Shown here: piece by piece, positions 1 through 64,000 of the stretch
Numbering within the stretch: the stretch's first letter is position 1
Layout: each line of letters begins with the position of its first letter
Assembly: GCA_964623645.1 (NCBI GenBank)
Contig: CAZURG010000002.1
Location: 8,041-72,040, forward strand
Source: an uncultured Gammaproteobacteria bacterium
GTDB lineage: Bacteria > Patescibacteriota > Patescibacteriia > 2-12-FULL-60-25
Direction: 5' to 3'
Length of the DNA: 64,000 bases
Program-made: the position numbers and the translations under genes
Notes under the pieces: generated by a model
The model's database searches: none
What the model saw: the letters and a program-made list of their open reading frames with translations, nothing else
What the model was told of the DNA's origin: nothing

Positions 1-1632
1 GTTCGTAAAAGTATGAATTGTCTCTCTAAAATACTCGATTATTGCTGGATATTTTACATATAGATAGGCAATCGCAAGTATATCTGAGAAACGAATGGAT
101 CTTATACGTGTCTGTTGTGAGTTCGCATATACGAACCTGCTTAGAATAAAACGCAGTTGATTGATTGTTCTATGTATAACACGCGGACTTTCTTTTATGA
201 GATATTCTGAAAACAAATGACTATATGCTTCAACGTGACTAGTCAAAAGCCCTTCTTCGGGATTTTTCCCGTGGGTGTAATTTGCAGGGTTGGGAATAAA
301 GTTCGAAGTACCAGTTTCGAGGGATTTCTGAGCGTCATTTTCTGAAAAATGAAATTCTTGAAACACGTTTCCAACTTGCTCAGCGATATACTCAGCTTTT
401 TTATCGACCGGGACGGGCGGAAGGTGGAACACGATGTCGATATTTTTTGGATCATTAAAAAGGTAGCTATTGATTAACTCCGCTTCTTCATTATGATTGC
501 TATTCCGAATGCGCTCCTGAAGCTCTCTAGGTGCGATACTTAAGATAAACGTAACGTAGATAGGTATGCCTTTTACGGCCAAATGTTTGATGCGCTCTAT
601 TATTTCGATAACGCGATATATTTCTGAGAATTTTGCTCTTTCGATTTCGTCTATAGTGATGATCCACTGATTTTCTTCAAACTCTGAAATGTTACCAAAG
701 TACTCAGCTACGTCGGACTGCGCATAGATCGTTGTGTCTGTACTGCCTTGTGGTTTTGCTTTCAATACTGTTGGAAATATTGATAGCTTCGATATTTGCG
801 AAAGAAGTTTTGACAAAATCCCGCCAAATTTTACTTCTTGAAGAGCACCATACAAAAAAGATCTGCTGGCTTCCTTCGCTGGAAGGATCTTCGGATAGCG
901 AGCTTGAATGGTATCCATCCATCTATTTGCAAAAAGTCGAGAAAAGTCACCCGCTTCATTTGTTTCAGTGAGAGATATGTGTGTATAGAGGGTCTTGTTA
1001 GCTTCCATTTCCTCTATAAGCATACGTACAAATGAAGACTTCCCGGAACCCAAGTCCCCATATACCGCTGAAACTGTTACCGGCGAATGTTTACTGGACG
1101 CAAGTTCAAGTATTTTCTCACGTACTTTTTCAGACGAGGATGAGAAGCCAAGTGCGTCATCCTTTTTTCCTACTGCTCCGGGAGAAAAGATGGCGTCTTT
1201 GAAAGAGTAGGCCTTCTTTCCCCAGTATTTGTATGCTGTTGAATGGAGTATCAATCCAAATACTGGATAGAGTAACGGCCAGGGACTAAATCCAAATCCC
1301 ATTAGAGATAAGATAATCTCTTTCCAGACGGGTACTAATAGAAAACTGTAAAATACATAGATGATCCAGGATGGATGTTGTCTTGATATCTGCGTTCGAA
1401 CTAGATCTTTTAATAGCGAGCTTCCCTTAGTTAAAGCAATCCATAAAATTGTAAGTAAAAACAAAACGAACCAAATGCCGCTGACACGACTGAAAAGAAA
1501 GCGCCAGAAGAAGTGATTAAAAAACCAATTGGTAAAAATGGCTAAACCTAGGCTAAGAATTGCCAGGGTCAACCAAAATTTTCCTGATGTGCGAACTCGT
1601 CCAATTTTAAATCCAAACATCTCATTTTCCAT
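1..1632 (-). CDS. KAP-family P-loop NTPase with an N-terminal 4-helix membrane anchor (3' end runs off the window)
   Basis: From my own reverse-strand translation. It is absent from the ORF track because its stop lies left of position 1. ATG at 1632 (alternative 1620) is preceded by an in-frame TAA. About four hydrophobic helices are followed by Walker A VYGDLGSGKSSF (~1036-1071) and Walker B NQWIITIDEIERAK (~631-672). This is the G-x-GSGKS and hhhhDE-x-x-R pattern of KAP NTPases. Confidence 0.7.
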   Translation of the reverse strand, partial: MENEMFGFKIGRVRTSGKFWLTLAILSLGLAIFTNWFFNHFFWRFLFSRVSGIWFVLFLLTILWIALTKGSSLLKDLVRTQISRQHPSWIIYVFYSFLLVPVWKEIILSLMGFGFSPWPLLYPVFGLILHSTAYKYWGKKAYSFKDAIFSPGAVGKKDDALGFSSSSEKVREKILELASSKHSPVTVSAVYGDLGSGKSSFVRMLIEEMEANKTLYTHISLTETNEAGDFSRLFANRWMDTIQARYPKILPAKEASRSFLYGALQEVKFGGILSKLLSQISKLSIFPTVLKAKPQGSTDTTIYAQSDVAEYFGNISEFEENQWIITIDEIERAKFSEIYRVIEIIERIKHLAVKGIPIYVTFILSIAPRELQERIRNSNHNEEAELINSYLFNDPKNIDIVFHLPPVPVDKKAEYIAEQVGNVFQEFHFSENDAQKSLETGTSNFIPNPANYTHGKNPEEGLLTSHVEAYSHLFSEYLIKESPRVIHRTINQLRFILSRFVYANSQQTRIRSIRFSDILAIAYLYVKYPAIIEYFRETIHTFTN

Positions 1633-1859
1633 AGCTTCAAACAGGCTATATCGATCGCATTATATACGCAATAAGCCTTCATTAAGCCCAAAGCTTCACT
1701 TTTAAGGGCTTCTAAGTTACCCTTATGACGTCTAGGTTCGAGTGTTAGAAACCCCAGTAGCAGGGCTAGCTTTGCTATATCAGGAGTCATTGACGCGCCG
1801 TAATGGGCACTCCTGATAAAACAAGCGCCAGAGACTCCGGTTTCTGACACTTGGGCCTA

Positions 1860-1887
1860 GACACCTCAGGGGTGTCCTTTTGTATTT
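1860..1887 (+). terminator. Rho-independent-like hairpin at the end of the 1633-1926 spacer
   Basis: gacacc-tcagg-ggtgtc followed by cttttgtattt on the + strand. No + strand CDS lies upstream, so it may close a leader or small RNA (see findings). Confidence 0.4.
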
Positions 1888-1926
1888 AGGCTTTCCTGAG
1901 TTTTACTCATTTGTCAGTAACTCTCT

Positions 1927-2511
1927 ATGGTCGTGGATTCAAAGACAGTAGGTTCATATCTAAAGAATAATAAAGTATTGTTGGCCGGCGTGTTGATTGC
2001 GCTCGCCCTCTCTTTCTATGGCGGGATGCGGTATCAGCAATACCGGTTCCAAAAAGCCGTGACGAGTGCGTTCGGCGAGCTCGGCAAAGCATTTGGCGAA
2101 GGCTTATCTGGTACTGGCTCAAGCGTGAAAGCAAGTGACACCAAGCCTAAAGAGAATCCGCTTAATGCAAAAGTTACTGTTGAGCTCCAGGAAAAGACAT
2201 TCGTGCCGGATGACTATTTCAGTCAGATCTCATTCAAACTTAAGCTCACGAACAAGACTGATAAAGCAATGAAAGGCGTTCAAGGGAAGCTTGTCTTCAA
2301 AGACATCTTTGATAACGAAATCAAGTCGGTAGGGGTGAGCTACGACAAGGCGATCCCGGTCGGAGAATCCAGGGTCTGGGAAGGCTCGATCTACTACAGT
2401 GAATCGTCTGCGGACGACGTGAAGCTTAAAGAAGCTAAACTCGCCGACCTCAAGTACGCTTGGGACACGAATACGATCGTTTTCGAGGACGGAACCAAGG
2501 AGACGAATTAA
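1927..2511 (+). CDS. Membrane-anchored or secreted hypothetical protein
   Basis: 194-aa ORF. N-terminal anchor VLLAGVLIALALSFYGGMRYQQY, then a K/D/E-rich, beta-rich-looking domain. The anchor motif is shared with the CDS at 52821-53258. Confidence 0.6.
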   Translation: MVVDSKTVGSYLKNNKVLLAGVLIALALSFYGGMRYQQYRFQKAVTSAFGELGKAFGEGLSGTGSSVKASDTKPKENPLNAKVTVELQEKTFVPDDYFSQISFKLKLTNKTDKAMKGVQGKLVFKDIFDNEIKSVGVSYDKAIPVGESRVWEGSIYYSESSADDVKLKEAKLADLKYAWDTNTIVFEDGTKETN

Positions 2512-2532
2512 CTATTCGTCTTTTTTCCTACT

Positions 2533-3462
2533 ATGCCTCTCCTAAAAATCCAGAACGATGTCCTATCTCTGTTGGAAGAGACCGACATCGCGCTTGAGAA
2601 AGACCTGCAAGCTCTTACCGAGAAGAATCTCGGTACTGTATTCGGTCTCGACTTCGTTTCGACGGAGTTCGCTCTCCAAGGGCTCCGCCTCGATACCGTC
2701 GCCTTCGATCCGGAGACGCGTTCGTTCGTCATTATCGAGTACAAGCGTGACCGGAGCTTCAGCGTCATCGACCAGGGCTTCGCATATCTCGCGCTCCTCC
2801 TCAATAACAAGGCAGATTTCCTGCTTGAATATAACGAGAAGCGGGGAGCGAGCTTGAAACGTGAAGAGGTCGATTGGAGCCAGAGTCGCGTGCTCTTTCT
2901 CGCCCAAAGCTTCACGGCGCACCAGCTCCAGGCCATCAACTTCAAAGATTTGCCGATCGAACTCTGGGAAGTCACGAAGTATGGGAATGAACTCATCTCA
3001 TACCATCAGATCGAAGCCAAGCAGTTCAGTGAGTCCCTGAAGACCGTGACGAAGAGCGAAGTCGTCTCGTCCGTGAGTCGGGAAGTCCGCGTCTACTCGA
3101 CTGATGAGATCGTAGGGAAGGCCAAGGGGTCGGTTCGCGACCTTATGGAAGCGTTTCGCGTACGTATCCTCGAACTCGATGGGCGTTTCGAGGAGAAGGC
3201 GAACAGCCAGTATCTTGCCTTCAAGATCAACCGACGGAACGTGCTCGCACTCACTCCTATGAAGGACGTGTTGCTCTTGAGCTTCCCCCGTATCGAACCC
3301 AAAGACCTGAACGATCCGTTGAAGCGGCTCGAGTCACGCGGTTCGGAAGAGGTATACGGCCAGAAGCTCACGGACATGAGTATCAAGGACGAGCACGATA
3401 TCCCGTATGCGCTTGAACTCGTGCAGCAGGTGATCGCTCGTCAGGATTCTTCCGCTTCTTGA
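2533..3462 (+). CDS. PD-(D/E)xK (NucS/DUF91-like) nuclease-fold protein with a DUF5655-like C-terminal domain
   Basis: 309-aa ORF. LDTVAFDPETRSFVIIEYKRD gives the D...E-x-K core typical of endonuclease NucS-like N-terminal modules. The C-terminal half resembles DUF5655 as I recall it. Confidence 0.6.
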   Translation: MPLLKIQNDVLSLLEETDIALEKDLQALTEKNLGTVFGLDFVSTEFALQGLRLDTVAFDPETRSFVIIEYKRDRSFSVIDQGFAYLALLLNNKADFLLEYNEKRGASLKREEVDWSQSRVLFLAQSFTAHQLQAINFKDLPIELWEVTKYGNELISYHQIEAKQFSESLKTVTKSEVVSSVSREVRVYSTDEIVGKAKGSVRDLMEAFRVRILELDGRFEEKANSQYLAFKINRRNVLALTPMKDVLLLSFPRIEPKDLNDPLKRLESRGSEEVYGQKLTDMSIKDEHDIPYALELVQQVIARQDSSAS

Positions 3463-3995
3463 TCGTCATCGTCTAAATCGTCATTAAGCTCGTATTTCTC
3501 AAGGAGCTTCAGAGTCTTCGCATTAAGCATCTCGTATCTCCCTTTCTTCTTTCCCGCTGGTATATTTGCCGGAGGGGGAACATATCCGGGAAGCCGTTTC
3601 ATAGCTTCGTCCAGAAAATCGATTTCTGGTCCATCGGACGATGCCTCACGCATGCGCGAAGGAGGTTTGTATCTCTCCTTATTATGATTTAGCCAGTAGG
3701 TCGAGGATTTATGGTCGCCACGCTTGATCCCAGCGATAATGTTGTTTTCCGCGAGGTCGTTAACAGTATCGATACTGATCGCCATCGCTTCGTCGACCTT
3801 TGTTCGGTACCTGTCGTCCTCGCTCATCCACTTATAGTGTGTCGAGCGAGAGATCTTCACCTTGCTGCACGCCGCTTCGACGATCGGATACTTTGAAAGC
3901 AGCTCGATCATAAGCTTCTTTGCCTGGCGAGCCCGAAGACGCTCCGGTTTGCGACCGGGAGGAGGGGAATGAGGCAAAGAAGCTTCAGGAGGCAT
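3441..3995 (-). CDS. Phage-type HTH protein (terminase-small-subunit-like or phBC6A51-type HTH)
   Basis: 184 aa. IVEAACSKVKISRSTHYKWMSEDDRYRTKVDEA...NNIIAGIKRGDHKSSTYWLNHNKERYKP matches the HTH plus helical pattern of small terminase-like proteins. It has an acidic tail. Its start at 3995 lies 1 nt from the upstream stop at 3997. Confidence 0.5.
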   Translation of the reverse strand: MPPEASLPHSPPPGRKPERLRARQAKKLMIELLSKYPIVEAACSKVKISRSTHYKWMSEDDRYRTKVDEAMAISIDTVNDLAENNIIAGIKRGDHKSSTYWLNHNKERYKPPSRMREASSDGPEIDFLDEAMKRLPGYVPPPANIPAGKKKGRYEMLNAKTLKLLEKYELNDDLDDDDQEAEES

Positions 3996-3996
3996 A

Positions 3997-4773
3997 TTAA
4001 ATCTTCACGGCGCTGATCCCCGTGAGTGTTTCGTAGCGTGTGATGATGGTGCGGCAATACTCAGGATCGAGTTCGATCGTGTACGCGCGACGTTTCGTCT
4101 GCTCACACCCAATCAAAGTAGATCCCGATCCCCCAAAGGGATCGTAGACCACGTCACCAATCTTCGAGCTGTTTAGGAGAAGCATCCGCAAAAGGCCGAT
4201 CGGCTTCATCGTGGGATGGAGTTTGCTCTTGTGTGGTTTGGGGTAGATGAGGACACTTTTGTCCTTAGAGCGTTGGAAAAGATGTGTCCCGTGCCAGCCA
4301 TAGGTGACAAGTTCGTGTTGGGGAAGATAATCCATCCGACCGATGATCGAATGGGTCTTCACCCAGATGAGAAGCTGCGTGAACTTGAAGCCCGCTTCGA
4401 GCAGCCCTTCCCGTAAGCTAAAAATCATCTTGTCCGAGTTGAAGATGTAGTAGGCGTTCTTCTTCGTGAGATGTTCCTTTACGGCCAAGAGCCAGTCCCG
4501 AGTGAAAGCGCTGTATTCTGCATCACTCTGGGCATGGTCATTCAGAATCGTCTTCGGTTTCGAAAGATGGTCGGCGATGCCCATCTTCGAGCTGACGTAA
4601 TCGATGCCATATGGGGGATCGGTCAGAATGAGGCTTGGCTGTGCACCCGCAAGGAGCGTACGTACCAGCGTCCGGTCTTTAGCGTCCCCGCAAGCTAATC
4701 GATGTTCGCCGAGCTTGAAGATGTCTCCAGGATTAACCGAGAAGGATGGCTTTGGTTCCGGTGAGTTTTTCAT
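3997..4773 (-). CDS. DNA methyltransferase, N6-adenine/N4-cytosine (N6_N4_Mtase family)
   Basis: 258 aa. Catalytic motif ILTDPPYGIDY and AdoMet motif DPFGGSGSTLIGCEQ. The N-terminal LGEHRLACGDA is typical of phage/plasmid ParB-associated methylases. Confidence 0.85.
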   Translation of the reverse strand: MKNSPEPKPSFSVNPGDIFKLGEHRLACGDAKDRTLVRTLLAGAQPSLILTDPPYGIDYVSSKMGIADHLSKPKTILNDHAQSDAEYSAFTRDWLLAVKEHLTKKNAYYIFNSDKMIFSLREGLLEAGFKFTQLLIWVKTHSIIGRMDYLPQHELVTYGWHGTHLFQRSKDKSVLIYPKPHKSKLHPTMKPIGLLRMLLLNSSKIGDVVYDPFGGSGSTLIGCEQTKRRAYTIELDPEYCRTIITRYETLTGISAVKI

Positions 4774-6013
4774 ATCGAGAGATGATGAGGTCGCAAAAGA
4801 TCGGTTCGATTTCGACCGTGTAGCAGATACGCTTCATTTGCTCGCAGGCGATGAGTGTTGAGCCCGAACCAGCAAAGAGATCAAGGACGATGTCGCCGAC
4901 GCGTGTACACCGTTTGAGGGCCTTCTCATGTAACGTCGGACTCTTTTCTGTGGGATGGGAATAATCCTGTCCCGGAAGGCGCTTCACGAGCCAGATGTTG
5001 AAGAGTTCCTCGATGTCCTCGAGCGTACGGTTTCCGATCCCAACTTCTTTATTTAGGACTTCGTTCAGGTTCTTGATGTCCGGGGAAAGATATGGCTTCC
5101 CTCGAATCGCGTAGACGCACGGTTCGTAGGCTTTGTTGAAGGCCGTGCCAGGGGTAACGTTAAAATTGTTTTTAATCCATAGGCATGTACGTTTCTTATC
5201 CAGTCCATGCTCTTTGAAGAGACTCTGCACAATGCCGACGTAGTTCTCATCGCACCAGTAGAAGACGTGGGCGTCTGGTTCCGTGACGAGAAGGGCGTTC
5301 CGCAATGTCGCCGCAAGGAAAGAGCGGTAGTCGGATTCAGAGAGGCTGTCGTTCGTTTTACCGCCGTACTTGCCCTTGGTTGAGACTCCATCGGTATAGC
5401 TTAAGCCGATGTTGTAGGGTGCATCGCTGTAAATAATGTTCGCGAGCTTTGTTCCCATGAGCTTCTTTACGACGGGCTCATCCGTGGAGCTACCACAAAG
5501 TAACCGATGTTCACCAAGGGCGTAGAGCTCACCGGGTTTTGTTTTAGGTTCCGTAATCTTCGAGATCTCTTTCTCTACATCGAACCCGTCATCGTCCGTT
5601 TCGAGCGTATCATTCCAAATACTCCCTAAGTCATCGTTATCAAACCCGACCTCAAGAAGTAGGGAAGTGTCGAACTCTTTGAGAAGGTCGTAATTCCAGT
5701 CGCCCACGTTTTTATTCAAGCGGAGGTTGAGCTCACGCTCTTTATCTTCCGCGAGCGAGACGTACACGACCGGGACCTCGGTGAGACCAAGTTCCTTCGC
5801 GACCGTCCAGCGAAAGTGACCACCAATGATGATACCTTTGCGATCTGGATGGATGTTAACGATAAGCGGGTCGACGAAGCCGAAGCGTTCGATGCTTTCG
5901 CGTAAGTGGCTCTTCGCGGCGTCGTCCCAGGTACGGGGATTCCAGGGGCAGGGCTTCAGGCTGTTGATGGGAGCCTGGATGACCTTCAGGGAGGTGATAG
6001 GAATGTTTGTCAT
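4733..6013 (-). CDS. ParB-like nuclease domain fused to an N6/N4 DNA methyltransferase
   Basis: The track ORF is 4733-6079. I prefer the internal ATG at 6013 (MTNIPITSLKVI). ParB_N motif: IIIGGHFRWTVAKELGLTEVPVVYV. Methylase motifs: IIYSDAPYNIG and DLFAGSGSTLIACEQ. It overlaps the next methylase gene by 41 nt. Confidence 0.85.
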   Translation of the reverse strand: MTNIPITSLKVIQAPINSLKPCPWNPRTWDDAAKSHLRESIERFGFVDPLIVNIHPDRKGIIIGGHFRWTVAKELGLTEVPVVYVSLAEDKERELNLRLNKNVGDWNYDLLKEFDTSLLLEVGFDNDDLGSIWNDTLETDDDGFDVEKEISKITEPKTKPGELYALGEHRLLCGSSTDEPVVKKLMGTKLANIIYSDAPYNIGLSYTDGVSTKGKYGGKTNDSLSESDYRSFLAATLRNALLVTEPDAHVFYWCDENYVGIVQSLFKEHGLDKKRTCLWIKNNFNVTPGTAFNKAYEPCVYAIRGKPYLSPDIKNLNEVLNKEVGIGNRTLEDIEELFNIWLVKRLPGQDYSHPTEKSPTLHEKALKRCTRVGDIVLDLFAGSGSTLIACEQMKRICYTVEIEPIFCDLIISRYEKLTGTKAILLG

Positions 6014-6053
6014 ACGGAATGAAGAAGAATAAAAATGGAGCGGAAACAAAAAC

Positions 6054-6121
6054 GTGCCCACTCCGTAGAGAGGGCACAAAAATCAAAAAAAGACTTTATG
6101 AATTCTCTACGGAGTGGGCAC
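6054..6121. repeat. 17-bp perfect inverted repeat (gtgcccactccgtagag / ctctacggagtgggcac) with a 34-nt spacer, nested with a shorter hairpin
   Basis: The arms are at 6054-6070 and 6105-6121. An inner gtgccc/gggcac hairpin is at 6054-6077. On the minus strand the structure is followed by gtttttgtttcc. It therefore probably terminates the 6236-6709 gene and/or acts as an operator upstream of the methylase operon. Confidence 0.6.
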
Positions 6122-6235
6122 GACCGAGGCAAAGCCTCTTCGACGCGTTAGACGCGTCTCCTATCGATCAAAAGATCGAAATGAGTGATACACCACTGAT
6201 GGTATATGACGTGAAATGAACTTGTTATGAGTATA

Positions 6236-6709
6236 TCATTTTCGCTTTTTCTTTTGCAAGGCGTCGTATTGCTCGTTCCAGTCATTTCCAAAGAATATCG
6301 GTACCCCTCCTTTTGGTACACAGAGACGTACAGCTTTTCCCTGCGATCTCGCTTTTTCCATGATCTCTTTGATCGGTCCGAGGGGTAGTTCTATGGTTGA
6401 TTGCCCAGTAAGATCCATGTCGCTGAGCACATTGCCGTCCGCGTAAGCTTGAAGAGATTTCCCATTTCGCATCGACTTTTCTACGCCTCGAGCAAACGTG
6501 GTATCCCCTCGCATTTTGGTTGCGTGTAACACAGCGTACCTAAGTGTAATAGCGACCTCTTTATCGGTTTCAGAGATATAAAATTGATCAGTCGATCCAC
6601 TTTTATTAGGAATTTCGGCAATTTCATCTGTCATTGGTCCGTTTGTGGCTACGAACTCGATGGATTCGGCGATGAGGGGAGATTTTTGGCTTTTGGATTG
6701 ATTGCGCAT
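6236..6709 (-). CDS. Hypothetical protein (157 aa), downstream partner of the HEPN-like gene
   Basis: The ORF starts 46 nt downstream of the 6756-7625 stop on the same strand. I recognise no motif. Confidence 0.55.
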   Translation of the reverse strand: MRNQSKSQKSPLIAESIEFVATNGPMTDEIAEIPNKSGSTDQFYISETDKEVAITLRYAVLHATKMRGDTTFARGVEKSMRNGKSLQAYADGNVLSDMDLTGQSTIELPLGPIKEIMEKARSQGKAVRLCVPKGGVPIFFGNDWNEQYDALQKKKRK

Positions 6710-6755
6710 ATTTAAACCCTATAACAAGGGTGTTTATTTGAGTAGAGAGGTATTT

Positions 6756-7625
6756 CTAGATATGCACGTCGCTATTCTTCACGATAATCGCGCCATTATC
6801 GTGGACTATATTTTTGACGCAAGTAATTCTTTCTCCAAACTCATCCGAGTTACTTTTTTGGTTCTCTGCATGATCATTATTCCATCGTGTGATCATAATT
6901 CTCACTGCGCCATTAATTATTTCAAGCAGATCTTCCGGAGAAATAAAGATCCCTTGAAAATTCGTTTTTCTTTCGAGTTCGCGAGATTTTTCATTGAGCA
7001 AATCATCAGCGACGCAGACTTTATTCTGCACTGAAAAGAAGTGAGTTAGACAATTGCGCAGCTCCCTTAAGTCTTTTGTTGTTAAATGTCTCAAACGGTC
7101 GGGGTTTTTTTGACCCCACTTGTTGCTTTCGTGTAGGCAGAATCTATTCAAAAATGAATCAATCTCCTTTTTATTCATTGCAAATCCAATGATTTTTTCT
7201 TTGTCATATGTTTGTTTCTCGTAAGCCAGATTTAAACAGAATAGTGTATCTAAGTATGCAAATAATGCGACCACCTTAGATCGTGTAAATGGTTTTATCG
7301 TGGTATTTTCAAGAAAAGCAATGGGATTTTGAGATAGGGTGTGCTCGAAAGTGAGAGACTGTTCTTTCAGGACACTGAATGATTTCTCGATCAGCTTAAA
7401 TAGTTCTTTAAAATATGATCTGATATTCAACATCTTTCTATCGATCTCTAACATGCTCTTCACCTCTTTCTCTATTTCTTGCAAGAAAGAAATGATAGGG
7501 AGTAGATCGGGGGATATAACGACCTTATCTCCATCAAAGACAAAAAAAGTTGCTTCATTGAATACTGGAGCTTGTTCGGTATCGAGGTGTCCGGAAGATT
7601 GCTTTTTTGATGTTTGAGGAGCCAT
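6756..7625 (-). CDS. HEPN-like (Abi-type) protein with an RNxxxH motif
   Basis: 289 aa. DLRELRNCLTHFFS gives R-x4-H (codons at 7041-7058) in a helical C-terminal half. This resembles the Abi_2/HEPN families. Confidence 0.5.
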   Translation of the reverse strand: MAPQTSKKQSSGHLDTEQAPVFNEATFFVFDGDKVVISPDLLPIISFLQEIEKEVKSMLEIDRKMLNIRSYFKELFKLIEKSFSVLKEQSLTFEHTLSQNPIAFLENTTIKPFTRSKVVALFAYLDTLFCLNLAYEKQTYDKEKIIGFAMNKKEIDSFLNRFCLHESNKWGQKNPDRLRHLTTKDLRELRNCLTHFFSVQNKVCVADDLLNEKSRELERKTNFQGIFISPEDLLEIINGAVRIMITRWNNDHAENQKSNSDEFGERITCVKNIVHDNGAIIVKNSDVHI

Positions 7626-7725
7626 ATGAGTTGATAATAGGTAGAAATCGCCAAGTTATCAAACGATCCTTCTCTTCTACCTTTTCTAAACCGATGAGAT
7701 GCTAATATAGAATAAACTTTAACCT

Positions 7726-9252
7726 ATGCCCAAAAAATCCACGAAGAAACCACGAGTAACTAGAACCTACGGGCCGATCCATTTTGAGGATCTCGACCCA
7801 CATCGTTTTGAAGACCTAGTTCGCGAGTTAATCTATGATTATAAGGATTGGCAATCTATCGAAGCTACAGGAAGAGGTGGAAACGATGATGGTTTTGACA
7901 TTCGCGCTTATGAGAAGCAAAAGGTAGACCAGTCACAGCGGGAAGAGGATGGTGAGCAAAATGAACTGCACCCTATGCTCGGAAACCAGTGGATGATTCA
8001 AGGAAAAAGAGAGAAGGTGATTGGACCAAAACGCGTCGAGGAAATCATCGCTGATGTAGATGCTGAGAATCCTCCATACGGTTATATACTGGCGGCGTCA
8101 GCAAATTTTTCCAAAGATTCTTATGACACCTTTCGAGAAGAGTTGCGCAAGAAAGGAGTGATGGAGTTTCACTTATGGGGTAGGGCTGAATTGGAAGATA
8201 TGCTCCATTTTCCAAAGAATGATCATATACTTTTCACGTTTTTTGGCATTTCATTAGTCAGTAGAAAGCGATCTAGAACAACTGAGATACGGCGAGTGGT
8301 GATTCAGAAGAATAAGCTGTACAAACTGTTGGGAGAGGGACGTGGCGAGTTTCATCAATCTGTTCTTCTCAGAGATTCAAACGATGTTAACTATCCGTAT
8401 GAAGACGAGTATGGCGACTTTGATACCTTCCCTCGTTGGCGTGAATATAAGGCAATTAAGAATCATACTGATGGTGTTATTTTCGCTATACGCAAGCATT
8501 ACGCCTATATAGATAAAGAAAAGAAGGAGTATGACTACACTGAGGTGGTAAACCTGATTTACAGGGAAAGCGATTCGCAGGATAAAAAACAAAAGCAACA
8601 GGAGGATCGCAGAAAAGTGGAAAGCTTCTGGGAGTATTTACCCCGCCACAGTCAAGCAACTTTTATTAGGAATGGTTTAGTTCAATATGACGAAATCCTA
8701 GTTATTGATGAGAAAGGGGATAATGCATATGAATTCCCACATCTATTTGTTGACTTTAATGGTAGGAATTACCCATTCGCTGGAAGCTACGAATACTTAG
8801 ATGTGCAAGAGGATCAGATTTCTCTTAAAGATTATAAGCGTATAAAAAAGTTCCCCGATTCTTTTTTAGAACCTAGTATAGGAACGATACACGAAGACAA
8901 AAATATTACTTTAAGTAACCAACATTTCAGCATGTTAAAGAACGATAATGAAGAGTTTTTCGCACTTTATGATTTGGACGGTAGGTATAGCTTCCTTCAG
9001 TCCACGGATTTGTTAAAAATTGAAAACCAGGATCAAGGAAGTAGCTCTAATTACTATCTCCGAATTACTCATGTAGAGAGAGTGAATTTAGGAAAGTATC
9101 TTGAAAAGTACCCAAATCTAGAGTGGGCAATCGAGCGTCAGATAGAGGGAGGTCTCGATCTCGAAAAAACTTTAAACATCTGTGAGTTTAAAAAAACCTA
9201 TAGCTTCGTTGTAGAGCAAGAGAAGAGTAAGCGGGATAAGAAGAAATCGTGA
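7726..9252 (+). CDS. Protein with an N-terminal Mrr-like (restriction endonuclease, PD-(D/E)xK) domain and a ~340-aa unknown C-terminal region
   Basis: 508 aa. FEDLVRELIYDY...ATGRGGNDDGFDIRAY...WMIQGKRE matches the Mrr_cat pattern FE-x-L...G-x-DGG-x-D-I...Q-x-K. The C-terminal part is unrecognised. Confidence 0.65.
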   Translation: MPKKSTKKPRVTRTYGPIHFEDLDPHRFEDLVRELIYDYKDWQSIEATGRGGNDDGFDIRAYEKQKVDQSQREEDGEQNELHPMLGNQWMIQGKREKVIGPKRVEEIIADVDAENPPYGYILAASANFSKDSYDTFREELRKKGVMEFHLWGRAELEDMLHFPKNDHILFTFFGISLVSRKRSRTTEIRRVVIQKNKLYKLLGEGRGEFHQSVLLRDSNDVNYPYEDEYGDFDTFPRWREYKAIKNHTDGVIFAIRKHYAYIDKEKKEYDYTEVVNLIYRESDSQDKKQKQQEDRRKVESFWEYLPRHSQATFIRNGLVQYDEILVIDEKGDNAYEFPHLFVDFNGRNYPFAGSYEYLDVQEDQISLKDYKRIKKFPDSFLEPSIGTIHEDKNITLSNQHFSMLKNDNEEFFALYDLDGRYSFLQSTDLLKIENQDQGSSSNYYLRITHVERVNLGKYLEKYPNLEWAIERQIEGGLDLEKTLNICEFKKTYSFVVEQEKSKRDKKKS

Positions 9253-9255
9253 ATT

Positions 9256-9813
9256 TCAAATCCTTAAGATTTTCGCCTCATTCCACGCCGTCCAAGGAGT
9301 CTCGCGATAGCGAGCCAGGTTCTCTTCCGATGGATTCAAGATAAAGCCAATCCCATCTCGATGCTCGCGTTGAACAAGGAAAGTCATGCCAGTCGTCCCT
9401 TCAACAACCATCCATCTTAGGACTGAGTTCTTTGGGGACTTCTCTCGCGTATACCCAATGAGCTTGGCGAGTTCATCGAAGTTATCGTGCTGTTGCCACC
9501 AGTCTCGTGAATACCCTTTGCTTACCCCTGCGTGAGAGGGGATGGATTCGTGTTCCTTCGGGTCTTCTTTGTGGTTTAGATATGCGAGAATGTCTGTTCG
9601 ACGGAAAAGAAGCTTTCCAGCTACGCGGTAAACGTTCACGGCATGTCGATCGATCATACGTCTCACAACCTTTTCCTCCACTTCCAGCGTTTGAGCTAGT
9701 TCTGGAGTATCGAGGAATTCGACATCCTCTTGTAAGAGGAGTGAGTCAGGTTTCTTAAATACGGCTGGATCGATGCCAAATGCGTCAGGAGTGTTGGGTT
9801 TGAATAGCGGCAT
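9256..9813 (-). CDS. Excisionase/MerR-type HTH (HTH_17-like) protein with an unknown C-terminal domain
   Basis: 185 aa. LDTPELAQTLEVEEKVVRRMIDRHAVNVYRVAGKLLFRRTDILAYL is an HTH_17-like segment. Its start lies 1 nt after the stop of the upstream 87-aa gene. Confidence 0.55.
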   Translation of the reverse strand: MPLFKPNTPDAFGIDPAVFKKPDSLLLQEDVEFLDTPELAQTLEVEEKVVRRMIDRHAVNVYRVAGKLLFRRTDILAYLNHKEDPKEHESIPSHAGVSKGYSRDWWQQHDNFDELAKLIGYTREKSPKNSVLRWMVVEGTTGMTFLVQREHRDGIGFILNPSEENLARYRETPWTAWNEAKILRI

Positions 9814-9814
9814 A

Positions 9815-10078
9815 TTATTGATTCCAGCGAGGAGTCATTCCACGTTCAACTAAGGCAATGACTTCATCGTACTTAAAAAGACGTTTTCGGAGCACTCGAT
9901 AACAAGCGATCTGTCCAGAATCGGCAAGGCGATAAACGCTGGCGGTGGAGATTCTTAAAAGTTTACCGACTTCCTTAACCGTCATGAGGCGAAGATCGGG
10001 CTTTGGGGTGTTTGATGGCGTTGGATTCTTCGTTGATCCACTACCATTGGATCTTGTGTTTGTAGAACGAAAGGCCAT
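9815..10078 (-). CDS. Excisionase-family DNA-binding protein (HTH_17)
   Basis: 87 aa. LMTVKEVGKLLRISTASVYRLADSGQIACYRVLRKRLFKYDEVIALVE is a classic AlpA/Xis-type HTH. Confidence 0.7.
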   Translation of the reverse strand: MAFRSTNTRSNGSGSTKNPTPSNTPKPDLRLMTVKEVGKLLRISTASVYRLADSGQIACYRVLRKRLFKYDEVIALVERGMTPRWNQ

Positions 10079-10144
10079 AGGACGTTCTGTAAGGGGAGTT
10101 AGAAGAGTTCAATTACTAGTCTATACCTAAGTCTTAAAACGCCA

Positions 10145-10166
10145 AACGCCGCACGGATGCGGCGTT
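10145..10166 (-). terminator. GC-rich 9-bp hairpin with a tetraloop (aacgccgca-cgga-tgcggcgtt)
   Basis: Perfect stem. On the minus strand it is followed by tggcgttttaag. It sits in a short GC-rich patch (10141-10205) inside an AT-rich spacer. Confidence 0.35.
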
Positions 10167-10476
10167 CAGGCGACTCCTTTACCCAGCCTCATCGGCGACG
10201 CACCTTCACATATTAATGAGAATTAATAAGCAAGATCGCAAAAAGGAGTATTTAAAATTTTACAGCTTATTCCAGTGAACGCAAGACGTTCCACGTTTTC
10301 TTTAGAATGAATTCGGCTCAGTTATGGTAAGTCACGGTCACTGATCCTAACGATCATTTTTTTGTAATGTATCAGCTTGCTTTTTAGAAGCTCTTAGAGT
10401 CATATAGTGCTGATATAGTCTTAAATACGCTTTGAAAAAGCCGCCATTCGCTGAATCTAAAACGTCATGTTTCTCT

Positions 10477-12258
10477 ATGCCTAAAGATAAACAAAAGAAG
10501 AGTAATATCGCGATTTGGCGAATCGACACGAACCTTGAGGTTTGTTTGAATAAGAGCACTGATGAAATCATTCAAATGATCCAGCGGGTTTATACGAAAC
10601 GAGACTTGACCCCGCTGCCGTTCAATGGGACCTCCTATGAAGGGAAGAACGTGAAGGGTTTTCAAGCTGCTAGGTATTCAGATGGTCTTCAAGTCTTTTT
10701 AGCGCCCTTGTTACGCTCTGGCTTGTCTGATGAAGATAAGAATAGACTTTTTTCAAGTGTTAACAAAGACATCGTGCTGTTTATTTACGATGAAAGCGAC
10801 ATTTTTGCTGTGACGAGTGGAACGGGATATTCAATCATTCAGAACTACTTAGACGAACGCTTCCCATTCGAGATTGCAAAAAGGATGTTGAAGGGCGACT
10901 TTAAGAGTGCAGAGATGCGCGGTCTTACTGGCTTGGTATATGCGCAATCAAGGAACTTTCGACGAGATTACAATTTTTCTCGTAAGGAAGCCTTCGGTAA
11001 GGTATGGAAAAAGCTAACAGGAAGTATCGATCCGGCTGTACTAGAGGGTAGTGCATTCATTCGTGATTTTTTATCCGACGACAGTGGAAAAAAGATTAAT
11101 GCAGACGTAAAGTCGTCTTTCACTTTTCGTAAGACAATCAATCTTAAACAGGTTTTTTCCGCTGTGAAAGAGCTGCAGAGCCTACTTTCTAAAGATCTGA
11201 CGACGGATCAGGCTAATGCTTTTATCTTTCTAGATACCCTCAAAGAGGTCACTAAGCAGGAAACGAAGGAAGTCTTGAAAGAGGCGCTAGTTACGGAGCT
11301 GTATAGCTTTGTGAGTTCTTCCGATAGCCAAGAGTGCGATTATGACTTCTGCCATCCAAAAGAGATGACCAAATTCCTCTACGGAACAGACTATAAAATA
11401 TCCCGAGATCTTACGTGGGAGGATGCGCCATCTTCAGCAGAAGTTCTGATGAAGATTCGTAATTCAGATAAGATAGATAAAAGCAGTCTAGAGAACTTCA
11501 AGGAAGCATTCTTTGGTTTGTCCATGAGCTTTCTGGAGGAGGATGAAGGATTGATGCATAGTGACGATCTTTGGAAATACTTTCATGGTGAAGTTGAGCA
11601 AGGGGATAAGAAGTATTTCCTAATCGACGGAAAGTTCTACGAGGTGATTGGTGAGTTCTTAAAGACCCTCGGAACGGATTTTGAGGACTGCGTCTTCGGA
11701 GATGACTCTATTTTGACTAGCGCCATTCCACTGAACAAATGGGATCCTGCGGAAGATGAGTCGGACTATAATGAAAGGCAAGGGAAGGTAGATCTTTTCT
11801 ACTTTGGCGACAAGGTGTTCTTAAAGAAAGGGACAAAAGGGAAGATCGAGCTTTTTGATCTTCTGTACGTGCAAGATGGAAAGGCCTACATCATCCAGGT
11901 AAAAGACGGTTTCGGGGCTTCTATTCGAGATGCTTGCTCACAGATTCAAATGGCAGCCGAGATTATCGAGCACGATCTTCAAGTCGTGAATAACCCAGAG
12001 TTGAGTCGATACTTTGTAGAGTTTAGTAAGCTAAACCATGGTCTAGATCGGAAGCAATTTTTAGAGCTTCTTAGGTTAGAGCGCCACTACGTGCTTGCAT
12101 CTGCTACAAGACAGGAATTTACTAAAGAAGCCTTTAAGAAAGGGATGTTTAAGTCTGAAATAGCAAAATTCGAAGTTTTAGGAGTGGCTCATGAATTCAA
12201 AGCTAATGACTACAAGTTCCATCTTGCCCGTATTGAGCGCGTTAGTGGTCGAGTATAG
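10477..12258 (+). CDS. DUF6119/TIGR04141-like 'sporadically distributed' protein with a C-terminal PD-(D/E)xK-like motif
   Basis: The track ORF starts at TTG 10432. The first ATG is at 10477 (MPKDKQKKSNIAIWRI). IVLFIYDESDIFAVTSGTGYSIIQNYLDERFPFEIAKRML...RGLTGLVYAQSRNFRRDYNFS follows the family pattern as I remember it. ELFDLLYVQDGKAYIIQVKDG (11857-11904) gives D...Q-x-K. Confidence 0.55.
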   Translation: MPKDKQKKSNIAIWRIDTNLEVCLNKSTDEIIQMIQRVYTKRDLTPLPFNGTSYEGKNVKGFQAARYSDGLQVFLAPLLRSGLSDEDKNRLFSSVNKDIVLFIYDESDIFAVTSGTGYSIIQNYLDERFPFEIAKRMLKGDFKSAEMRGLTGLVYAQSRNFRRDYNFSRKEAFGKVWKKLTGSIDPAVLEGSAFIRDFLSDDSGKKINADVKSSFTFRKTINLKQVFSAVKELQSLLSKDLTTDQANAFIFLDTLKEVTKQETKEVLKEALVTELYSFVSSSDSQECDYDFCHPKEMTKFLYGTDYKISRDLTWEDAPSSAEVLMKIRNSDKIDKSSLENFKEAFFGLSMSFLEEDEGLMHSDDLWKYFHGEVEQGDKKYFLIDGKFYEVIGEFLKTLGTDFEDCVFGDDSILTSAIPLNKWDPAEDESDYNERQGKVDLFYFGDKVFLKKGTKGKIELFDLLYVQDGKAYIIQVKDGFGASIRDACSQIQMAAEIIEHDLQVVNNPELSRYFVEFSKLNHGLDRKQFLELLRLERHYVLASATRQEFTKEAFKKGMFKSEIAKFEVLGVAHEFKANDYKFHLARIERVSGRV

Positions 12259-12309
12259 ACTTCCGCTAATATTTAGTAAGAGTAAGATTGATTAAATTGT
12301 GAAAATGCT

Positions 12310-12819
12310 ATGGAACAAGCAGAGTTATTGGGTAAAGTAAAATCAGCTGTAAAAAAGTTGATCGTAGATGATGCTCACTTACTGACATATAGCGTTTCCG
12401 AGAGGAGTATTTGTCACCAATTAGCGATATATCTCGCCGCGGAGTTTGCGGGGTATTCGGTTGATTGTGAATACAATCGGCACGAAGATGTTTCAAAAAG
12501 ATTAAGCTTCAAATTAGACGATTCGCAGACACCTCGTGATCCAGATGACCATGGAGTTTGTGTTTCACCAGACATAATTATTCATGAAAGAGGTACTGAC
12601 GCGCGTAACCTGCTCGTCATTGAGCTAAAGAAAGATAGTAACCCTTTAAGGAAGGGCGACTACGATCTTAAGAAAATCCGAGCGTATGTAGATGAGATAG
12701 GTTATGATTTTGGTCTGTTTATCGAGCTTGGCACTGGTGAGAATATAGGTATGAAAGATGCTGAGTTAGCGACTAAAGAATCCGATAAGCTGGTTAACGT
12801 ACTCTCGATCTTGTCATAG
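12310..12819 (+). CDS. Small PD-(D/E)xK nuclease-fold protein
   Basis: 169 aa. It starts 51 nt after the DUF6119-like gene with no hairpin between them. Motifs: SERSICHQLAIYL...DCEYNR...SPDIIIHERGTDARNLLVIELKK (D...E-x-K). Confidence 0.55.
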   Translation: MEQAELLGKVKSAVKKLIVDDAHLLTYSVSERSICHQLAIYLAAEFAGYSVDCEYNRHEDVSKRLSFKLDDSQTPRDPDDHGVCVSPDIIIHERGTDARNLLVIELKKDSNPLRKGDYDLKKIRAYVDEIGYDFGLFIELGTGENIGMKDAELATKESDKLVNVLSILS

Positions 12820-12831
12820 CTCATAAGTTGT

Positions 12832-13350
12832 TTAGTTTGCGACTTGTCCGATTCCGGGATTTTCTGATTTAAGAAACACATATTCATACGGCTTTCCTTC
12901 CTTATTCAGAATAATACGCGCTTTAAGCTCACCTTTTCGTACCATTTTCCTCACGGTAGCCGAATGTAGTTTGAACTTGCTCTCAAGTTCCCACATGAGC
13001 CATCTGCTATCGCGATCCGTGAAGACTTCGGGGGGAACGATCCCTTCATCTAGCGCCCTTTGACAATCTAGACATTTTTGCCCGTATTTATCGTACCAGC
13101 TCGAGTCTCCACTGATGGTCACGTGACAAAGAATGCAGCTATACGTCCCATCTGTTAGATGGAATCCATTCGGGTGCTCTTTAAGCATCTCTTCACGCCT
13201 GGTCTCTCTTTGAGAGATTTTAAGCAGAAGTCCGAAGAATCCAATAAGGGGGATGGCCTCTGCTTTGGCTCTATCGTCGCTGATTTCCTCTCCAAACGAC
13301 TCTTTCCAGACTTCCTTGAACTCATCGATTGCTTTTTGGGGTAATTGCAT
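12832..13350 (-). CDS. Zinc-ribbon plus HTH_17-like DNA-binding protein
   Basis: 172 aa. CILCH...CLDCQ (CxxC...CxxC), then WLMWELESKFKLHSATVRKMVRKGELKARIIL (HTH). It is convergent with the 12310-12819 gene and divergent from the nucleotidyltransferase cassette. Confidence 0.55.
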   Translation of the reverse strand: MQLPQKAIDEFKEVWKESFGEEISDDRAKAEAIPLIGFFGLLLKISQRETRREEMLKEHPNGFHLTDGTYSCILCHVTISGDSSWYDKYGQKCLDCQRALDEGIVPPEVFTDRDSRWLMWELESKFKLHSATVRKMVRKGELKARIILNKEGKPYEYVFLKSENPGIGQVAN

Positions 13351-13429
13351 ATAATGCTAGATTATTTCTCTAATTGCCCTGGTTACAACCCCTCCAAACA
13401 CCCCGGCAAAACTCTTTGGAATCGTGTAC

Positions 13430-13530
13430 GATTTGTCCGATTTCCAGCATGACCCACATGCCTCAAAACCCCTCCCGAAAGTCCCTCAAGCTCCTTGCAA
13501 AGCCGAGTTCTGTACCCGCCCGTCGAGCCA
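13430..13530 (+). repeat. Direct repeat copy 1 (~100 nt) upstream of the nucleotidyltransferase gene
   Basis: It starts with gatttgtccgatttc and ends with cgtcgagcca. It aligns along its length with 14443-14540, roughly two-thirds to three-quarters identical by eye. Shared blocks: gatttgtccgatttc, acccacat, aaag-ccct, gtcgagcca. Confidence 0.7.
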
Positions 13531-13535
13531 TGAGC

Positions 13536-13597
13536 GACAGTGTCTGGCGACCCAGACACTGTCAGTCAAAAAAGCACCACAAACGTGGTGCTTTTTT
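13536..13597 (+). terminator. Tandem hairpins, the second a bidirectional rho-independent terminator
   Basis: gacagtgtctgg-cgac-ccagacactgtc (12-bp stem, 13536-13563), then aaaaaa-gcaccac-aaac-gtggtgc-tttttt (13568-13597). Confidence 0.65.
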
Positions 13598-13641
13598 GTT
13601 GTTTGGCATTGGGCTGGTCAAGAGCTATATTATCGGTTGAT

Positions 13642-14427
13642 ATGTCTCAAATTGATCTACGATCGGTCCTTGATCATCTCTCGCATTCACCAAAAGTAAA
13701 AGCCATTTTCACAACAGGCACAACCGCTTCTGGATTAGGGCCATCGAGCGATATCGATCTTGTAGTTATCTTAGAAAAAAATGATGCAGGTATAAAGTCA
13801 GCCTACGCAATGATCGAAAACCGTTTCGCTGACATCTTTTTCTTTGATTTGGATTTTGTGAAAAAGGTGGCGCAGTTAGAGAAAATCTCTGCTAATGGTT
13901 TTGAAGGCATATTTATAACATGGCTAGCGAAAGGAAGGATCGAAAAAGATGAAAACGGACTTTTGTCAGAACTAAAAGCGAAATCAGAATCCAAGTCGCA
14001 CGCGCTTAGTATCTCTTTGGAAGAAAAACAAGATAATTGGTTCAAAATAAATTATAACTTCATCGCCAATCAGCGGTATTTTCATTCTAAGGATAACTTG
14101 TATCACACCGCTTTGGAAATCAGGCTTCTTTATAGTGTCAGTGAATTGATTGTGGCGTATTTTTCTCTGCGAGGTATTCCATGGAGAGGGGAAAAAGAAG
14201 CTGTAAAGTATCTCGAATCGAATGATGCGGAAGCGCTCAAGGTTTTCATTGATTATACAAAGAGTCAATCGCTTGCAGATAGATTCCGTTCATACCAAGC
14301 GCTCTTCAAGGTGGTATTGTATGGTGATTTTCAAGTATGGGATAAAGATTTCATGGTCGTGAAAGATGTGAAGAATCAAATCAATGAGACATCGGCTAGC
14401 TATATACAAGAGCTGATTGGGAAATAG
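13642..14427 (+). CDS. Pol-beta-superfamily nucleotidyltransferase with a helical C-terminal domain (KNTase/ANT-like architecture)
   Basis: The track ORF is 13540-14427. The upstream part runs through the terminators, so I use the ATG at 13642 (MSQIDLRSV). TTGTTASGLGPSSDIDLVVIL is the G-S...D-x-D NTase signature. Confidence 0.7.
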   Translation: MSQIDLRSVLDHLSHSPKVKAIFTTGTTASGLGPSSDIDLVVILEKNDAGIKSAYAMIENRFADIFFFDLDFVKKVAQLEKISANGFEGIFITWLAKGRIEKDENGLLSELKAKSESKSHALSISLEEKQDNWFKINYNFIANQRYFHSKDNLYHTALEIRLLYSVSELIVAYFSLRGIPWRGEKEAVKYLESNDAEALKVFIDYTKSQSLADRFRSYQALFKVVLYGDFQVWDKDFMVVKDVKNQINETSASYIQELIGK

Positions 14428-14442
14428 GGTTAAGCGGTATGT

Positions 14443-14540
14443 GATTTGTCCGATTTCTCACATAACCCACATCCGTTAAAAAACTTCTTTAAAGCCCTAA
14501 GAAGCCCTTAATAAACGAGCTCTTATCAGCCGTCGAGCCA
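14443..14540 (+). repeat. Direct repeat copy 2, immediately downstream of the nucleotidyltransferase stop
   Basis: See copy 1. It begins 16 nt after the TAG at 14425-14427 and runs straight into the terminator at 14541. Confidence 0.7.
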
Positions 14541-14598
14541 AAAAATCTCCGCTAGAAATAGCGGAGATTTTTTAATGCCCTAAATGGGTTTCGGAATG
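14541..14598 (+). terminator. Bidirectional terminator plus conserved 3' motif (copy A of a second repeat family)
   Basis: aaaaatctccgc-tagaaata-gcggagatttttt, then aatgccctaaatgggtttcggaatg. Compare 16688-16747. Confidence 0.6.
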
Positions 14599-14840
14599 AT
14601 ATAATGGTTTACAATATATTTTATGGGCATGATCTCTATTCTAGCAGAGGAGATGCTAGTCTAGGGCCTAAAAATCTTCCTCTAATTCTTCGAGTGGGGT
14701 TTTAGTGGCAAATCAGAAAGTTTTCGTAGTTCACATGCCAGCTTTTTATCCTCGGCAAGGGAGTTCTGAAGTAGGGAATTTAACAACTCGCAACACCATT
14801 TCTTTTACGCTCTCCGAAATGTAACCTTGGGTTTAGTGGT

Positions 14841-15258
14841 ATGAAATTTGAACAAGCGCAACCCCAAGAAACAAAAAGAGATCTTACGGCTTTGCTGCGC
14901 TCCGCTGATGAGGAGCGGCGAATCCGCAAAGAAATAAAGACATGGCCCGTTTACACGCTCGAAGCCCGTGATGGCGAAAGGGGTATTTTTATTCACGGAG
15001 ACAGGCACGCATACGATCTTGCTAGCGTACAACAGATGAAGGCGGAATTTGAGCAAAGACGTCCGGACATTGTTTTGGTTGAGCATACGTACCCATGGAA
15101 AGACATTTTCAAAGATCAAGATCCTATTTGGCGGTGTTAGCGCGTCTCCAAACGTGTGTGTTCAAGACGCAAAGCTCTGTCCCGATGGCTCGGCGGTCGG
15201 CCGTACGGGTCCCAACTGTGAATTTGGGGCATGCCCTTCGCGAGCGTTGGTCCAATAA
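14841..15258 (+). pseudogene. Two abutting out-of-frame ORF fragments, likely decayed genes
   Basis: The 99-aa ORF (14841-15140) contains IFIHGDRHAYDLASVQQMKAEFEQRRPDIVLVEH, which resembles only the N-terminal motif of TraB/GumN-type proteins, and it stops early. In another frame (15157-15258), CVQDAKLCPDGSAVGRTGPNCEFGACPS looks like a Cys-rich module normally preceded by a signal anchor, but here it lacks one. Confidence 0.35.
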
Positions 15259-15289
15259 CGCCAGTTTTTCATGCCAGAGCGGCAACGGC

Positions 15290-15598
15290 CTATTCGCCGC
15301 GCTTCCGAGGCGGTCCCCATTGCCAGCGAGGCTTCTCCCCGGTTCTGTAGCAGATGCGGATGAGGGCGATGGTCAAAAGTGAGACGGGCAAGAGAAAGGT
15401 GAATACGATCTCCCGTGGAGAGGATGTTTCGTCAATCGTTAAGCCGAACCCCGTCACGGCAACGATATAGACGAGGATGACGAGCCAGCCTTGCCATCTG
15501 GCGGGTGTCCAGCCCCAACCATACAGTTTCGCCTTAAACCAATAGTTGTTTGGGTTGTCTTTTAGGGAGGCGAGGTATTCTTTCAGCATATAAAGCAA
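15290..15598 (-). CDS. Small integral membrane protein
   Basis: 102 aa. It contains YGWGWTPARWQGWLVILVYIVAVTGF plus a second hydrophobic helix. Confidence 0.55.
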   Translation of the reverse strand: MLYMLKEYLASLKDNPNNYWFKAKLYGWGWTPARWQGWLVILVYIVAVTGFGLTIDETSSPREIVFTFLLPVSLLTIALIRICYRTGEKPRWQWGPPRKRGE

Positions 15599-15659
15599 GG
15601 ATAGGGGAGCGTGCGCAAAGGCGATAGCGTCAGAACGGGTTTCGCGTTAACATGAGGGC

Positions 15660-16142
15660 ATGAAAACATCCCTGGCTGATGTGGGCAAGCTGGCCCTTTG
15701 CGTCTTAACCTGTGAGCTCGCGGGCATCATCGGCTCATTTTTTTCGATTTCGGCCATTCCTGCGTGGTATTCCGGACTTGTGAAGCCCGCGCTGAATCCT
15801 CCGAGTTGGGTATTTGGTCCGGTTTGGACGATATTGTACGCCCTCATGGGAATTGCGGTCTTCCTCGTTTTGCGGCGAGGGTGGCGGCAGAAGGGGGTGA
15901 AGGTGGCGCTTGGCATTTTTGCTGCGCAGTTGCTAGCGAACGCCCTCTGGTCGATTCTTTTCTTTGGGATGCGGAATCCGCTGTACGCGCTGATCGATAT
16001 CCTTGTGCTTTGGGTCCTTGTTCTTGTAACGATCTTGGTATTTTATCGCCTCTCAAGGCCGGCGGCATACCTGTTATTGCCGTATATCGCTTGGGTAAGC
16101 TTTGCGACGTACTTGAATTACATGATCTATATCCTTAACTAA
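15660..16142 (+). CDS. tspO: TspO/MBR family tryptophan-rich sensory protein
   Basis: 160 aa with five hydrophobic helices. Family hallmarks: WYSGLVKPALNPPSWVFGPVWTILYALMG and ANALWSILFFG. Confidence 0.9.
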   Translation: MKTSLADVGKLALCVLTCELAGIIGSFFSISAIPAWYSGLVKPALNPPSWVFGPVWTILYALMGIAVFLVLRRGWRQKGVKVALGIFAAQLLANALWSILFFGMRNPLYALIDILVLWVLVLVTILVFYRLSRPAAYLLLPYIAWVSFATYLNYMIYILN

Positions 16143-16210
16143 TTGGGCAGTATCTATTAAAGGCGGATGCTTTTTGCTATCGTGACGTTAGAATAATCAA
16201 TAATACAAAT

Positions 16211-16660
16211 ATGGAACATATACACTACGCGATCCAGATCAACGCTCCTCAAAGAACGGTTTGGGACACGATGCTCGGCGAAGAAACGTACAAACAATGG
16301 GCATCCGTTTTCAATTCGGACGCTTCCGTGGAATCCTTCGTTGAAGGCGGCTGGGAAGAAGGGGACGACATTCGTTTTTTAGGTAAGGAAAAAGATGGCA
16401 CCGTTTCAGGCATGATCGGGAAAATACAAGTATCCAAGCCGGGTGAATTTATTTCTATCAAGTACTCGGGTGAAATCATGCAGGGCAAGGAAAGTACGTA
16501 TGGACCGGATGAGTTGTATTTCGAGAACTACACCTTCAAGGAAAAAGACGGCGGAACGGAATTGACGGTAGACATTGACGTTAAGGATGAATACAGGGAC
16601 ATGTTTAACGGCATGTGGCCAAAGGCCTTGGAAGCGTTAAAGCGGCTGGCGGAGAGATAA
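16211..16660 (+). CDS. SRPBCC-superfamily protein (AHSA1/START-like)
   Basis: 149 aa. IQINAPQRTVWDTMLGEETYKQWASVF and the size fit Aha1-like SRPBCC domains. Confidence 0.7.
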   Translation: MEHIHYAIQINAPQRTVWDTMLGEETYKQWASVFNSDASVESFVEGGWEEGDDIRFLGKEKDGTVSGMIGKIQVSKPGEFISIKYSGEIMQGKESTYGPDELYFENYTFKEKDGGTELTVDIDVKDEYRDMFNGMWPKALEALKRLAER

Positions 16661-16687
16661 AGGAGGTCCTGTCGCAAGAGGCGAAAG

Positions 16688-16747
16688 AAAAATCTCCGTC
16701 ATCTTTGCTTGACGGAGATTTTTCATCCCCCAAATGGGATTGGAACG
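16688..16747 (+). terminator. Terminator plus conserved 3' motif (copy B of the 14541-14598 repeat)
   Basis: aaaaatctccgtc-atctttgctt-gacggagattttt, then catcccccaaatgggattggaacg. It shares the stem sequence and the a-t-N-ccc-N-aaatggg-N-tt-N-ggaa-N-g tail with copy A. Confidence 0.6.
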
Positions 16748-16792
16748 GTTTTTCCGCATCCAAGCAGCCGTAGAAAAACCCAAGGCTTTCGC

Positions 16793-17755
16793 CTAAAGGA
16801 TGTCCCCATTCATCACCAGCCAGGCATCCTTCTCGCAGACGTCCCGACGGATGGCCGCCACATCATGCGTTTTCACCGTAAGGTAGGTGTTCTGTCTCGA
16901 CTTCGGCCTACGCAGATACCGTCTTCCCAAAAGCGTTCGCCAAAACGTGTTGTCCAGGACATGGAAGATCATGACTCGTGCGCCTCGCTCTGCGGCCAGG
17001 TTCTCGATCGCCGTGACGATCGTGCCCCATTCCTCCCGCTTGGCATTGGTGATGAGATCGTGTACGTAACAACGGTAGCCTGAAAATACGAGCACGGCAT
17101 ACCCACTCAGGCCCTCTTTTGCGAAGGAGTATGACTCATAAGCGGCACCCGGCTTATGAAGGTAGCGCCAAGTCAAATACGCGGCATCTTTTTCCACGTG
17201 TAAAAAGACGTCCGCCATTCCTTGGCGGGGCACGTCTAAAAAAGCGTCGGCACGCTTCAGGGGGAGTCCCGAGTGGGCGCTGCGTCGGCACCATCCATAG
17301 TATCGTGCGAAGCGTCCAACGATACGGTAGCCATAGGCGGAAGCGTGCTTGTCGACGTTTACCCCCGCATCGTTGGAAAAGCCGATACTGAGGGCTTTTC
17401 CCTGGAGCCGCACCTGTTCATAGACACGTTCCGCTAACAAAGAGATCAATCCGCGCCGACGATGGTGGCGGTGGGTGGCCATATCGATGCAGACGCTCGC
17501 CGACAGGCGTGTTTCCCCCTGTCGTATCTTGGTGGGGATGTTCGTGTATTGCGCGACCACCTGGTCCGCCTCATTGAGCGCGAGATACGTCACGCCTTGC
17601 CCTTCGAACGAGGGGGAAAAGAATTTCCAGCGGATGAGGGCTTCTTTCTGCGTGGTGCGGAGAACGAAGGCATCATCGAGGAGCTGGATGAGCTGCGGCA
17701 GGTACCGCGGCGTATAGGGGATGGTCTTATACGGCATAGGGGTTCGCGTCCTCAC
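16793..17755 (-). CDS. GNAT-family N-acetyltransferase
   Basis: 320 aa. DMATHRHHRRRGLISLLAERV fits the acetyl-CoA-binding motif A (R-x-x-G-x-G/A-like). The start may instead be the ATG at 17737. Confidence 0.6.
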   Translation of the reverse strand: MRTRTPMPYKTIPYTPRYLPQLIQLLDDAFVLRTTQKEALIRWKFFSPSFEGQGVTYLALNEADQVVAQYTNIPTKIRQGETRLSASVCIDMATHRHHRRRGLISLLAERVYEQVRLQGKALSIGFSNDAGVNVDKHASAYGYRIVGRFARYYGWCRRSAHSGLPLKRADAFLDVPRQGMADVFLHVEKDAAYLTWRYLHKPGAAYESYSFAKEGLSGYAVLVFSGYRCYVHDLITNAKREEWGTIVTAIENLAAERGARVMIFHVLDNTFWRTLLGRRYLRRPKSRQNTYLTVKTHDVAAIRRDVCEKDAWLVMNGDIL

Positions 17756-18845
17756 CGAGAGAAGGGGCGGGCTGGAAGCTCATTTGGTCCGCCGCCGAAA
17801 AAGAGATGCTGCTTCCGGGGACGACACAGGTCCCGACGTGCGGAATCGCGTATGCGACCAGCCTGCCGGTCCCATAATGGCGTTCCTCGGCGTAGACGTC
17901 GGCCATGCTGTTCACGCGGGAGCAGGGGATGCCTAGCCGTGAAAGGGCCTCCACCAACGCACTTGTCTTCTGTGCGGAAAAGACCTCTTCAAGAAGTGAT
18001 GTGAGCTCTTGGCTGTGTTTCAGGCGGGATTGGTTAGTGCGGAACCGTTCGGCGCTGAAGGTCCGGTGTTTGGCCAGGAAGCTTGCCAGGGTTTCCCAGA
18101 GCGGATCATTCCCGACCGCGATGGCGATGGCGCCGTCTTGGGTCTTGTACGTGCCAAACGGAGCGATCTGGTTGTCCTGGTGGCCCGTTCGGACGGGGTT
18201 TTGCTTATGCAGCGAATAGTCCACGAGATTGCTCTCTAGGAGGTTCATTGCGCAACCAAGCATGGAAACGTCAATGAACTGGCCTTTCCCTGTTCGTTCG
18301 CGATAAAATAAGGCGCTTGAAATCGCGAAGGCCAGCGTCATGCCCGAAAACGCATCCACGACCGGTGGCCCGATCTTGAGCGGTTCATCCGCGAAGCCGT
18401 TCAACGACATCAGTCCGGATTCCGCTTGCGCGATCACGTCATAATACTTGCGCGGATCCGCTTGGCCGTGGCCGGAGAGCGAGGCGTAGATCAGCCGTGG
18501 GTTTCGCGTTCGGACGGTTTCGAAATCAATTTTCAACGCATGCTTCGTCCGTGGGGCCATGTTCTCGACGACGATATCCGCTTGTTCGCATAGCCCATAA
18601 AATGCTTCCAGGTCGGAAGGGTCGGAGAGATCCAGGAGAAGGCCTTTTTTGTTCCGGTTCAGGACCTCGTAGTAGCCGCTCCATCCATGGGAGAGCGGTG
18701 GAAAGTGCCTTGCGTCATCAAAATGCGTCCGGCTCTCGATCTTTAGGACTTCTGCCCCGTAATCGGCGAACATCCTGGTCGCCAGCGGCCCGCTGAGGAC
18801 TTTCGTGAGGTCCAGGATGCGAATCCCGTCAAAAAGAGAAGGCAT
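17727..18845 (-). CDS. CoA-transferase family III (CaiB/BaiF-type)
   Basis: 372 aa. The N-terminus GIRILDLTKVLSGPLATRMFADYGAEVLKIE is the family signature. Confidence 0.9.
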   Translation of the reverse strand: MPSLFDGIRILDLTKVLSGPLATRMFADYGAEVLKIESRTHFDDARHFPPLSHGWSGYYEVLNRNKKGLLLDLSDPSDLEAFYGLCEQADIVVENMAPRTKHALKIDFETVRTRNPRLIYASLSGHGQADPRKYYDVIAQAESGLMSLNGFADEPLKIGPPVVDAFSGMTLAFAISSALFYRERTGKGQFIDVSMLGCAMNLLESNLVDYSLHKQNPVRTGHQDNQIAPFGTYKTQDGAIAIAVGNDPLWETLASFLAKHRTFSAERFRTNQSRLKHSQELTSLLEEVFSAQKTSALVEALSRLGIPCSRVNSMADVYAEERHYGTGRLVAYAIPHVGTCVVPGSSISFSAADQMSFQPAPSLGEDANPYAV

Positions 18846-18933
18846 ACGAAAAATGATGGCCTTATCCTACGCTTGGAGAGGTTCGCTGTATACATTCGAA
18901 CTGATATACTGCGGACAGATCAAGCATCTTCCT

Positions 18934-19329
18934 ATGCCCACCGACATTACCCTCTACAACGCCGCTCAGCCAACCCCCTACAAGAAAACCTGCAAGAAGC
19001 TCATGGAAATCATCACCCAAGAGCTCAAAAAAGCCGACAGCAAGCTCTGGCACGGCAGTCCCGTCTGGTTCCTTGAGGGGAATCCGATCGTTGGGTATAG
19101 CGTCCGTAAGCGCGGTGTACAGTTGCTCTTTTGGAGCGGCCAATCATTCGTCAAGAGCGGGTTAACGCCCGAAGGCTCCTTCAAGGCCGCCGAAAGGTCC
19201 TATGCGGAAGGCGAGGAAATAAAGGTCACCGAACTGCGCGCCTGGTTGAAACAGGCCAAGCATATCCAGTGGGATTACAAGAATATCGTGAAGCGGAGAG
19301 GGGTACTCGTGAAGGTGGGTTCCTGGTAG
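18934..19329 (+). CDS. DUF1801 (YdhG-like) domain protein
   Basis: I use the internal ATG at 18934 (MPTDITLYN). LWHGSPVWFLEGNPIVGYSVRKRGVQLLFWSGQSF is the typical pattern. Confidence 0.65.
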   Translation: MPTDITLYNAAQPTPYKKTCKKLMEIITQELKKADSKLWHGSPVWFLEGNPIVGYSVRKRGVQLLFWSGQSFVKSGLTPEGSFKAAERSYAEGEEIKVTELRAWLKQAKHIQWDYKNIVKRRGVLVKVGSW

Positions 19330-19433
19330 CTCGCGACGGATCGATGGCGGTGGGGATTCGCGTGACGTTTACCGCACGCCTTCCGCGTGTGATCATGGAC
19401 GAAGAGCGCCCTTAACGCCTTTATCCCACCCAT

Positions 19434-19829
19434 ATGAACGGATACGTTGCCAACATCGAAGAGCTTTCTCTGAAAAACGAACATTTTCGGGCGGTCTTGT
19501 ATACGGATAAAAAATGTCAGCTGGTAGTGATGTCCTTGCGTGGAAAAGAGGAGATCGGCGAGGAGGTGCATGACGTGGACCAGTTCATCCGCGTCGAGGC
19601 GGGGGACGGGACGGCGATCTTGAACGGGCAGGACCACGACCTGCATGACGGGAGCGTGGTGGTCGTCCCCGCGGGGACGAAGCATAACATCATCAACGCA
19701 GGCGATGGAGAGATGAAGCTCTACACCCTGTACATGCCTCCTCACCACCGCGATGGTGTCGTCCATGCGACCAAGGCCGAGGCGGAAGCGGACACGACGG
19801 ACGAATTCCATGGGGAAACGACGGAATAG
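19434..19829 (+). CDS. Cupin-domain protein
   Basis: 131 aa. GEEVHDVDQFIRVEAGDG...GSVVVVPAGTKHNIINAG covers cupin motifs 1 and 2. Confidence 0.8.
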   Translation: MNGYVANIEELSLKNEHFRAVLYTDKKCQLVVMSLRGKEEIGEEVHDVDQFIRVEAGDGTAILNGQDHDLHDGSVVVVPAGTKHNIINAGDGEMKLYTLYMPPHHRDGVVHATKAEAEADTTDEFHGETTE

Positions 19830-19838
19830 GCGACTCTT

Positions 19839-20243
19839 ATGATCCTTGAACCCGTGCCTATGAGCTCTTCCGGGTATATCCCCGGCACCTGTAACATCGG
19901 GAAGGCCGAAATCATTCAGCGGAAACAAGTCGGTTGGGCGGGCTTGGTCGTTACCGCCCTGCTGTGGGCGCTCCTTTTCTCTGTGCAGGCCGCTCCCGCG
20001 TGGTTTCTGTTCCTTTTCTTGCCGGCAACGCTCTCCGCCGTCGGCTTCATCCAGGCGTTCAGTCATTTCTGTGTCGCCTTTGGCATGAAGGGGCTTTTCA
20101 ACGTGAGTCCAGAGCTGCGCAAGATGGAAAGCGTCGCACAGGCTGAATTTAGGGGGCAGGATAAGAAGAAGGCGATTCGGATCCTCCTGTGCTCATTCGC
20201 GGTTGGGGCGACCGTCGCGCTGGCCGCCTATTTCCTCCGCTGA
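19839..20243 (+). CDS. Membrane protein, hypothetical
   Basis: 134 aa with 3 hydrophobic helices. It follows the cupin gene by 9 nt. Confidence 0.55.
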
Positions 20244-20253
20244 TTCGCCAAGT

Positions 20254-20607
20254 ATGCCAAAACACCGCATCTACACCACCAGCTTTGCCAGCGTCTACCC
20301 TCTTTACCTTGCCAAGGCAGAGAAAAAAGGTCGAACGAAAGCCGAGGTCGATGAGATCATCCGTTGGCTGATGGGATACACCCAAAAAAGCTTGGAAGCG
20401 CAGCTCAAGATGCGGACGGATATCGAAACCTTCATTGCTGATGCCCCTCAGCTGAATCCTGCGCGTAAATTGATCACGGGCGTCATCTGCGGCATCCGAG
20501 TGGAAGAGATCAAGGAGATGACGATGCGGGAGATCCGTTATCTCGACAAGCTGATTGACGAGTTGGCGAAAGGCAGGGCGATGGAAAAAATCTTGCGGAA
20601 GCCGTGA
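20254..20607 (+). CDS. DUF2200 domain protein
   Basis: ATG at 20254 ([36 protein letters not shown]...[23 protein letters not shown]). It matches the DUF2200 consensus as I recall it almost end to end. Confidence 0.8.
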
Positions 20608-20714
20608 GGCTTGAGGGGCGCGTTTCAGCGCAGGGAAGAAAAAAAGCGCATTCATTGAGGCGTCACGATGGTTCGTGTTGCATCATTGAATGCGTCAGTG
20701 TCCCTCCGTGCGTC

Positions 20715-21581
20715 TCAGTCCGTGCACGCCTCGCAGCGTGCGCTGGCCGCACTCTTCCCGTTGAAGGAGGCCCCGCAGAAGATGCAGTGGCGGCCTTCCA
20801 GGGGTAGGGGGCCGCGCCGCGCCGCGCACTTCAGGCAGAGGTTTTCGGACGGCCTGTTGAAACGGCGTCGCACGCCGCTCGCTCCGCAGGCGATGCAGTG
20901 TCGGGGCACGCGTTTTACCTTTGCCGCTTTGGCGCGTGCCGCCGTCTCTTGCGTTTGGCGCACGAGCGCCGCGCGGACGGTCCAGGCTGCGCTCGTGCGC
21001 CAGAACGTTCCGTATTCGCCGGTGAAGACGTCCTGCATCGCGAGGAACGGTTGTACCCGCGCGATGAGCGCTACTACCTGCCGGAGGCTGAACGGCTCGT
21101 CCGAGCGGATGAAGCAGGCGGGGGACAGGAATCCCTCCGGCGGATGATACACGACCTCCATCTGGAGCCGACCCTCGTACGTGTACGGCGGGCACTGGAG
21201 GGCGCGTGACAGGTCCGTCGCGCACAGCCTGAGGCGTTGGGCGTCAATCGCGACGACGGCGCCGACGATCTCCTCGGCGTGCAGCGTTGGCGAAGAGTCC
21301 TCGTAACGGTAGCGGATGATGGCGCCGGGACGCGCACCCGTTGCCTTGATGAGGCTCGCCATGCGCGCGAGGACCCGGAGCTTGCGTTCGCTCGCGGATC
21401 CCACGGAGAGCGCGGCTTGTGCCACTTCGGATGCGACGTGGAGCATTCCGTGCCCCTCCTGCTGCTCGCGCAGCTGGGCGTGGTCGATCAGATCGCGGAC
21501 CTCGGACCCGCCGAGCCCGGCGTTGACGTCGATCCCGAGCGCTTGCGCGTAGGCCAGCTGCTTGCGGGTTGCCTTTTTCAT
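20715..21581 (-). CDS. Hypothetical protein with C-terminal zinc ribbons
   Basis: I prefer the ATG at 21581 (MKKATRKQLAYAQALGIDV). The C-terminus carries CIACG...CLKC and CIFCG...CEAC pairs. Confidence 0.5.
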   Translation of the reverse strand: MKKATRKQLAYAQALGIDVNAGLGGSEVRDLIDHAQLREQQEGHGMLHVASEVAQAALSVGSASERKLRVLARMASLIKATGARPGAIIRYRYEDSSPTLHAEEIVGAVVAIDAQRLRLCATDLSRALQCPPYTYEGRLQMEVVYHPPEGFLSPACFIRSDEPFSLRQVVALIARVQPFLAMQDVFTGEYGTFWRTSAAWTVRAALVRQTQETAARAKAAKVKRVPRHCIACGASGVRRRFNRPSENLCLKCAARRGPLPLEGRHCIFCGASFNGKSAASARCEACTD

Positions 21582-21743
21582 AGCGATTCCTTTTTCCCTT
21601 GCTGCAGAGCGGCTTATCCGCCTCCGTTTATGCGGCATCGGTGCCGATAAAGGGGTAAGTTAAGATAGCTGAACAAGTGGAACACGTCAAGGGGGGGTCT
21701 TCTTTCGATTGCGGGAGCCCGACGCTCAAAAGCCTCGTATCCC

Positions 21744-21772
21744 TTGACGGAAGCGGATCTTTTTGCTAAGCT
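21744..21772 (+). promoter_or_regulatory. Sigma70-like promoter with extended -10
   Basis: TTGACG, 17-nt spacer ending in TGC, then TAAGCT. It lies upstream of the 21894 gene. Confidence 0.4.
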
Positions 21773-21893
21773 CAGGAGCCTCTTAAGGCTCCTGTGGCAT
21801 GCCTCTGTCGTGCTTCATGAGCTGTTCACGAGCGCCTGTATGGATTTCCCCATCCACGCTTTCCGTCATCCCTCGTGAGCGGTCCAGTGCCCC

Positions 21894-22712
21894 GTGAAAG
21901 GATTGCCCTCCGCCTTGATCGTGTTCGCCCTCTTCTTCCTCGGCTGCGCCGATCCCGATGACCATCCTCGGCAGGCGGCGCAGGCGGGTGGGTCGGTCGT
22001 TTCCATCCCGTCCCCCATCGGTCTCCCGTCCGTCGACCGCTGCCAGCGCGGGGACGATCGGCTCGTCCTCGTCGGCATCAGCTTCAGCTGCCCCAACTGC
22101 CAGTATGGAGGGAGCGTGCCTCCGGAGACGCGCCCCTCCCCGAGTCTCAGTACGGAGGCGGCTGGGCCGTGGGCTCCCCAGCTCATTCGAGCGCCCGCTG
22201 GCCCTTACTACTGGGAATACCGTCACCTCCAGGTCAGTGCCTGGATCGCCACGGTCGAAGCCGTCTGGTCCTCTCTCCATCCGGCGGATGGGGGAGCGCT
22301 CAGCAACTTCCGTTACCCGACTCCCAGCCTCGGCTGGCTGCTCGAGCCCAACCCGCTCTGGATGCGGTGGAAGACGGGGCGGGACGACTCCTTCGTTACC
22401 GACCGCTTCGACAGCGCGGGTCGTATGCTCTACGGCGACGGTACCATCAGCTGGGGCTCCGCCAACATGGTGCGTGGTGGCTACCGCCCCCCCGATTTGC
22501 CGGAGGGCATCTGGTACGAGCGCTGGCTTCTGCTCTGTCGTGATGGCGGGATCGCCCCCACGGACGCCTTGCCCTACCTCGATATGCACCTGTGGCCCGA
22601 GCGGCTGACGCACCAGGTCACCATCCGTCGGCACGCTTCTGGCGGCGGGTGCCCGCGCGTCACGTACAGCTGCGTCGAGCAGCTCGTCCCCGTCAGTATT
22701 CGGGTTCACTGA
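21894..22712 (+). CDS. Secreted lipoprotein, hypothetical
   Basis: GTG start. Signal peptide plus lipobox: MKGLPSALIVFALFFLGC. The W/Y-rich mature part looks protein-like. The antisense 308-aa ORF is R/G/P/A-rich and was rejected. Confidence 0.55.
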   Translation: MKGLPSALIVFALFFLGCADPDDHPRQAAQAGGSVVSIPSPIGLPSVDRCQRGDDRLVLVGISFSCPNCQYGGSVPPETRPSPSLSTEAAGPWAPQLIRAPAGPYYWEYRHLQVSAWIATVEAVWSSLHPADGGALSNFRYPTPSLGWLLEPNPLWMRWKTGRDDSFVTDRFDSAGRMLYGDGTISWGSANMVRGGYRPPDLPEGIWYERWLLLCRDGGIAPTDALPYLDMHLWPERLTHQVTIRRHASGGGCPRVTYSCVEQLVPVSIRVH

Positions 22713-22850
22713 AGAACCCCTCTCGCCTCTCGGGAGGGCGCCACATCACAAGGTGATGGCGCCTTTCCGCGGAGGCGTCTTTTTTGTTCCATGCGCCGCT
22801 ATCTCTTTGGTCCTCTCGCCTTCCGATTTCACATCGGCTATCCTATTCGC

Positions 22851-23522
22851 ATGCCTGAACGCGGATTGTCTCCAAACAATGCACCTGATCGCTGGCCAGA
22901 GGACCCGCCTTTCTCCTTCGTATTGGATCAAGATGTGCGTGGCAAATACCGCGCCGACGTGGTCGTCCACGGGAAGCGGCTGATGCTCGCTTGCTTGGAA
23001 GGGATGCCCGTATACGAGGTGTTCTTCCCGGAGCTCGTCTTGGATGACTCTGCCCACGAGCGGGGAATCTGGGACTATTCCCTCCGCCTTTCGGGGAACG
23101 GGGATTTCTCGGTCGAAATCTTCGAGGAAGCCGTCCGGCTCGCTGCGAAGACGGATTCCCTCCAGGACCTCTATCTCGCGACGGCGAAGTATGTGGATAC
23201 GGCTCTTCGTGAGGAGGGTGAACGGGAGTTTCTTGCCGGGCGGAAGATCCTGGATGACCAGCCCATTTCCGCCGAGCGGCAGGTCAATGGAATGCGTCTC
23301 GCCTTTGCCTGGGATCCGGCACGGGCCGAATATGTCCTTAGGCTCCCGCCGCTTGTCCAGGATGACGTGTGGGGGACCCTTGACCATCTTGTGCCCATCG
23401 GACGTGATCCGGAGGATGCGCGTGACGCCTTCTCTTTCGCACTTGAGGTGGCGGCGCGGGTTGCTGATCCGGAGGCGGTTGTCCGTGCGGTGTCGGCATA
23501 TGTCCGTCCGGCTGGGTCTTGA
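22851..23522 (+). CDS. Hypothetical protein
   Basis: ATG at 22851 (MPERGLS). The composition is balanced, unlike the antisense ORF 22746-23654. Confidence 0.5.
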   Translation: MPERGLSPNNAPDRWPEDPPFSFVLDQDVRGKYRADVVVHGKRLMLACLEGMPVYEVFFPELVLDDSAHERGIWDYSLRLSGNGDFSVEIFEEAVRLAAKTDSLQDLYLATAKYVDTALREEGEREFLAGRKILDDQPISAERQVNGMRLAFAWDPARAEYVLRLPPLVQDDVWGTLDHLVPIGRDPEDARDAFSFALEVAARVADPEAVVRAVSAYVRPAGS

Positions 23523-23571
23523 TGCTTGATTTTTCCCTAAGTCTAGCCTTGTTATAGGCTTGTTTTGTTGC

Positions 23572-23600
23572 TTGACAACCGGCTCCATTTCTGCTAGAAT
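23572..23600 (+). promoter_or_regulatory. Near-consensus sigma70 promoter with extended -10
   Basis: TTGACA (23572-23577), 17-nt spacer ending in TGC, TAGAAT (23595-23600). Confidence 0.55.
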
Positions 23601-23674
23601 AGGCCGTCTCTCAAAAAAGAGGCAAGCTGTCCGGGACCCTCCCGGATGGTTCATGTCGGAGAAGGAGTCGGTTC

Positions 23675-24676
23675 ATGAAGAAGAGCAACAACGCCTTGAA
23701 GGTCCTGCTCGTGTCGGCCGTGCTGGCCGTGTCCGCGTGGCTCGGCGCCGGTTGCGACGGCGATCAGAGGACTAACGTCCAGCAGTCCAACTACCTGCTG
23801 GACGCGGAGAGCTTCGATCTCGCGGCCGTCGTCACGCTGATCCGTGACGGCCACGTCACCGATGCTTCGACCCTGCAGGAGCGGATCAACGACCGCAACT
23901 CGGGGATCAATGCGGTCGACACCGACCAGGACCAGCAGGTCGACTTCATCCGGGTCGTCGAGACGCAGGCCAACGACGCGCGCAGCTACGAGTTCGTGGC
24001 GCACCCGTCCGGGAACCCCAACGGTGACACGGTCACCGTGGCCACCGCCCGGTTCACGCGCGAGAACGGGTCGTACGTGGTGAACGCCGGGTACCCGAAC
24101 TACGTGTACGGGTACGACAATCACTACTACCACCACGTCCTCCACGACGCGGCATTCCTCACGTGGGCCTACGCCTACCACCCGGTGTACGTGATGCCGT
24201 TCAGCTCGTTCCACTACGTGCCGTACCGGGTCTACGCGCCGTCCGTTCTCATGTCGACGCGCAACGCGTACCGGACCCAGTACCGCGTCAGCCCCGTGGC
24301 CGCCATCGCCCGCCCCGCCAACACGCCGATCATGCGCTCCGGCGGCTATCAGGTGCCCTCGTCCCTGCGCTCGCGCATGGTGTCGGCGCCCGCCAACAGC
24401 CGGCTCGCGGCGCGCTCCGGGACGGTCACCCCCTTCAGCGCGTCGTCGCCCAACGTCAACGCGCGCCGCGCGACGGGGGTGGGCAGCTCGTCCGGTTCGT
24501 CCGGCTCGTGGTTCCGGCCGTCCTCGTCCGCACGTTCCACGCCCACCGCCTCGGCGCCCCCGCGTTCCAGCACGGGTTCGTGGTTCCGCAGCAGCAGCGG
24601 CTTGGGTTCCAGCTCCAGTCGTTCGGGTGGTTCCAGCCGCGGCTTCGGCGGTGGCAGCATCGGGCGGCGTCGCTGA
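23675..24676 (+). CDS. Lipoprotein with a Ser/Arg/Gly-rich low-complexity tail
   Basis: 333 aa. Shine-Dalgarno ggagaaggag upstream. Lipobox: LAVSAWLGAGC. The tail carries two GSWFR(P/S)SS repeats and ends GGGSIGRRR. Codon third positions are very GC-rich. Confidence 0.6.
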   Translation: MKKSNNALKVLLVSAVLAVSAWLGAGCDGDQRTNVQQSNYLLDAESFDLAAVVTLIRDGHVTDASTLQERINDRNSGINAVDTDQDQQVDFIRVVETQANDARSYEFVAHPSGNPNGDTVTVATARFTRENGSYVVNAGYPNYVYGYDNHYYHHVLHDAAFLTWAYAYHPVYVMPFSSFHYVPYRVYAPSVLMSTRNAYRTQYRVSPVAAIARPANTPIMRSGGYQVPSSLRSRMVSAPANSRLAARSGTVTPFSASSPNVNARRATGVGSSSGSSGSWFRPSSSARSTPTASAPPRSSTGSWFRSSSGLGSSSSRSGGSSRGFGGGSIGRRR

Positions 24677-24701
24677 GCGGAACAGGAAAAAGGAGACGTC
24701 C

Positions 24702-25766
24702 ATGAACAAGCCCGTGAATCCCGGATCCGCCGTCGCCGACAAGACCTGGCGCGACAACGCCATGGTCCTCGCCCTCCTCTACCTCATCGAGGAGCAGGGG
24801 AAGCGGTTCTCGACCGCCCTCGACAGCGAGCAGCGCTTCCTCGACGATCCGCTGACGCAGATGTACCAGCGCGACCTGCTCGAGATCGATGGTGACGCGA
24901 CCTACGTCATCACCGACAAGGGTCGGAAGGTCCTGGAGAAGATGGTCGCCATGTACGACCAGGTCCGGCAGTTCGAGGTCTTCGCCGCCTTCAACCTCGA
25001 GGATGTCCTCCCCGAGGGCGAACGCAACAAGGAGGACCCGAACCGTCCGCACGACAACCTGTACGACCTCCGCTTCAAGCGGCGGTCCGACTCCGTCGAC
25101 ATGCGCCTCGCGGTGATGACCTTCATCAGCGAGACCATGCCCTCGGAGATCAAGGTGGAGAAGGCCGACCCCTTCCTGATCGTCTTCATGCAGCAGGTCG
25201 CCGACGGCCGTCTCGCCGCGGACGACTTCCTGCCTCGCCTCCGCGACAAGTCGGTCTTCACCGAGGTCGAGGCGATCGTCAACTCGGCCTACCGCTGGCA
25301 GAGCGCCGGCGATACGGTCGAGGAGTCCACCGAGCGGATGCACGCCATCTACACGGCGGGCATGGTCGAGCGCCTCAAGCGCGAGGGCCAGGAGTGCGCC
25401 AAGTGCCGCATGCCTCTCGCCGTCTTCGAGGAGATCGCCAAGAGCGAGGGGGAGGGGCCGCTCCAGGAGTGTCCCGATCCCGAGTGCCGTTGCTCCTTCG
25501 CCGGTCGACCGCCCGCGGCTGCCACCGTGACCGCCGAGGTCGATGGCACCTGCCCACGCTGCGGTGAGCCCATCCGGCCCACCCACGCCTTCTGCCGCGG
25601 CTGCCACGCCGAGGTCGACCGTACGCTTCGCCCCGGCGCCGTCGAGGCCGAGACCGAGGTCTGGACCCACGAGTACGTCCTCGAACCGGTCTACTACGAC
25701 CCGTTCGACCCGTTCCTCGTCGGGACCGCCTTCTGCCTGGGCTTCCATCCGTACTACGTGTGCTGA
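24702..25766 (+). CDS. Hypothetical protein, winged-helix-like N-terminus plus Cys-rich zinc-ribbon region
   Basis: ATG at 24702 after aggaga. MVLALLYLIEEQGKRFS...YVITDKGRKVLEKMV is wHTH-like. Cys pairs: CAKC...CPDPEC and CPRCG...CRGC. Confidence 0.55.
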   Translation: MNKPVNPGSAVADKTWRDNAMVLALLYLIEEQGKRFSTALDSEQRFLDDPLTQMYQRDLLEIDGDATYVITDKGRKVLEKMVAMYDQVRQFEVFAAFNLEDVLPEGERNKEDPNRPHDNLYDLRFKRRSDSVDMRLAVMTFISETMPSEIKVEKADPFLIVFMQQVADGRLAADDFLPRLRDKSVFTEVEAIVNSAYRWQSAGDTVEESTERMHAIYTAGMVERLKREGQECAKCRMPLAVFEEIAKSEGEGPLQECPDPECRCSFAGRPPAAATVTAEVDGTCPRCGEPIRPTHAFCRGCHAEVDRTLRPGAVEAETEVWTHEYVLEPVYYDPFDPFLVGTAFCLGFHPYYVC

Positions 25767-25775
25767 ACACGCCCT

Positions 25776-25809
25776 CCCGTCACCTCCTCCGGTGGCGGGA
25801 TTTTTGTTT
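25776..25809 (+). terminator. Rho-independent terminator
   Basis: cccgtcacc-tcctcc-ggtggcggg (one G-U pair) followed by atttttgttt. Confidence 0.55.
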
Positions 25810-25864
25810 GGGCGGTTTATCCCCTGGAAACCTCGTCCCCGTTCCGGCAGCATGGCCGTATCCT

Positions 25865-27472
25865 ATGCCACGCATCGTCCTGATGGGGGAGCCGGGGAGC
25901 GGGAAGACGACCCTGACCAGGGAACTTTCCCGAATCTTGAAGGCGCGCCTGCTTGAAGCCTCGCAGGCGGTCATCTATCCCATGGCCGCCCTTTCGAGTC
26001 GTTGGCCGACGGAAGGGGTTGCCCTGGAGCGTTTGGCGCATCCTTCTGCGAAGAAGCCCGCCCCTCTTTCTCGTGACGAGGCCCGCGAGGTCTTCTCTCG
26101 TCTCAGGAAGACGTATTCCCCGGATTTCATCGCCCGTGGGCTGCATGCCCGCTGTTTTGCCCGATCGGAAAACGAAACGACCCTCCTCTCCGGCCTCCGC
26201 GGTCTCGAGAATGCTGAATATTGCCGCCTCCACAATGACTTCGTGATCTATCTCGACGTGGACGAGCCGACCCTGGTCCGGAGGTTGCAAGAGGGGAGGG
26301 GATATTCCGCGGCGCAGGCTCGTCGTGAACTGAAGGAGGAACGTGCGCTCTACAAAACGCGGGAGATCAAGAAGATCGCCCAACTCGTCGTGCATGCGAA
26401 CACGCGTTCCATCAAAGAGACCGCTCGCCTCATCGCGCGCGCGATCCAGGACGAATACCGCATGTGCCGCCGCTGCGTGAATACCGCGAGGAATCCCGCG
26501 ATCACGTTTGATCGACAAGGGTATTGCCAGATCTGCCGCGCTTATCTAAAAGGGTTGGATGTTGGGCATTTACGGAAGGAGGTTGATCTTTTGAAGGGAT
26601 TTAAGGGGACCGGCTCACGCGGCTACGACGTCATGGTCGGTCTTTCCGGCGGCAAGGACAGCACCGCGACACTCATCACCGTGAAGAAGCTGGGCTTGCG
26701 CGCGCTCGCCTTCACGTTCGATACGGGCTACTTGCCGAAAACCACCATTCCCCGTGCCCGGGCTGTCGCCAAACGGCTTGGCGTCGATCATGCTGTCATC
26801 GATATCCGCGGCTATGCGCGCCCAACGGATCGCGCTTCGTATGAAAAGACGGCCGCCTTGCATGAGCGGCCGTTCAGTCTCGCGACGAAACGGGTCTTCC
26901 TCGCCACGTACAAGGAAAACCGCCATCATTATTCCGCTAAATGCCCGCATGCACTCCCGTTCGTACGTACCTGCCAGATCTGCCGTCGCCTCGTCATCCG
27001 TGCGTATTACGCCGAGGCCCGCAAGCGTGCTATCCCGGCCATCGTGCTCGGGATGAACGAATGGACGAACTTGAGCGCGGCCCAAACGGGTGGGGGATTC
27101 CGCGTTTCGGGGATCAGGAAGCTGCAGCCCGTACCGGGCGAGCCACCCGTCCACCTGTTCCACCTCCCATTCCTCCTTCAGCGCACCAGCGCGCAAACGA
27201 AGCGTCTCCTAAAGAAATTCGGCTGGCAGGAGCCGGCCGGAGAAGCGTTCATCGAATCGAATTCAAACTCCTGCCTCTTCGCCCGCGCCACGGAACGGAT
27301 GGCGAAGCGCCTCCTCGGCTTCCATCCCGACGCGACCCGCCTTGCTCGCGAAGTGACGGTCCGGTTCATCTCGAAACGGCAGGCGCTGAAGGCGTTGGGG
27401 AAGATCCATCTGTATGCGGACACGCCGCGAGAGGTCTTGCGGAAGGCGGGCTTCCAGAAACGGAAGGGCTAG
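25865..27472 (+). CDS. Fusion of a P-loop NMP-kinase-like domain with a PP-loop (N-type ATP pyrophosphatase) domain of the WbuX/N-acetyl-sugar-amidotransferase type
   Basis: ATG at 25865. Walker A: VLMGEPGSGKTTL. Zinc ribbon CRRCVNTARNPAITFDRQGYCQICRAY, followed by the PP-loop VMVGLSGGKDSTATL. Confidence 0.65.
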   Translation: MPRIVLMGEPGSGKTTLTRELSRILKARLLEASQAVIYPMAALSSRWPTEGVALERLAHPSAKKPAPLSRDEAREVFSRLRKTYSPDFIARGLHARCFARSENETTLLSGLRGLENAEYCRLHNDFVIYLDVDEPTLVRRLQEGRGYSAAQARRELKEERALYKTREIKKIAQLVVHANTRSIKETARLIARAIQDEYRMCRRCVNTARNPAITFDRQGYCQICRAYLKGLDVGHLRKEVDLLKGFKGTGSRGYDVMVGLSGGKDSTATLITVKKLGLRALAFTFDTGYLPKTTIPRARAVAKRLGVDHAVIDIRGYARPTDRASYEKTAALHERPFSLATKRVFLATYKENRHHYSAKCPHALPFVRTCQICRRLVIRAYYAEARKRAIPAIVLGMNEWTNLSAAQTGGGFRVSGIRKLQPVPGEPPVHLFHLPFLLQRTSAQTKRLLKKFGWQEPAGEAFIESNSNSCLFARATERMAKRLLGFHPDATRLAREVTVRFISKRQALKALGKIHLYADTPREVLRKAGFQKRKG

Positions 27473-27511
27473 ATCGGCACGTTTGATGACGGACGCGTAC
27501 GGAGGAAAAAG

Positions 27512-27549
27512 AAAAGCCCCGGCGACCGCAGGCCATCAGGGGCTTTTTT
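27512..27549. terminator. Bidirectional hairpin terminator
   Basis: aaaagcccc...ggggctttttt, between convergent genes. It overlaps the stop of the minus-strand gene. Confidence 0.5.
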
Positions 27550-28255
27550 CTTCGAGGAAATGCGTATCCATCAGATAGGTTCCGCGGTCAATGGGATGCA
27601 AGAGGACATCGATGGACGTTTGCCCTCCTAGCGCATGGGTCGGATCCCCCCAGAATGGCTCGCTCTTGAACACGTATTGTTTTCCGTTCGTCGGATCCTG
27701 CCACCGCGTCTTGATGTGGAATGCGCGCCGTGTCCGAGAATGGACCCGGTCATCCTCTTCGACGTTCAGGAATGTTGTCTGGACGCGTTGGCCGTGTAAA
27801 CGCAGCCATGTTTCTTGGCGTCGTGCCTTGAAGAAGCCGATGAAGGCCCACACTCCTACGCCGAAGAAGACGCTTCCGACGATCCAAGCGATGAGCGGGC
27901 CTGCCCAGAGGTTCAAGAACCTGTCGATCTCCGCTTCCTGTGGTGCGCCCGGTGGGTAGATGACCGTCACCTGCTCGCCGACATCATAGCGGGGCGGATT
28001 GGAGCGTGTGCGCGATTCGACCGTCTGCTTTTCGCCGTCCGCCGTGCGAAACTGGAAGATCGGAGCGTACCTGATCCGGTTGCGGCGGGCATGCCGTTTA
28101 ACGTTCTCGACCACCGCGCCTGTCGTCCGCACCCCGTTCTTGTTTAGCTCAAGGCTTTGAGTGGTGGTGTACCAGGCGAGCGCGAGGCACGGGAGGCCAA
28201 TGAGGCAAAGGGCGCCTGTCTTGAGGGTATTCGATAGGCTGAAGACGCGTTTCAT
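27536..28255 (-). CDS. DUF3592 membrane protein (two repeats)
   Basis: ATG at 28255 (MKRVFSL). TGAVVENVKR...YAPIFQFRTADGEKQTVESRTRSNPPRYDVGEQVTVIYPPGAPQEAEI is the DUF3592 pattern. A second copy follows after a TM helix. Confidence 0.7.
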   Translation of the reverse strand: MKRVFSLSNTLKTGALCLIGLPCLALAWYTTTQSLELNKNGVRTTGAVVENVKRHARRNRIRYAPIFQFRTADGEKQTVESRTRSNPPRYDVGEQVTVIYPPGAPQEAEIDRFLNLWAGPLIAWIVGSVFFGVGVWAFIGFFKARRQETWLRLHGQRVQTTFLNVEEDDRVHSRTRRAFHIKTRWQDPTNGKQYVFKSEPFWGDPTHALGGQTSIDVLLHPIDRGTYLMDTHFLEEKSP

Positions 28256-28293
28256 AGAGCTGGACCCATGGTACCGGATGTACGGCCTGCGCG

Positions 28294-28710
28294 CTATTTC
28301 TTCCGCTTCTTTAAACATCCCACGCACCGGCATCCGTGCGGCTTGATATACGCGTCGAAGTATTCCTTTCCATAGTCATAGACGATCTCTTCGCCTTTCT
28401 TGATGCGTTTCGTGGAGAAAATGAAGATCCGGTCTCCCGAAAACCGCACCTCCGCATTAGGCTTGCACGCGTGGTTGATGTAGCGCGCCGTATTCTTCCG
28501 CGTCCCTCCAAGGACGGTCTTGCCGGTCTCCATGTCGAAGAGGTACCGGCCGCCGACCTTGTCCGCCTCATCGGTCGGGACCAGCTCGCCCCAATACTCG
28601 ATGAGGAACCGATTTGCGGGGATGTCTTCGTTTGCGAAAATCCCAAATCCACTCGCGCTCTTGCCGACGCGGAGCGCGTAGGTGGGGGGACGGGGGGTGG
28701 GATACGGCAT
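28294..28710 (-). CDS. SET-domain protein (lysine methyltransferase-like)
   Basis: ATG at 28710 (MPYPTPRPP). GFGIFANEDIPANRFLIEYWGELV, ARYINHACKPNAEV, EEIVYDYG and a post-SET C-x-C-x2-C. The long N-terminal extension in the track ORF overlaps the TfoX gene and was dropped. Confidence 0.85.
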   Translation of the reverse strand: MPYPTPRPPTYALRVGKSASGFGIFANEDIPANRFLIEYWGELVPTDEADKVGGRYLFDMETGKTVLGGTRKNTARYINHACKPNAEVRFSGDRIFIFSTKRIKKGEEIVYDYGKEYFDAYIKPHGCRCVGCLKKRKK

Positions 28711-28842
28711 ACCGGAGGAGGATAGAGGAAATGTCGAGAAAAGGGGAGGGGTTGCCCGATACGCGAGAAAAAAGAACCTTCGCCATGTTGAGGGGGGTGA
28801 ACCCTGTTTTTCTCCTTCTTCTCGCGATATGATGCCCCACAT

Positions 28843-29175
28843 ATGGCCACCCAACGCGCAACCGTCGAGTTCCTCTTGAAAAGGCTCAATGACCCGAAGG
28901 CCTTCACCGCCCGCGCGATGTTCGGCGAGTATGCCCTGTATGCCGACGGGAAGGTTGTTGCGCTCATCTGCGATGACACGTTGTACGTGAAGATCCTCCC
29001 GCAAAGCAGTGAGCTCGCGGAAACCTGCGAACAAGCCTCCCCTTATCCTGGGGCGAAACCGCATTACGTCGTCAGCGAGGATCAGCTGTCGGAGGCGCCA
29101 CGTCTCGCGACGATCCTGAAGGAGATCGCGCGCGTCCTGCCCGCGAAAAAGGCTCCGCGTGCGAAACGAGTCTAG
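28843..29175 (+). CDS. TfoX N-terminal domain protein
   Basis: 110 aa. RAMFGEYALYADGKVVALICDDTLYVK matches the TfoX_N pattern. Confidence 0.7.
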   Translation: MATQRATVEFLLKRLNDPKAFTARAMFGEYALYADGKVVALICDDTLYVKILPQSSELAETCEQASPYPGAKPHYVVSEDQLSEAPRLATILKEIARVLPAKKAPRAKRV

Positions 29176-29274
29176 GAAAGGCATTGGGCAGCGGACCTTG
29201 TCAGAAACGAGGATCCGCTTCTTTTCGCGACACCTTTTCCCATCTTATGCTATCCTTGCTCCCAAGCTTTTCGT

Positions 29275-29715
29275 ATGACCAAAAAGACCCTCATGACGCT
29301 CGAATGGCTGGTCCAGGTTGCCGTGACGTATGCGGTCGGCCTCTGGTTGCTCGGTCCGATCTGGCGCCTGACGTTTCAAGCGGCGGACTTTGTCCTCGGC
29401 GACCTGGCTACGGCCGTTCTCGTCCTGCTGACGCTTGTTCCGTTTTGGGCCGTTCAGGCCGCTGGGCTGGCGGCGCTGTCGCCGTCCGTCTCGCGTCCCT
29501 GGCGCTGGCTGATGCTGCTTGGGGCGTACCTGGCGGGGATCGGGCCCCTGTTCGCGATCGCTGCCGCCCTGACGCGGCGTTGGCCCGTCCGGTTCTTGCC
29601 TCCGTGGGTGCAGACGGCCCTTGAGGCGGCCCTCGGGATTCCACTCCTCTTTTTTGCCACGTATTTGTATTCTGCCCTGGTCGCCTTGATCGTCCTGCCG
29701 TTTATTTTTCCCTAA
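29275..29715 (+). CDS. Integral membrane protein, hypothetical
   Basis: 146 aa with 4 hydrophobic helices. Confidence 0.5.
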   Translation: MTKKTLMTLEWLVQVAVTYAVGLWLLGPIWRLTFQAADFVLGDLATAVLVLLTLVPFWAVQAAGLAALSPSVSRPWRWLMLLGAYLAGIGPLFAIAAALTRRWPVRFLPPWVQTALEAALGIPLLFFATYLYSALVALIVLPFIFP

Positions 29716-29754
29716 TCCGTCCCATGCTTTAGGGCGGATTTTTCGCGTTGCATC

Positions 29755-30708
29755 TCAATCCTGAAAGACCTCCGCAAGAGGGATCGATCGTTCCGTGGGG
29801 CCGCCGATCTCGTAGATGTGCCCCTCGTCCGCCCAGAGCAGCCGTTCTCCGGCTGCGATCAGGTATGCCCCCACGTATGGACGTTCCACGCTAAGCGTAT
29901 CGCCTTCGACGCGGTAGATCCCATGTCCTGTGGCGACCAGGAGCCTGCCTTGCCATTGGACTAAGCCATAGATGGTCCCTAGGTGTTCGCCCACCTCTTT
30001 CCAGCCCTGTTCCGTTCGCCGGAAGACGCGTCCCGAGGCGCCGTAGATCTCGCCGTTCGGGAGGACCTGGACGTGGATAAGGTTCATTAAGCTTGGACCG
30101 ACCTCCTTTTTCCATGTTTTCCCATCCCAGTGCGCGACGAGTCCATCGCTCCCGACGGCGATCAGGTTCGCGAAGTCGTGCCCACCCATCCCATAGGCCC
30201 AGCCAGGACCGGGCGTCTCTTTCCAGGTGTCCCCGCCACCCATCCAGCAGGTCGGGAGGTCGAGTTTCACGGGTGGCAACGTCGGGTCCGGCGAGGGGTC
30301 CAGGATCCCGCCTCCCCAGCCGACGACGACATCTTCGGATGCGCCCCAAATATGTTGGATATAGGTCGTCCTGTTCCCGACAACAACCCGCCATTTCCAT
30401 ACGTATCCCGTTTCTGCAGGTGTTCCTACATGTAATCCATAGCCTTCAGGCCCAACCGCGATGAGGTAGACGACGCCGGCAGGCGAGACCCAGAGGTCGT
30501 CTGCTTCGCCGATTCCCGTCAGAATGGGGAAGTGCTTCCCCTGAAACAGTCGGATGAGCGACCACTCCATGAATTCGGTATCGTGGAAACGCTCATCATC
30601 TGCCCCCTCCACGAGCGCGAACCCGTCGTCGAGGGAACGCCCTTTCAGGAAGCGGAGGCGGGTGTAGGGGTGAGTGGTCATAGGGTCTGGGTTGGTTGTA
30701 TTCCGCAT
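29755..30708 (-). CDS. Hypothetical beta-propeller-like repeat protein
   Basis: 317 aa. Recurrent G-x-x-W/V-A-V-G blades: LIAVGPEGYGLHVG, LIAVGSDGLVAHWDGKTWKK, GRVFRRTEQGWKEV. Confidence 0.55.
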   Translation of the reverse strand: MRNTTNPDPMTTHPYTRLRFLKGRSLDDGFALVEGADDERFHDTEFMEWSLIRLFQGKHFPILTGIGEADDLWVSPAGVVYLIAVGPEGYGLHVGTPAETGYVWKWRVVVGNRTTYIQHIWGASEDVVVGWGGGILDPSPDPTLPPVKLDLPTCWMGGGDTWKETPGPGWAYGMGGHDFANLIAVGSDGLVAHWDGKTWKKEVGPSLMNLIHVQVLPNGEIYGASGRVFRRTEQGWKEVGEHLGTIYGLVQWQGRLLVATGHGIYRVEGDTLSVERPYVGAYLIAAGERLLWADEGHIYEIGGPTERSIPLAEVFQD

Positions 30709-30864
30709 GATACACGTCGGTGCGTATGCCTGGTACGCGGAGCCTACTTGAAGCCTCCATCTGTATCGGCGGCATCCCAGGAGTCATACTTGTCTACGTA
30801 CGAGCTCATGATGCGGGAGGAATCTGACGTAGCTCGTGTCCCATTCGCCGTCCTTGATGCCACA

Positions 30865-30886
30865 TAAAAAACACCCGCGTGGGTGT
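30865..30886 (-). terminator. Rho-independent terminator of the 30896-32335 gene
   Basis: The minus strand reads acaccc-acgc-gggtgt followed by tttttt. Confidence 0.55.
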
Positions 30887-30895
30887 AGGTCTGCT

Positions 30896-32335
30896 TCAGC
30901 GCAGCCCCGTCTCGATCTCCTCCGTGGGGGCCGTGAAGCCCTCGAGCGTCCGATCGGCGGGCAGCGTGTCATCGAGCAGCCTTGGCGGGCCGATCCGTTG
31001 GTAGGTGGCAGCGAAGAACGCTTCCGGGATCCTGCGCACCAGTCCTGGCGTGGCCGTGAGCCAGGCTTCGAGGTCCGCCCCTTCGCGCAGGCGGATGGGA
31101 ATGAGCGTGCGGTTGGGGCCCATGGCGTAGGTCGTCGGTTCCGCCTCCCTCCGCACGTACACGGAGCCGGGCCGGAACATTGCGTTCGGTCCGTGGCTCA
31201 GGGTCAGCAGCTGTTCGCTCGTCACCTGGAACACGTCGAGACAGGCCGTCGGATCCGACACGTCCAGGCCACGGTGCTCACGTCCCGAAGGGTGCCTCCA
31301 GGAGTTCAGTTCGGCCGTCGTGGGAAAGAAGGTCCGCATCGGCGTCCGGTCGCCGCGGGTGTAGGCGTAGTAGATGATGGGCGAGGAGGCCAGGCGCAGC
31401 AGCATGCCGTCCTGGATTCTCCCGTCCCGTTCGGACAGGTCACGCCAGCGCCCGTTCGTGCAGCAGCCGCGGTAGGCGTTGGCTTCGCCGGCGGGGAGGT
31501 CTGGAACCGGATCGCCGCAGAACCAGAACTGTCCGCGCTCGTTCGACACGACCGACTGGTCGTAGCCGGGCCCGCCGATCGTCATCACGTTGCCGGTGCG
31601 GAGGAGGTTGTTGCCGATCTCCCCGTGCCGTACGTACCGGCTCTCGCTGACGAGTCCCACGGCTTCCGCGGCGAAGAACCGTCCCGTGACCGGATCGCCC
31701 ATCGTCACCCGGACGCCTTCGCCCAGGAACGGGCAGCGTGGATCGCTCTGACGAACGGTCGCTGTCACGACGAGCGTCCGCTCGTTACCGATCTCGAGAC
31801 GCAGGGGGATCGCACGGGTGAACTCACCCATGCCACGCGGACCGTTCGGGATGCCCGTCGCCTCTGTGGGGCCCATGAGGACCGCACCGGTCGTTGCATC
31901 GCGGAGCGTGAAGGCGCTGTAGTTCGGCGCTCCCTCACTTCCGATCGCGCAGGCGCTCTCGCGTACCTGGTCGATCGAGAACGGGAAGCGGAAGATTTCC
32001 ACCGCTTGCTGCGGGACCAGCGTCACGCGATACAGTTCCGCATCGGTCGTCCCGCGGGGGATCTCCCGGGCGGGTGGTCCCTCGAATCGGACCACGAGGG
32101 CCACCGAACTCGAGAGGGCCGCATCGTCTGAGATGTCAGCGTCGGTTGTATCTGCCGCCGTATCTCCATTCGAGGCATCGGCGAGCTTCGCGCTCGACTC
32201 GTCTGCATCTGGCCTGGAGGCATCCTCGTTCGTCTGGGTGTCTTCCGGGGGTGTGGAACCGTCGAATGCGCCGTCTGCCGATCCGCATCCGAGCGCGCTC
32301 AGCGTGACCAGGAAGGCAAGGACCTGCTTGTACAT
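30896..32335 (-). CDS. Large secreted lipoprotein, hypothetical
   Basis: ATG at 32335 after GGAGGA. Signal peptide plus lipobox: MYKQVLAFLVTLSALGC. An acidic linker is followed by a ~400-aa domain. Confidence 0.6.
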   Translation of the reverse strand: MYKQVLAFLVTLSALGCGSADGAFDGSTPPEDTQTNEDASRPDADESSAKLADASNGDTAADTTDADISDDAALSSSVALVVRFEGPPAREIPRGTTDAELYRVTLVPQQAVEIFRFPFSIDQVRESACAIGSEGAPNYSAFTLRDATTGAVLMGPTEATGIPNGPRGMGEFTRAIPLRLEIGNERTLVVTATVRQSDPRCPFLGEGVRVTMGDPVTGRFFAAEAVGLVSESRYVRHGEIGNNLLRTGNVMTIGGPGYDQSVVSNERGQFWFCGDPVPDLPAGEANAYRGCCTNGRWRDLSERDGRIQDGMLLRLASSPIIYYAYTRGDRTPMRTFFPTTAELNSWRHPSGREHRGLDVSDPTACLDVFQVTSEQLLTLSHGPNAMFRPGSVYVRREAEPTTYAMGPNRTLIPIRLREGADLEAWLTATPGLVRRIPEAFFAATYQRIGPPRLLDDTLPADRTLEGFTAPTEEIETGLR

Positions 32336-32593
32336 GGAGTTTTTCCTCCGTTTCGGTGGGCTGGGCTCGAGGCCTAGTCTCTGTCGCATACTTGCGAGCA
32401 GAGGCTTGCGAATGGGGGATACGCAAGCCTCTGCTCGCAAAGAAGGGGCGTTCGCAGATCGAGGCTAAACGTAGGATAAAATAGGCGTTTTGTCAAGGGA
32501 AGAGACATTCATCTTTTCGTCGGGTCCCTCATCTCGGCCGCGCCTTTATTTCTTGCTTGCCATGCCGATTCTGTGTCGTGGTAAAATGATCAC

Positions 32594-33133
32594 ATGATGA
32601 AAGCCTTCAAGGACATCGATGAGCATATCGCCCATCAGCCTAAAGCCACCCAGGTATTGTTGAGGTCCCTTCGTGCCGCCATTCGCAAGGCCGCTCCCGA
32701 AGCCGTCGAAACGATCAGCTACGGTATCCCGACCTTTGATCTCCGCGGTCACCTCGTCCACTTCGCGGGATACGAGGGGCATATCGGGTTCTATCCAGGC
32801 GCCGCGGCCCTCGTCACGTTTAAGAAGGAATTTGCACGTTACCCGACCTCAAAAGGCACGGTGCAATTTCCGCTCGACCGTTCGCTGCCATTGCCGCTCA
32901 TCCGGAAGGTCGTCCTGCATCGTGTCCGGGAAAATCTCGAGAAGGCGGGCGTCCTGTTCCCGAAACTCTCCGCTCCTGCGGTCCGAGCCTTGCGGCACGC
33001 CGGCATTGTGAAGCTAAAGGACCTGTCGAGATGGAGTGAGCAGGAGCTGCTTAAGCTGCATGGGATCGGTCCGTCAACGTTGCCGACGCTACGTCGCGCG
33101 TTAAAGGAGCGTGGGTGGCGGTTCAAGGCATAG
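32594..33133 (+). CDS. DUF1801 (YdhG-like) domain fused to a helix-hairpin-helix tail
   Basis: 179 aa. ISYGIPTFDLRGHLVHFAGYEGHIGFYPG is the DUF1801 part. ELLKLHGIGPSTLPTLRRAL is the HhH part. Confidence 0.65.
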   Translation: MMKAFKDIDEHIAHQPKATQVLLRSLRAAIRKAAPEAVETISYGIPTFDLRGHLVHFAGYEGHIGFYPGAAALVTFKKEFARYPTSKGTVQFPLDRSLPLPLIRKVVLHRVRENLEKAGVLFPKLSAPAVRALRHAGIVKLKDLSRWSEQELLKLHGIGPSTLPTLRRALKERGWRFKA

Positions 33134-33246
33134 CAAAAAATCCTCGGGGCTTTTGCGTCAGGCATCTTGTGACGCGTCAACATTGTAAAGGAAAGAAAAA
33201 ACGACCCGTGATCGGATCGCTGTTGGGCGGTGCCCCCGTCGCCGCT

Positions 33247-33975
33247 TCAGACCCCCAGGTGTCCGCGGGCCACGGCGAGGACGGCCGGGAGCTCCTCCTT
33301 CGTGCACTTCGCGAAGTTGGGGGAGAGGAGGCCGGACATCGGCCGGCCTTCGCCGTCGACCGCGTTCCCGAAGGTGAAGTCCTCGAGGCCGAGGCTCGGG
33401 AGGTAGGTGCCGATGAAGTAGACGCCCCAGCGCTCGGCCCAGTGGACCGCGAGCGGGTGCCCGGCGATGTACGCGCCCTGCATGCCGCCATCGCGGGTGG
33501 CGTGGGGGATCCCGTCGATGATCTCGAACCCGCGGCACATCTCTGCGTATTGGGCCATGGCGGCTTCGAGTCGCGCGAAACGGTCGTCCGCCAGGGATTC
33601 GAAGCAACGGACCTGGGCGGCGAAGGCCTCTTCGTCGACCGTCGTGCTTTCCACGCAGACGCTGCAGGCCGCGAGCCACCAGGTGGTCGCGCTGTCCGCA
33701 TCCGGCGCCATGGCCTCACGCTGGACCTGCTCGACGGCCTCCCGGGTGTAGTTGGCGTGGAGGGTTGCAGCCAGCTGTTCCCGATCGCGCGGGATCAGCT
33801 TGAGGCAGCAGGCGACGCCCGCATCGAAACCGGCCGCCGTCCCGCCAGCGGTCGGGATCCGTCCGGCCAGGGACTTCACGGCCCGGGCCCGCGCCAGGTC
33901 GGGCCAGTTGCCCAGGGTCATGACGCGTTCCATGTCGGCGGGGGAGATGACGAAACGACGTTCGGTGGTCAGCAT
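33247..33975 (-). CDS. Hypothetical protein
   Basis: ATG at 33975 (MLTTERRF). The composition is balanced. The overlapping + strand ORFs are R/G/A/P-rich. Confidence 0.5.
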   Translation of the reverse strand: MLTTERRFVISPADMERVMTLGNWPDLARARAVKSLAGRIPTAGGTAAGFDAGVACCLKLIPRDREQLAATLHANYTREAVEQVQREAMAPDADSATTWWLAACSVCVESTTVDEEAFAAQVRCFESLADDRFARLEAAMAQYAEMCRGFEIIDGIPHATRDGGMQGAYIAGHPLAVHWAERWGVYFIGTYLPSLGLEDFTFGNAVDGEGRPMSGLLSPNFAKCTKEELPAVLAVARGHLGV

Positions 33976-34029
33976 GGATGTCTCCGGATTGTCTGGATGG
34001 GAAGCCGATTGGAAGGGGAACGACGTTGT

Positions 34030-34058
34030 AGAGTAGCAAGAAAAGGAGCTCCTGTCAA
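34030..34058 (-). promoter_or_regulatory. Sigma70-like promoter with extended -10 (for the 33975 gene)
   Basis: The minus strand reads TTGACA, 17 nt ending in TGC, then TACTCT. Confidence 0.45.
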
Positions 34059-34128
34059 TCTGAACGGGGTGTCGATCCGTACGCCCCATTTATTCGCTTA
34101 AATAAAAGACTTTTCGTTCCATGGACCT

Positions 34129-34157
34129 TGACAGAGCCCTTCTTTTCTGCTAGGATC
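34129..34157 (+). promoter_or_regulatory. Sigma70-like promoter with extended -10 (for the 34215 gene)
   Basis: TTGACA (34129-34134), 17 nt ending in TGC, TAGGAT (34152-34157). Confidence 0.5.
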
Positions 34158-34214
34158 GCCCGATGGTTTGCCGCTCATCGCGGGGCCATTTTCTCCCACG
34201 GAAGGATGTTTCCC

Positions 34215-35369
34215 ATGCGTAAAGTGATGATTGTATCGGTTCTTTCACTGGCCCTGCTCGCCTGCAGTGCCACGGTCACGTCTGGCGCCGAACCGGATGC
34301 GGCCAGCGAGGATGTCTCCGTCGGGGCCGATGCGGTTCCCGTGGACGCCTTCCCGCGTCCGGATGCGCCCGTGGTCGTGATGCCCGACGTCCCTCGGCGG
34401 CCGGACGCCCCGCCTCCGCGCGTCATCGCCCGTCTGTCGAGGGAGACGCCTCCCGCCCAGACGGTTCCCCCGAACGCGACGGGAGTCGATACCATCGCCA
34501 TCGACCTCGAGGCGACGGGGGAAGCGGTCGCGCCGTTCACGCTCCTCATGGTCCGCCGCGGGGTCGGGACGCCGGCGAGCTTCGCCCAGGTCTACCGCTA
34601 CGGCATCCCGAGCGGTTCGGTCTCCGGGACGCCTTACCGGTATTCGCCGGCGCGGTATCTCAATGTCGAGTCCGGCGAGTTCACCATCCCGGTCCCCGGC
34701 ATTCGGGAGCGGTCTACGACGACCGTCCATGTCTACGCGGACTTCCGAGCCCCGCTCCCGGGCAAGCAGCACGCCTTCGAGCTGCTCGGGATCATCCTCG
34801 GCGATGGGGAGGTCATCCCGGGGGACTTCTTGCGCGGCAACGAGATCCGCATCGGTTCGGAGCGGGCGAGCCAGCTCAGCGTGCGGCGCGGAGCCCCGCT
34901 TGGGATGATCCCGCGCGACACCCCCGGCGCGACGCTCGTCCGCACGCGCCTCGAGGCCGGGACCCATCCGATCGGCGTCCTGAGCCTCGTCATCTCCCTC
35001 GGTGGGAGCGTTCGAGGCTGGGAGGAGCTCTCGGAGCTCGAGCTCTGGCGTGGAGACCGGCTCGTCCCTTGCGTGAAGGGGATGGATCCGTTCAACGGGA
35101 CGCTCTTCTTCGTCCCCGTCTCGCCGGTCGCGCTTGCGGCAGCGACGGGCGCGGACTTCACCGTGCGCGGACGGGTCACTTCCGCCACCGGCAACACGTT
35201 GCACGCCTATGTCGAATACCCGGCAGACATCCGTGCGATCGACCTGACCCTCAACGCGCCTGCCGCCGTTTGCATCGCCTCAACGGGGACGGGCGGCTGC
35301 GACGGGCCCGACCAGGGTTCATTCGATGGGGACCGCGACAACGCGAGCGTCGGGGTCGTCGGGCCGTAG
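34215..35369 (+). CDS. Secreted lipoprotein, hypothetical
   Basis: ATG at 34215, 9 nt after ggaagga. Signal peptide plus lipobox: MRKVMIVSVLSLALLAC. An alternative start is at 34206. Confidence 0.6.
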   Translation: MRKVMIVSVLSLALLACSATVTSGAEPDAASEDVSVGADAVPVDAFPRPDAPVVVMPDVPRRPDAPPPRVIARLSRETPPAQTVPPNATGVDTIAIDLEATGEAVAPFTLLMVRRGVGTPASFAQVYRYGIPSGSVSGTPYRYSPARYLNVESGEFTIPVPGIRERSTTTVHVYADFRAPLPGKQHAFELLGIILGDGEVIPGDFLRGNEIRIGSERASQLSVRRGAPLGMIPRDTPGATLVRTRLEAGTHPIGVLSLVISLGGSVRGWEELSELELWRGDRLVPCVKGMDPFNGTLFFVPVSPVALAAATGADFTVRGRVTSATGNTLHAYVEYPADIRAIDLTLNAPAAVCIASTGTGGCDGPDQGSFDGDRDNASVGVVGP

Positions 35370-35380
35370 GGGGGTCCTGG

Positions 35381-35416
35381 GTCCTGCATTCGCTTGAGCG
35401 AGTGCAGGACTTTTTC
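35381..35416 (+). terminator. Rho-independent terminator
   Basis: gtcctgcattcgc-ttga-gcgagtgcaggac (13-bp stem with one mismatch) followed by ttttt. Confidence 0.65.
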
Positions 35417-35485
35417 ATTTTCGTAAATAAGGAGCGTGCGACCATAAATTGTGTTTTATCCGCTTGCGTGGGACGCTTCCTGCCT

Positions 35486-36157
35486 ATGCCCACGCCCTTC
35501 CACGACATCCTGCAAGCCGTTTCCGCCTGCGTCTTCGATAACGACGGCACGCTCGTCGATACCGAATCTGTCTGGATCGAGGCGTATGTCCGCTTGCTCT
35601 CCCCGTATGGGATCGAGCATTCGATGGCGATCCATCGTTCGATGATGGGTCTCTCGCCGCGCGATTGCGTGGTGGCAATGCAGCGTGCCTATGTCGGTCT
35701 TCCGCAAGGGGACGATGCGACCGACGAGCTGCTCCGCGAACGTCGGCGTTTATTTCAAGAGACGCGTGCCGAAAAAGGGATCCATCCCTTGCCCGGGGTC
35801 GTCGATTTTTTGCAGGCGGCACGCGAACAAGGGAAGCATCTCGCGATGGCGACCAGCGCCACGCGCGAGGACATCACGATGCAGCTGAGTCTGCTTGGAT
35901 GGAAAGACCTGTTTGAGGTCGTAGTGACGGCGGACGACATCAAGCGCCACAAGCCTGCCCCAGACGTCTATCTCGAGGCCGCCCGCCAGCTGGGGGTCGA
36001 ACCCAGCCGCTGTCTTGCATTTGAGGATGCGGCGAACGGTCTCGCGAGCGCGCATGCGGCAGGGATGTCCGTCGTGTTCGTGAGGGATGCGCGGTTTCAG
36101 ATGGAGGCGCCCTTCGAGCCCGAGGTGACGGTCGGATCGTTTGAAGAGATCCTGTGA
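35486..36157 (+). CDS. HAD-IA family hydrolase (beta-phosphoglucomutase-like)
   Basis: ATG at 35486. Motif I: VFDNDGTLVDTE. Also MATSATRE, KRHKPAPDVYL and FEDAANGLASAHAAGM. Confidence 0.85.
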   Translation: MPTPFHDILQAVSACVFDNDGTLVDTESVWIEAYVRLLSPYGIEHSMAIHRSMMGLSPRDCVVAMQRAYVGLPQGDDATDELLRERRRLFQETRAEKGIHPLPGVVDFLQAAREQGKHLAMATSATREDITMQLSLLGWKDLFEVVVTADDIKRHKPAPDVYLEAARQLGVEPSRCLAFEDAANGLASAHAAGMSVVFVRDARFQMEAPFEPEVTVGSFEEIL

Positions 36158-36170
36158 GTCGTTGTGGCAT

Positions 36171-36193
36171 GAAAAAAAATCCCCAAGGGGATT
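36171..36193 (-). terminator. Terminator of the 36193-36690 gene
   Basis: The minus strand reads aatcccc-tt-ggggatt followed by ttttttt. Confidence 0.5.
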
Positions 36194-36690
36194 CAGGGCT
36201 GGATGTCCACGCCGGCATCCACCGGGGGCGGCAGGGGAGCCAGCACGTCCATCTGCGGGACCGTGAGCGTCGCCGACAGGAGGTGCGGGCCGCATTCCAT
36301 GACGCAGAAGATGGGGCGGCTGGGGTAGGCGAAGGTGCAGATCCGCCCATCCCAGATGCCGAGGCGGCCGTAGCCGTCGATGGCCTGATCCTTGGTCCAG
36401 GTCGGCTGCGGGTTGGCGGCGAGGAGGCGTAGGCGGGTCCGTCCACACGGCGGTTCGGGCGTGGGGTCGAGAGTCGCGCCTCGGTCACCGGTGATCGCGA
36501 TCACCACGACCGTCACGGCGATCCCTCCCAGCCCGACGAGGCCCAGCACGTTCAGTTGGCGTTTCCGCCGTTCCTGAATTTCCAGCTGCTGCCGCTCCGT
36601 CTCTTGCCGAAGCCGTTCGGCTTCTGCTGCTGCGTGGCGTTCCTTCAGTCCGCGCAGCATGCTGTCGCGGTAGTCCGTTCCCTGGTTCAT
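36193..36690 (-). CDS. Membrane-anchored hypothetical protein
   Basis: ATG at 36690 (MNQGTDY). A coiled-coil segment, then the TM helix LGLVGLGGIAVTVVVIAI, then an extracytoplasmic domain. Confidence 0.5.
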   Translation of the reverse strand: MNQGTDYRDSMLRGLKERHAAAEAERLRQETERQQLEIQERRKRQLNVLGLVGLGGIAVTVVVIAITGDRGATLDPTPEPPCGRTRLRLLAANPQPTWTKDQAIDGYGRLGIWDGRICTFAYPSRPIFCVMECGPHLLSATLTVPQMDVLAPLPPPVDAGVDIQP

Positions 36691-36833
36691 GGGGGTGCTC
36701 CTTCGGGGCAGCGGGGATGGTCCGACGAGAGGATCTCGTTCGTGCGAGTGTCCCAAAAAAAACAGGGTTTGTCAAGGGTGGATAAGGAACGGGCAGGGGC
36801 AAAAAAAGACCGTCCAGATGTTGGGTCGGACGG

Positions 36834-37151
36834 TCAGGTTTCCTCTTCGCGAGGAGGCGGGCAGGGTGTCGCGGCGCGCATGGGGCGGGTCGGGGCCTTC
36901 GCACGCGCGGGGATGGCCGCCTGCGCGAGCGGGTAGCGTGCCTTGAGTTCCTCGAGCGTCAGGGCAACGAGTGGGCGGATTCCGTGCGTCGTCGCGGTCT
37001 GGACCAGCATCCCACCAGCGCCAAGCGGGCGTCCGATGCGCGCTTCGGCGATCTCGTCGACGGTCGCGCCGATGATGCAGACCTCATGCTCCGGCGAGTC
37101 TCCTTTGGGATCGCTCGGGATCGTGATGACATGGATGGTGTTCGTCGGCAT
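36834..37151 (-). CDS. Small hypothetical protein
   Basis: ATG at 37151 (MPTNTIHVITIP), downstream of the promoter at 37213-37241. Confidence 0.45.
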   Translation of the reverse strand: MPTNTIHVITIPSDPKGDSPEHEVCIIGATVDEIAEARIGRPLGAGGMLVQTATTHGIRPLVALTLEELKARYPLAQAAIPARAKAPTRPMRAATPCPPPREEET

Positions 37152-37212
37152 GGCCTCTCCTTTTTTGCGCCCGATTCTCAATCATCGTCTTTTCGTGAGC
37201 GATGATCGGTTG

Positions 37213-37241
37213 AACATAGGGGATGGAATGGGCCGTGTCAA
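37213..37241 (-). promoter_or_regulatory. Sigma70-like promoter
   Basis: The minus strand reads TTGACA, 17 nt, then TATGTT. Confidence 0.45.
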
Positions 37242-37300
37242 GGGGTGCAGACGATCTTTTTATGGAAAAGCCGCCAAGAAAGGCGGTTTTTTGGAGGCGT

Positions 37301-38134
37301 TCAGGGTTCCGGTGGATCGCCGAACGCGATCGCCTCGACCCGATCACCGACGCGGAGGATGGCGGGGCCCTCGTGGATGGCGTAGAGGCCGAAGAGGGGA
37401 CGACCATCTACGTGGTGAATGCGCGTGAGCGTCTCCGTCGGTTCGGTCGGATGACGCGTGCCGTCGTTCGGGTCGACGCGGATGATGGGGCAGCGGTCGC
37501 AGCGTTTCACGCCATGCAGGGCGACGCCCCCGATGCGGAAATTCTTCCATACGTCCTCTTCCCACGGCACCCGCGTGCGGACGACGAGATTCGCGCGGAA
37601 GGGATCCATCCCGATCGGTCCGTAGCCCGCCGGCAGCTCCCGGTTCAGTTCGGCGAGCGACGCTTCACCGATGATCAGTAGGGGGTATCCATTAACGAAG
37701 CTGAGGCCTGTCACGACGCCTTCCGGCCGCCGCTTGGGGATGCGCTGGTGGCTTCTTGCCTGGAACACCAGGCGGGCCCGTTCCCCGAGGAAGGTCGAGA
37801 GGAGGTCCGCGACCTCCGTACCCTGATCATGAGCCGGTCCTTCGTGCTTGCAGATCCTCGCCGCGCAGAGTGCGTCCCCTTCCCAGGCGGAACGCGGAAC
37901 GGTGACCCTTCCGGCGAGGCCTTCGCAACGGACGATGAGGCCTTCTTCGTTGACCGTTGGAACGACCCGCGCGAGGACCGGGTGCGTGTACTGCGTTATG
38001 CAGCGTCCATGCGCGTCGATGATGGCCCAGCGGTGGTCCAGCTCCAGCCCGTCGTTGTCGAGTGCGGCTTCGGCGAGTGACAGGCCACGGCATGACTTGA
38101 TGGGGTGGCAGCGGATCTCTGTGATCTCGTGCAT
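37301..38134 (-). CDS. MOSC-domain protein (YcbX-like, MOSC_N + MOSC)
   Basis: 277 aa. Family hallmarks: ITEIRCHPIKSCRGLSL at the N-terminus and GVKRCDRCPIIRVDPNDG. Confidence 0.85.
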   Translation of the reverse strand: MHEITEIRCHPIKSCRGLSLAEAALDNDGLELDHRWAIIDAHGRCITQYTHPVLARVVPTVNEEGLIVRCEGLAGRVTVPRSAWEGDALCAARICKHEGPAHDQGTEVADLLSTFLGERARLVFQARSHQRIPKRRPEGVVTGLSFVNGYPLLIIGEASLAELNRELPAGYGPIGMDPFRANLVVRTRVPWEEDVWKNFRIGGVALHGVKRCDRCPIIRVDPNDGTRHPTEPTETLTRIHHVDGRPLFGLYAIHEGPAILRVGDRVEAIAFGDPPEP

Positions 38135-38303
38135 GTGGACCTCCTAGCGTTGCATCGGAACGTTTTCGTTTCCATCCAGGTCGGCGCCATCATGGCCCAT
38201 GGCGCGGAATTCGGCAAGCGGCCGATTTTCCCGATTTTATGGGGATTTTCCGCTCTTGAAGCTGGCCTTGAAATCCGGCATGGTGTAGAATAAAGTTTTC
38301 CTT

Positions 38304-38816
38304 ATGCCTCCTCGCCGTGTCGTTGTCCATGATTTGATGCAACAGGGGTACGTATATGACTGCGTCGCTCCCGTCGGCCGACGATTCGATCCCGCCTTCA
38401 AGCCCGAGCTCACGCCTAAGCAGATGCTCGCCCTCGGCGTCTTTGGTGGGCGCTATATGCGTGATTGTGGCGCAGAGTTTCCCAAAGACTGGTTCGCGCG
38501 CGCGAAATTCGCCGTTGGCCGCTCAGATCACAAGCTGAATTATTTCAAGGTGAAGGCCAGCCAATCGTTGGCTGTCTGGCGGCGGAACGGCTGGATCAAC
38601 CAGGGCCACGACCCGCGCGGCTGGTTCCAGTGGTATTGCCGCTACTATCTTGGCCGTCGCCTGCCGAAGGAGGATGCCCGCCAGATCCGGCGTTGGCGGG
38701 CGATCGCGCGCCATGCTTCTCAGGTGCGAAATAGCTGTTCGCCGCGTGACCTCACCTGTCGCCCCGGACAGCGTCAGGCCCTCCTCCATTGGGCCTACGA
38801 CAGCCGCAAGATATGA
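38304..38816 (+). CDS. Conserved hypothetical protein
   Basis: 170 aa. The W/R-rich motif DPRGWFQWYCRYYLGRRL is present. I cannot name the family with confidence. Confidence 0.55.
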   Translation: MPPRRVVVHDLMQQGYVYDCVAPVGRRFDPAFKPELTPKQMLALGVFGGRYMRDCGAEFPKDWFARAKFAVGRSDHKLNYFKVKASQSLAVWRRNGWINQGHDPRGWFQWYCRYYLGRRLPKEDARQIRRWRAIARHASQVRNSCSPRDLTCRPGQRQALLHWAYDSRKI

Positions 38817-38848
38817 AACGCCGGGTCCGTCTGCTATTCTGACCCTAT

Positions 38849-39910
38849 ATGGAATTCTTTTCTCGTCTCAACCAAAGGCAGCAGCAGGTTTTGCGGGTCG
38901 CCGGGATCGCGGTGCTTGGCCTCTTCGTTCTCGCGGTCGTCGTGCGGGTCGTCGGTTCGCCGATCGGATTGCTGGGTCGACCGGGGTTCGGTCGCGAGGA
39001 AGGGTCCGCCGTCGCCCCCTCGATGCCCTATGACGCCGACGTCTATCGACAAGCGGCCACGGGAGGAGCCGCGTATGGCAAGGCCTATGATCAGGGCGCG
39101 CCAACGCTTTCCGCCCGTAATATCGCTCCCATGCCTCCAGGTACGCCGGGAGGTGCCAGCGGCAATGAGGCGGAAGCCTTCGAGGTCACGCAGTACAGCG
39201 CGCACATCGAGACGCGCGACCTCCGTTCCACGTGTGACCAAATCAGTGGTTGGAAGGGCCAGAGCTACGTGATTTTCGAACGAGCCAACCGCGGCGATCG
39301 TGCCTGCGATTTCCGCTTCAAAGTCGAGCGCGCCCGTGTCGACGAGGTCTTGGGCCGACTCCAGGCCTTCAAACCGAAGGAGCTCGTGCAGGATACGCAG
39401 ACGATCAAGCGTGAGGTCGACGATTTCACGAGTGAACTCGACATTCTCCAAAAGAAACAACGGTCCATCGACAGCACCCTCGATAGTGCCACCCGCGCCT
39501 ACGACGAGATCTCGACCCTCGCCACGCGCACGCAGGATGCTTCGAGTCTCGCCCGGGTCATTGAAGCCAAGCTTCAAACGATCGAGCGCCTCACCGCCGA
39601 GCGTCTGGCCGTCAACGAGCAAGTTGACCGTTTGCAACGCCTCAAGGCCGAACGCCTCGACCAGATCGACTACACCTATTTTTCCGTCAGCGTCTACGAG
39701 CGCCCTTACCTCGACGGCAAGCAACTCAAGGAGTCCTGGCAGGCCGCCGTCCGCGAGTTTGTTCGTACCGTCAACGTCATTGCTCAGGACTTGACCCTCG
39801 GCCTCGCCGCCCTCCTCCTGTTCGCCGCGCAGTATCTCCTCTATCTCGTGCTCGTGGTGGTCGTTGCCAAATACGTTTGGCGGTTCGTGCAGTACATCTG
39901 GAAGAGATAA
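38849..39910 (+). CDS. DUF4349 domain protein
   Basis: 353 aa. N-terminal TM helix, YSAHIETRDL...FRFKVERARVDEVLGRL, a coiled coil, and C-terminal TM helices. This is the DUF4349 architecture. Confidence 0.7.
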   Translation: MEFFSRLNQRQQQVLRVAGIAVLGLFVLAVVVRVVGSPIGLLGRPGFGREEGSAVAPSMPYDADVYRQAATGGAAYGKAYDQGAPTLSARNIAPMPPGTPGGASGNEAEAFEVTQYSAHIETRDLRSTCDQISGWKGQSYVIFERANRGDRACDFRFKVERARVDEVLGRLQAFKPKELVQDTQTIKREVDDFTSELDILQKKQRSIDSTLDSATRAYDEISTLATRTQDASSLARVIEAKLQTIERLTAERLAVNEQVDRLQRLKAERLDQIDYTYFSVSVYERPYLDGKQLKESWQAAVREFVRTVNVIAQDLTLGLAALLLFAAQYLLYLVLVVVVAKYVWRFVQYIWKR

Positions 39911-39933
39911 CGAAAAAGCCATCCGCTCGGAAC

Positions 39934-39962
39934 GAAAAACATCCCTTTTTGGGATGTTTTTC
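39934..39962 (+). terminator. Rho-independent terminator
   Basis: aaaacatccc-ttttt-gggatgttttt. Confidence 0.65.
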
Positions 39963-40052
39963 ATGTCTTCAACCTTGCCGGTCGATGGGGTATCATGGGG
40001 CGCATGAGGGTGCGCCCGTTCTGGGCTCGCCCAAGCCCCCTTCCTTCTTTCT

Positions 40053-41603
40053 ATGCGCGATGAAACTTCCGGCTTCGGTTCCCGCGGATACGACCGCGCG
40101 CTTCCTGTCCGTGATCCCGATGCGCAACAGGAGGTGCGCGAATCCTTCCAGCGTTTCCTCGCGGGCCTGCAGGAGATCATCGAGAACCGTCCGCCCGAAC
40201 GGTGGCTTCGGGGAATATATCTGTATTTCCGCCGCTCCCAGCAGGCGCTTGAAACGTATAATCCGGAGATCCGCCGGTATCTTGGCCGGCGCCTTGAGCC
40301 CGTGATGGATCTTCTGCGTGAACGTGCGAAAGATCAGAAAGGGAGAAGGGGTGCCGCCCCCGCAGAAGATCAGGCCCAAGTCGCCCAGGAACTCATCCAC
40401 GCGATCGAGCACATCCTCATCCCCGAACGCGAACAGGAGCGTCGCTTCACGATCCATCGCGTTTCCCTGGCGGAATTGCTAGAGGACGATGTCCATTTTC
40501 GGCTTGGTTCCATGCTGACGAAGGCCGGTGATCGGATTCCTGCCTTGCTTGTTTGTGCCGGAGGAGAAGGGGACGGTTGGTATCCGCTCCCTCTACCTTC
40601 CTCTCATGAGATGATGCACAAGGGCGGCACGCCCCGCGTCATCCTCAAGATCCTGGCCGGTGCCCCGCTTGACCGGATCCGTGCCGAACTCCCGCCGAAC
40701 GATTTTGACGTTATCGCGAGCGGTGATCCGTTGACGCGCCAGCGCGAGGCGGTCCATATGGGTGTTGATCTTGAAGGGGTCGAACATGTTGAATCATTGG
40801 CGGAACTGGATCGGCTCTTTGCGGGACGGGACATCAACCTGAATCAATGCTTCTTTGGCCTCAATGGGCTGACGTATACACAGCAAGCCTTGGAGGCGGC
40901 TCGTACCGGATCGATTTCCCTCGAGGCGACCGAACGCGGCCTCTATGGTTCGGAGACCCTCATCTATGACGGTGTCAAGCTTGCCAAGAACCGCGGCATG
41001 CAACGGCTCCTAAAGTTCGTGGCGGAAGGGAAGGCGGATTCGTTCACGTTCAATGCTCTCAACGAAAAGATCGAATTCGGCATCTACTGGCTCACGCTCA
41101 CCCGTAAGTTCGCTCGCAAGCCGAACGCCGGGGAATTGCTTGATCGGTTGCTGTATTTAGGTCGCCAGATCGGCCAAGTCGGCCCTGATGAGCATTCGAT
41201 TTACGATGTCCTGACCCGCGTCCATAAGGAATACCCGTTTTTCAGCATGGAGGACATGTCGCTTGACCAGGTTGCTTTGGCGCGTTGGCTCGGCGGTAAG
41301 CTCGTGAAGCTCGCCGATCGTCGCTTCCGCCAAGAGGAGCGTGTCGCTTCCGGCATGGGTCTCGAGCGCACGCCTGGCGACACGGTTCCGTATCGCGTCT
41401 CGTTGGACGAATACGTTCCCGATGCCGCCCGCATCGCGTCGGCCCAGGCAGGATGGTCGAGCTTCGTCACGGAATGCAACCGTCGGACGCAGGCCTATCA
41501 GGCCAGCGAGCCAGACCGGAAACGACAGGTATTGGCGCGCCTAAACACGTCTTCCGCCGTCCGTCCCGCCTCACGGGGGGAAGCTGATAATTTTGCCGCC
41601 TAA
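40053..41603 (+). CDS. Hypothetical protein with a divergent PolyA_pol/CCA-adding-type nucleotidyltransferase-like core
   Basis: 516 aa. GGTPRVILKILAGAPLDRIRAELPPNDFDVIASGD (from ~40623) resembles GG-x-x-R-x-x-L-L-G...D-x-D. GRDINLNQCFF (~40827) resembles the RDFTINA motif. The resemblance is weak and rests on motifs only. Confidence 0.35.
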   Translation: MRDETSGFGSRGYDRALPVRDPDAQQEVRESFQRFLAGLQEIIENRPPERWLRGIYLYFRRSQQALETYNPEIRRYLGRRLEPVMDLLRERAKDQKGRRGAAPAEDQAQVAQELIHAIEHILIPEREQERRFTIHRVSLAELLEDDVHFRLGSMLTKAGDRIPALLVCAGGEGDGWYPLPLPSSHEMMHKGGTPRVILKILAGAPLDRIRAELPPNDFDVIASGDPLTRQREAVHMGVDLEGVEHVESLAELDRLFAGRDINLNQCFFGLNGLTYTQQALEAARTGSISLEATERGLYGSETLIYDGVKLAKNRGMQRLLKFVAEGKADSFTFNALNEKIEFGIYWLTLTRKFARKPNAGELLDRLLYLGRQIGQVGPDEHSIYDVLTRVHKEYPFFSMEDMSLDQVALARWLGGKLVKLADRRFRQEERVASGMGLERTPGDTVPYRVSLDEYVPDAARIASAQAGWSSFVTECNRRTQAYQASEPDRKRQVLARLNTSSAVRPASRGEADNFAA

Positions 41604-41767
41604 GCGTCCGCCTGTCATGCTTGGTGGGTGCGCGCGTTTCTCAGTATTTCACTTTTATTGAAAGGGATTAGCCGGGGCGGATCGTTCATCGATGATCCAC
41701 CTGTTTTTCTTTAAGGGAAGCTGTTTTTTTGGTTTTTTGTCCGTCCTCACGCTTTTTTGTATTTCCT

Positions 41768-42850
41768 ATGGAACCCTGGCAACAAGAGCTCGCCCAGACC
41801 ATCCGCACCCTCGATCAGTTGGATGTCCTCGTTCCGATCGCCCAACGCGAGACCATGCGGGCCGTCCTCAAGAATATGCGCCTCGCGATCACGCCGCATA
41901 CGGCCAAGCTGATCGATTTCGCGAACCCTCAGGATCCGCTCTTCCTCATGACCGTGCCGCAAGCGCGAGAGCTGGATTTCTCTCCGGAAGAGCTCACCGA
42001 TCCCATCGGTGACGAGGCGAAATCGCCCATCCCGTTCCTCACGCACCGCTATCCCGACCGCGTGCTCGTGTACGTGACGTTCTTCTGTTCCGCATATTGC
42101 CGGTTCTGCTTCCGCCGCTTCAAGACGGGCCAGGCGACGCCAGGGCCGACCGCCGATGACCGTGAGCGCGTCTGCGCGTACCTGCGCGCGCATCCCGAGG
42201 TCGATGAGGTGATCCTAACCGGCGGTGACCCGCTGACGCTTGTTAACGCGCAGCTCCAGGAGTGGCTCGCGGCACTGCGGGCCGTTCCCACGGTGACGCG
42301 GATCCGGATCCATACCCGCGTGCCCGTCAATTTGCCGTCGCGGATCACGCCTGGCCTGATCTCCTTGTTGCGCGGCGCCATGGACGCGACGCATCCCGTC
42401 TACGTCGTCACGCATTTCAACCATCCGTGTGAGCTCGCTCCGGAAAATATCGCCGCCATCGCCGCGCTCGTTGATGCGGGGATCGTCGTCCGCAACCAGG
42501 CGGTGCTCTTGCGCGGCGTGAACGATGACGCAGTGACGCTGCGCGCCCTCTTCAAGCGCCTCACCGATGTCCGCGTCGTTCCGTATTACTTGCACCAGCT
42601 CGACCTCGCCCGCGGCACCGGCCATTTCCGCGTGGCGATTGAAACGGGAATCGCGCTGATGCGGGCCTTGCAGGGGACGACGACCGGGATCGCCTTGCCG
42701 CGGTACATGCTCGATCTACCCGGCGGGCACGGGAAGGTTCCGCTCGGGACCGCTTGGCTCGCACGTCAGGAAGACGGTGCCTATCGCGCGGAAAGCCCGC
42801 TCGGCGCCGCGGTCACGTACCACGAGCCATCCGAAAAAAGCCCCACCTAG
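41768..42850 (+). CDS. KamA-family radical SAM enzyme (lysine 2,3-aminomutase / EpmB-like)
   Basis: ATG at 41768. FLTHRYPDRVLVYVTFFCSAYCRFCFRRF carries the CxxxCxxC cluster, followed by ILTGGDPL. Confidence 0.85.
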   Translation: MEPWQQELAQTIRTLDQLDVLVPIAQRETMRAVLKNMRLAITPHTAKLIDFANPQDPLFLMTVPQARELDFSPEELTDPIGDEAKSPIPFLTHRYPDRVLVYVTFFCSAYCRFCFRRFKTGQATPGPTADDRERVCAYLRAHPEVDEVILTGGDPLTLVNAQLQEWLAALRAVPTVTRIRIHTRVPVNLPSRITPGLISLLRGAMDATHPVYVVTHFNHPCELAPENIAAIAALVDAGIVVRNQAVLLRGVNDDAVTLRALFKRLTDVRVVPYYLHQLDLARGTGHFRVAIETGIALMRALQGTTTGIALPRYMLDLPGGHGKVPLGTAWLARQEDGAYRAESPLGAAVTYHEPSEKSPT

Positions 42851-42862
42851 GTGGGGCTTTTA
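42834..42862. terminator. Bidirectional terminator between convergent genes
   Basis: aaaaa-agccccac-ctag-gtggggct-ttt. Confidence 0.55.
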
Positions 42863-43567
42863 GCGAAACAGGTCCGCGAACCAGCCAAGCAGCCAACGCA
42901 GTGCGCCGATCTTTCCGGGTGCAGCGACGGTCTTGCTCGTGAACAGGACCGTCGCTTCGCCGTCGGCCTCGCCCGTGGCCGGATTGAAATCATGGAGGGC
43001 TCCCATCAGGCGCGCGCTCGGATAGGTCTGCGCGCCGTCCTTCGCGGGATCGACGACGGTGAACGTGTCTGCCGTCTCGTCATATCCCGTGAGGACGGCC
43101 ACGTGGAACGAGTCGCCTTCGGGACGCGTGCCATAGAGTGCGTACATGTCGATGAGGACGATCACCGGCCGTTCCGCCGCGAGTTCGCCGCGCAGGTCCT
43201 CAACGGTCGGATTTCGTTTAATTTCCGCAGAAAAACCGCCTTTCTCTTGGATCAGCCGGAGCGTCTCTTCCGCGCTCGTGTCGGTGTTCTTCTCGAACGT
43301 CGCGTCTTCCCAGGCGATCATCTCCTGCATCGTAGCCTTGGCGTCGGCGGGCGCGAGCGCGGCTTGCCCCTCGTAAAACCCGCGGACCATGAGGATGCTC
43401 GCTTCCTCGCAGGCCTCGCTCCAAGGCAGGGCCCACGTGCCATCGGGGACTTGCGAGACGTAGGGAACGGTCAGCGTTTGCGTCGCGGCCTGAGCCGTTT
43501 CGGGAACGGGCGCGAGCGCGAAGCCAAGTGACAAAGCAACCACGGCAACCCGGTGAGGATGGTTCAT
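42860..43567 (-). CDS. Secreted peptidase_C39-like (C39_2/BtrH-like) protein
   Basis: 235 aa. A signal peptide, then LTVPYVSQVPDGTWALPWSEACEEASILMV (catalytic Cys context). Later: HVAVLTGYDE. Confidence 0.55.
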   Translation of the reverse strand: MNHPHRVAVVALSLGFALAPVPETAQAATQTLTVPYVSQVPDGTWALPWSEACEEASILMVRGFYEGQAALAPADAKATMQEMIAWEDATFEKNTDTSAEETLRLIQEKGGFSAEIKRNPTVEDLRGELAAERPVIVLIDMYALYGTRPEGDSFHVAVLTGYDETADTFTVVDPAKDGAQTYPSARLMGALHDFNPATGEADGEATVLFTSKTVAAPGKIGALRWLLGWFADLFR

Positions 43568-43621
43568 AGAAAGGGGTTAGGGAGTCTTCCCCTAACGGTA
43601 TCCCTCCTCAAGATCCTGTCA

Positions 43622-43655
43622 AACAAAAAAAGACCCGACCAAGCGCAGTCGGGTC
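43622..43655 (-). terminator. Terminator of the ABC exporter gene
   Basis: The minus strand reads gacccgac-tgcgcttg-gtcgggtc followed by tttttttgttt. Confidence 0.6.
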
Positions 43656-45462
43656 AGTTGCTGGCCGGGAGGCCGCGTTCGAAGCGCTCGTGCGCACGCT
43701 TGAGGCGGGCGTAGGGCCCGTTGGCGCGCGCGAGCTCGGCCGGCGTGCCGATCTCGACGATGCGGCCCTTTTCCATGCAGACGATCCGGTCGACGTTCTG
43801 CACGGTCGCCAGGCGGTGCGCGATGACGATGATCGTGCGGCCGGCGCGGGCCAGGTCAGCGATCGCCTCGTGGATCGACGCGTCGCCCTCCACGTCCACG
43901 TTCGCCGTCGCCTCGTCGAGGAGGATCACCGGCGTCTGGCACAGGAGGGCCCGGGCGATGCCGAGGCGCTGCCGTTGCCCGCCCGACAGGCGCGCGCCCC
44001 GGTCGCCGATGCGCGTGTCGTATCCCTGCGGGAGGGCTTCGATGAAGCCGTGGGCGTGCGCCTGGCGCGCGGCGGCGATGATCTCGTCGCGGGTCGCGTC
44101 GGGGCGGCCGTAGGCGATGTTCTCGGCGGCCGTCCGGTCGAAGAGGTCGGTCTCCTGCGCAACGTAGCCGATGGTCGCGCGCAGGTCGTGCAGCGTCAGC
44201 CGGCGGATGTCGATCCCGTCCAGGAGTACGTGGCCCTTCTGAAGCTCAATCAGCCGGAGGAGCGCCTTCACGAGCGTGGACTTGCCGCCGCCCGACGCGC
44301 CGACGAGGCCGATGATCTCGCCCGCCCGGATCGACAGGTTGATCCCTGCCAGCGCCGCGACCGTCGGGGCGCTCGGATAGGCATACCAGGCGTCCTGCAG
44401 GCAGAGCGCCCCGCGCACGTCGGTGAGCCGCACGGGGTCCTCCGGGTCGGTGATGGTCGGCTCCTGCGAGAGGAGCGCGAACACGTATTGCGCCGCCGCC
44501 GACCCTTCGGCGAACTTGTCGAAGATGTCGATGATCCCCGAGCAGGCGCGGAACAGCCGTTCGGTGAGGATCAGCGCTCCGAGCCCTTCGGCGAGGAGGC
44601 GGGCCTGGCCCGCGGGGGGCGCGTGCCGGATCCGCCACAGGCAGACGCCCAGGCAGGCGATGCAGGCCGCCCCGACCCACGCATGGCGCCAGAGCTTGAG
44701 GCGGTCGTAGCCGCGGTACTCGGCGTACAGCATGGCGGCCCCGGCCGCTTGGCGCTCCTCGACGCGATGGATCTCGTTCTCCTGCTGGTTGTAGGCGCAG
44801 ACCGTGCGGGCGTTCGCGAGGGCCCCGCCGATGAGCCGATCCGTACCGCGGTCCAACTGGTGCCGTCGGAAGCGCGAGACGGCCGTCGAGGCCCGTACCC
44901 ACACGGTCACCCCGATATACGTGATCGTCGCCGGCGCGAGGATGGCCAGGTACAGCCGGTCGTACCAGCTGATGGCGCAGGCCGTCGTGAGGGTGAGGAA
45001 GAGCAGGGGCACCAGGTCGTGCCCCGCGAGGAAGGTGAGGTCGCCGATGCGCGCGATTCCTCGGGAGAGGTCCCCATAGAGGCCTGTGACGTTGTTCGTT
45101 TCGAAGAACGTTCCGTCGAAGGCAAGAAGGCGGCGCAGCAGGCGCGACCGCAGCGTGTGCTGCATTTCCGCGGCCGCCTGCCGGACCCGCTGCGACTTCG
45201 GGATCTCGATCCAGCCTACGAAGGTGTAGAGGCCGAGCAGGGCCAGGCATTCGGCCGCGGTCTTGGGCCAGGCCTCGAGCCCGCGGCGGCTGGCGCGGAT
45301 GAGCAAGTCGGTCATGAGTACCGGCGTGAGCGCGCTGCAGGCCTGCATCACGAAGATGATCAGGCCCGCGATCGCCAGGCGGCGGTGCTGCGCGCGCGAC
45401 AGGTTCCAGTAGGCGCGCAGGAAGGGAAGGAGCTGCAGGTTCGGCGTTTCGGGGTCCATCAA
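43654..45462 (-). CDS. ABC exporter, fused permease/ATPase (MsbA/type I exporter-like)
   Basis: 602 aa. Six-helix TMD, then Walker A GASGGGKST, signature LSGGQRQRLGIARAL and Walker B ILLDEATA. Confidence 0.9.
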   Translation of the reverse strand: MMDPETPNLQLLPFLRAYWNLSRAQHRRLAIAGLIIFVMQACSALTPVLMTDLLIRASRRGLEAWPKTAAECLALLGLYTFVGWIEIPKSQRVRQAAAEMQHTLRSRLLRRLLAFDGTFFETNNVTGLYGDLSRGIARIGDLTFLAGHDLVPLLFLTLTTACAISWYDRLYLAILAPATITYIGVTVWVRASTAVSRFRRHQLDRGTDRLIGGALANARTVCAYNQQENEIHRVEERQAAGAAMLYAEYRGYDRLKLWRHAWVGAACIACLGVCLWRIRHAPPAGQARLLAEGLGALILTERLFRACSGIIDIFDKFAEGSAAAQYVFALLSQEPTITDPEDPVRLTDVRGALCLQDAWYAYPSAPTVAALAGINLSIRAGEIIGLVGASGGGKSTLVKALLRLIELQKGHVLLDGIDIRRLTLHDLRATIGYVAQETDLFDRTAAENIAYGRPDATRDEIIAAARQAHAHGFIEALPQGYDTRIGDRGARLSGGQRQRLGIARALLCQTPVILLDEATANVDVEGDASIHEAIADLARAGRTIIVIAHRLATVQNVDRIVCMEKGRIVEIGTPAELARANGPYARLKRAHERFERGLPASN

Positions 45463-45567
45463 CGGGCCTTTCGGGTGGAAGGGGCGGGGTTCTTGAGGGC
45501 TTAGGCGAGCCCTAAAGATTGTCTCATCTTAGGGAAAAAAGCTACGTTGTCAATGACCCTCAGAGGC

Positions 45568-45596
45568 TTGACAGGGCGGACGCGCGTTGCCATTCT
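45568..45596 (+). promoter_or_regulatory. Sigma70-like promoter
   Basis: TTGACA, 17 nt ending in TGC, then CATTCT (weak -10). Confidence 0.35.
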
Positions 45597-45613
45597 TGGC
45601 CCCGGAGGCATGC

Positions 45614-46123
45614 ATGAGCCAAGATCTCGAACGCGAACTGACAATCCTTCATGAAACGCTCATCCGTTTTCATCAGGAGGACCGGGCCGCCACGAAAAGC
45701 GGTCTCCGCACCCATGACCAGGGGGAGCTGCCACCTCTCCCGTCGCCGCTCCCTCCGGCTCTCGTGGTCTGGTTCCTGGGCGGTCCCGACGAGCCGCTCG
45801 AGCGCGTCGTCCGCCGCCTCATGCTCACCGCAGAGATGTGCGATTGGCCGTGTGGCCAAAAGCATGCGTATACCCAGCTCCCTTACGCATCCGCTCTCCT
45901 GCGGACGGTGGTCCCAATGCTGATGCATCGACAGGATCCGGCATTTCCTGCGCTCCTTTCGTTTCGCTGGCAGCGGGATGAGATGCGGGAAGGTCAGCTC
46001 GCTTCGGACCTGCGCCGCCTCTCGCTTCGGTTCCATGAGATGATGACCGCTGGGTGCGGTTGCTCCCGTCTCTTCTGTGACAAGTATCGGTCGGCCTTTG
46101 CGCCCCCGCTTTTCGCCGACTAG
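45614..46123 (+). CDS. Hypothetical protein
   Basis: ATG at 45614 (MSQDLEREL), downstream of the promoter-like site. The antisense 158-aa ORF is an alternative, so the strand is uncertain. Confidence 0.35.
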   Translation: MSQDLERELTILHETLIRFHQEDRAATKSGLRTHDQGELPPLPSPLPPALVVWFLGGPDEPLERVVRRLMLTAEMCDWPCGQKHAYTQLPYASALLRTVVPMLMHRQDPAFPALLSFRWQRDEMREGQLASDLRRLSLRFHEMMTAGCGCSRLFCDKYRSAFAPPLFAD

Positions 46124-46965
46124 TCCGCCTGCCGCTCGTGCAGGCGTTTTTTCGTCTCCTGTTTCACGACTTCCACGCCGTACAGGAAGATCTGCGCCTC
46201 ATAGAACACCCAGACGAGGAAGACGGCTAACGATCCCGCCGCGCCATATAACGACGCGATGCTCGTCCGCCCAAGATAGAACCCGATCACGAATTTCCCG
46301 ACGTTGAACAGGACCGCCGTCAGGAACGCCGCTGGCCACACGGCCCGCCAGGGGACGCGCGCATCCGGGAGGTATTTGAAGATGCCGGCAAAGAGGACGG
46401 TAATCACCCCGAGCGAGACCACCGCGTTGCCGATGGGCAGCAGCCACAGCAGGTCGATCCCTAATTGCGCGCTCAGGAAGGCGTTGCTTTGCGTGAGGAT
46501 GGCGCTCGCCGCAAGGGAAGCGAGCAAGAGCACGCCCGTGGCTCCCAGCAAGAACAGCAGGAGGAGGTAGTGCGAGATCTTTTCCCAGGTCGTACGCGCT
46601 CGTTTCGGCGCGTCCCAGATCAGGTTCACGCCTTCGCGCAACCGTTGCACGCCATTGATGGCCCCGAAGAGGGTGATCCCGATGCCGATCAGCACCGCCC
46701 AGCCGCTTTGCGCCGCAAACTGCTGCTGTTCCAAGAGGGAGGTCACGAGCCCCGCCGTCTGTGGACCGAAAAAATCGCCGATCATCGTCAGGAAGGCGGC
46801 CTGGTTATCGGCTTGCCCGTACAACGCCCCCGCGATGCCGAGCGCCACGATGAGGAGGGGTGCGAGCGAGAACACGGCATGGTACGAGAGCGCCGCCGCC
46901 AGGTACGAGGCCTGGTCCGCCCGCCAGGCGCGGAAGGCGGTTTTTAGGTCGTGGAGGGAGAGCAT
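46120..46965 (-). CDS. YihY/BrkB-family membrane protein
   Basis: 281 aa. SYLAAALSYHAVFSLAPLLIVALGIAG and six helices fit the family. Confidence 0.85.
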   Translation of the reverse strand: MLSLHDLKTAFRAWRADQASYLAAALSYHAVFSLAPLLIVALGIAGALYGQADNQAAFLTMIGDFFGPQTAGLVTSLLEQQQFAAQSGWAVLIGIGITLFGAINGVQRLREGVNLIWDAPKRARTTWEKISHYLLLLFLLGATGVLLLASLAASAILTQSNAFLSAQLGIDLLWLLPIGNAVVSLGVITVLFAGIFKYLPDARVPWRAVWPAAFLTAVLFNVGKFVIGFYLGRTSIASLYGAAGSLAVFLVWVFYEAQIFLYGVEVVKQETKKRLHERQAD

Positions 46966-46970
46966 ACGGG

Positions 46971-47285
46971 TTACCGGGGAAGCGGCTTACGGAGGAGGCG
47001 GACCCCACCCGTCGCGCAGAGCGCGCCGATGATCCCCGCCACGAGCGCCGTCCAGAGGCTCGCGAAACTCCAGTCCGTCTTCTGGATGAGGAACAGGAAG
47101 AACCCCGCCAGGAAAAACAGGAACGTCACGAAGAACGAGATCCCCGCCGCGACGAAACAGGCGAGCCCCAGTCCGAAGTGCTGGATGTATGGCCGGACCG
47201 CCAGCATGGTCGCCGCGAGGGTCCCTTTGATCTGCGTGCCCATCTGATAGCCGAGGTATTTGAAAAGGAGGGAGAAGAAAGGCAT
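46971..47285 (-). CDS. Small two- or three-helix membrane protein (possibly phage-holin-family/DUF1469-like)
   Basis: 104 aa, 5 nt upstream of the YihY-family gene. The family assignment is tentative. Confidence 0.5.
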   Translation of the reverse strand: MPFFSLLFKYLGYQMGTQIKGTLAATMLAVRPYIQHFGLGLACFVAAGISFFVTFLFFLAGFFLFLIQKTDWSFASLWTALVAGIIGALCATGGVRLLRKPLPR

Positions 47286-47420
47286 GGGGGTAGTTTGGGT
47301 GATTGGCGGGGAGGCGTAAAGGGCCGTGTCACTGCGTGGCTCGATCTCCGCCGTTCTTCGTTCGTGGTAAAAAATCCCTTAAAATCGGCATATTCCTGCC
47401 TCTTTTGGTTCGCTCGCCCC

Positions 47421-47449
47421 TTGACACGCCCCCAAATATCTGCTAATAA
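47421..47449 (+). promoter_or_regulatory. Sigma70-like promoter with extended -10
   Basis: TTGACA (47421-47426), 17 nt ending in TGC, TAATAA (47444-47449). Confidence 0.5.
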
Positions 47450-47502
47450 TCGACCGTTGGACCGGCCCACGGTGGGTCGGTGCCCTTTTCACGGAGGAGA
47501 CC

Positions 47503-48669
47503 ATGGCACTGGACATGAATTTCGCCCTTCCCGGTTCGCTCGACAAGTTCGGGTACGCCCTCGACATGATGCGGCGCGCCCGCGGCCCGAAGGGGATCTG
47601 GGCCAGCCCGGACGCGGAAAGCCGCTACGGCAACACCATCTGGATGCGGGACGCGGCCTACTTCCTGTTGCCTCTCCTGCTCAAGCTCGGGGAGTACGGA
47701 CTGGTCCGCACCCACCTCGAGAACGTCAGCCGCCTCCAGCGGCCGAACGGGCAGATCCCCATCGTCTTCCTCGACGATGAGGCCGCCTGGCTCGCCCGCA
47801 AGCTCAAGCAGGAGCAGGACGCGGGCCGCGAGCCCTTCATGCTCAAGCGCTACCGGGAGGGCGCGCTCTGGGAGCTCACCGACGGCACGCGGGATTCCGA
47901 GGTCTGCTACCTCCTCGCGATGTACGACTACGCCCACGTGACGGGGGACGCGCGCTTCCTCGAGACGTGGCGCCCCCAGCTCGAGGCGGCCCTCGCCTAC
48001 GTCGAGACGCACCTCATGCGCGACGGGCTCATGGTCGGCGCCGACTGGCGCGATACCATGCACGAGGAGCTGGGCGACAAGCCCCTCCTCAGCAACAACA
48101 TGATCCTCTTTCGGGTCTACCGGTACCGGGACGACTTCAGGAAGATCAACGACCTCATCCGGCGCATCCACGAGACGTTCCTCGTCCCGAGCGGGCGGAG
48201 TGAGGGTGGAGCCGTCCTCTCTGGTCGGCTCATCGACTACCCCGGTTCGGACCGGCCCGACCCGCTCGGGGCGGCCTTCATCATCCTTCACGGTGGGCCG
48301 TTCTTCTACACGGGTCCGCTGTGGGAGGCTGCCCTCCAGGTCTTCACCGACCTCGACACGCCTTACGGCGTCACCATCAAGTGCAAGCACAAGGCCGCGC
48401 ACGGCGGCAAGCCCGATGAGGCCGAGGTGATCGAGGCGACCGACGGCGTGGTGGTCTGGCCGTTCGTGCAGGCCTTCGTCGTGCGGGCCCTCCTGCGGGC
48501 GGAGAAGGGGGAGGAGGCCGCCCACCACCTCCGGACCCTGCACCGTCACCCCACCTTCCCCGAGTGGATCGACCCCCGCACGGGGGAGTGGTACGGCGCC
48601 GCCGAGCAGCTCTGGAGCGCCGCCGGCTACGCCCTCGCCTTCCTCGAGGCGACGGCCTTCCGCCGCTGA
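47503..48669 (+). CDS. (alpha/alpha)6-barrel glycoside hydrolase-like protein (GDE_C/GH100-like)
   Basis: 388 aa. NTIWMRDAAYFLLPLL, QRPNGQIPIVF, MVGADWRDTM and WSAAGYALAF fit amylo-alpha-1,6-glucosidase/neutral-invertase-type toroids. Confidence 0.55.
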   Translation: MALDMNFALPGSLDKFGYALDMMRRARGPKGIWASPDAESRYGNTIWMRDAAYFLLPLLLKLGEYGLVRTHLENVSRLQRPNGQIPIVFLDDEAAWLARKLKQEQDAGREPFMLKRYREGALWELTDGTRDSEVCYLLAMYDYAHVTGDARFLETWRPQLEAALAYVETHLMRDGLMVGADWRDTMHEELGDKPLLSNNMILFRVYRYRDDFRKINDLIRRIHETFLVPSGRSEGGAVLSGRLIDYPGSDRPDPLGAAFIILHGGPFFYTGPLWEAALQVFTDLDTPYGVTIKCKHKAAHGGKPDEAEVIEATDGVVVWPFVQAFVVRALLRAEKGEEAAHHLRTLHRHPTFPEWIDPRTGEWYGAAEQLWSAAGYALAFLEATAFRR

Positions 48670-48678
48670 TAGTCGCTA

Positions 48679-48712
48679 CGTCCGGATGTCCGCATCCGGG
48701 CGTTTTTCTTTT
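48679..48712 (+). terminator. Rho-independent terminator
   Basis: cgtccggatg-tccg-catccgggcg (one G-U pair) followed by tttttctttt. Confidence 0.6.
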
Positions 48713-48840
48713 ACCTTGACCTCTTTTTATTCATGAAGAATTCATGAAGCGCGCGCTTGCCTTTCCGATGCCCGTTGCCTACGGTGTGTCCTTGACCCCT
48801 GCCCGCCGCGACTGGTTCCGGCGTCGCTGGTCCCTCTTGT

Positions 48841-50853
48841 ATGCCCAACCCCCTTTCCTCCCTTTTCGGGAAAAAACTTCCCATAGCCGGTCTCGTCTTG
48901 GTCCTCGCCGGCGTCGGCTACAAGGTTGCCGACCCGTTTGCCTCCAAAGAGCCGCTCCGATATGTCGTCGCCTCCGCCAGTCGGCAGACGCTCGTCTCGT
49001 CCGTCGCGGCGAGCGGCCAGGTATCGGGCGAGAACCAGCTCGACCTGAAGCCGACCGTCTCCGGTCAGATAAAAACGGTTTCCGTGAAACCGGGCCAGAC
49101 CGTCTCGACGAGCACGGTCCTCTTTACGATCGATCCGAAAGAAGCCCAAAAGACGGTCCGCGATGCGGCCCAAGCGGTGAACGACGCGCGCCTTTCGCTC
49201 GAATCGTCCCAAATCTCCCTCCAGAAGCTTCGCCTGCCGCCGGATGCCGTCGCGCTTACGCAAGCGCGCCACAGCGTCGACCAGGCCCGTCGTGCGCTCG
49301 ACGACCTGCGCGCCGGTCCCGACCAGGCCGACGTCCAACAAGCCCAGCAGGACTATTTCATCCAACAGCAGAAAGTGCAGCTCTCCGCCGACGGCAAGAC
49401 GCCAAACCTGCTGCGTGACGCCTACGACGACGCCGTCCCGACCGCGCGCAGCGCCTCGCAGACCGTGCAGACCGCCCTCCGCAACCTCGACGAGCTCTTG
49501 CGCGTCGTCGGCCAGAGCAACCTGAACGGTTCCTACGAATACAGCCGCCTCGTGTCGGTTATGAACCCGAACCAGACGGGCGGGAACCTATATGAGGGCG
49601 TACAGACGTCGGCGCAGGCCCTCAAGGGCCAGGCCGATGCCCTGCGCGCGACCGGTGAGGATCCGGCAAACGTCGATGCCGCCCTGCGAAGCGGGCGGAC
49701 GGCGCTGGATTTGCTCGTTCCGCTCTTGCAGCAGGCCGAAACATTGACGCAAGTGCTCGTCCCGTCGAGTGCGCTCACGCAGACGACGATCGATTCCCTC
49801 AAGAGTTCGGTGCGTTCTGATCGCAGCGATGTCGCCTCGAAAGGCACATCCGTCACCTCCGCCATCCAGGCCCTCGACCAGGCGAAGACCGACTTGCAGA
49901 CGCAGCGCCTTGCGGTCGAGAAGGCGCTACTCAATCTCCAGAAGGTGCAGCGCGGGGCCGAGCCGAACGAGATCACGACGGCGGAAGAGCGTCTCGCCGA
50001 GGCGCAGGCTTCCCTCGCGAAGCTGCAACAGGGCGCGACGGCACTTGACCTTGCCACGGCCCAAAACGGCATCGAACAGCGCCGCTCTTCCTTCGTATCG
50101 GCCCAGCAGCGCCTCACCGACGCTCAGGAACAGCTGAAGGCCTACACCATATACGCCCCTTTTGAAGGCATCATGGCGACCGTGCCCGTGCGGGTCGGTG
50201 ACCAGGCCTCGCCCTCGACCGTCTTGGGATCGCTCCTGACCAAGGCAAAAATCGCGACGGTCTCGCTGAACGAGGTCGACGTTTCCAAGATCCAGGTCGG
50301 TCAGAAGGCTACCCTCACGTTCGATGCCTTACCGGATTTGCAGATCGCGGGTTCCGTGAGCCAAATCGACACGCTCGGGACCGTGAGCCAGGGCGTCGTG
50401 AGCTATGCCGTCAAGGTCGCGTTCCTCACCGAGGACGCGCGCGTGAAACCGGGGATGAGCGTTGCCCTCTCCATTATCACCGATGTCCGTCCTGACGTGT
50501 TGGCCGTCCCGAACGGGGCGATCCAACAGGTCGGCGGCCAGCCGACGGTGCAGGTGTTGGCCGTGTCGGCGGCCACGGAGGCGTCCGCGAATGCCGCGCA
50601 AGGCATCCCTTCCGAGGTTCCGCCCGAAGCCCGTTCGATCCAGGTCGGCTTCGCGAACGACCAGTTTACGGAGATCGTGGGCGGCCTGGAGGTCGGTGAG
50701 CAAGTGGTCGTGCGAACGATTGACCCGAACGTCACAACCGCTTCTACGGGGGCTGCCGGCGGCTCGGGGGCGGCCGTCCGAATTCCTGGTCTCACGGGTG
50801 GGGCTGGGCAAGGTGGCGGCGCGGTCTTTCGCGGCGGTGCAGCCCCCCGTTAA
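48841..50853 (+). CDS. HlyD/MacA-type periplasmic adaptor with an unusually long coiled coil
   Basis: 670 aa. N-terminal anchor, GQIKTVSVKPGQTVSTSTVLFTID (lipoyl-like), ~330 aa of Q/A/L-rich coiled coil, then YTIYAPFEGIMATVPVRVGD and a beta-barrel region. Confidence 0.85.
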   Translation: MPNPLSSLFGKKLPIAGLVLVLAGVGYKVADPFASKEPLRYVVASASRQTLVSSVAASGQVSGENQLDLKPTVSGQIKTVSVKPGQTVSTSTVLFTIDPKEAQKTVRDAAQAVNDARLSLESSQISLQKLRLPPDAVALTQARHSVDQARRALDDLRAGPDQADVQQAQQDYFIQQQKVQLSADGKTPNLLRDAYDDAVPTARSASQTVQTALRNLDELLRVVGQSNLNGSYEYSRLVSVMNPNQTGGNLYEGVQTSAQALKGQADALRATGEDPANVDAALRSGRTALDLLVPLLQQAETLTQVLVPSSALTQTTIDSLKSSVRSDRSDVASKGTSVTSAIQALDQAKTDLQTQRLAVEKALLNLQKVQRGAEPNEITTAEERLAEAQASLAKLQQGATALDLATAQNGIEQRRSSFVSAQQRLTDAQEQLKAYTIYAPFEGIMATVPVRVGDQASPSTVLGSLLTKAKIATVSLNEVDVSKIQVGQKATLTFDALPDLQIAGSVSQIDTLGTVSQGVVSYAVKVAFLTEDARVKPGMSVALSIITDVRPDVLAVPNGAIQQVGGQPTVQVLAVSAATEASANAAQGIPSEVPPEARSIQVGFANDQFTEIVGGLEVGEQVVVRTIDPNVTTASTGAAGGSGAAVRIPGLTGGAGQGGGAVFRGGAAPR

Positions 50854-50858
50854 CGTCT

Positions 50859-51569
50859 ATGATCGAGCTTCATGACATTCGGAAGGAATACCAGACGGGC
50901 AAGGAGGTGACCCAAGTGCTGCGCGGCATCTCCTTTACCGTGCCTAAGGGCGCGTTCGTGGCCATCATGGGCCCGTCGGGTTCCGGCAAGTCGACCCTCA
51001 TGAACATGGTCGGCGCGCTCGACGTGCCGACGACGGGAACCTATCGCCTCGACGGGCAAGACGTGTCGTCGGTCCCGCTTGAGCAGCTGGCCGCGATCCG
51101 CAAGACGAAGATCGGCTTCGTGTTCCAGTCGTTCCACCTGCTCCCGCGCGCGACCGTCCTGCGCAACGTCTGCCTGCCGCTCGTGTACATGGGAATCCCG
51201 AAGGAGGAGCGTGAGCGTCGGGCCCGGTTGGCCTTGGCGGCGGTCGGGCTCGACGAATCGCGCCACCTGCATACGCCGAGCCAGCTCTCTGGCGGGCAGA
51301 TGCAGCGCGTGGCCATCGCCCGCGCCCTCGTGAACGATCCGGCCCTGATCCTCGCCGACGAGCCGACGGGGAACCTCGACTCGAAGACGGGCGACATTGT
51401 CCTCGGCACCTTCCAGCGCCTGCACGCCGAAGGCCGGACCATCATTCTCATCACCCATGAGCCGTATGTCGCCGAGCATGCCGAGCGGATCCTCGTGATC
51501 CGTGACGGGGCGCTCGTCGAGGATCGGGTGAATAAAGACCGTCGTCTCCAAACGTATGAGGCTGCCTGA
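50859..51569 (+). CDS. ABC transporter ATP-binding protein (MacB/LolD/FtsE class)
   Basis: 236 aa. Motifs: [36 protein letters not shown]. Confidence 0.9.
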
Positions 51570-52776
51570 TCTTCTTGAGGAAGTGTACCTGGGGGTCTCG
51601 TCCAACAAGGTCCGTTCGGGGCTCACCATGCTCGGGATCGTGATCGGGATCGCCTCGGTCATCGCCATGCTCTCGATCGGGCAGGGAGCGAAGGCGCAGA
51701 TCGAATCGAACATCCAATCGATCGGCTCGAACCTGCTGCTCGTGATGCCGGGCGTGCAGCGCGGGGTTGGGGGAGGGGTGAGTGCCGGGCGAGGGTCGGC
51801 TCAGACGTTGACGTATGAGGACGCGAAGGCTCTCGCCGGGGTCGAGGGCGTCAAGGCGGTCGCGCCGGAGATTTCCCGTCGATATCAGCTCGCGGCGAAA
51901 GGGACGAACACGAATACCCAAGTGGTCGGTACGACCCCGGCGTATCTCGGCGTCCGCAATGTCACGGTCGAGACCGGCGCCTTCTTCTCGGAATCCCAAC
52001 TGGCCTCCCGCGCGAAAGTCGCCGTGATCGGCCCGACCGTCCGTGACGACCTGTTCGGGGCCGACGCCTCGCCGATCGGCAGCCAGCTCCGCATCAACGG
52101 CCTGCTCTTCACGGTGGTCGGCGTGACGGCAGCGAAGGGCGGTTCCGGGTTCGCGAACCAGGATGACCTCGTGCTCGTTCCGCTCACGACGGCGGCCACG
52201 TTCCTCGCGGGGAGCGACAATGTCGGAACCATCGCGGTGCAGGCGACCGATGCGAACGCGATGGCGAATGCGCAGGTCGGAATTACTTCTGTCCTGCTTT
52301 CACGCCATCGGATCAGCGATCCTGTCGCGGCGGACTTCAGCGTCCTCAACCAGGCGGACCTCGTGAGCGCGGCCTCGAGCGTCACGAACACCTTCACGAC
52401 GCTGCTCGCCTCCATCGCGGGGATCTCGCTCCTCGTGGGCGGGATCGGGATCATGAACATGATGCTCACGACCGTCACCGAGCGCACGCGCGAGATCGGC
52501 CTGCGCCAGGCCATCGGGGCCGAGAAAGGGGAGATCGTCGGGCAGTTCCTCGGTGAGGCGGTGCTCCTTACGCTTCTCGGCGGCCTGATCGGGATCCTGA
52601 TTGGGTATGGGATTGCGCGGCTACTGCAGACGCTCACGCAGTTGCCGACGACGGTCGCCTGGAGCTCGGTGTTCCTGGCCTGCGGCGTGTCGGTGGGGAT
52701 CGGGCTCGTCTTCGGCTTCTATCCGGCGCGACGAGCCGCGGGCCTGAATCCGATTCAGGCCTTACGGTACGAGTGA
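51556..52776 (+). CDS. ABC transporter permease (MacB-like, FtsX domain)
   Basis: 406 aa. TM1, a periplasmic domain and three C-terminal helices containing [14 protein letters not shown]. It overlaps the ATPase gene by 14 nt. Confidence 0.9.
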
Positions 52777-52820
52777 GGCACGGTCGGGATGATCTAGTTC
52801 TTTCATTCTTCCTATCAGCT

Positions 52821-53258
52821 ATGCAAAAATATCTTGCTCCGTTGGTCATTGGCGGGATCGTTCTTCTGGGTGGATCGTTCTATGGCGGGATGCGGTATCA
52901 GCAGGCGAAGGCGCCAGCCGCTGGGCCTATGCGTTTTGGGGCGGGTTTGGGTGCTGGGAACGGGCCGTTTGCCGCTCGACGTGGGGCTGGAGGCGCGCCG
53001 AATGGGATGGGGCTGCTCGCTGGGGAAGTCCTCACGAAAGATGCGAATTCCCTTACGCTCAAGCTGCGCGACGGCGGTTCGCGGATCGTGTTCTACAGCA
53101 CGTCCACCCGCGTAAGCAAGATGGCGGACGGGATGATCGGGGATGTCGCTACCGGGGTGACGGTGACGGTCAATGGGGCGACGAACCAGGATGGGAGTGT
53201 TACGGCGGAGATGATCCAGTTGCGACCGAACGTACCACCGATGGGGGAGCGGCCGTAA
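52821..53258 (+). CDS. Small secreted protein (DUF5666-like OB/beta domain)
   Basis: ATG at 52821. Anchor: LVIGGIVLLGGSFYGGMRYQQAKAP. A G-rich linker follows, then GEVLTKDANSLTLKLRDGGSRIVFYS...DGSVTAEMIQLRP. Confidence 0.65.
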   Translation: MQKYLAPLVIGGIVLLGGSFYGGMRYQQAKAPAAGPMRFGAGLGAGNGPFAARRGAGGAPNGMGLLAGEVLTKDANSLTLKLRDGGSRIVFYSTSTRVSKMADGMIGDVATGVTVTVNGATNQDGSVTAEMIQLRPNVPPMGERP

Positions 53259-53259
53259 G

Positions 53260-53292
53260 AAAAAAAACCCACGCCATTTCGGCGTGGGTTTG
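53260..53292. terminator. Bidirectional terminator
   Basis: aaaaaaa-acccacgcc-atttc-ggcgtgggt-tt, between convergent genes. Confidence 0.65.
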
Positions 53293-53307
53293 GTGAAAAA
53301 AGCGGCC

Positions 53308-53658
53308 TCAGCTGACGAAACGATCCAGTTGTTTCTTGATCCGGACGACGACGGTCGCTAGGTCGCGCGCGGCGTTCAGGGCGTCATTCCATTCGTCTAG
53401 GTCTACTTCGCCGCTCTGTCCGGCGCGCGCCTCGATTTGTCCGAGATTTCGTTCGGCCTCCCATAAGACGGATTCCGCTTCACGGAGGTTTGCCGTGAAC
53501 TGCTGGCGGAGGCGTTCCGTGTGCACGTCGGATGTCTCTGGGCGCCCGTAAGATGCATTCACCCCCCGCTCGGGGGCTCTCGATGGTGCGGTGGATACGG
53601 TTGTGCGTCGGTCGAACGCGTCCGCGTCATAACGTTGGCGGAATGATTCTCCTATCAT
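53308..53658 (-). CDS. Hypothetical helical protein
   Basis: ATG at 53658 (MIGESFRQRY). The track's upstream extension overlaps the ABC-F start region. Confidence 0.45.
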   Translation of the reverse strand: MIGESFRQRYDADAFDRRTTVSTAPSRAPERGVNASYGRPETSDVHTERLRQQFTANLREAESVLWEAERNLGQIEARAGQSGEVDLDEWNDALNAARDLATVVVRIKKQLDRFVS

Positions 53659-53761
53659 AGAGAAGAGAGGTAAAGAAAAAGATGCGTGCAGCATACCACG
53701 GATCCAGAGCCCTGTCCCTTTGTCGATTTCCCCCATCTCTGGCATGATCCTCCCCATGGCC

Positions 53762-55564
53762 ATGATCCTGCAGCTTCAGGCGGTGGAAAAGGCGTTCGGC
53801 CCCCGACGCCTGTTTGCTGAGGCTACGGTTTCCATCGCGGAAGGGCAGCGGGTGGGGTTCGTAGGGGCGAATGGGGCAGGGAAGACCACGTTATTGCGCA
53901 TGATCTTAGGGCAGGAGAGCGTCGATGGTGGCCAGATCGTCTTTCATCCTACGACGCGCTTGGGCTATCTCGAACAGCACGAGCAGATCCCGGCCGAGGA
54001 GCGGGTGGGGGACTATCTCGTCCGTGTTTCCGGGCGTGAGCCTTGGGAATGTGCCAAGGTCGCCGCTTCGTTTGCCTTGACTCCCGTCGAACTCGAGCGT
54101 CCGTTCGGGTCCTTTTCCGGCGGCTATCAGATGCGCGTCCGTTTGGCGGGCGTTTTGGCGCGTGAACCGAACCTGCTCCTGCTCGACGAACCGACCAACT
54201 ATCTTGACCTCCAGACCGTCCTTCTTTTGGAAGAGGTCTTGCGGCAATACCGTGGGGCCCTTCTCCTCGTCTCCCATGACCGGGAATTCTTGAAAAATGT
54301 GTGTACACATACGCTTGAGCTTGAGCATGGGAAGGTGAGCCTCTTCGCTGGTGATATCGAGGCGTATCTCGAAAACAAGGAGCAGCGTCTTGAAGAGGCC
54401 CGCCGCCACAATAAAAAGATCCAGGCGCAACAGGCCCACCTGCAAAGCTTCGTCGACCGCTTCCGCGCCAGCAAGTCCATCCAGGCACAATCCAAGATGA
54501 AGCAGATCGCCCGCCTGAAGACGATCGAGATCAAGCATTCGCTACGGACGGTCCGTATCCAGCTGCCGCCACCTGCCGTGTTACGCAAGGGGACGGCGCT
54601 TACTTGCCGCGACCTGTCGGTGGGGTATGGCGACCGTCCGATCCTGCGTGAAATAAATATTGAGATCGATCGTGGGGACCATGTGGTCGTCTTGGGTGAG
54701 AACGGTCAAGGAAAATCCACGTTCTTGAAGACGCTGGCGGGCGATCTTCCGGCTATTGAGGGAACGTATAAGTGGGGCCACAACCTCCGTGTCGCGTATT
54801 ATGCGCAACACGTCCCGCAGATGCTTCCTAAGCACGGTTCCGCGGGCGATTATCTCTCCCAAGTCGCTGGCGAAGTCCTTCCCGAGGATTTATTGCGCAT
54901 GGCCGGGAATTTCCTGTTCAGCAAGGACGATCTCGAGAAGCCGATCTCCGTCCTTTCTGGTGGCGAACGGGCGCGGTTGTGCTTGGCGGGGATCTGTTTG
55001 GGCCGGTATGACGTGCTTATTTTGGACGAGCCCACCAACCACCTCGATTTCGATACGGTCGAAGCCCTCGCCGAAGCGCTCCAGGAATTCCCGGGGACGA
55101 TCTTCTTCGTGAGTCACAGTCGGACGTTCGTCGCCGAAGTCGCGACGACGATTCTGGAGGTCAAGAACGGTCTCATCCGACGCTATCCATACCCGTATGA
55201 GGTCTACGTTCATGAGTTGAAGACACATGAGCAGATTGAGCTCAGCGAAGAAGTCGCGGAAGAGGACAAGAACCAAGGCGAAGCCCCGTACGTCCGCTGC
55301 AAGACTGACGTCTATCATGACCAGCAAAAAGAGAAGCGTGCCCTCGAGCGCCTCGAGAAGGAAATGGCCGCCCTCGTGCGCGAACGCGAGACCATCTTCC
55401 GTGCCTACGCCGAGCAGCCGCTCCAGCAGGGCATTGCCCAGGCCAAGCGCCTGAAGGCTATTGAAGAGGCTTCCATGGCTGCCGAAGCCCAGTGGTTTGC
55501 GACCCACGATCGCATCGAAGCGCTTGAAAAAGAGATGAGGACCGCGAAAGAAGAGTATGGATAG
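53762..55564 (+). CDS. ABC-F family ATPase (two ABC cassettes, no TMD)
   Basis: ATG at 53762. GANGAGKTT/LSGGYQMR/LLLDEPTN and GENGQGKST/LSGGERAR/LILDEPTN, with a linker and a coiled C-terminal tail. Confidence 0.9.
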   Translation: MILQLQAVEKAFGPRRLFAEATVSIAEGQRVGFVGANGAGKTTLLRMILGQESVDGGQIVFHPTTRLGYLEQHEQIPAEERVGDYLVRVSGREPWECAKVAASFALTPVELERPFGSFSGGYQMRVRLAGVLAREPNLLLLDEPTNYLDLQTVLLLEEVLRQYRGALLLVSHDREFLKNVCTHTLELEHGKVSLFAGDIEAYLENKEQRLEEARRHNKKIQAQQAHLQSFVDRFRASKSIQAQSKMKQIARLKTIEIKHSLRTVRIQLPPPAVLRKGTALTCRDLSVGYGDRPILREINIEIDRGDHVVVLGENGQGKSTFLKTLAGDLPAIEGTYKWGHNLRVAYYAQHVPQMLPKHGSAGDYLSQVAGEVLPEDLLRMAGNFLFSKDDLEKPISVLSGGERARLCLAGICLGRYDVLILDEPTNHLDFDTVEALAEALQEFPGTIFFVSHSRTFVAEVATTILEVKNGLIRRYPYPYEVYVHELKTHEQIELSEEVAEEDKNQGEAPYVRCKTDVYHDQQKEKRALERLEKEMAALVRERETIFRAYAEQPLQQGIAQAKRLKAIEEASMAAEAQWFATHDRIEALEKEMRTAKEEYG

Positions 55565-55588
55565 GCGATTTGCGGTATCATCCTGGCT

Positions 55589-56818
55589 ATGACCATCGCT
55601 ATCGTCGGAGGCGGGGCCGCCGGACTCATGGCCGCCGCGACCCTCTGTGAGCAAAACCCGGAAGTACGGGTCATTTTGCTTGAAAAAAATGATGCCTTAG
55701 GGAAAAAAGTCATCATTTCCGGGGGCGGCCGCTGCAACGTCACGACCGGCCTGCGCGATCTCCGCGAGGTCCTCAAGCGCTATCCCCGCGGCAACAAGTT
55801 CCTCCTCTCCGCCTTCCACCAGTTCCCGCCCGAAGCCGTCTACGCCTGGTTCGAGGCCCACGGCGTCCCGCTCAAGATCGAGGAGGATTTGCGGGCCTTC
55901 CCGCAATCCGACGACGGCCATGACATCGTGGCCGTGTTCGAGCGGCTGTTCCGTAGGGGGAATGTTGAGGCCCGGCTGAAGGCAAACGTGATCCGACTCG
56001 AGAAGGCGTCCGACGGGTTCCACCTGTTCCTGAAGGACCGGCCGGAACCGCTCGCCGTCGACCGCGTCATCCTCACCACCGGCGGCCAGGCCTATCGCCA
56101 TACCGGCTCCACGGGCGACGGCTATGCCTTCGCGCAAGCCATGGGCCACACGCTCACGCCCCTCGCGCCGAGCCTGAACGCGTTTTTCACGAAGGAGACC
56201 TGGCCCGCCGAGCTCGCCGGGCTGTCGTTCGCGCGCGCGACCGTCACGGCACACCGGGGGAATGTGCACACGTATACCGGTCCGTTCCTGTTTACGCATA
56301 AAGGTATCACGGGTCCTGCGGTGTTTGCGGTCTCGTCGTTGGTGGCGTTCGAGGCGTATGACGTGCAGCAGCCTCTGCGTGTCACGCTCGATCTCTTTCC
56401 GGATGAGACGGCCGACGCGCTCCGTGCCCGCCTCGAGACGCTCCTCCGCGCGAACGGCCGCAAGGCCCTCGCGACGGTCTTGGGCTTCGCCGTCCCGAAA
56501 TCCCTCGCGACCGTCCTCTGTCGAGAGGCGGGCGCTCCCGAACACAAGAACGCGGCCGACGTGAACAAGCAGGAACTCCTCCACATCGTCGCCTGGCTCA
56601 AGGCCGCTCCGCTCGACGTGACGGGCCGCGGGGCAGGGGACGAGTTCGTGACGGCAGGGGGGATTCCGTTGAATGAGGTGAATCCGAGTACGATGGAATC
56701 GAAAATCTGCCCCGGATTGTTTTTTGCGGGGGAGATTTTGGATATCGATGGGTTTACCGGAGGGTTCAACCTGCAGGCGTCGTGGGCGACGGGGAGGTTG
56801 GCGGGGATGGGCGCATGA
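55589..56818 (+). CDS. HI0933/BaiN-family NAD(P)/FAD-dependent oxidoreductase
   Basis: 409 aa. IAIVGGGAAGLMAA, ISGGGRCNVT and the C-terminal FAGEILDIDGFTGGFNLQ. Confidence 0.9.
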   Translation: MTIAIVGGGAAGLMAAATLCEQNPEVRVILLEKNDALGKKVIISGGGRCNVTTGLRDLREVLKRYPRGNKFLLSAFHQFPPEAVYAWFEAHGVPLKIEEDLRAFPQSDDGHDIVAVFERLFRRGNVEARLKANVIRLEKASDGFHLFLKDRPEPLAVDRVILTTGGQAYRHTGSTGDGYAFAQAMGHTLTPLAPSLNAFFTKETWPAELAGLSFARATVTAHRGNVHTYTGPFLFTHKGITGPAVFAVSSLVAFEAYDVQQPLRVTLDLFPDETADALRARLETLLRANGRKALATVLGFAVPKSLATVLCREAGAPEHKNAADVNKQELLHIVAWLKAAPLDVTGRGAGDEFVTAGGIPLNEVNPSTMESKICPGLFFAGEILDIDGFTGGFNLQASWATGRLAGMGA

Positions 56819-58088
56819 TTGATTGCTTCACGTGCATTTTGGTTGTGATGTGGCCATGTATTTGATAAATATGAGTTAAATTTGGTTGTCTTATTCCTGT
56901 GAAGTACGGCTATGATTGCTCGCTTTAGAATTCTTTTGCCCTATACGGTATTTGTGCCAGAGGGTGCAAGGCTTGATCCGATAAAACAGACAGTCGCTTC
57001 TTATCAGGTTACGATCCACCCGCCTTATCAGACGAAGCTGCTGCTACAAGATCTTGATCTTTTCTCCGAAAAATCACCCATCGACCTTCTTGAGGATTTG
57101 GAACCGGTATCGGATCCGACCTTTTTTGATCAGGTTTTAATTGGGGGTCGTAGAGGCGGTCCATCTACTTTAATTCAAATTGATTTTCAGGCGGATAGCT
57201 TTTCCCGGAAAAGGGGTCAAGAGCCACAGAGAATAGATCCTGGGGCAGAGTTTATATTTGCGATATTGAACTCATTTCTAAGCAAGATCCGAAGCCTGAC
57301 CAGGTCGCCCTACGTCAAAAATGTTACTCCGAATGAAAGCCATTTTAGAATTACGTATCTTGATGACGAAGGCACTCTCCTGCCGGAAGATAAAGAATTA
57401 TTTCGAGATTTTCGGTGTGGTAACATAGAGTTTAATGCGAATCATGTATCCGAGGCGATATGGAATCAAATTCAATCTTTGCCCGATTCGTACGCTCCGC
57501 TTCCGTATGAGAAGCTGTTATTGGATGCGCAGAGCATGATGTCTGAAATCGGTGCCTGTATTTTCTTAATGCACGCCGCTTTGGAATTGCTGGTCGAACA
57601 TGCGTTGGATATTTTAAAAGAGGCAATGCCGGCCTCTTCGCGTGAAATATGGTCTGTGCTTACTGACAAGCAGCGGTATCGGGTTGCTGAGCAGTATAAG
57701 GATCTTCTGCCGCTTGTATCTGGTGGACGCTCATTAGTGAAGGAATTGCCTGATCACTGGAACGCGTTTATGAAGCTTTGTAAGGCTAGGAATGGTTTTG
57801 CACACGAGGGAAAGCTGGTTGTGGAAGGGAATGAGCTATATTTAGACGATGTTAAAGAAATTTTCAGAAAGGTTAAAGAGATTGTCGATTTTGTCGAGGA
57901 GCTGTTGCCAATTGAAAAACGTCGGCAGCCTTTTTCCGGTGCGAAGATAGATATTGGAAAAAAACTAGCTGATCCAAATCCTGGCACAAATAGAAATGTA
58001 ACTGTTCGTGTGGATACGATATAACTTGAGACGACGTACTGCGCTCTACCCCTCCCCACGCCGACGTTTTCCTGGAATGGAATCTTTT
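56819..58088. mobile_element. AT-rich single-gene islet between GC-rich housekeeping genes
   Basis: There is a sharp visual drop in G+C between the oxidoreductase stop (56818) and the greA stop (58089). I found no flanking direct repeats or recombinase. Confidence 0.45.
56912..58024 (+). CDS. HEPN-like protein with an RNxxxH motif (ApeA/Abi-like architecture)
   Basis: 370 aa. The C-terminal helical domain has FLMHAALELLVEHAL ... LCKARNGFAHEGK (R-x4-H at 57788-57805). The N-terminal ~190 aa are unrecognised. Confidence 0.5.
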   Translation: MIARFRILLPYTVFVPEGARLDPIKQTVASYQVTIHPPYQTKLLLQDLDLFSEKSPIDLLEDLEPVSDPTFFDQVLIGGRRGGPSTLIQIDFQADSFSRKRGQEPQRIDPGAEFIFAILNSFLSKIRSLTRSPYVKNVTPNESHFRITYLDDEGTLLPEDKELFRDFRCGNIEFNANHVSEAIWNQIQSLPDSYAPLPYEKLLLDAQSMMSEIGACIFLMHAALELLVEHALDILKEAMPASSREIWSVLTDKQRYRVAEQYKDLLPLVSGGRSLVKELPDHWNAFMKLCKARNGFAHEGKLVVEGNELYLDDVKEIFRKVKEIVDFVEELLPIEKRRQPFSGAKIDIGKKLADPNPGTNRNVTVRVDTI

Positions 58089-58595
58089 TTACTCCACCCT
58101 CACTACCCGATACTCCGTCCCCCCGCTCTCATTCTCCACCCGCACCGTTTCCCCGACTTTCCGGTTCAGCAACGCCGCCCCCACCGGCGACAAATGCGAG
58201 ATCCTCCCTTGCGACGGGTTCGCCTCGTGCGGCCCGACGAGCTGGTACGTCCGCTCCTTCCCATTCACCTCAACCGTCACCGTCGACCCCATCGCCACGC
58301 GCCCATCGTCGCTCGCCTGGGTGATGATCGCGCGCTTCAGGCGGTCCTTGATGATCATGACGCGGCCCTGCAGCCGGGCGAGTTTCGGTTTCGCCTCTTG
58401 ATACTCCGCATTCTCCGAAAAATCCCCCAAGGTCAGGGCAAAACGCATCGATTCAAGGGCGGCGGGAAGATCGACTTTCTCGATCCGTTCCAGCTCACGT
58501 TTCAGTTTTTCCGCACCTTCTGGCGTCAAATAGACGACGTCGTCGCTCGTGTCCTGGTCGCGGAGCTGTTGGGAGGTTCGTTGGGGGAGGCGCAT
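58089..58595 (-). CDS. greA: Transcription elongation factor GreA
   Basis: 168 aa. LTPEGAEKLKRELERI, GDFSENAEYQEAK, and the C-terminal ISHLSPVGAALLNRKVGETV. Confidence 0.9.
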   Translation of the reverse strand: MRLPQRTSQQLRDQDTSDDVVYLTPEGAEKLKRELERIEKVDLPAALESMRFALTLGDFSENAEYQEAKPKLARLQGRVMIIKDRLKRAIITQASDDGRVAMGSTVTVEVNGKERTYQLVGPHEANPSQGRISHLSPVGAALLNRKVGETVRVENESGGTEYRVVRVE

Positions 58596-58601
58596 ACGAG
58601 C

Positions 58602-59000
58602 TTATTCTTCGGCTTGCTTTTGCTTTCCCTTGGCGATCCCATAGCCGCCCGCTGATCCGGCCGCGAAGGCGATGGCGCCCGTAATGACTTCACCTAGGTA
58701 TTCCGGCGCGTAAAATAAACAAGCGAAAAAGAGGGTCAGGAAGACGACGGTGATCACGAAAAAGGCGAGTAGTTGGACCTTCTGCTTCGGTGAGACGTGA
58801 CGACGTTCCTCATGCGCGTAGTCCATCTCCTTCTCTTGCAGGGCGAGGATTCGGTCGACTTGCGCTTGCGTGGGCATGTACGCCTGCGTCTGGCTGCCGA
58901 AGATCTGCAACAAATGTGCGGTGACGGTCTCATCGATGAGCGGCAGGTCTTTCTTGCTGACGGCGAGCGCCTCTTCGGGCTTACGGACTTCAGTTGGCAT
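58602..59000 (-). CDS. Membrane protein, hypothetical
   Basis: ATG at 59000 (MPTEVRKPEE). Two C-terminal helices: LLAFFVITVVFLTLFFACLF and ITGAIAFAAGSAGGYGIA. Confidence 0.5.
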   Translation of the reverse strand: MPTEVRKPEEALAVSKKDLPLIDETVTAHLLQIFGSQTQAYMPTQAQVDRILALQEKEMDYAHEERRHVSPKQKVQLLAFFVITVVFLTLFFACLFYAPEYLGEVITGAIAFAAGSAGGYGIAKGKQKQAEE

Positions 59001-59229
59001 GGTTGAGCTGGCGGTCGCGCCGGTAGGAGAATGAGAGCAGGTTCTTGCCGTTCGATGCTGGGTGAAATTCAAGGCGCTGCAATTGCTTGCCGAGGAAGAG
59101 GTTGAATTCCTTGCGCAGGAACACGCCGAGCAGGAAATCGAACTGGGCGCGGTCGATCTTCTCCGCGCGGAGGTCGGCCTGCAACGCCTGCACGAAGGCA
59201 AACAGCTGGATATTGGAACGCGTATTCAT
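58990..59229 (-). CDS. Small hypothetical protein
   Basis: 79 aa. It overlaps the downstream gene by 11 nt. I recognise no motif. Confidence 0.35.
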   Translation of the reverse strand: MNTRSNIQLFAFVQALQADLRAEKIDRAQFDFLLGVFLRKEFNLFLGKQLQRLEFHPASNGKNLLSFSYRRDRQLNHAN

Positions 59230-59386
59230 AAGTCTGCCTTTACCGTACCAAGGGACGCCAAAAAAGGGAAGGCGCGGTGTCCCGTCGAAAAATCCCCTTA
59301 AACGCGTGATAAACGTGCAAAAATCCGGCTAGCCTTTTCCGGGTAGGCTTGCTATCGTCATCCTATTACTCTCGTTTTCTTTCCCT

Positions 59387-59854
59387 ATGCTGAACGTTGG
59401 CGACAAGGCCCCCGCTTTCCGCTTGCTCGACCAGGACGGTCAGGAACATACGCTCGCCGAAGTGAAGGGGCAGTGGGCATTGGTCTATTTCTACCCAAAA
59501 GACGACACCCCGGGCTGCACGAAAGAAGCCTGTGGGATCCGCGATTCCTTCCCGAAATTCAAGAAGCTCGGCCTGACCGTCTTCGGTGTGAGCGTCGATT
59601 CCGTCAAGAAACACGCGAAGTTTGTTGAGAAATATCAGCTCCCATTCATCCTGCTCGCCGATGAACAAAAGGAGATGGTCGAGGCGTACGGCGTCTGGGG
59701 CAAGAAGAAATTCATGGGCCGCGAATACATGGGGACGAACCGCGTGAGTTTTTTGATCGATCCCAAGGGCAAGATCGCCAAGGTCTACCCGCAGGTGAAG
59801 CCCGAAGCGCACGCCGAAGAGGTCCTCGCCGACGTGAAGGCGCTCCAGGCCTAA
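59387..59854 (+). CDS. bcp: Thiol peroxidase Bcp (peroxiredoxin Q/BCP family)
   Basis: 155 aa. ALVYFYPKDDTPGCTKEAC is the peroxidatic-Cys motif. Confidence 0.9.
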   Translation: MLNVGDKAPAFRLLDQDGQEHTLAEVKGQWALVYFYPKDDTPGCTKEACGIRDSFPKFKKLGLTVFGVSVDSVKKHAKFVEKYQLPFILLADEQKEMVEAYGVWGKKKFMGREYMGTNRVSFLIDPKGKIAKVYPQVKPEAHAEEVLADVKALQA

Positions 59855-59856
59855 GC

Positions 59857-60600
59857 ATGGCGACGCCTCTTTCCGCGTCCGCCTGGACTAAGCGCCTGTT
59901 GGCGGAAGCTAATCCCGCTCGGGCGCGTCACGCCCAGCGCTTTTTCCGTACCGGCCCGGGGGAATATGGCGAAGGGGACCGGTTTTTGGGGATCACGGTC
60001 CCCGGATTGCGGTTCCTTGCCAGGGAGGCGAAGGCGCTGCCTCGTGAAGCCCTGGAAGGATTGCTCGCTTCGCCATGGCATGAGATTCGCCTCTTCGCGC
60101 TGATCGTCCTCACGAACCAGGCCCGACGCTTGAAAGAGCCTACGGCGCAAGCCGAACTCGCCGACTGGCTCTTTGCTCACCGCACCGCGATCAATAACTG
60201 GGATTTGGTCGATACCAGCATTCCTGTCATCTTCGGCGGCTGGAAACCCTCATCCGCCTGGAAACGAAAGATGGACAGACTGCTTCGTTCGAAGACGCTT
60301 TGGGACCGCCGCATGGCCATGCTCGCAACCTTTGGTTGGATGCGGCTGGGGGATTTGGATCCGTGCTTCGAATACGCCGAACGATTGCTTACGGATCGTG
60401 AAGACCTTATGCATAAAGCCGCTGGCTGGATGTTGCGTGAGGCGGGGAAGCGGGAGGTGGGGCGATTGCGGACGTTTCTGGATGCGCATGCGGCGGTGAT
60501 GCCGCGGACGATGCTGCGGTACGCGTTAGAGAAGCTTCCTTTTGCGGAACGGAAGAGGTATCTCCTTGCGAAGAAACCAGGCGGGGCGGTTCGTCAGTAG
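59857..60600 (+). CDS. DNA alkylation repair protein (AlkD-like HEAT repeats)
   Basis: 247 aa. RFFRTGPGEYGEGDRFLGITVP, NNWDLVD, WDRRMAML and AAGWMLREAGKR. Confidence 0.8.
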   Translation: MATPLSASAWTKRLLAEANPARARHAQRFFRTGPGEYGEGDRFLGITVPGLRFLAREAKALPREALEGLLASPWHEIRLFALIVLTNQARRLKEPTAQAELADWLFAHRTAINNWDLVDTSIPVIFGGWKPSSAWKRKMDRLLRSKTLWDRRMAMLATFGWMRLGDLDPCFEYAERLLTDREDLMHKAAGWMLREAGKREVGRLRTFLDAHAAVMPRTMLRYALEKLPFAERKRYLLAKKPGGAVRQ

Positions 60601-60626
60601 GTTAATTTTACTAAAATAGATCCATT

Positions 60627-61103
60627 ATGCCGCAACCAACCCAACACGCGATGTTCGCCGCCGGCTGCTTCTGGGGCGTCGAACAGGCCTTCCGTGATAT
60701 CCCAGGCGTCGTTGATGCCGAAGTCGGCTATACAGGCGGGACCGTGCCGAATCCCTCGTATGAAGCCGTCTGTACGGACACGACCGGCCATGCGGAGGCC
60801 GTCCGCGTAACCTTCGACCCAGAGCGCGTTTCCTTCCGTGAGTTGGTGGACCGTTTTTGGAAGCTGCATAACCCCACGACCTACAACCGCCAAGGCCCGG
60901 ACGTCGGCAGCCAATACCGTTCCGCCGTTTTTACCCTGGATGAGGCCCAACGCCAGGCCGCCGAAGCCTCGAAAGCCGCGGCACAGGCTAATTACCTGAG
61001 TCCGATCGTTACGGAGATCGTCCCCGCGGGTCCGTTCTATCGCGCGGAGGAGTATCACCAGCGCTACGTGGAGAAGCATGGGGGTGCGGCCTGCCATTTC
61101 TAG
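60627..61103 (+). CDS. msrA: Peptide-methionine (S)-S-oxide reductase MsrA
   Basis: 158 aa. FAAGCFWGVEQAF, GYTGG, TGHAEAV and QGPDVGSQYRS. Confidence 0.92.
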   Translation: MPQPTQHAMFAAGCFWGVEQAFRDIPGVVDAEVGYTGGTVPNPSYEAVCTDTTGHAEAVRVTFDPERVSFRELVDRFWKLHNPTTYNRQGPDVGSQYRSAVFTLDEAQRQAAEASKAAAQANYLSPIVTEIVPAGPFYRAEEYHQRYVEKHGGAACHF

Positions 61104-61151
61104 CGTTTATCGACGGTGTTCAGGGCGGGAAGAATCTGTTAGCCTGGAAGC

Positions 61152-62402
61152 ATGAAACGTCGCTTCGCTGTCTTCGCCGGAATCATCGTCCTTGCCTTCT
61201 TCGCCTGGCGCTTCTTTTCGCTGCAGGGGTGGAAACAGAGGCTCGCAGACCTGGTCCCGTCGGTCATTCCGACGTCGACGTCCTCGTCGACGGGGCCCGT
61301 GTTTGCGGGAGACCGTTCGCGGCCGTATGTTGTGACGTTTGCGGGGGGAGAAGGAAAGTCGCTCCTCGCCTGGCAGCTGACCATAGACGACCGTGTCCAT
61401 GGGTATGCCTACGCCGCAGCCGACGTCTATGAGGCTTACGGGGAGGTTGCGACCTCTACCGACCAGCTCCTGCTGACGGCCTATCGTCCCGATGGCGAAA
61501 TCGTTGCGACGGCGACCGCGACATGGTTGGGGAATGCGGCCACGGGCACCATGGCCATGGGTTCGCGCACCTATCCGCTGCGGCTGACGGATGCGGCGAC
61601 CACGACGGCTCGTCTGACCTTCGAACGGGCGGAGGGTCGTTGGGAGGATGCCGCCCGGCAAATGTCCTGCGACTTTTCGTTGATGTATCCCGTTGTCCAG
61701 CCAGCTGGTCCCGTTTCGCGTGGCGCAGCAGAACGCATGAACGCCGAAATCCGTCGTGCCTTTCTGACGCCCGTAACCTTTGCGTGGGAGGAGTATCGCC
61801 GCGGTGGTCCGCAGACGGCCGAACAGGTGAAGGAAGACTATCTCCGCGCCTGCCGCAACCAGCTTGAGGAGGAGGTCCGCGACCTCGGCGTCCCAGAGGA
61901 GGGGGGAGGGTTCCTGCGTCGCAGCGAATACACGTCGGTTGCCGTCACCTTCAACCGCGACGGGTACCTTTCCTTTACGGCCGACCGGTCCACCTACACC
62001 GGCGGCGCCCACGGGAGCGTCCTCCGTGCGGCGCATGTCTTTGATCTGCAGACGGGAGAGCCGCTAGAGATCGACCAGGTCATCCGTCCCGAGGTGGCAC
62101 CCGTGTTTGGGCAACGGGTCGGCAACGACCTTCTCCGTGAATATCGCGACGGCCTCTTTGAGGAGAGCGCGACAAGGATCCAGGCGTTCGTGAACAGCGG
62201 GACGACCCGTGCCCGCACGCTTTGGGAAACGAACCAGTCCGGCCTCTCGACTTCGACGACGTTCTACCTGGTCCCCACGGGGATGCGGGTCGTGTTTCAA
62301 CAGTATGAGGTGACCCCGTATGCCGTTGGAATCCCCGAAATTACCCTCCCATTCGCCCGTTGGCGTGACCTTGTCATGACCGGTCGGGCCTGGCCGTTCT
62401 AA
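61152..62402 (+). CDS. DUF3298/DUF4163-type (RsiV/PdaC-like) anchored protein
   Basis: 416 aa. N-terminal anchor. The YTGGAHGS motif and the C-terminal FQQYEVTPYAVG are typical of DUF3298. Confidence 0.7.
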   Translation: MKRRFAVFAGIIVLAFFAWRFFSLQGWKQRLADLVPSVIPTSTSSSTGPVFAGDRSRPYVVTFAGGEGKSLLAWQLTIDDRVHGYAYAAADVYEAYGEVATSTDQLLLTAYRPDGEIVATATATWLGNAATGTMAMGSRTYPLRLTDAATTTARLTFERAEGRWEDAARQMSCDFSLMYPVVQPAGPVSRGAAERMNAEIRRAFLTPVTFAWEEYRRGGPQTAEQVKEDYLRACRNQLEEEVRDLGVPEEGGGFLRRSEYTSVAVTFNRDGYLSFTADRSTYTGGAHGSVLRAAHVFDLQTGEPLEIDQVIRPEVAPVFGQRVGNDLLREYRDGLFEESATRIQAFVNSGTTRARTLWETNQSGLSTSTTFYLVPTGMRVVFQQYEVTPYAVGIPEITLPFARWRDLVMTGRAWPF

Positions 62403-62420
62403 GTCTAAATAGCCGTTTTT

Positions 62421-63197
62421 ATGCTGCTCTGGCACGCCATCCTGCTGGGGGTGATTGAAGGGCTCACCGAGTTCCTACCGGTCTCATCGACGGGCCACCT
62501 GCTCCTTGCGACGGAGGGGTTAGGGCTGACCGACGCCTTTTCGCAAACGTTCGCGATCGCGATCCAGGCGGGGGCCATGGCGGCCGTATTCGCGTTTACC
62601 TGGCGCGAATGGTTGAAGCGAGGGGTTTGGACCCGCGTGCTTGCCGGTTTTCTTCCGACCGCGGTCATTGGGCTTCTGCTGTATCGGTTGGTCAAGCAAT
62701 ATTTGCTGCGCCCATCGATCGTGGTGGGAGCTCTCCTTGTTGGGGGCATCCTCATCATCGTGCTCGAGCGGTGGTTGCGACATGCGCGCCCTATCCCAGA
62801 AAAGATCCTACCCGTCGAGGGCATGACGCATCGCCAGGCATCGCTCATCGGAATGGCGCAAACGCTTGCGATCGTACCGGGTGTTTCACGATCCGCGGCC
62901 AGCATCCTCGGAGGCTTGTCGCTTGGGCTGCCGCGCGCGACCGTGGTGTCGTATGCGTTCCTGCTTGCCGTCCCAACGATTGGCATGGCGGCTGCGTATG
63001 ACTTATGGAAACAGCGCGCGTTGCTTACGGCGGATCGCCTCGACCTGATTTTCGTCGGGTTCGCCGTATCGGCGCTTGTCTCATATATGGTTATCCGTTG
63101 GATGCTACGGTATGTGCGTACGCATGACTTTACCTGGTTCGGTGTCTACCGGATTGCGTTTTCGTTGCTCGTGGCCTGGTGGGTTTTGGGAAGGTGA
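62421..63197 (+). CDS. uppP: Undecaprenyl-diphosphate phosphatase
   Basis: 258 aa. LLGVIEGLTEFLPVSSTGHL and PGVSRSAASI are BacA/UppP signatures. Confidence 0.92.
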   Translation: MLLWHAILLGVIEGLTEFLPVSSTGHLLLATEGLGLTDAFSQTFAIAIQAGAMAAVFAFTWREWLKRGVWTRVLAGFLPTAVIGLLLYRLVKQYLLRPSIVVGALLVGGILIIVLERWLRHARPIPEKILPVEGMTHRQASLIGMAQTLAIVPGVSRSAASILGGLSLGLPRATVVSYAFLLAVPTIGMAAAYDLWKQRALLTADRLDLIFVGFAVSALVSYMVIRWMLRYVRTHDFTWFGVYRIAFSLLVAWWVLGR

Positions 63198-63273
63198 GGA
63201 GCCGCATCAAGCCGCACGAATATAAAAATACGGCCTACCTGATCTGAGATCGGTGAGGCCGTGAGGGGGGGGG

Positions 63274-64000
63274 TCAGCGGTCGTTGGGTTCCCGCGTGCC
63301 CCGGGGGACGTGGATGCCGCAGATGCTGAGCGCGGCGAGCGTGACGCCGTCGATGAGGGTGCCGGCGTCGATGCGTGCACGCAGCTCCGCGGGAGAGAGG
63401 AGCTGGAGGGCGCCGATGTGTTCGAACGCTTCGGGCTCCTGCTTGTTGATGCGAGCGATCCGTGCCGTGACCACCGCTTGCGGATGGGCGAAGAAGGTGG
63501 TGTTGGTGTTCATCCACCCGACGAGGCGCAGGTCTTCGAGCTCGAGGCCGCCTTCCTCGAGGCCCTCGACCCGCGCGACACCCTTCACGAACCCGCTCAC
63601 GTCACCGCCGACCTGCATGGGGGAGCTAGCGGCCTTGCTCGGATCGAGCATCCCACGTGGGCACTCGAGATTCCACTGGCCGAGACCCTCGGCCAGCTCT
63701 CGCCAGCGGTCCCCCTCGAGGAGGTTCCGGACGTAGCCGCTCGGGGGCGCGTCGGCGAGACGGGGCCCGATGAACCGGTAGTTGTTGACGAGGGCGACGC
63801 GTCCCTCTGCGTCGGACGCGATGATGATCGTGCCCAGGTCCTCGATCAGGATCGGCTGCTCGTACCCAGGCACGAAAGCCGGTGAGCTGCCTTCATCCGG
63901 GTTCTTGGGCTTGGCGGCGATCGGTACGGCCACCCATGCCTGCGCGAATCCGCGAGGGTTCGCGCGTACCTCGACGCCTTCGCCGGGAACCGCCTTCCAT
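63274..64000 (-). CDS. NUDIX-like hydrolase (5' end probably beyond the window)
   Basis: The frame stays open upstream of the track's GTG at 63933 to position 63999. GFVKGVARVEGLEEGGLEL loosely fits a Nudix box. The assignment is tentative. Confidence 0.45.
   Translation of the reverse strand, partial: WKAVPGEGVEVRANPRGFAQAWVAVPIAAKPKNPDEGSSPAFVPGYEQPILIEDLGTIIIASDAEGRVALVNNYRFIGPRLADAPPSGYVRNLLEGDRWRELAEGLGQWNLECPRGMLDPSKAASSPMQVGGDVSGFVKGVARVEGLEEGGLELEDLRLVGWMNTNTTFFAHPQAVVTARIARINKQEPEAFEHIGALQLLSPAELRARIDAGTLIDGVTLAALSICGIHVPRGTREPNDR

Follow-up and report, generated by a model that had tools for sequence, protein, structure and literature searches.

A non-coding sequence of ~110 nt, here called EL, is probably the conserved arm that a family of integrative elements has on the island side of its distal attachment site (attR). 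Insertion would occur at the 3′ end (…GGAGCCA) of tRNA-Asn(GTT), elsewhere of tRNA-Gln(CTG), in one Patescibacteria-type family with small genomes, and repeated insertion at one tRNA would stack the units. Two copies of EL surround a nucleotidyltransferase (NTase) gene in the 64,000-nt stretch of DNA analysed here (the window), which comes from a small genome of candidate-phyla-radiation (CPR) type. We observed the repeats, their linkage to tRNA genes, duplicated flanks, recombinase genes and variable occupancy of the site. The assignment of EL as an island-side arm follows from a single layout, namely tRNA-Asn or tRNA-Gln, an island, EL, and a repeat of the tRNA flank, which recurs in 11 genomes. 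Among the readings offered by the initial annotation, that of recombination sites or a cassette boundary comes closest, in that the repeats would mark the distal ends of stacked integrative units. On this reading, the NTase gene would look bracketed only as the single cargo gene of a short middle unit that lacks a recombinase.

The EL copies around the NTase gene

The direct repeats, ~107 nt long and in the same orientation (13424–13530 and 14437–14540), flank a 261-aa NTase gene and are each followed by a terminator. The arrangement had been described before, and the similarity begins 6 nt 5′ of where it was first placed. The features of the region are as follows.

12832–13350, minus strand: 172-aa ORF, divergent from EL copy 1 and last among the genes of island A; it contains a Cys-rich stretch and matches HTH_17 (excisionase-type) weakly
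12835–12853, plus strand: short third match (16/19) to the EL 5′ block, GTTTGCGACTTGTCCGATT, within the 3′ end of the 172-aa ORF
13424–13530, plus strand: EL copy 1, the probable island-side arm against the distal attachment site of island A
13525–13607, plus strand: right copy of the 83-nt direct repeat bounding island A, directly after copy 1
13531–13568, plus strand: hairpin 1, with 17-nt arms, after copy 1
13567–13598, plus strand: intrinsic terminator (A-tract/T-tract, bidirectional-looking), AAAAAAGCACCAC-AAAC-GTGGTGCTTTTTT
13603–13631, plus strand: NTase promoter-like site, TTGGCA-17-TATATT, ending 10 nt 5′ of the ATG
13642–14427, plus strand: two-domain NTase of 261 aa with a weak Pfam match (PF01909), the putative cargo of a second, recombinase-less unit
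14437–14540, plus strand: EL copy 2, the putative distal arm of the NTase unit
14540–14598, plus strand: terminator X (perfect 15-nt arms, 14540–14573) and its tail
16655–16747, plus strand: degenerate third EL 3′ end, then a second terminator X and tail, after an AHSA1/SRPBCC gene
20203–20607, plus strand: backbone anchor gene

A BLAST search of the whole 1.23-Mb genome found the repeat twice, plus one weak match; the two copies are 72% identical over ~100 nt (E = 1.2e-4), and 64% identical in a 111-column alignment. The long identical blocks attributed to both were located as GATTTGTCCGATTTC, ACCCACAT and GTCGAGCCA. Copy 1 is C-rich and G-poor (41 C and 20 G in a 111-nt stretch), and over its final ~26 nt it looks like the 3′ end of a tRNA, closing with GAGCCA, while copy 2 has a higher AT content and greater divergence. 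The 3′ 32 nt of EL match many tRNA 3′ ends alike (17–19/32) and are thus tRNA-like only in a generic sense. Derivation of EL from tRNA-Asn or its intron was rejected; no similarity to introns was detected. The initial annotation had also considered the repeats non-coding, which agrees with the absence of a frame open across 18 copies and with indels that are not multiples of three; a 91-aa frame across copy 1 is not kept in the other copies.

The hairpin and terminator reported after copy 1, and the terminator after copy 2, were all recovered. Within its own genome, hairpin 1 occurs at two sites only, after copy 1 and directly after tRNA-Asn. The terminator at 13567–13598 is kept with compensatory changes upstream of NTase homologues, and the flank after copy 2 (terminator X) differs from that after copy 1. 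The remnant at 16655–16747 ends a third unit, composed of gene debris, tspO and AHSA1.

tRNA-linked islands in the family

The left end of the island that copy 1 closes, and its recombinase, lie outside the window on the same contig (C2).

C2:3307–3381: tRNA-Asn(GTT), intact by ARAGORN, 4.7 kb upstream of the window start
C2:3459–21564: island A, ~18.1 kb, low-GC and defence-type, beginning 4.6 kb before the window and occupying its positions 1–13524
C2:5354–6658, minus strand: large serine recombinase of 434 aa, 2 kb from the tRNA

Island A has an intact target tRNA gene at one end, a distal repeat of the target flank, a recombinase near one end and foreign composition; a scan of the window itself found no tRNA or tmRNA. 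The bounding repeat (C2:3376–3458 and window 13525–13607, 82/83 identical) spans the 3′-terminal 6 nt of tRNA-Asn, hairpin 1, the terminator and GTTGTTTGGC, so that 77 nt lie beyond the tRNA. GC content is 0.35–0.52 inside the island, against a genome mean of 0.60 and ~0.62 outside, and low GC extends ~1.4 kb past the right repeat. The recombinase comprises Resolvase (PF00239), Recombinase (PF07508) and Zn_ribbon_recom (PF13408) domains, and its relatives in the PDB are SPbeta SprA and the TP901-1 integrase. The other genes encode a KAP NTPase, two N6_N4 methylases (one with ParB_N), Mrr_cat, DUF6119, PD-Lambda-3_A and HTH_17 proteins. Three ORFs of island A have the excisionase-type HTH_17 match, one of them, the 172-aa ORF, adjoining EL. 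This ORF is a candidate directionality or accessory factor; no homologue of it was found beside EL in other genomes, and no comparative support was found for the HTH_17 ORFs as recombination directionality factors. As separate observations, GTCGAGCCATGAGCGAC can be read as an imperfect palindrome with the tRNA end at its centre, and the precise delimitation of island A at 18 kb supplies context for other findings in the window.

Further copies of the repeat, for which the initial annotation had proposed a search, proved to be present in relatives. A sequence model of EL matched 34 of 127 same-family genomes, with 1–4 copies each, beside unrelated accessory genes encoding NUDIX, AHSA1, YunG, APH, glyoxalase, SET and RibD_C proteins, a YbaK-type editing domain and a reverse transcriptase; overall sequence conservation is 64–88%. 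EL lies downstream of tRNA-Asn on the same strand in nine genomes (G000, which is the genome of the window, G050, G051, G032, G054, G061, G081, G052 and G059) and likewise downstream of tRNA-Gln(CTG), whose 3′ end is the same as that of tRNA-Asn, in two (G062 and G063); all genomes are metagenome bins, and some of these adjacencies depend on assembly. The distance from EL to the tRNA is 0.9–39 kb, for which a random site would have a chance of ~0.02 per genome. Weak matches away from a tRNA occur at C7:38505–38584 of the window's own genome, at G062:C2:261590 and on G063:C6. In a metagenome scan, a gapped pattern retrieved only two ~1.2-kb contigs, and the 93 loci hit by two 16-mers in viral contigs were all chance matches, none with a real EL.

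The sequence 3′ of GAGCCA in EL matches that 3′ of GAGCCA in the tRNA. After this motif we found two types of hairpin-plus-terminator flank, a third type, or a plain ‘ACAAAnA + terminator’ flank resembling those of unoccupied tRNA-Asn genes. The simplest case is G061, in which the tRNA and hairpin 1 are followed by 1.9 kb and then by EL with a plain terminator. In G050, a 68%-identical recombinase occupies the equivalent position, and the 19.2-kb island ends in EL and a 111-nt repeat (110 identical); G051 has a 9.3-kb interval and a 108-nt repeat (101 identical). Further large serine recombinases lie at most 1 kb from tRNA-Asn in G063 and G052. The backbone anchor gene lies 24.9 kb from tRNA-Asn here, 5.4 kb in G061, which has one EL, and 1.8 kb in G062, which has no EL there and whose anchor region is locally rearranged and not a clean empty site. 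A CoA-transferase gene (17727–18845) was rejected as anchor; it is missing from 10 relatives and therefore accessory too. Partial EL copies always retain the 3′ end beside the junction, with natural truncation points at 21, 53, 66 and 87. Units can be densely stacked, as in G069 (four EL-bounded units in 3.4 kb), and L008 carries EL-bounded units with NUDIX, AHSA1, DUF6798 and NTase genes.

Under the proposed mechanism, a free element would have an attachment region with two arms, EL and P′, the latter consisting of GAGCCA, hairpin 1, the terminator and ~30 further nt. After insertion, attL would comprise the tRNA and, after it, the hairpin and terminator brought by the element, and attR would comprise EL, GAGCCA and the sequence that formerly followed the tRNA. 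The locus would then read tRNA-Asn, 83-nt repeat, island A (18 kb), EL copy 1, 83-nt repeat, NTase, EL copy 2, terminator X, gene debris/tspO/AHSA1, EL remnant, terminator X and backbone, with the NTase and copy 2 forming an older recombinase-less unit of the tandem array. We infer that the serine recombinase catalyses insertion, with a crossover at or adjoining GAGCCA. The 5′ ~80 nt of EL presumably bind the recombinase itself or an accessory factor, and mobilisation of the small units, now or in the past, was probably in trans. The predicted junction of an island A circle is EL copy 1 – 83-nt repeat – GACGCTTGGGGAGG (C2:3459 onward), and the healed chromosome would read tRNA-Asn – 83-nt repeat – ATTGGGCTGG … NTase. 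For the NTase unit, the circle is predicted to contain EL copy 2 – GAGCCA – TGAGCGACAG, and the chromosome without it EL copy 1 – GAGCCA – AAAAATCTCC.

Large serine recombinases usually act on sites of ~40–50 bp with a common core of 2–12 bp, and do not recombine attP with attL. Repeats of 83–111 nt, stacking and conservation of a 110-nt EL thus exceed what this textbook mechanism needs. Repeat length also varies among the loci: the junctions of the simple cases (G061 and the NTase unit) have only GAGCCA in common, and three islands have repeats of 83–111 nt. A further point against an integrative-element arm is that most EL-bounded units contain no recombinase.

Alternative explanations for the repeat

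The repeats might instead stem from a local tandem duplication, or from a terminator or 3′-UTR module that homologous recombination has spread, without a site-specific element. Long, nearly identical flank repeats (83–111 nt) would be expected from gene conversion or homologous exchange. However, only GAGCCA is common to the G061 junctions, the elements are anchored to two tRNA genes with a common 3′ end, and in several genomes the end near the tRNA carries a serine recombinase. Copy 1 is also 87–88% identical to copies in other genera, against 64–72% to copy 2, which speaks against the earlier suggestion of a remnant of local duplication. Together with the variable order of the NTase and AHSA1 units between genomes, this sequence relationship suggests that the copies arrived independently. 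We therefore regard this alternative as unlikely.

Alternatively, EL with its hairpin and terminator could be an independently transcribed small RNA of ~190 nt, with a C-rich unstructured 5′ part and two hairpins, acting as island cargo or regulator. Each EL copy ends in a plus-strand intrinsic terminator, about a third of the copies lack an upstream gene in the same orientation, copies from different genera are highly similar in nucleotide sequence, and a few copies have TATAGG- or TATACT-like boxes just upstream. CCUCC-like motifs in the 5′ part could pair with ribosome-binding sites, a feature that copy 2 lacks. Against this, no conserved promoter was found upstream of EL across 21 copies. 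The TATAAT box annotated before copy 1 does exist (13350–13355); it has no matching −35 element and overlaps the start codon of the minus-strand 172-aa ORF, and the only good plus-strand promoter in our promoter scan is that of the NTase. Consensus folding and pair counts over 4 and 17 copies gave no supported structure (−0.5 kcal/mol), and the EL core of both copies, on both strands, folded no better than shuffles (z = +1.05 and −1.70 on the plus strand). Covariation, which the initial annotation had named as a check, did not rise above shuffled or slid controls, nor did a GCATG-ACCCA-CATGC mini-hairpin. Rfam returned no match at gathering score for the whole window and the region, only a chance-level RNAI match on the two hairpins. 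The terminator is accounted for as a transplanted tRNA terminator, and retention of the junction-side 3′ end in partial copies is what a DNA site would show. A small RNA is thus quite improbable as the main explanation, although EL may have an additional RNA-level role.

EL as a specific partner of the NTase, whether an antitoxin-like RNA, a substrate, or a cis-regulatory leader or trailer, is very improbable: homologues of at least 70% identity (L007, L008, L009 and G056) do bear decayed EL-like remnants on both sides, as the proposed look at their flanks revealed, with the same hairpin and promoter upstream, but no full EL adjoins an NTase gene outside the window's own genome (the G056 copy is 5′-truncated), other copies flank unrelated genes, ~50 more distant NTase loci have no EL beside the gene, and the RNA-partner version proposed earlier also lacks covariation, a conserved promoter and an Rfam match. 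A separate promoter precedes the NTase gene on the far side of the terminator, an arrangement repeated in L007 and L008, and its mRNA is predicted to be nearly leaderless. Its AlphaFold model (pLDDT 94) has a two-domain small-molecule NTase fold, not that of a minimal MNT antitoxin; the nearest folds are ANT(4′)/kanamycin NTase, LinB, ANT(6) and Hailong HalB (TM 0.4–0.58). A PDB sequence search with the NTase gave no match, and PADLOC and NCBIfam gave none for the NTase or the 172-aa ORF. It has 251 homologues, the named ones from Patescibacteria-type bacteria (Uhrbacteria, Giovannonibacteria, Paceibacterota). With no HEPN partner found, an ANT/KNTase-like two-domain fold, and EL mainly beside other genes, the locus does not correspond to an MNT-HEPN or type III toxin–antitoxin system. 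The presence of EL beside close NTase homologues reflects a common mobile unit, not functional pairing with the enzyme.

Relation to known elements and significance

Read as integrative-element ends, the EL islands appear to be an ordinary kind of genome scar left by an undescribed element family, with the ssrA-specific genomic islands of Dehalococcoides (McMurdie et al. 2011, PMC3146451) as nearest analogue. Both form tandem low-GC arrays after one small-RNA gene, closed by a repeat of its 3′ end, with a CcrB-like large serine recombinase on the reverse strand beside attL, a ParB-domain protein and a conserved motif inside the island beside its distal repeat; units there without a recombinase were interpreted as cis-mobilisable or accreted. 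They differ in target (tRNA-Asn/tRNA-Gln, not ssrA), in the Patescibacteria-type host and in arm length (~110 nt against 15 nt). The repeat here also lies almost wholly downstream of the gene, with hairpin and terminator, and no second small DsiA/CcrA-like recombinase was seen. Two traits of the EL element stand out on their own, its supply of a hairpin and terminator for the tRNA and its long conserved arm.

Tycheposons of Prochlorococcus (Hackl et al., bioRxiv 10.1101/2020.12.28.424599) likewise place cargo elements at specific tRNAs of streamlined genomes, in stacked units split by partial tRNA snippets, and a minority carry a large serine recombinase. In contrast to EL islands, they mostly encode a lineage-specific tyrosine recombinase and replication genes, hallmarks not found here, and their boundaries are tRNA fragments instead of a long non-tRNA arm. 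The SCC/SCCmec elements at rlmH (CcrAB/CcrC) share insertion by large serine recombinases at the 3′ terminus of a single essential gene, tandem composites with repeated attachment sequences, and recombinase-less neighbours; these elements are also discussed in PMC3146451. Their repeats are ~15–18 bp, their target is protein-coding and their host belongs to another phylum; a ccrA-like partner is absent here. Classical tRNA islands with tyrosine integrases, as defined for Islander/TIGER (PMC4383910), resemble island A in running from an intact tRNA to a displaced repeat, with an internal integrase and a base composition foreign to the genome. EL islands, unlike these, have a serine recombinase, and of the tRNA their repeat includes no more than the final 6 nt, the remainder being flank sequence. 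EL units share with integron attC cassettes an array layout in which one or two small accessory genes (here NTase, NUDIX, SRPBCC, glyoxalase, APH or DHFR-like), all in the same orientation, precede a recombination-associated element of ~100 nt. However, an IntI-type recombinase is absent, the array is anchored to a tRNA and not to attI, and the integron reading was rejected: the single PF00589 gene of the genome lies on contig C3, and the conservation of EL is at the sequence level, with no attC-like imperfect palindrome.

A tRNA-linked insertion hotspot 10–18 kb away would explain the local repeat pattern. It would represent a serine-recombinase family that moves accessory and defence genes between genera of small-genome Patescibacteria-type bacteria, for which our literature searches found no report of tRNA-linked serine-recombinase islands, and EL could serve as a probe to locate such islands in metagenomic data. 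A more tentative idea, which we consider rather doubtful, is that the EL-bounded one- or two-gene units are working cassettes and not decayed islands, that is, small non-autonomous circles (cargo, EL and P′ arm) which large serine recombinases acting in trans would capture and shuffle at tRNA-Asn/Gln. If true, ultra-small Patescibacteria genomes would possess a counterpart of the integron based on serine recombinases, in which the 110-nt EL is the site on the cassette side.

The nucleotidyltransferase locus and its flanking repeats

Re-reading of the region bore out the layout described in the initial annotation, a nucleotidyltransferase (NTase) gene between two similar stretches with terminators. 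These stretches are copies of EL, a repeat family of ~110 nt that we read as the island-side arm beside a distal attachment site.

Features of the NTase locus (window positions)
13424-13530: EL copy 1 (~107 nt), 5' of the NTase
13531-13568: hairpin with 17-nt arms, after copy 1
13567-13598: terminator, after copy 1
13642-14427: NTase ORF
14437-14540: EL copy 2, 3' of the NTase, same orientation as copy 1
14540-14573: perfect terminator, unlike that of copy 1, after copy 2

The copies have the blocks GATTTGTCCGATTTC, ACCCACAT and CCGTCGAGCCA in common and, with the complete 1.23-Mb genome as search space, match each other with E = 1.2e-4. No other good match to the repeat was found in this genome. 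Folding of both copies on both strands was not better than that of shuffled sequence, and neither Rfam families nor tRNA genes were detected within the window. A 19-nt match (16/19) to the EL 5' block is located at 12835-12853, 590 nt upstream of copy 1, within the 3' end of a 172-aa HTH/zinc-ribbon ORF. It may be left over from another EL copy or represent a protein-binding motif common to both places (TTGTCCGATT).

The NTase is a member of a large family whose named representatives are Patescibacteria-type bacteria. Its promoter-like site, TTGGCA-17-TATATT (13603-13644 region), ends 10 nt before the ATG and no Shine-Dalgarno sequence is present, which would give an almost leaderless mRNA; two homologous loci (L007 and L008) have the same promoter-to-ATG layout. 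Comparison of the flanks of the three closest homologues (L007-L009, 70-72% identity) revealed that the terminator and a TTGGCA-17-TATAnT promoter are kept upstream, with a compensatory G-C to C-G change in the terminator stem, and that pieces of the repeat occur on both sides of these genes. The suggestion that the repeats encode an RNA partner of the NTase found no sign in its favor: the high-confidence structural model (pLDDT 94) resembles the two-domain nucleotidyltransferases ANT(4')/KNTase, LinB, ANT(6) and Hailong HalB (TM 0.4-0.58). Judged by this predicted fold, the NTase is ordinary cargo.

An island behind tRNA-Asn

Over its first ~15 kb the window has a low GC content, and in the whole contig (C2) this stretch begins just after a tRNA gene.

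C2:3307-3381: tRNA-Asn(GTT), 4.7 kb before the window
2 kb from tRNA-Asn, strand opposite the tRNA: large serine recombinase, 434 aa (Resolvase, Recombinase and zinc ribbon)

From the last six bases of tRNA-Asn onwards, 83 nt comprise GAGCCA, hairpin 1, a terminator and GTTGTTTGGC. A second copy, 82/83 identical, immediately follows the core of EL copy 1, at window 13525-13607, and within the genome hairpin 1 is confined to these two repeats. Copy 1 thus forms the final ~100 nt of an island (island A), adjoining its distal attachment repeat. The 18.1-kb interval between the repeats also carries defence-type genes; a 169-aa ORF at 12310-12819 matches PADLOC PD-Lambda-3_A (E = 1.8e-30).

The same architecture was identified in related genomes; every genome in the comparison, that of the window included, is a metagenome bin. 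G050, from another genus, encodes a recombinase 68% identical to that of island A at the same distance from tRNA-Asn, and its 19.2-kb island is closed by EL and a 111-nt tRNA-flank repeat (110 identical), and a second EL is found 39 kb downstream of that tRNA gene. In G051 the interval measures 9.3 kb and the repeat 108 nt. Nine genomes have EL copies on the tRNA-Asn strand, at 0.9-39 kb downstream; G062 and G063 have them 0.9-3.2 kb downstream of tRNA-Gln(CTG), whose 3' end, CGGAGCCA, is the same as that of tRNA-Asn. The tRNA and the EL array are at facing contig ends in G064 and G069, the pattern expected if assembly is interrupted by a repeat. Where tRNA-Asn is unoccupied (G062, G069, G056), a plain 'ACAAAnA + terminator' comes next, and several terminal ELs have a 3' flank of this kind. 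The simple case is G061, with tRNA-Asn and hairpin 1, 1.9 kb, then EL and a plain terminator; GAGCCA alone is common to both junctions. A backbone gene (20203-20607) is separated from tRNA-Asn by 24.9 kb in the window's own genome, compared with 5.4 kb in G061 and 1.8 kb in G062.

Several side observations concern these loci. In five genomes (G061, L109; G069, L110; G032, L112; G054, L113; G048, L116) tRNA-Asn(GTT) is split at position 35, in the anticodon loop, by a 343-572-nt insert called as an intron by ARAGORN; two of the five genes are labelled tRNA-Thr yet have a tRNA-Asn 5' half. These inserts may be group I introns in CPR-type tRNA; tRNA-Asn of the window's own genome is uninterrupted. 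In G063:C10 (L092 2279-3811), the unit that separates tRNA-Gln from the first EL is occupied by a 510-aa reverse transcriptase (RVT_1) gene. Around tRNA-Asn of G062 (L220, G062:C1:654000-668000), the flanking genes are rearranged and inverted relative to G000:C2, with orthologues of C2:815-2587 downstream of the tRNA and those of C2:27.9-31.6 kb upstream, which suggests an inversion with one end at the tRNA-Asn hotspot. Several public bins clearly of this small-genome, Patescibacteria-type family (including L010 and L026) bear titles such as 'uncultured Gammaproteobacteria bacterium' and are probably mislabelled.

EL as a family

Of 127 genomes in the same GTDB family, 34 (from 12 of 33 genera) were positive for EL with a sequence-only model (R1). 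Each has 1-4 copies, and these are often clustered on one strand within a few kb. A BLAST search of all retrieved loci placed full copies outside the window's own genome in L008, between NUDIX and AHSA1 genes and again after AHSA1, and in L010, upstream of AHSA1. Other neighbors include YunG, APH, DUF6122, glyoxalase, SET, a CsoR-like repressor, DNA glycosylase, RibD_C, a YbaK-type editing domain, protein kinase, reverse transcriptase and Trp repressor. These genes are diverse and accessory in character, and EL is a family not tied to the NTase.

Aligned copies display a C-rich core of ~110 nt whose 3' end is always GAGCCA, followed by a hairpin and terminator (two types), a third type of sequence or a plain terminator. 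Every partial copy retains the 3' end and has lost sequence on the 5' side, up to a point that varies. No frame is open across the copies, in agreement with the earlier non-coding judgement, and no conserved promoter was found upstream of them. RNAalifold and pair counting on 17 copies supported no structure (consensus energy -0.5 kcal/mol); the sole candidate hairpin did not beat shuffled or slid controls. A weak EL-like match in the window's own genome (G000:C7:38505-38584, minus strand; E about 0.005-0.04; model positions 3-78) comes from a contig that carries no tRNA gene.

Proposed stacked insertion and comparison with known systems

The observed order is tRNA-Asn, repeat, island A, EL copy 1, repeat, NTase, EL copy 2, terminator X and a further unit. 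The terminator and tail after copy 2 (14540-14598) recur after AHSA1 (16688-16747), preceded by a decayed EL 3' end (~16655-16690), and the two terminator X copies bound a third unit of gene debris, tspO and AHSA1. Three stacked insertions would give this order. The free element would carry EL, GAGCCA and the hairpin/terminator; insertion at the tRNA 3' end would place the hairpin/terminator arm behind the tRNA and EL on the far side, adjoining the old flank. That the recombinase catalyses insertion, and where crossover takes place, are our inferences. Separate arrival of the units is favored over local tandem duplication, also proposed initially, on two grounds. Copies in other genera share 87-88% identity with copy 1, whereas copy 2 shares only 64-72% with it, and L008 and L010 have the NTase and AHSA1 units in reverse order. 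It is conceivable that the recombinase-less one-gene units are still mobile.

For large serine recombinases, sites of ~50 bp that have a very short common core are sufficient. Conservation of all 110 nt of EL, repeats of 83-111 nt in three genomes and insertion beside a resident element go beyond that need. The long repeats may stem from homologous hairpin/terminator arms on incoming and resident elements, and the terminator brought by the element may ensure that the tRNA gene is still properly terminated once insertion has occurred. The EL 5' part may bind a putative accessory protein, as hinted by its CGATTT(G/C) direct repeat, which has one extra duplication in G050.

EL arrays look like integrons but lack IntI and an attC-like fold, so the resemblance is in appearance only. 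Tycheposons (bioRxiv 10.1101/2020.12.28.424599) and SCC composite islands work in a similar way. The ssrA islands of Dehalococcoides are the closest described system (PMC3146451). They too form tandem islands, with a ParB-domain gene, a CcrB-like serine recombinase on the reverse strand adjoining attL, a conserved island-side motif at every distal repeat, and accreted units that lack a recombinase. With a host group and target tRNAs for which our literature searches found no description of such islands, the EL-bounded islands join a known type of system.

Follow-up and report, generated by a model that had tools for sequence, protein, structure and literature searches.

What brought a single gene of deviant base composition between two conserved genes of a genome from a lineage of about 1-Mb genomes, and what might its product do there? 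The window, by which we mean the whole 64,000-nucleotide stretch of DNA analysed here, poses this question at a locus where a low-GC segment, hereafter the islet, separates an oxidoreductase gene from greA and encodes one protein ending in an HEPN-type R-x4-H signature. Stand-alone HEPN nucleases such as ApeA and DARNA serve as models for how one and the same protein can both sense infection and kill, and to our knowledge each new sensor domain described so far has led to a new trigger, for example deoxydinucleotides or SSB-bound single-stranded DNA. As detailed below, the islet protein presents an uncharacterised domain architecture inside this well-known kind of system.

A low-GC islet with a single gene

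The islet extends over positions 56814..58087 (1.27 kb, unstranded), with similarity to three sister species ending at 56805-56813 and restarting at 58088-58107, and its content is limited to one gene. It sits between two conserved, convergent genes: on its left an HI0933-like FAD oxidoreductase gene (55589..56818, plus strand; Pfam PF03486, E 2.4e-76), and on its right greA (58089..58595, minus strand; Pfam GreA_GreB and GreA_GreB_N), whose protein is 89-92% identical to those of the sister species. The islet gene itself occupies 56912-58024 on the plus strand, stop codon included, and encodes a 370-aa HEPN-domain protein; no rival long ORF overlaps this interval. The start codon can be fixed at 56912 because the N-terminal sequence MIARFRILLP matches the consensus MIARFRxLLP seen in the alignment of homologues.

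In composition the segment stands apart from its surroundings. GC content drops to 0.42-0.49 over about 56650-58150, with values of 0.56-0.69 on both sides, which bears out the initial annotation of an AT-rich segment of ~1.27 kb carrying a single 370-aa ORF between the oxidoreductase gene and greA. The GC content of the gene is 0.4385 against 0.6046 for the whole 1.23-Mb assembly, a deviation of z = -4.1 relative to windows of equal length, and only 1.1% of 5,826 such genome windows are equally low. The same holds at third codon positions, where GC3 is 0.42 in the islet gene as compared with 0.81 in the oxidoreductase gene, 0.78 in greA and 0.71 in a neighbouring ABC-F gene. On the basis of both GC and GC3 we mark the gene as foreign, and its horizontal acquisition appears very probable.

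The initial annotation had also reported the lack of a partner gene, flanking repeat or recombinase, and our searches of the window likewise ended without a significant find: neither a partner gene nor a recombinase is visible around the islet gene, tRNA and Rfam searches return no element at the islet, and the repeat search yields only short flanking pairs at chance level. For att-like or inverted repeats, the best alignment between the left and right junctions scores 17, against a shuffled null with a mean of 14.7 and a 95th percentile of 18. The rest of the host genome contains no recombinase related to the resolvases that accompany certain homologues (see below), and the plus strand yielded no promoter-like site. 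Entry of the cassette by recombination within the conserved flanks would be the simplest idea. The gene is, finally, in agreement with the initial annotation, no paralogue of the other HEPN-like gene of the window at 6756-7625, since BLASTP comparison of the two gives scattered short matches only (E 0.054).

The oxidoreductase-greA interval is a variable hotspot

We aligned the greA neighbourhoods of same-genus genomes with the window, whose own genome is referred to as G000, and focus here on the three closest species, G008, G001 and G007. In all three the flanks are syntenic, with 77-85% DNA identity on both sides, and the breakpoints are identical across the four genomes: one falls in the final ~4 codons of the oxidoreductase gene (after ...GAGGTTGGCGGGG), and the other coincides with the stop codon of greA. 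What lies between them differs. G008 carries a gene of normal GC content for a 322-aa DHH/DHHA2 phosphoesterase; G001 carries the DHH gene of G008 together with a DUF218 gene on an insert of ~800 bp, which is delimited by a 120-bp copy (90% identical) of the 3' end of the oxidoreductase gene; G007 carries a low-GC gene with a SocA/Panacea antitoxin domain (E 8.8e-21) and a 122-aa partner; and G000 carries the HEPN gene. The interval is thus a variable hotspot with three different occupants among four species. Since a search of the whole 96%-complete G000 assembly did not detect the DHH gene, the HEPN cassette has probably replaced it.

As the initial annotation anticipated for an inserted gene, the sister species lack the islet gene at this site, and its composition is abnormal. 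It is missing, moreover, from the genomes of all 60 nearest relatives, and a search with the family profile is positive in just one genome among 401 drawn from across the phylum, with matches confined to the HEPN domain in two others. Genomes across the phylum uniformly measure 0.7-1.7 Mb. A hotspot with three states (DHH gene, Panacea toxin-antitoxin pair or HEPN gene) is here documented in a lineage of about 1-Mb genomes whose gene flow and defence repertoires are little known.

The C-terminal domain adopts a predicted HEPN fold

Two alignments of homologues underlie the analysis of the protein, one of 151 members used for residue counts and the tree and one of 114 members used for the AlphaFold2 model and for the Pfam and PADLOC scans. 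Predicted helices, Foldseek and Pfam together delimit a helical-bundle HEPN domain at aa 198-333 (57503..57910, plus strand), modelled with helices at aa 198-208, 213-237, 241-253, 258-269, 280-299 and 311-331. The KARNGFAHEG stretch highlighted in the initial annotation corresponds to aa 291-300, and its R-x4-H signature, R293-N-G-F-A-H298, lies exactly at the coordinates then given, 57788..57805 on the plus strand. Conservation of the two proposed catalytic residues is near complete among the 151 aligned homologues, with the arginine present in 151/151 and the histidine in 150/151, while N294 is kept in 143/151. The glutamate encoded at 57584..57586 (plus strand), E225 in the first long HEPN helix, is found in all 151, and W283 is retained in 150 of them; in the 114-homologue alignment E225, W283, R293 and H298 are all invariant.

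Profile matches point to the same superfamily without settling on one of its families. The Pfam match of the window protein itself is to HEPN_RiboL-PSP (E 5e-5); its score of 23.7 bits falls short of the gathering score (28.4), and it spans only the last ~47 model positions, around the R-x4-H helix. When the 114 members were scanned singly, sub-threshold matches were obtained to HEPN_RiboL-PSP in 42, HEPN_Apea in 30, HEPN_AbiU2 in 15 and Cthe2314 in 3, each of these a family of the HEPN clan, with single matches to each of Csm6_HEPN and Swt1, such that the first three are the only Pfam families matched by more than three members (best E 5.7e-7, 2.8e-5 and 3.9e-5, respectively). In PADLOC scans of the same members the matches are weak, and most of them concern CARF-HEPN, Csx1/Csm6 and RT-associated HEPN models.

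The AlphaFold2 model built from the 114-sequence alignment has a pLDDT of 93.6 and a pTM of 0.86. Its comparison with the PDB by Foldseek returns first 2q00 (prob 1.00, TM 0.63-0.67 normalised to target), a PaREP1-type HEPN protein (Anantharaman et al. 2013), and the next meaningful matches are HepT (7bxo; also 6m6w), Csm6 (5fsh, 6tug) and the sacsin HEPN domain (3o10), all with modest E-values of about 6e-3 or higher. The HEPN-like fold first suspected from the motif is therefore recovered by modelling and structural search, and the conserved R-N-x3-H motif, the HEPN-clan profile matches and the fold taken together make the C-terminal domain, in our view with little doubt, an HEPN domain, well supported at the superfamily level.

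An N-terminal domain without detected relatives

Upstream of the HEPN bundle, the AlphaFold2 model and the conserved residues delineate an N-terminal alpha/beta domain at aa 1-195 (56912..57496, plus strand), which we regard as a candidate sensor or regulator. It is modelled with a pLDDT of 87-98 per 10-residue block and is rich in beta structure, featuring long strands at aa 2-16 and 80-93 together with a helix at aa 112-130. Alignments of the homologues single out F97, R99, D109, P110, N120, R127, D152 and W184 as conserved. No relatives of the domain appear in Pfam, NCBIfam, PHROGs or PADLOC, Foldseek finds no structural match in the PDB or BFVD, and comparison with PDB sequence profiles gives chance-level matches only, so that the novelty claimed at the outset for the N-terminal ~190 aa holds across these six resources. 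At the opposite end of the protein, a C-terminal tail at aa 340-370 (57929..58021, plus strand) is unconserved, aligns with gaps and variability and is modelled as disordered, with pLDDT values of 89, 70 and 47 over the final three 10-residue blocks.

A sizeable family with a patchy distribution

A word-indexed search of 5.8 billion clusters yielded no more than 10 relatives, which are 31-35% identical. When 1.84 billion representatives were searched exhaustively, 510 were returned at E <= 1e-3, of which 388 reach <= 1e-10 and 140 reach <= 1e-30; the family thus counts at least 510 clusters (50% identity), nearly all of them full-length proteins of 330-400 aa. No model in Pfam, NCBIfam, PHROGs or PADLOC captures it, and a relative from Rhizocola hellebori bears the UniRef name 'Apea-like HEPN domain-containing protein'. 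Named genomes with homologues belong to Kofleriaceae, Chloroflexia, Actinomycetes, Thermoleophilaceae, Limnocylindria and Rhizocola, and within the actinobacterial order that contains the Thermoleophilaceae genome the family is found in only 1 of 201 genomes. Carriage by plasmids or phages was rejected, as tblastn against 72,556 plasmids and 50,697 phages gave no match in either collection.

In a FastTree phylogeny of 151 members the window protein forms a clade with P0043 and P0056 (support 0.96), at the end of a long terminal branch. The contigs of these two relatives have GC contents of 41-47%, matching the 44% of the islet, and the best identity is only 37-39%; the former suggests a low-GC donor lineage and the latter one that is not closely sampled. 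The gene is GC-poorer than its surroundings in the 10 homologue loci first examined, all in high-GC hosts. That it should always be GC-poorer than its host was rejected as a general rule because gene and contig GC are equal in low-GC contigs. The window protein is also divergent at otherwise near-invariant aromatic positions (W145F, W199Y, W249V and W327F), and because of these replacements and of its long branch it might conceivably have reduced or lost its function.

Genomic neighbourhoods vary from one homologue to the next. Across 8 homologue loci no conserved neighbour of at least 90 aa occurs within 5 kb, and in these loci plus the window no conserved ORF of at least 35 aa or conserved flanking DNA occurs within 1.5 kb. 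A partner gene and a small-ORF or RNA antitoxin were rejected on the strength of this lack of conserved ORFs and flanking DNA and of the absence of Rfam matches and tRNAs. One homologue has a small serine recombinase (resolvase) in divergent orientation 54 nt upstream, followed by an SLFN_AlbA_2 gene, and on a second contig a 67%-identical resolvase lies by the homologue. Another locus combines a large serine recombinase, a RepSA-type replication gene and a ThsB-type TIR gene (ThsB_TIR), and yet another features DUF5677 and a CHAT-like gene. Some loci are one-gene islets amid housekeeping genes, like that of the window. Association with defence genes is anecdotal, being seen in about 4 of the 11 loci with usable flanks, and two loci, that of the window among them, lie amid housekeeping genes. 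The distribution of the family is patchy and partly linked to mobile elements.

Proposed function and rival explanations

These observations lead us to a reading that we consider rather likely, in which the islet gene was acquired horizontally and would encode a stand-alone HEPN RNase that carries its own sensor domain and serves an abortive-infection type of defence. A single-gene cassette would have arrived by horizontal transfer, displacing the DHH-family phosphoesterase gene at the hotspot. By analogy with characterised enzymes, two subunits would pair via their HEPN domains to form a composite, metal-independent RNase site, which the N-terminal domain would hold off until an infection-derived cue is sensed, its conserved polar residues presumably forming a site at which a ligand or partner binds to gate the enzyme. 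Once activated, the enzyme would cut cellular RNA, most likely tRNA, the anticodon loops of which are the commonest target in stand-alone HEPN defences, and the ensuing halt of translation or growth arrest would abort phage infection. We infer the RNase, dimerisation, sensor, RNA-target and defence steps from characterised HEPN nucleases (Anantharaman et al. 2013; ApeA and DARNA preprints), with precedents in ApeA and DARNA, both sensor-gated tRNA anticodon nucleases (bioRxiv 10.64898/2026.01.26.701840; bioRxiv 10.64898/2026.02.22.705581). Uncertainty in this reading centres on the defence role, which is deduced from context, and none of the family members scores high enough for a curated defence model.

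A selfish role, in which the HEPN RNase serves as an addiction toxin that stabilises the mobile DNA carrying it and contributes nothing against phages, would account for the two homologues next to small resolvases and for the toxin-antitoxin-type SocA/Panacea pair that occupies the same hotspot in G007, and it agrees with the frequency of HEPN toxins such as HepT and RnlA in toxin-antitoxin systems and with the presence of HepT among the structural matches. Such a toxin would have to be neutralised, either by its own N-terminal domain acting in cis or by a small RNA or peptide that has escaped recognition as its antitoxin. However, the nine loci compared share neither a second ORF of at least 35 aa nor flanking DNA, no Rfam element is found, and the window retains no mobile-element gene that could be stabilised, and we consider this role unlikely. 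A recently transferred passenger that is intact by chance, whether decaying or inert, and does nothing for its host appears quite unlikely: the full-length frame of 370 codons, the four invariant residues, the consensus N-terminus and the confidently modelled fold (pLDDT 93.6) all speak against it, and a streamlined 1.2-Mb genome would be expected to purge useless DNA fast. The long terminal branch and replaced near-invariant tryptophans of the window protein nonetheless fit a passenger, as do its strongly unadapted composition (GC3 0.42), the plus strand devoid of a promoter-like site and the apparent truncation of one homologue (L024).

The position of the gene amid housekeeping genes could in principle reflect a cellular role, housekeeping or regulatory, for an RNA-processing or nucleotide-binding HEPN protein, for instance in RNA maturation near greA, and Las1, Swt1 and sacsin are indeed HEPN proteins that are not toxins. 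Yet a gene that none of the 60 close relatives possesses and that 400 of the 401 phylum genomes lack, that is foreign in composition, stands at a variable site in place of a gene unrelated to it and belongs to a family scattered sporadically across phyla is a most improbable candidate for such a role. We accordingly retain the sensor-gated defence nuclease as the reading that best fits the islet.

For the family as a whole we put forward, more tentatively, the idea of a previously unrecognised stand-alone immune nuclease whose N-terminal domain would represent a new type of infection sensor gating an HEPN RNase. Were this idea correct, the system would in the window have been captured at a recombination hotspot by an ultra-small genome (1.2 Mb), probably that of an episymbiont, and the hotspot would be one that swaps defence and toxin-antitoxin cassettes between species. 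Because it comprises at least 510 clusters, lacks a model in the databases and has an N-terminal domain without a structural relative, the family is, at about 360 aa, a compact and tractable candidate in which to look for another trigger mechanism; if it proved to be merely another HEPN toxin, its description would amount to routine accessory-gene annotation.

Comparison with known systems

The closest structural matches to the C-terminal domain, HepT of the HepT-MntA pair and the PaREP1-type minimal HEPN protein 2q00, carry the same type of motif. They are, however, single-domain proteins of about 120-140 aa with an MNT partner, whereas the islet HEPN domain is fused to a 195-aa N-terminal domain and stands without a partner. 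No MNT nucleotidyltransferase gene occurs in the window or in the homologue loci, and the N-terminal domain has no nucleotidyltransferase match by Pfam or Foldseek. Membership in the HEPN-MNT toxin-antitoxin systems was rejected for want of a neighbouring MNT gene.

RnlA and LsoA, of about 357 aa, are type II toxin-antitoxin toxins that provide defence against T4 dmd- phage. Their assignment to the HEPN superfamily (PMC3710099) adds to a likeness with the islet protein that includes size and the succession of an N-terminal alpha/beta region and a C-terminal HEPN domain with R-x4-H. RnlA nevertheless gives no Pfam match in the 114 members scanned and is absent from the best 50 Foldseek matches, and an RnlB/LsoB-type antitoxin gene adjoins none of the loci examined; lacking the antitoxin gene and any RnlA match in sequence or fold, the family was not assigned to this group. 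The Pfam families HEPN_RiboL-PSP (PF18735) and HEPN_AbiU2 (PF18734) are among the commonest profile matches, and the likeness to them is one of clan and not of membership.

ApeA is said to have been described as a single-gene defence by Gao and colleagues in 2020, and like the islet protein it combines in one gene product a C-terminal HEPN domain bearing R-x4-H with an additional non-catalytic region as a possible sensor. The ApeA monomer of about 580 aa is mainly helical and consists of an N domain (1-198), a Mid domain (199-309) and a split HEPN domain (335-583); it assembles into decamer or dodecamer rings as seen by cryo-EM, cuts tRNA anticodon loops and becomes active when 5'-phosphorylated deoxydinucleotides occupy the pocket that lies between its N and HEPN domains (bioRxiv 10.64898/2026.01.26.701840). 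Compared with this helical three-domain protein, the islet protein has only 370 aa, a beta-rich N-terminal domain, no Mid domain and a compact HEPN domain of ~140 aa, and the matches listed for the window protein and its 114 relatives include no PADLOC ApeA model save for one weak 'Cas13-ApeA'. Length, fold and sequence models thus led us to reject membership in ApeA. Of the initial proposal of a single-gene HEPN defence of the ApeA/Abi type, the functional analogy stands as a fair one, with defence deduced from context, while the assignment to the ApeA family and architecture does not.

DARNA, also known as PD-T7-3, is a stand-alone HEPN RNase with one non-catalytic sensor domain; it acts as an abortive-infection tRNA anticodon nuclease, and its HEPN domain is closest to that of Csm6 (bioRxiv 10.64898/2026.02.22.705581). 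PADLOC detects no sequence similarity of the islet family to DARNA, and the domain order is reversed, the HEPN domain of DARNA being N-terminal and followed by a 300-aa helical Pds5-like C-terminal domain. The two nevertheless share the logic of a sensor and an HEPN domain united in one protein, and the islet HEPN domain is, by Foldseek, likewise partly Csm6-like.

Occupants of the islet site in sister species

In two sister species sharing the same breakpoints (G008 and G001), the site that in the window (56814-58087, compared with the greA-neighbourhood locus L016:5679-6647) holds the low-GC islet and its HEPN-domain gene is occupied by a DHH/DHHA2 phosphoesterase gene. A search for this gene across G000, the assembly to which the window belongs, detected none, and its loss from this genome seems to have coincided with the arrival of the HEPN cassette. 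G001 additionally carries an insert of about 800 bp with a DUF218 gene (L015:2950-3871), edged by a 120-bp duplicate of the oxidoreductase 3' end that is 90% identical and looks like the scar-like trace of an insertion that restored the end of the oxidoreductase gene. This duplicate suggests that the 3' end of the oxidoreductase gene serves as a recurrent recombination site.

In a third sister species, G007, the identical site features a low-GC two-gene module (L014:5358-6214). One of its two overlapping genes encodes a protein of 163 aa with a SocA/Panacea antitoxin domain (Pfam E 8.8e-21), the other a protein of 122 aa. The latter returned no match in a Pfam search, making it a candidate for a novel toxin that pairs with a Panacea antitoxin.

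Beyond the islet, the 0.60-GC genome of G000 has other short patches with GC at or below 0.46 (C4:47601-49714, C7:37201-38714 and C11:5401-7314), which are similar in size to the HEPN islet and may represent further single-gene acquisitions. A second GreA-like gene, 43% identical to the greA of the window, lies at G000:C10:26445-26903, and both GreA-type copies are present in all nine genomes of the genus (9/9).

Genomic context of HEPN-gene homologues

Two loci carrying homologues of the HEPN gene each feature a small serine recombinase gene upstream of, and divergent from, the homologue (L031:6860-7462 and L027:1414-2058). The two homologues are 54% and the two recombinases 67% identical to each other, and the arrangement may constitute a resolvase-plus-cargo mobile unit of one sub-clade. 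Copies of an 18-nt direct repeat lie on either side of the homologue gene in L027, at about 2470 and about 3821; with 94% identity and an E-value of 0.007, this repeat is marginal and could have arisen by chance. In a Limnocylindria homologue (L024:4494-5546) the open frame covers only 228 aa, yet similarity runs on to 5546, and this copy is probably frameshifted or decaying. Finally, on a contig of 31% GC, a further homologue resides on an integrative element with a large serine recombinase and a RepSA-like gene, which also bears a 145-aa ThsB-type TIR gene (L035:3069-3506).
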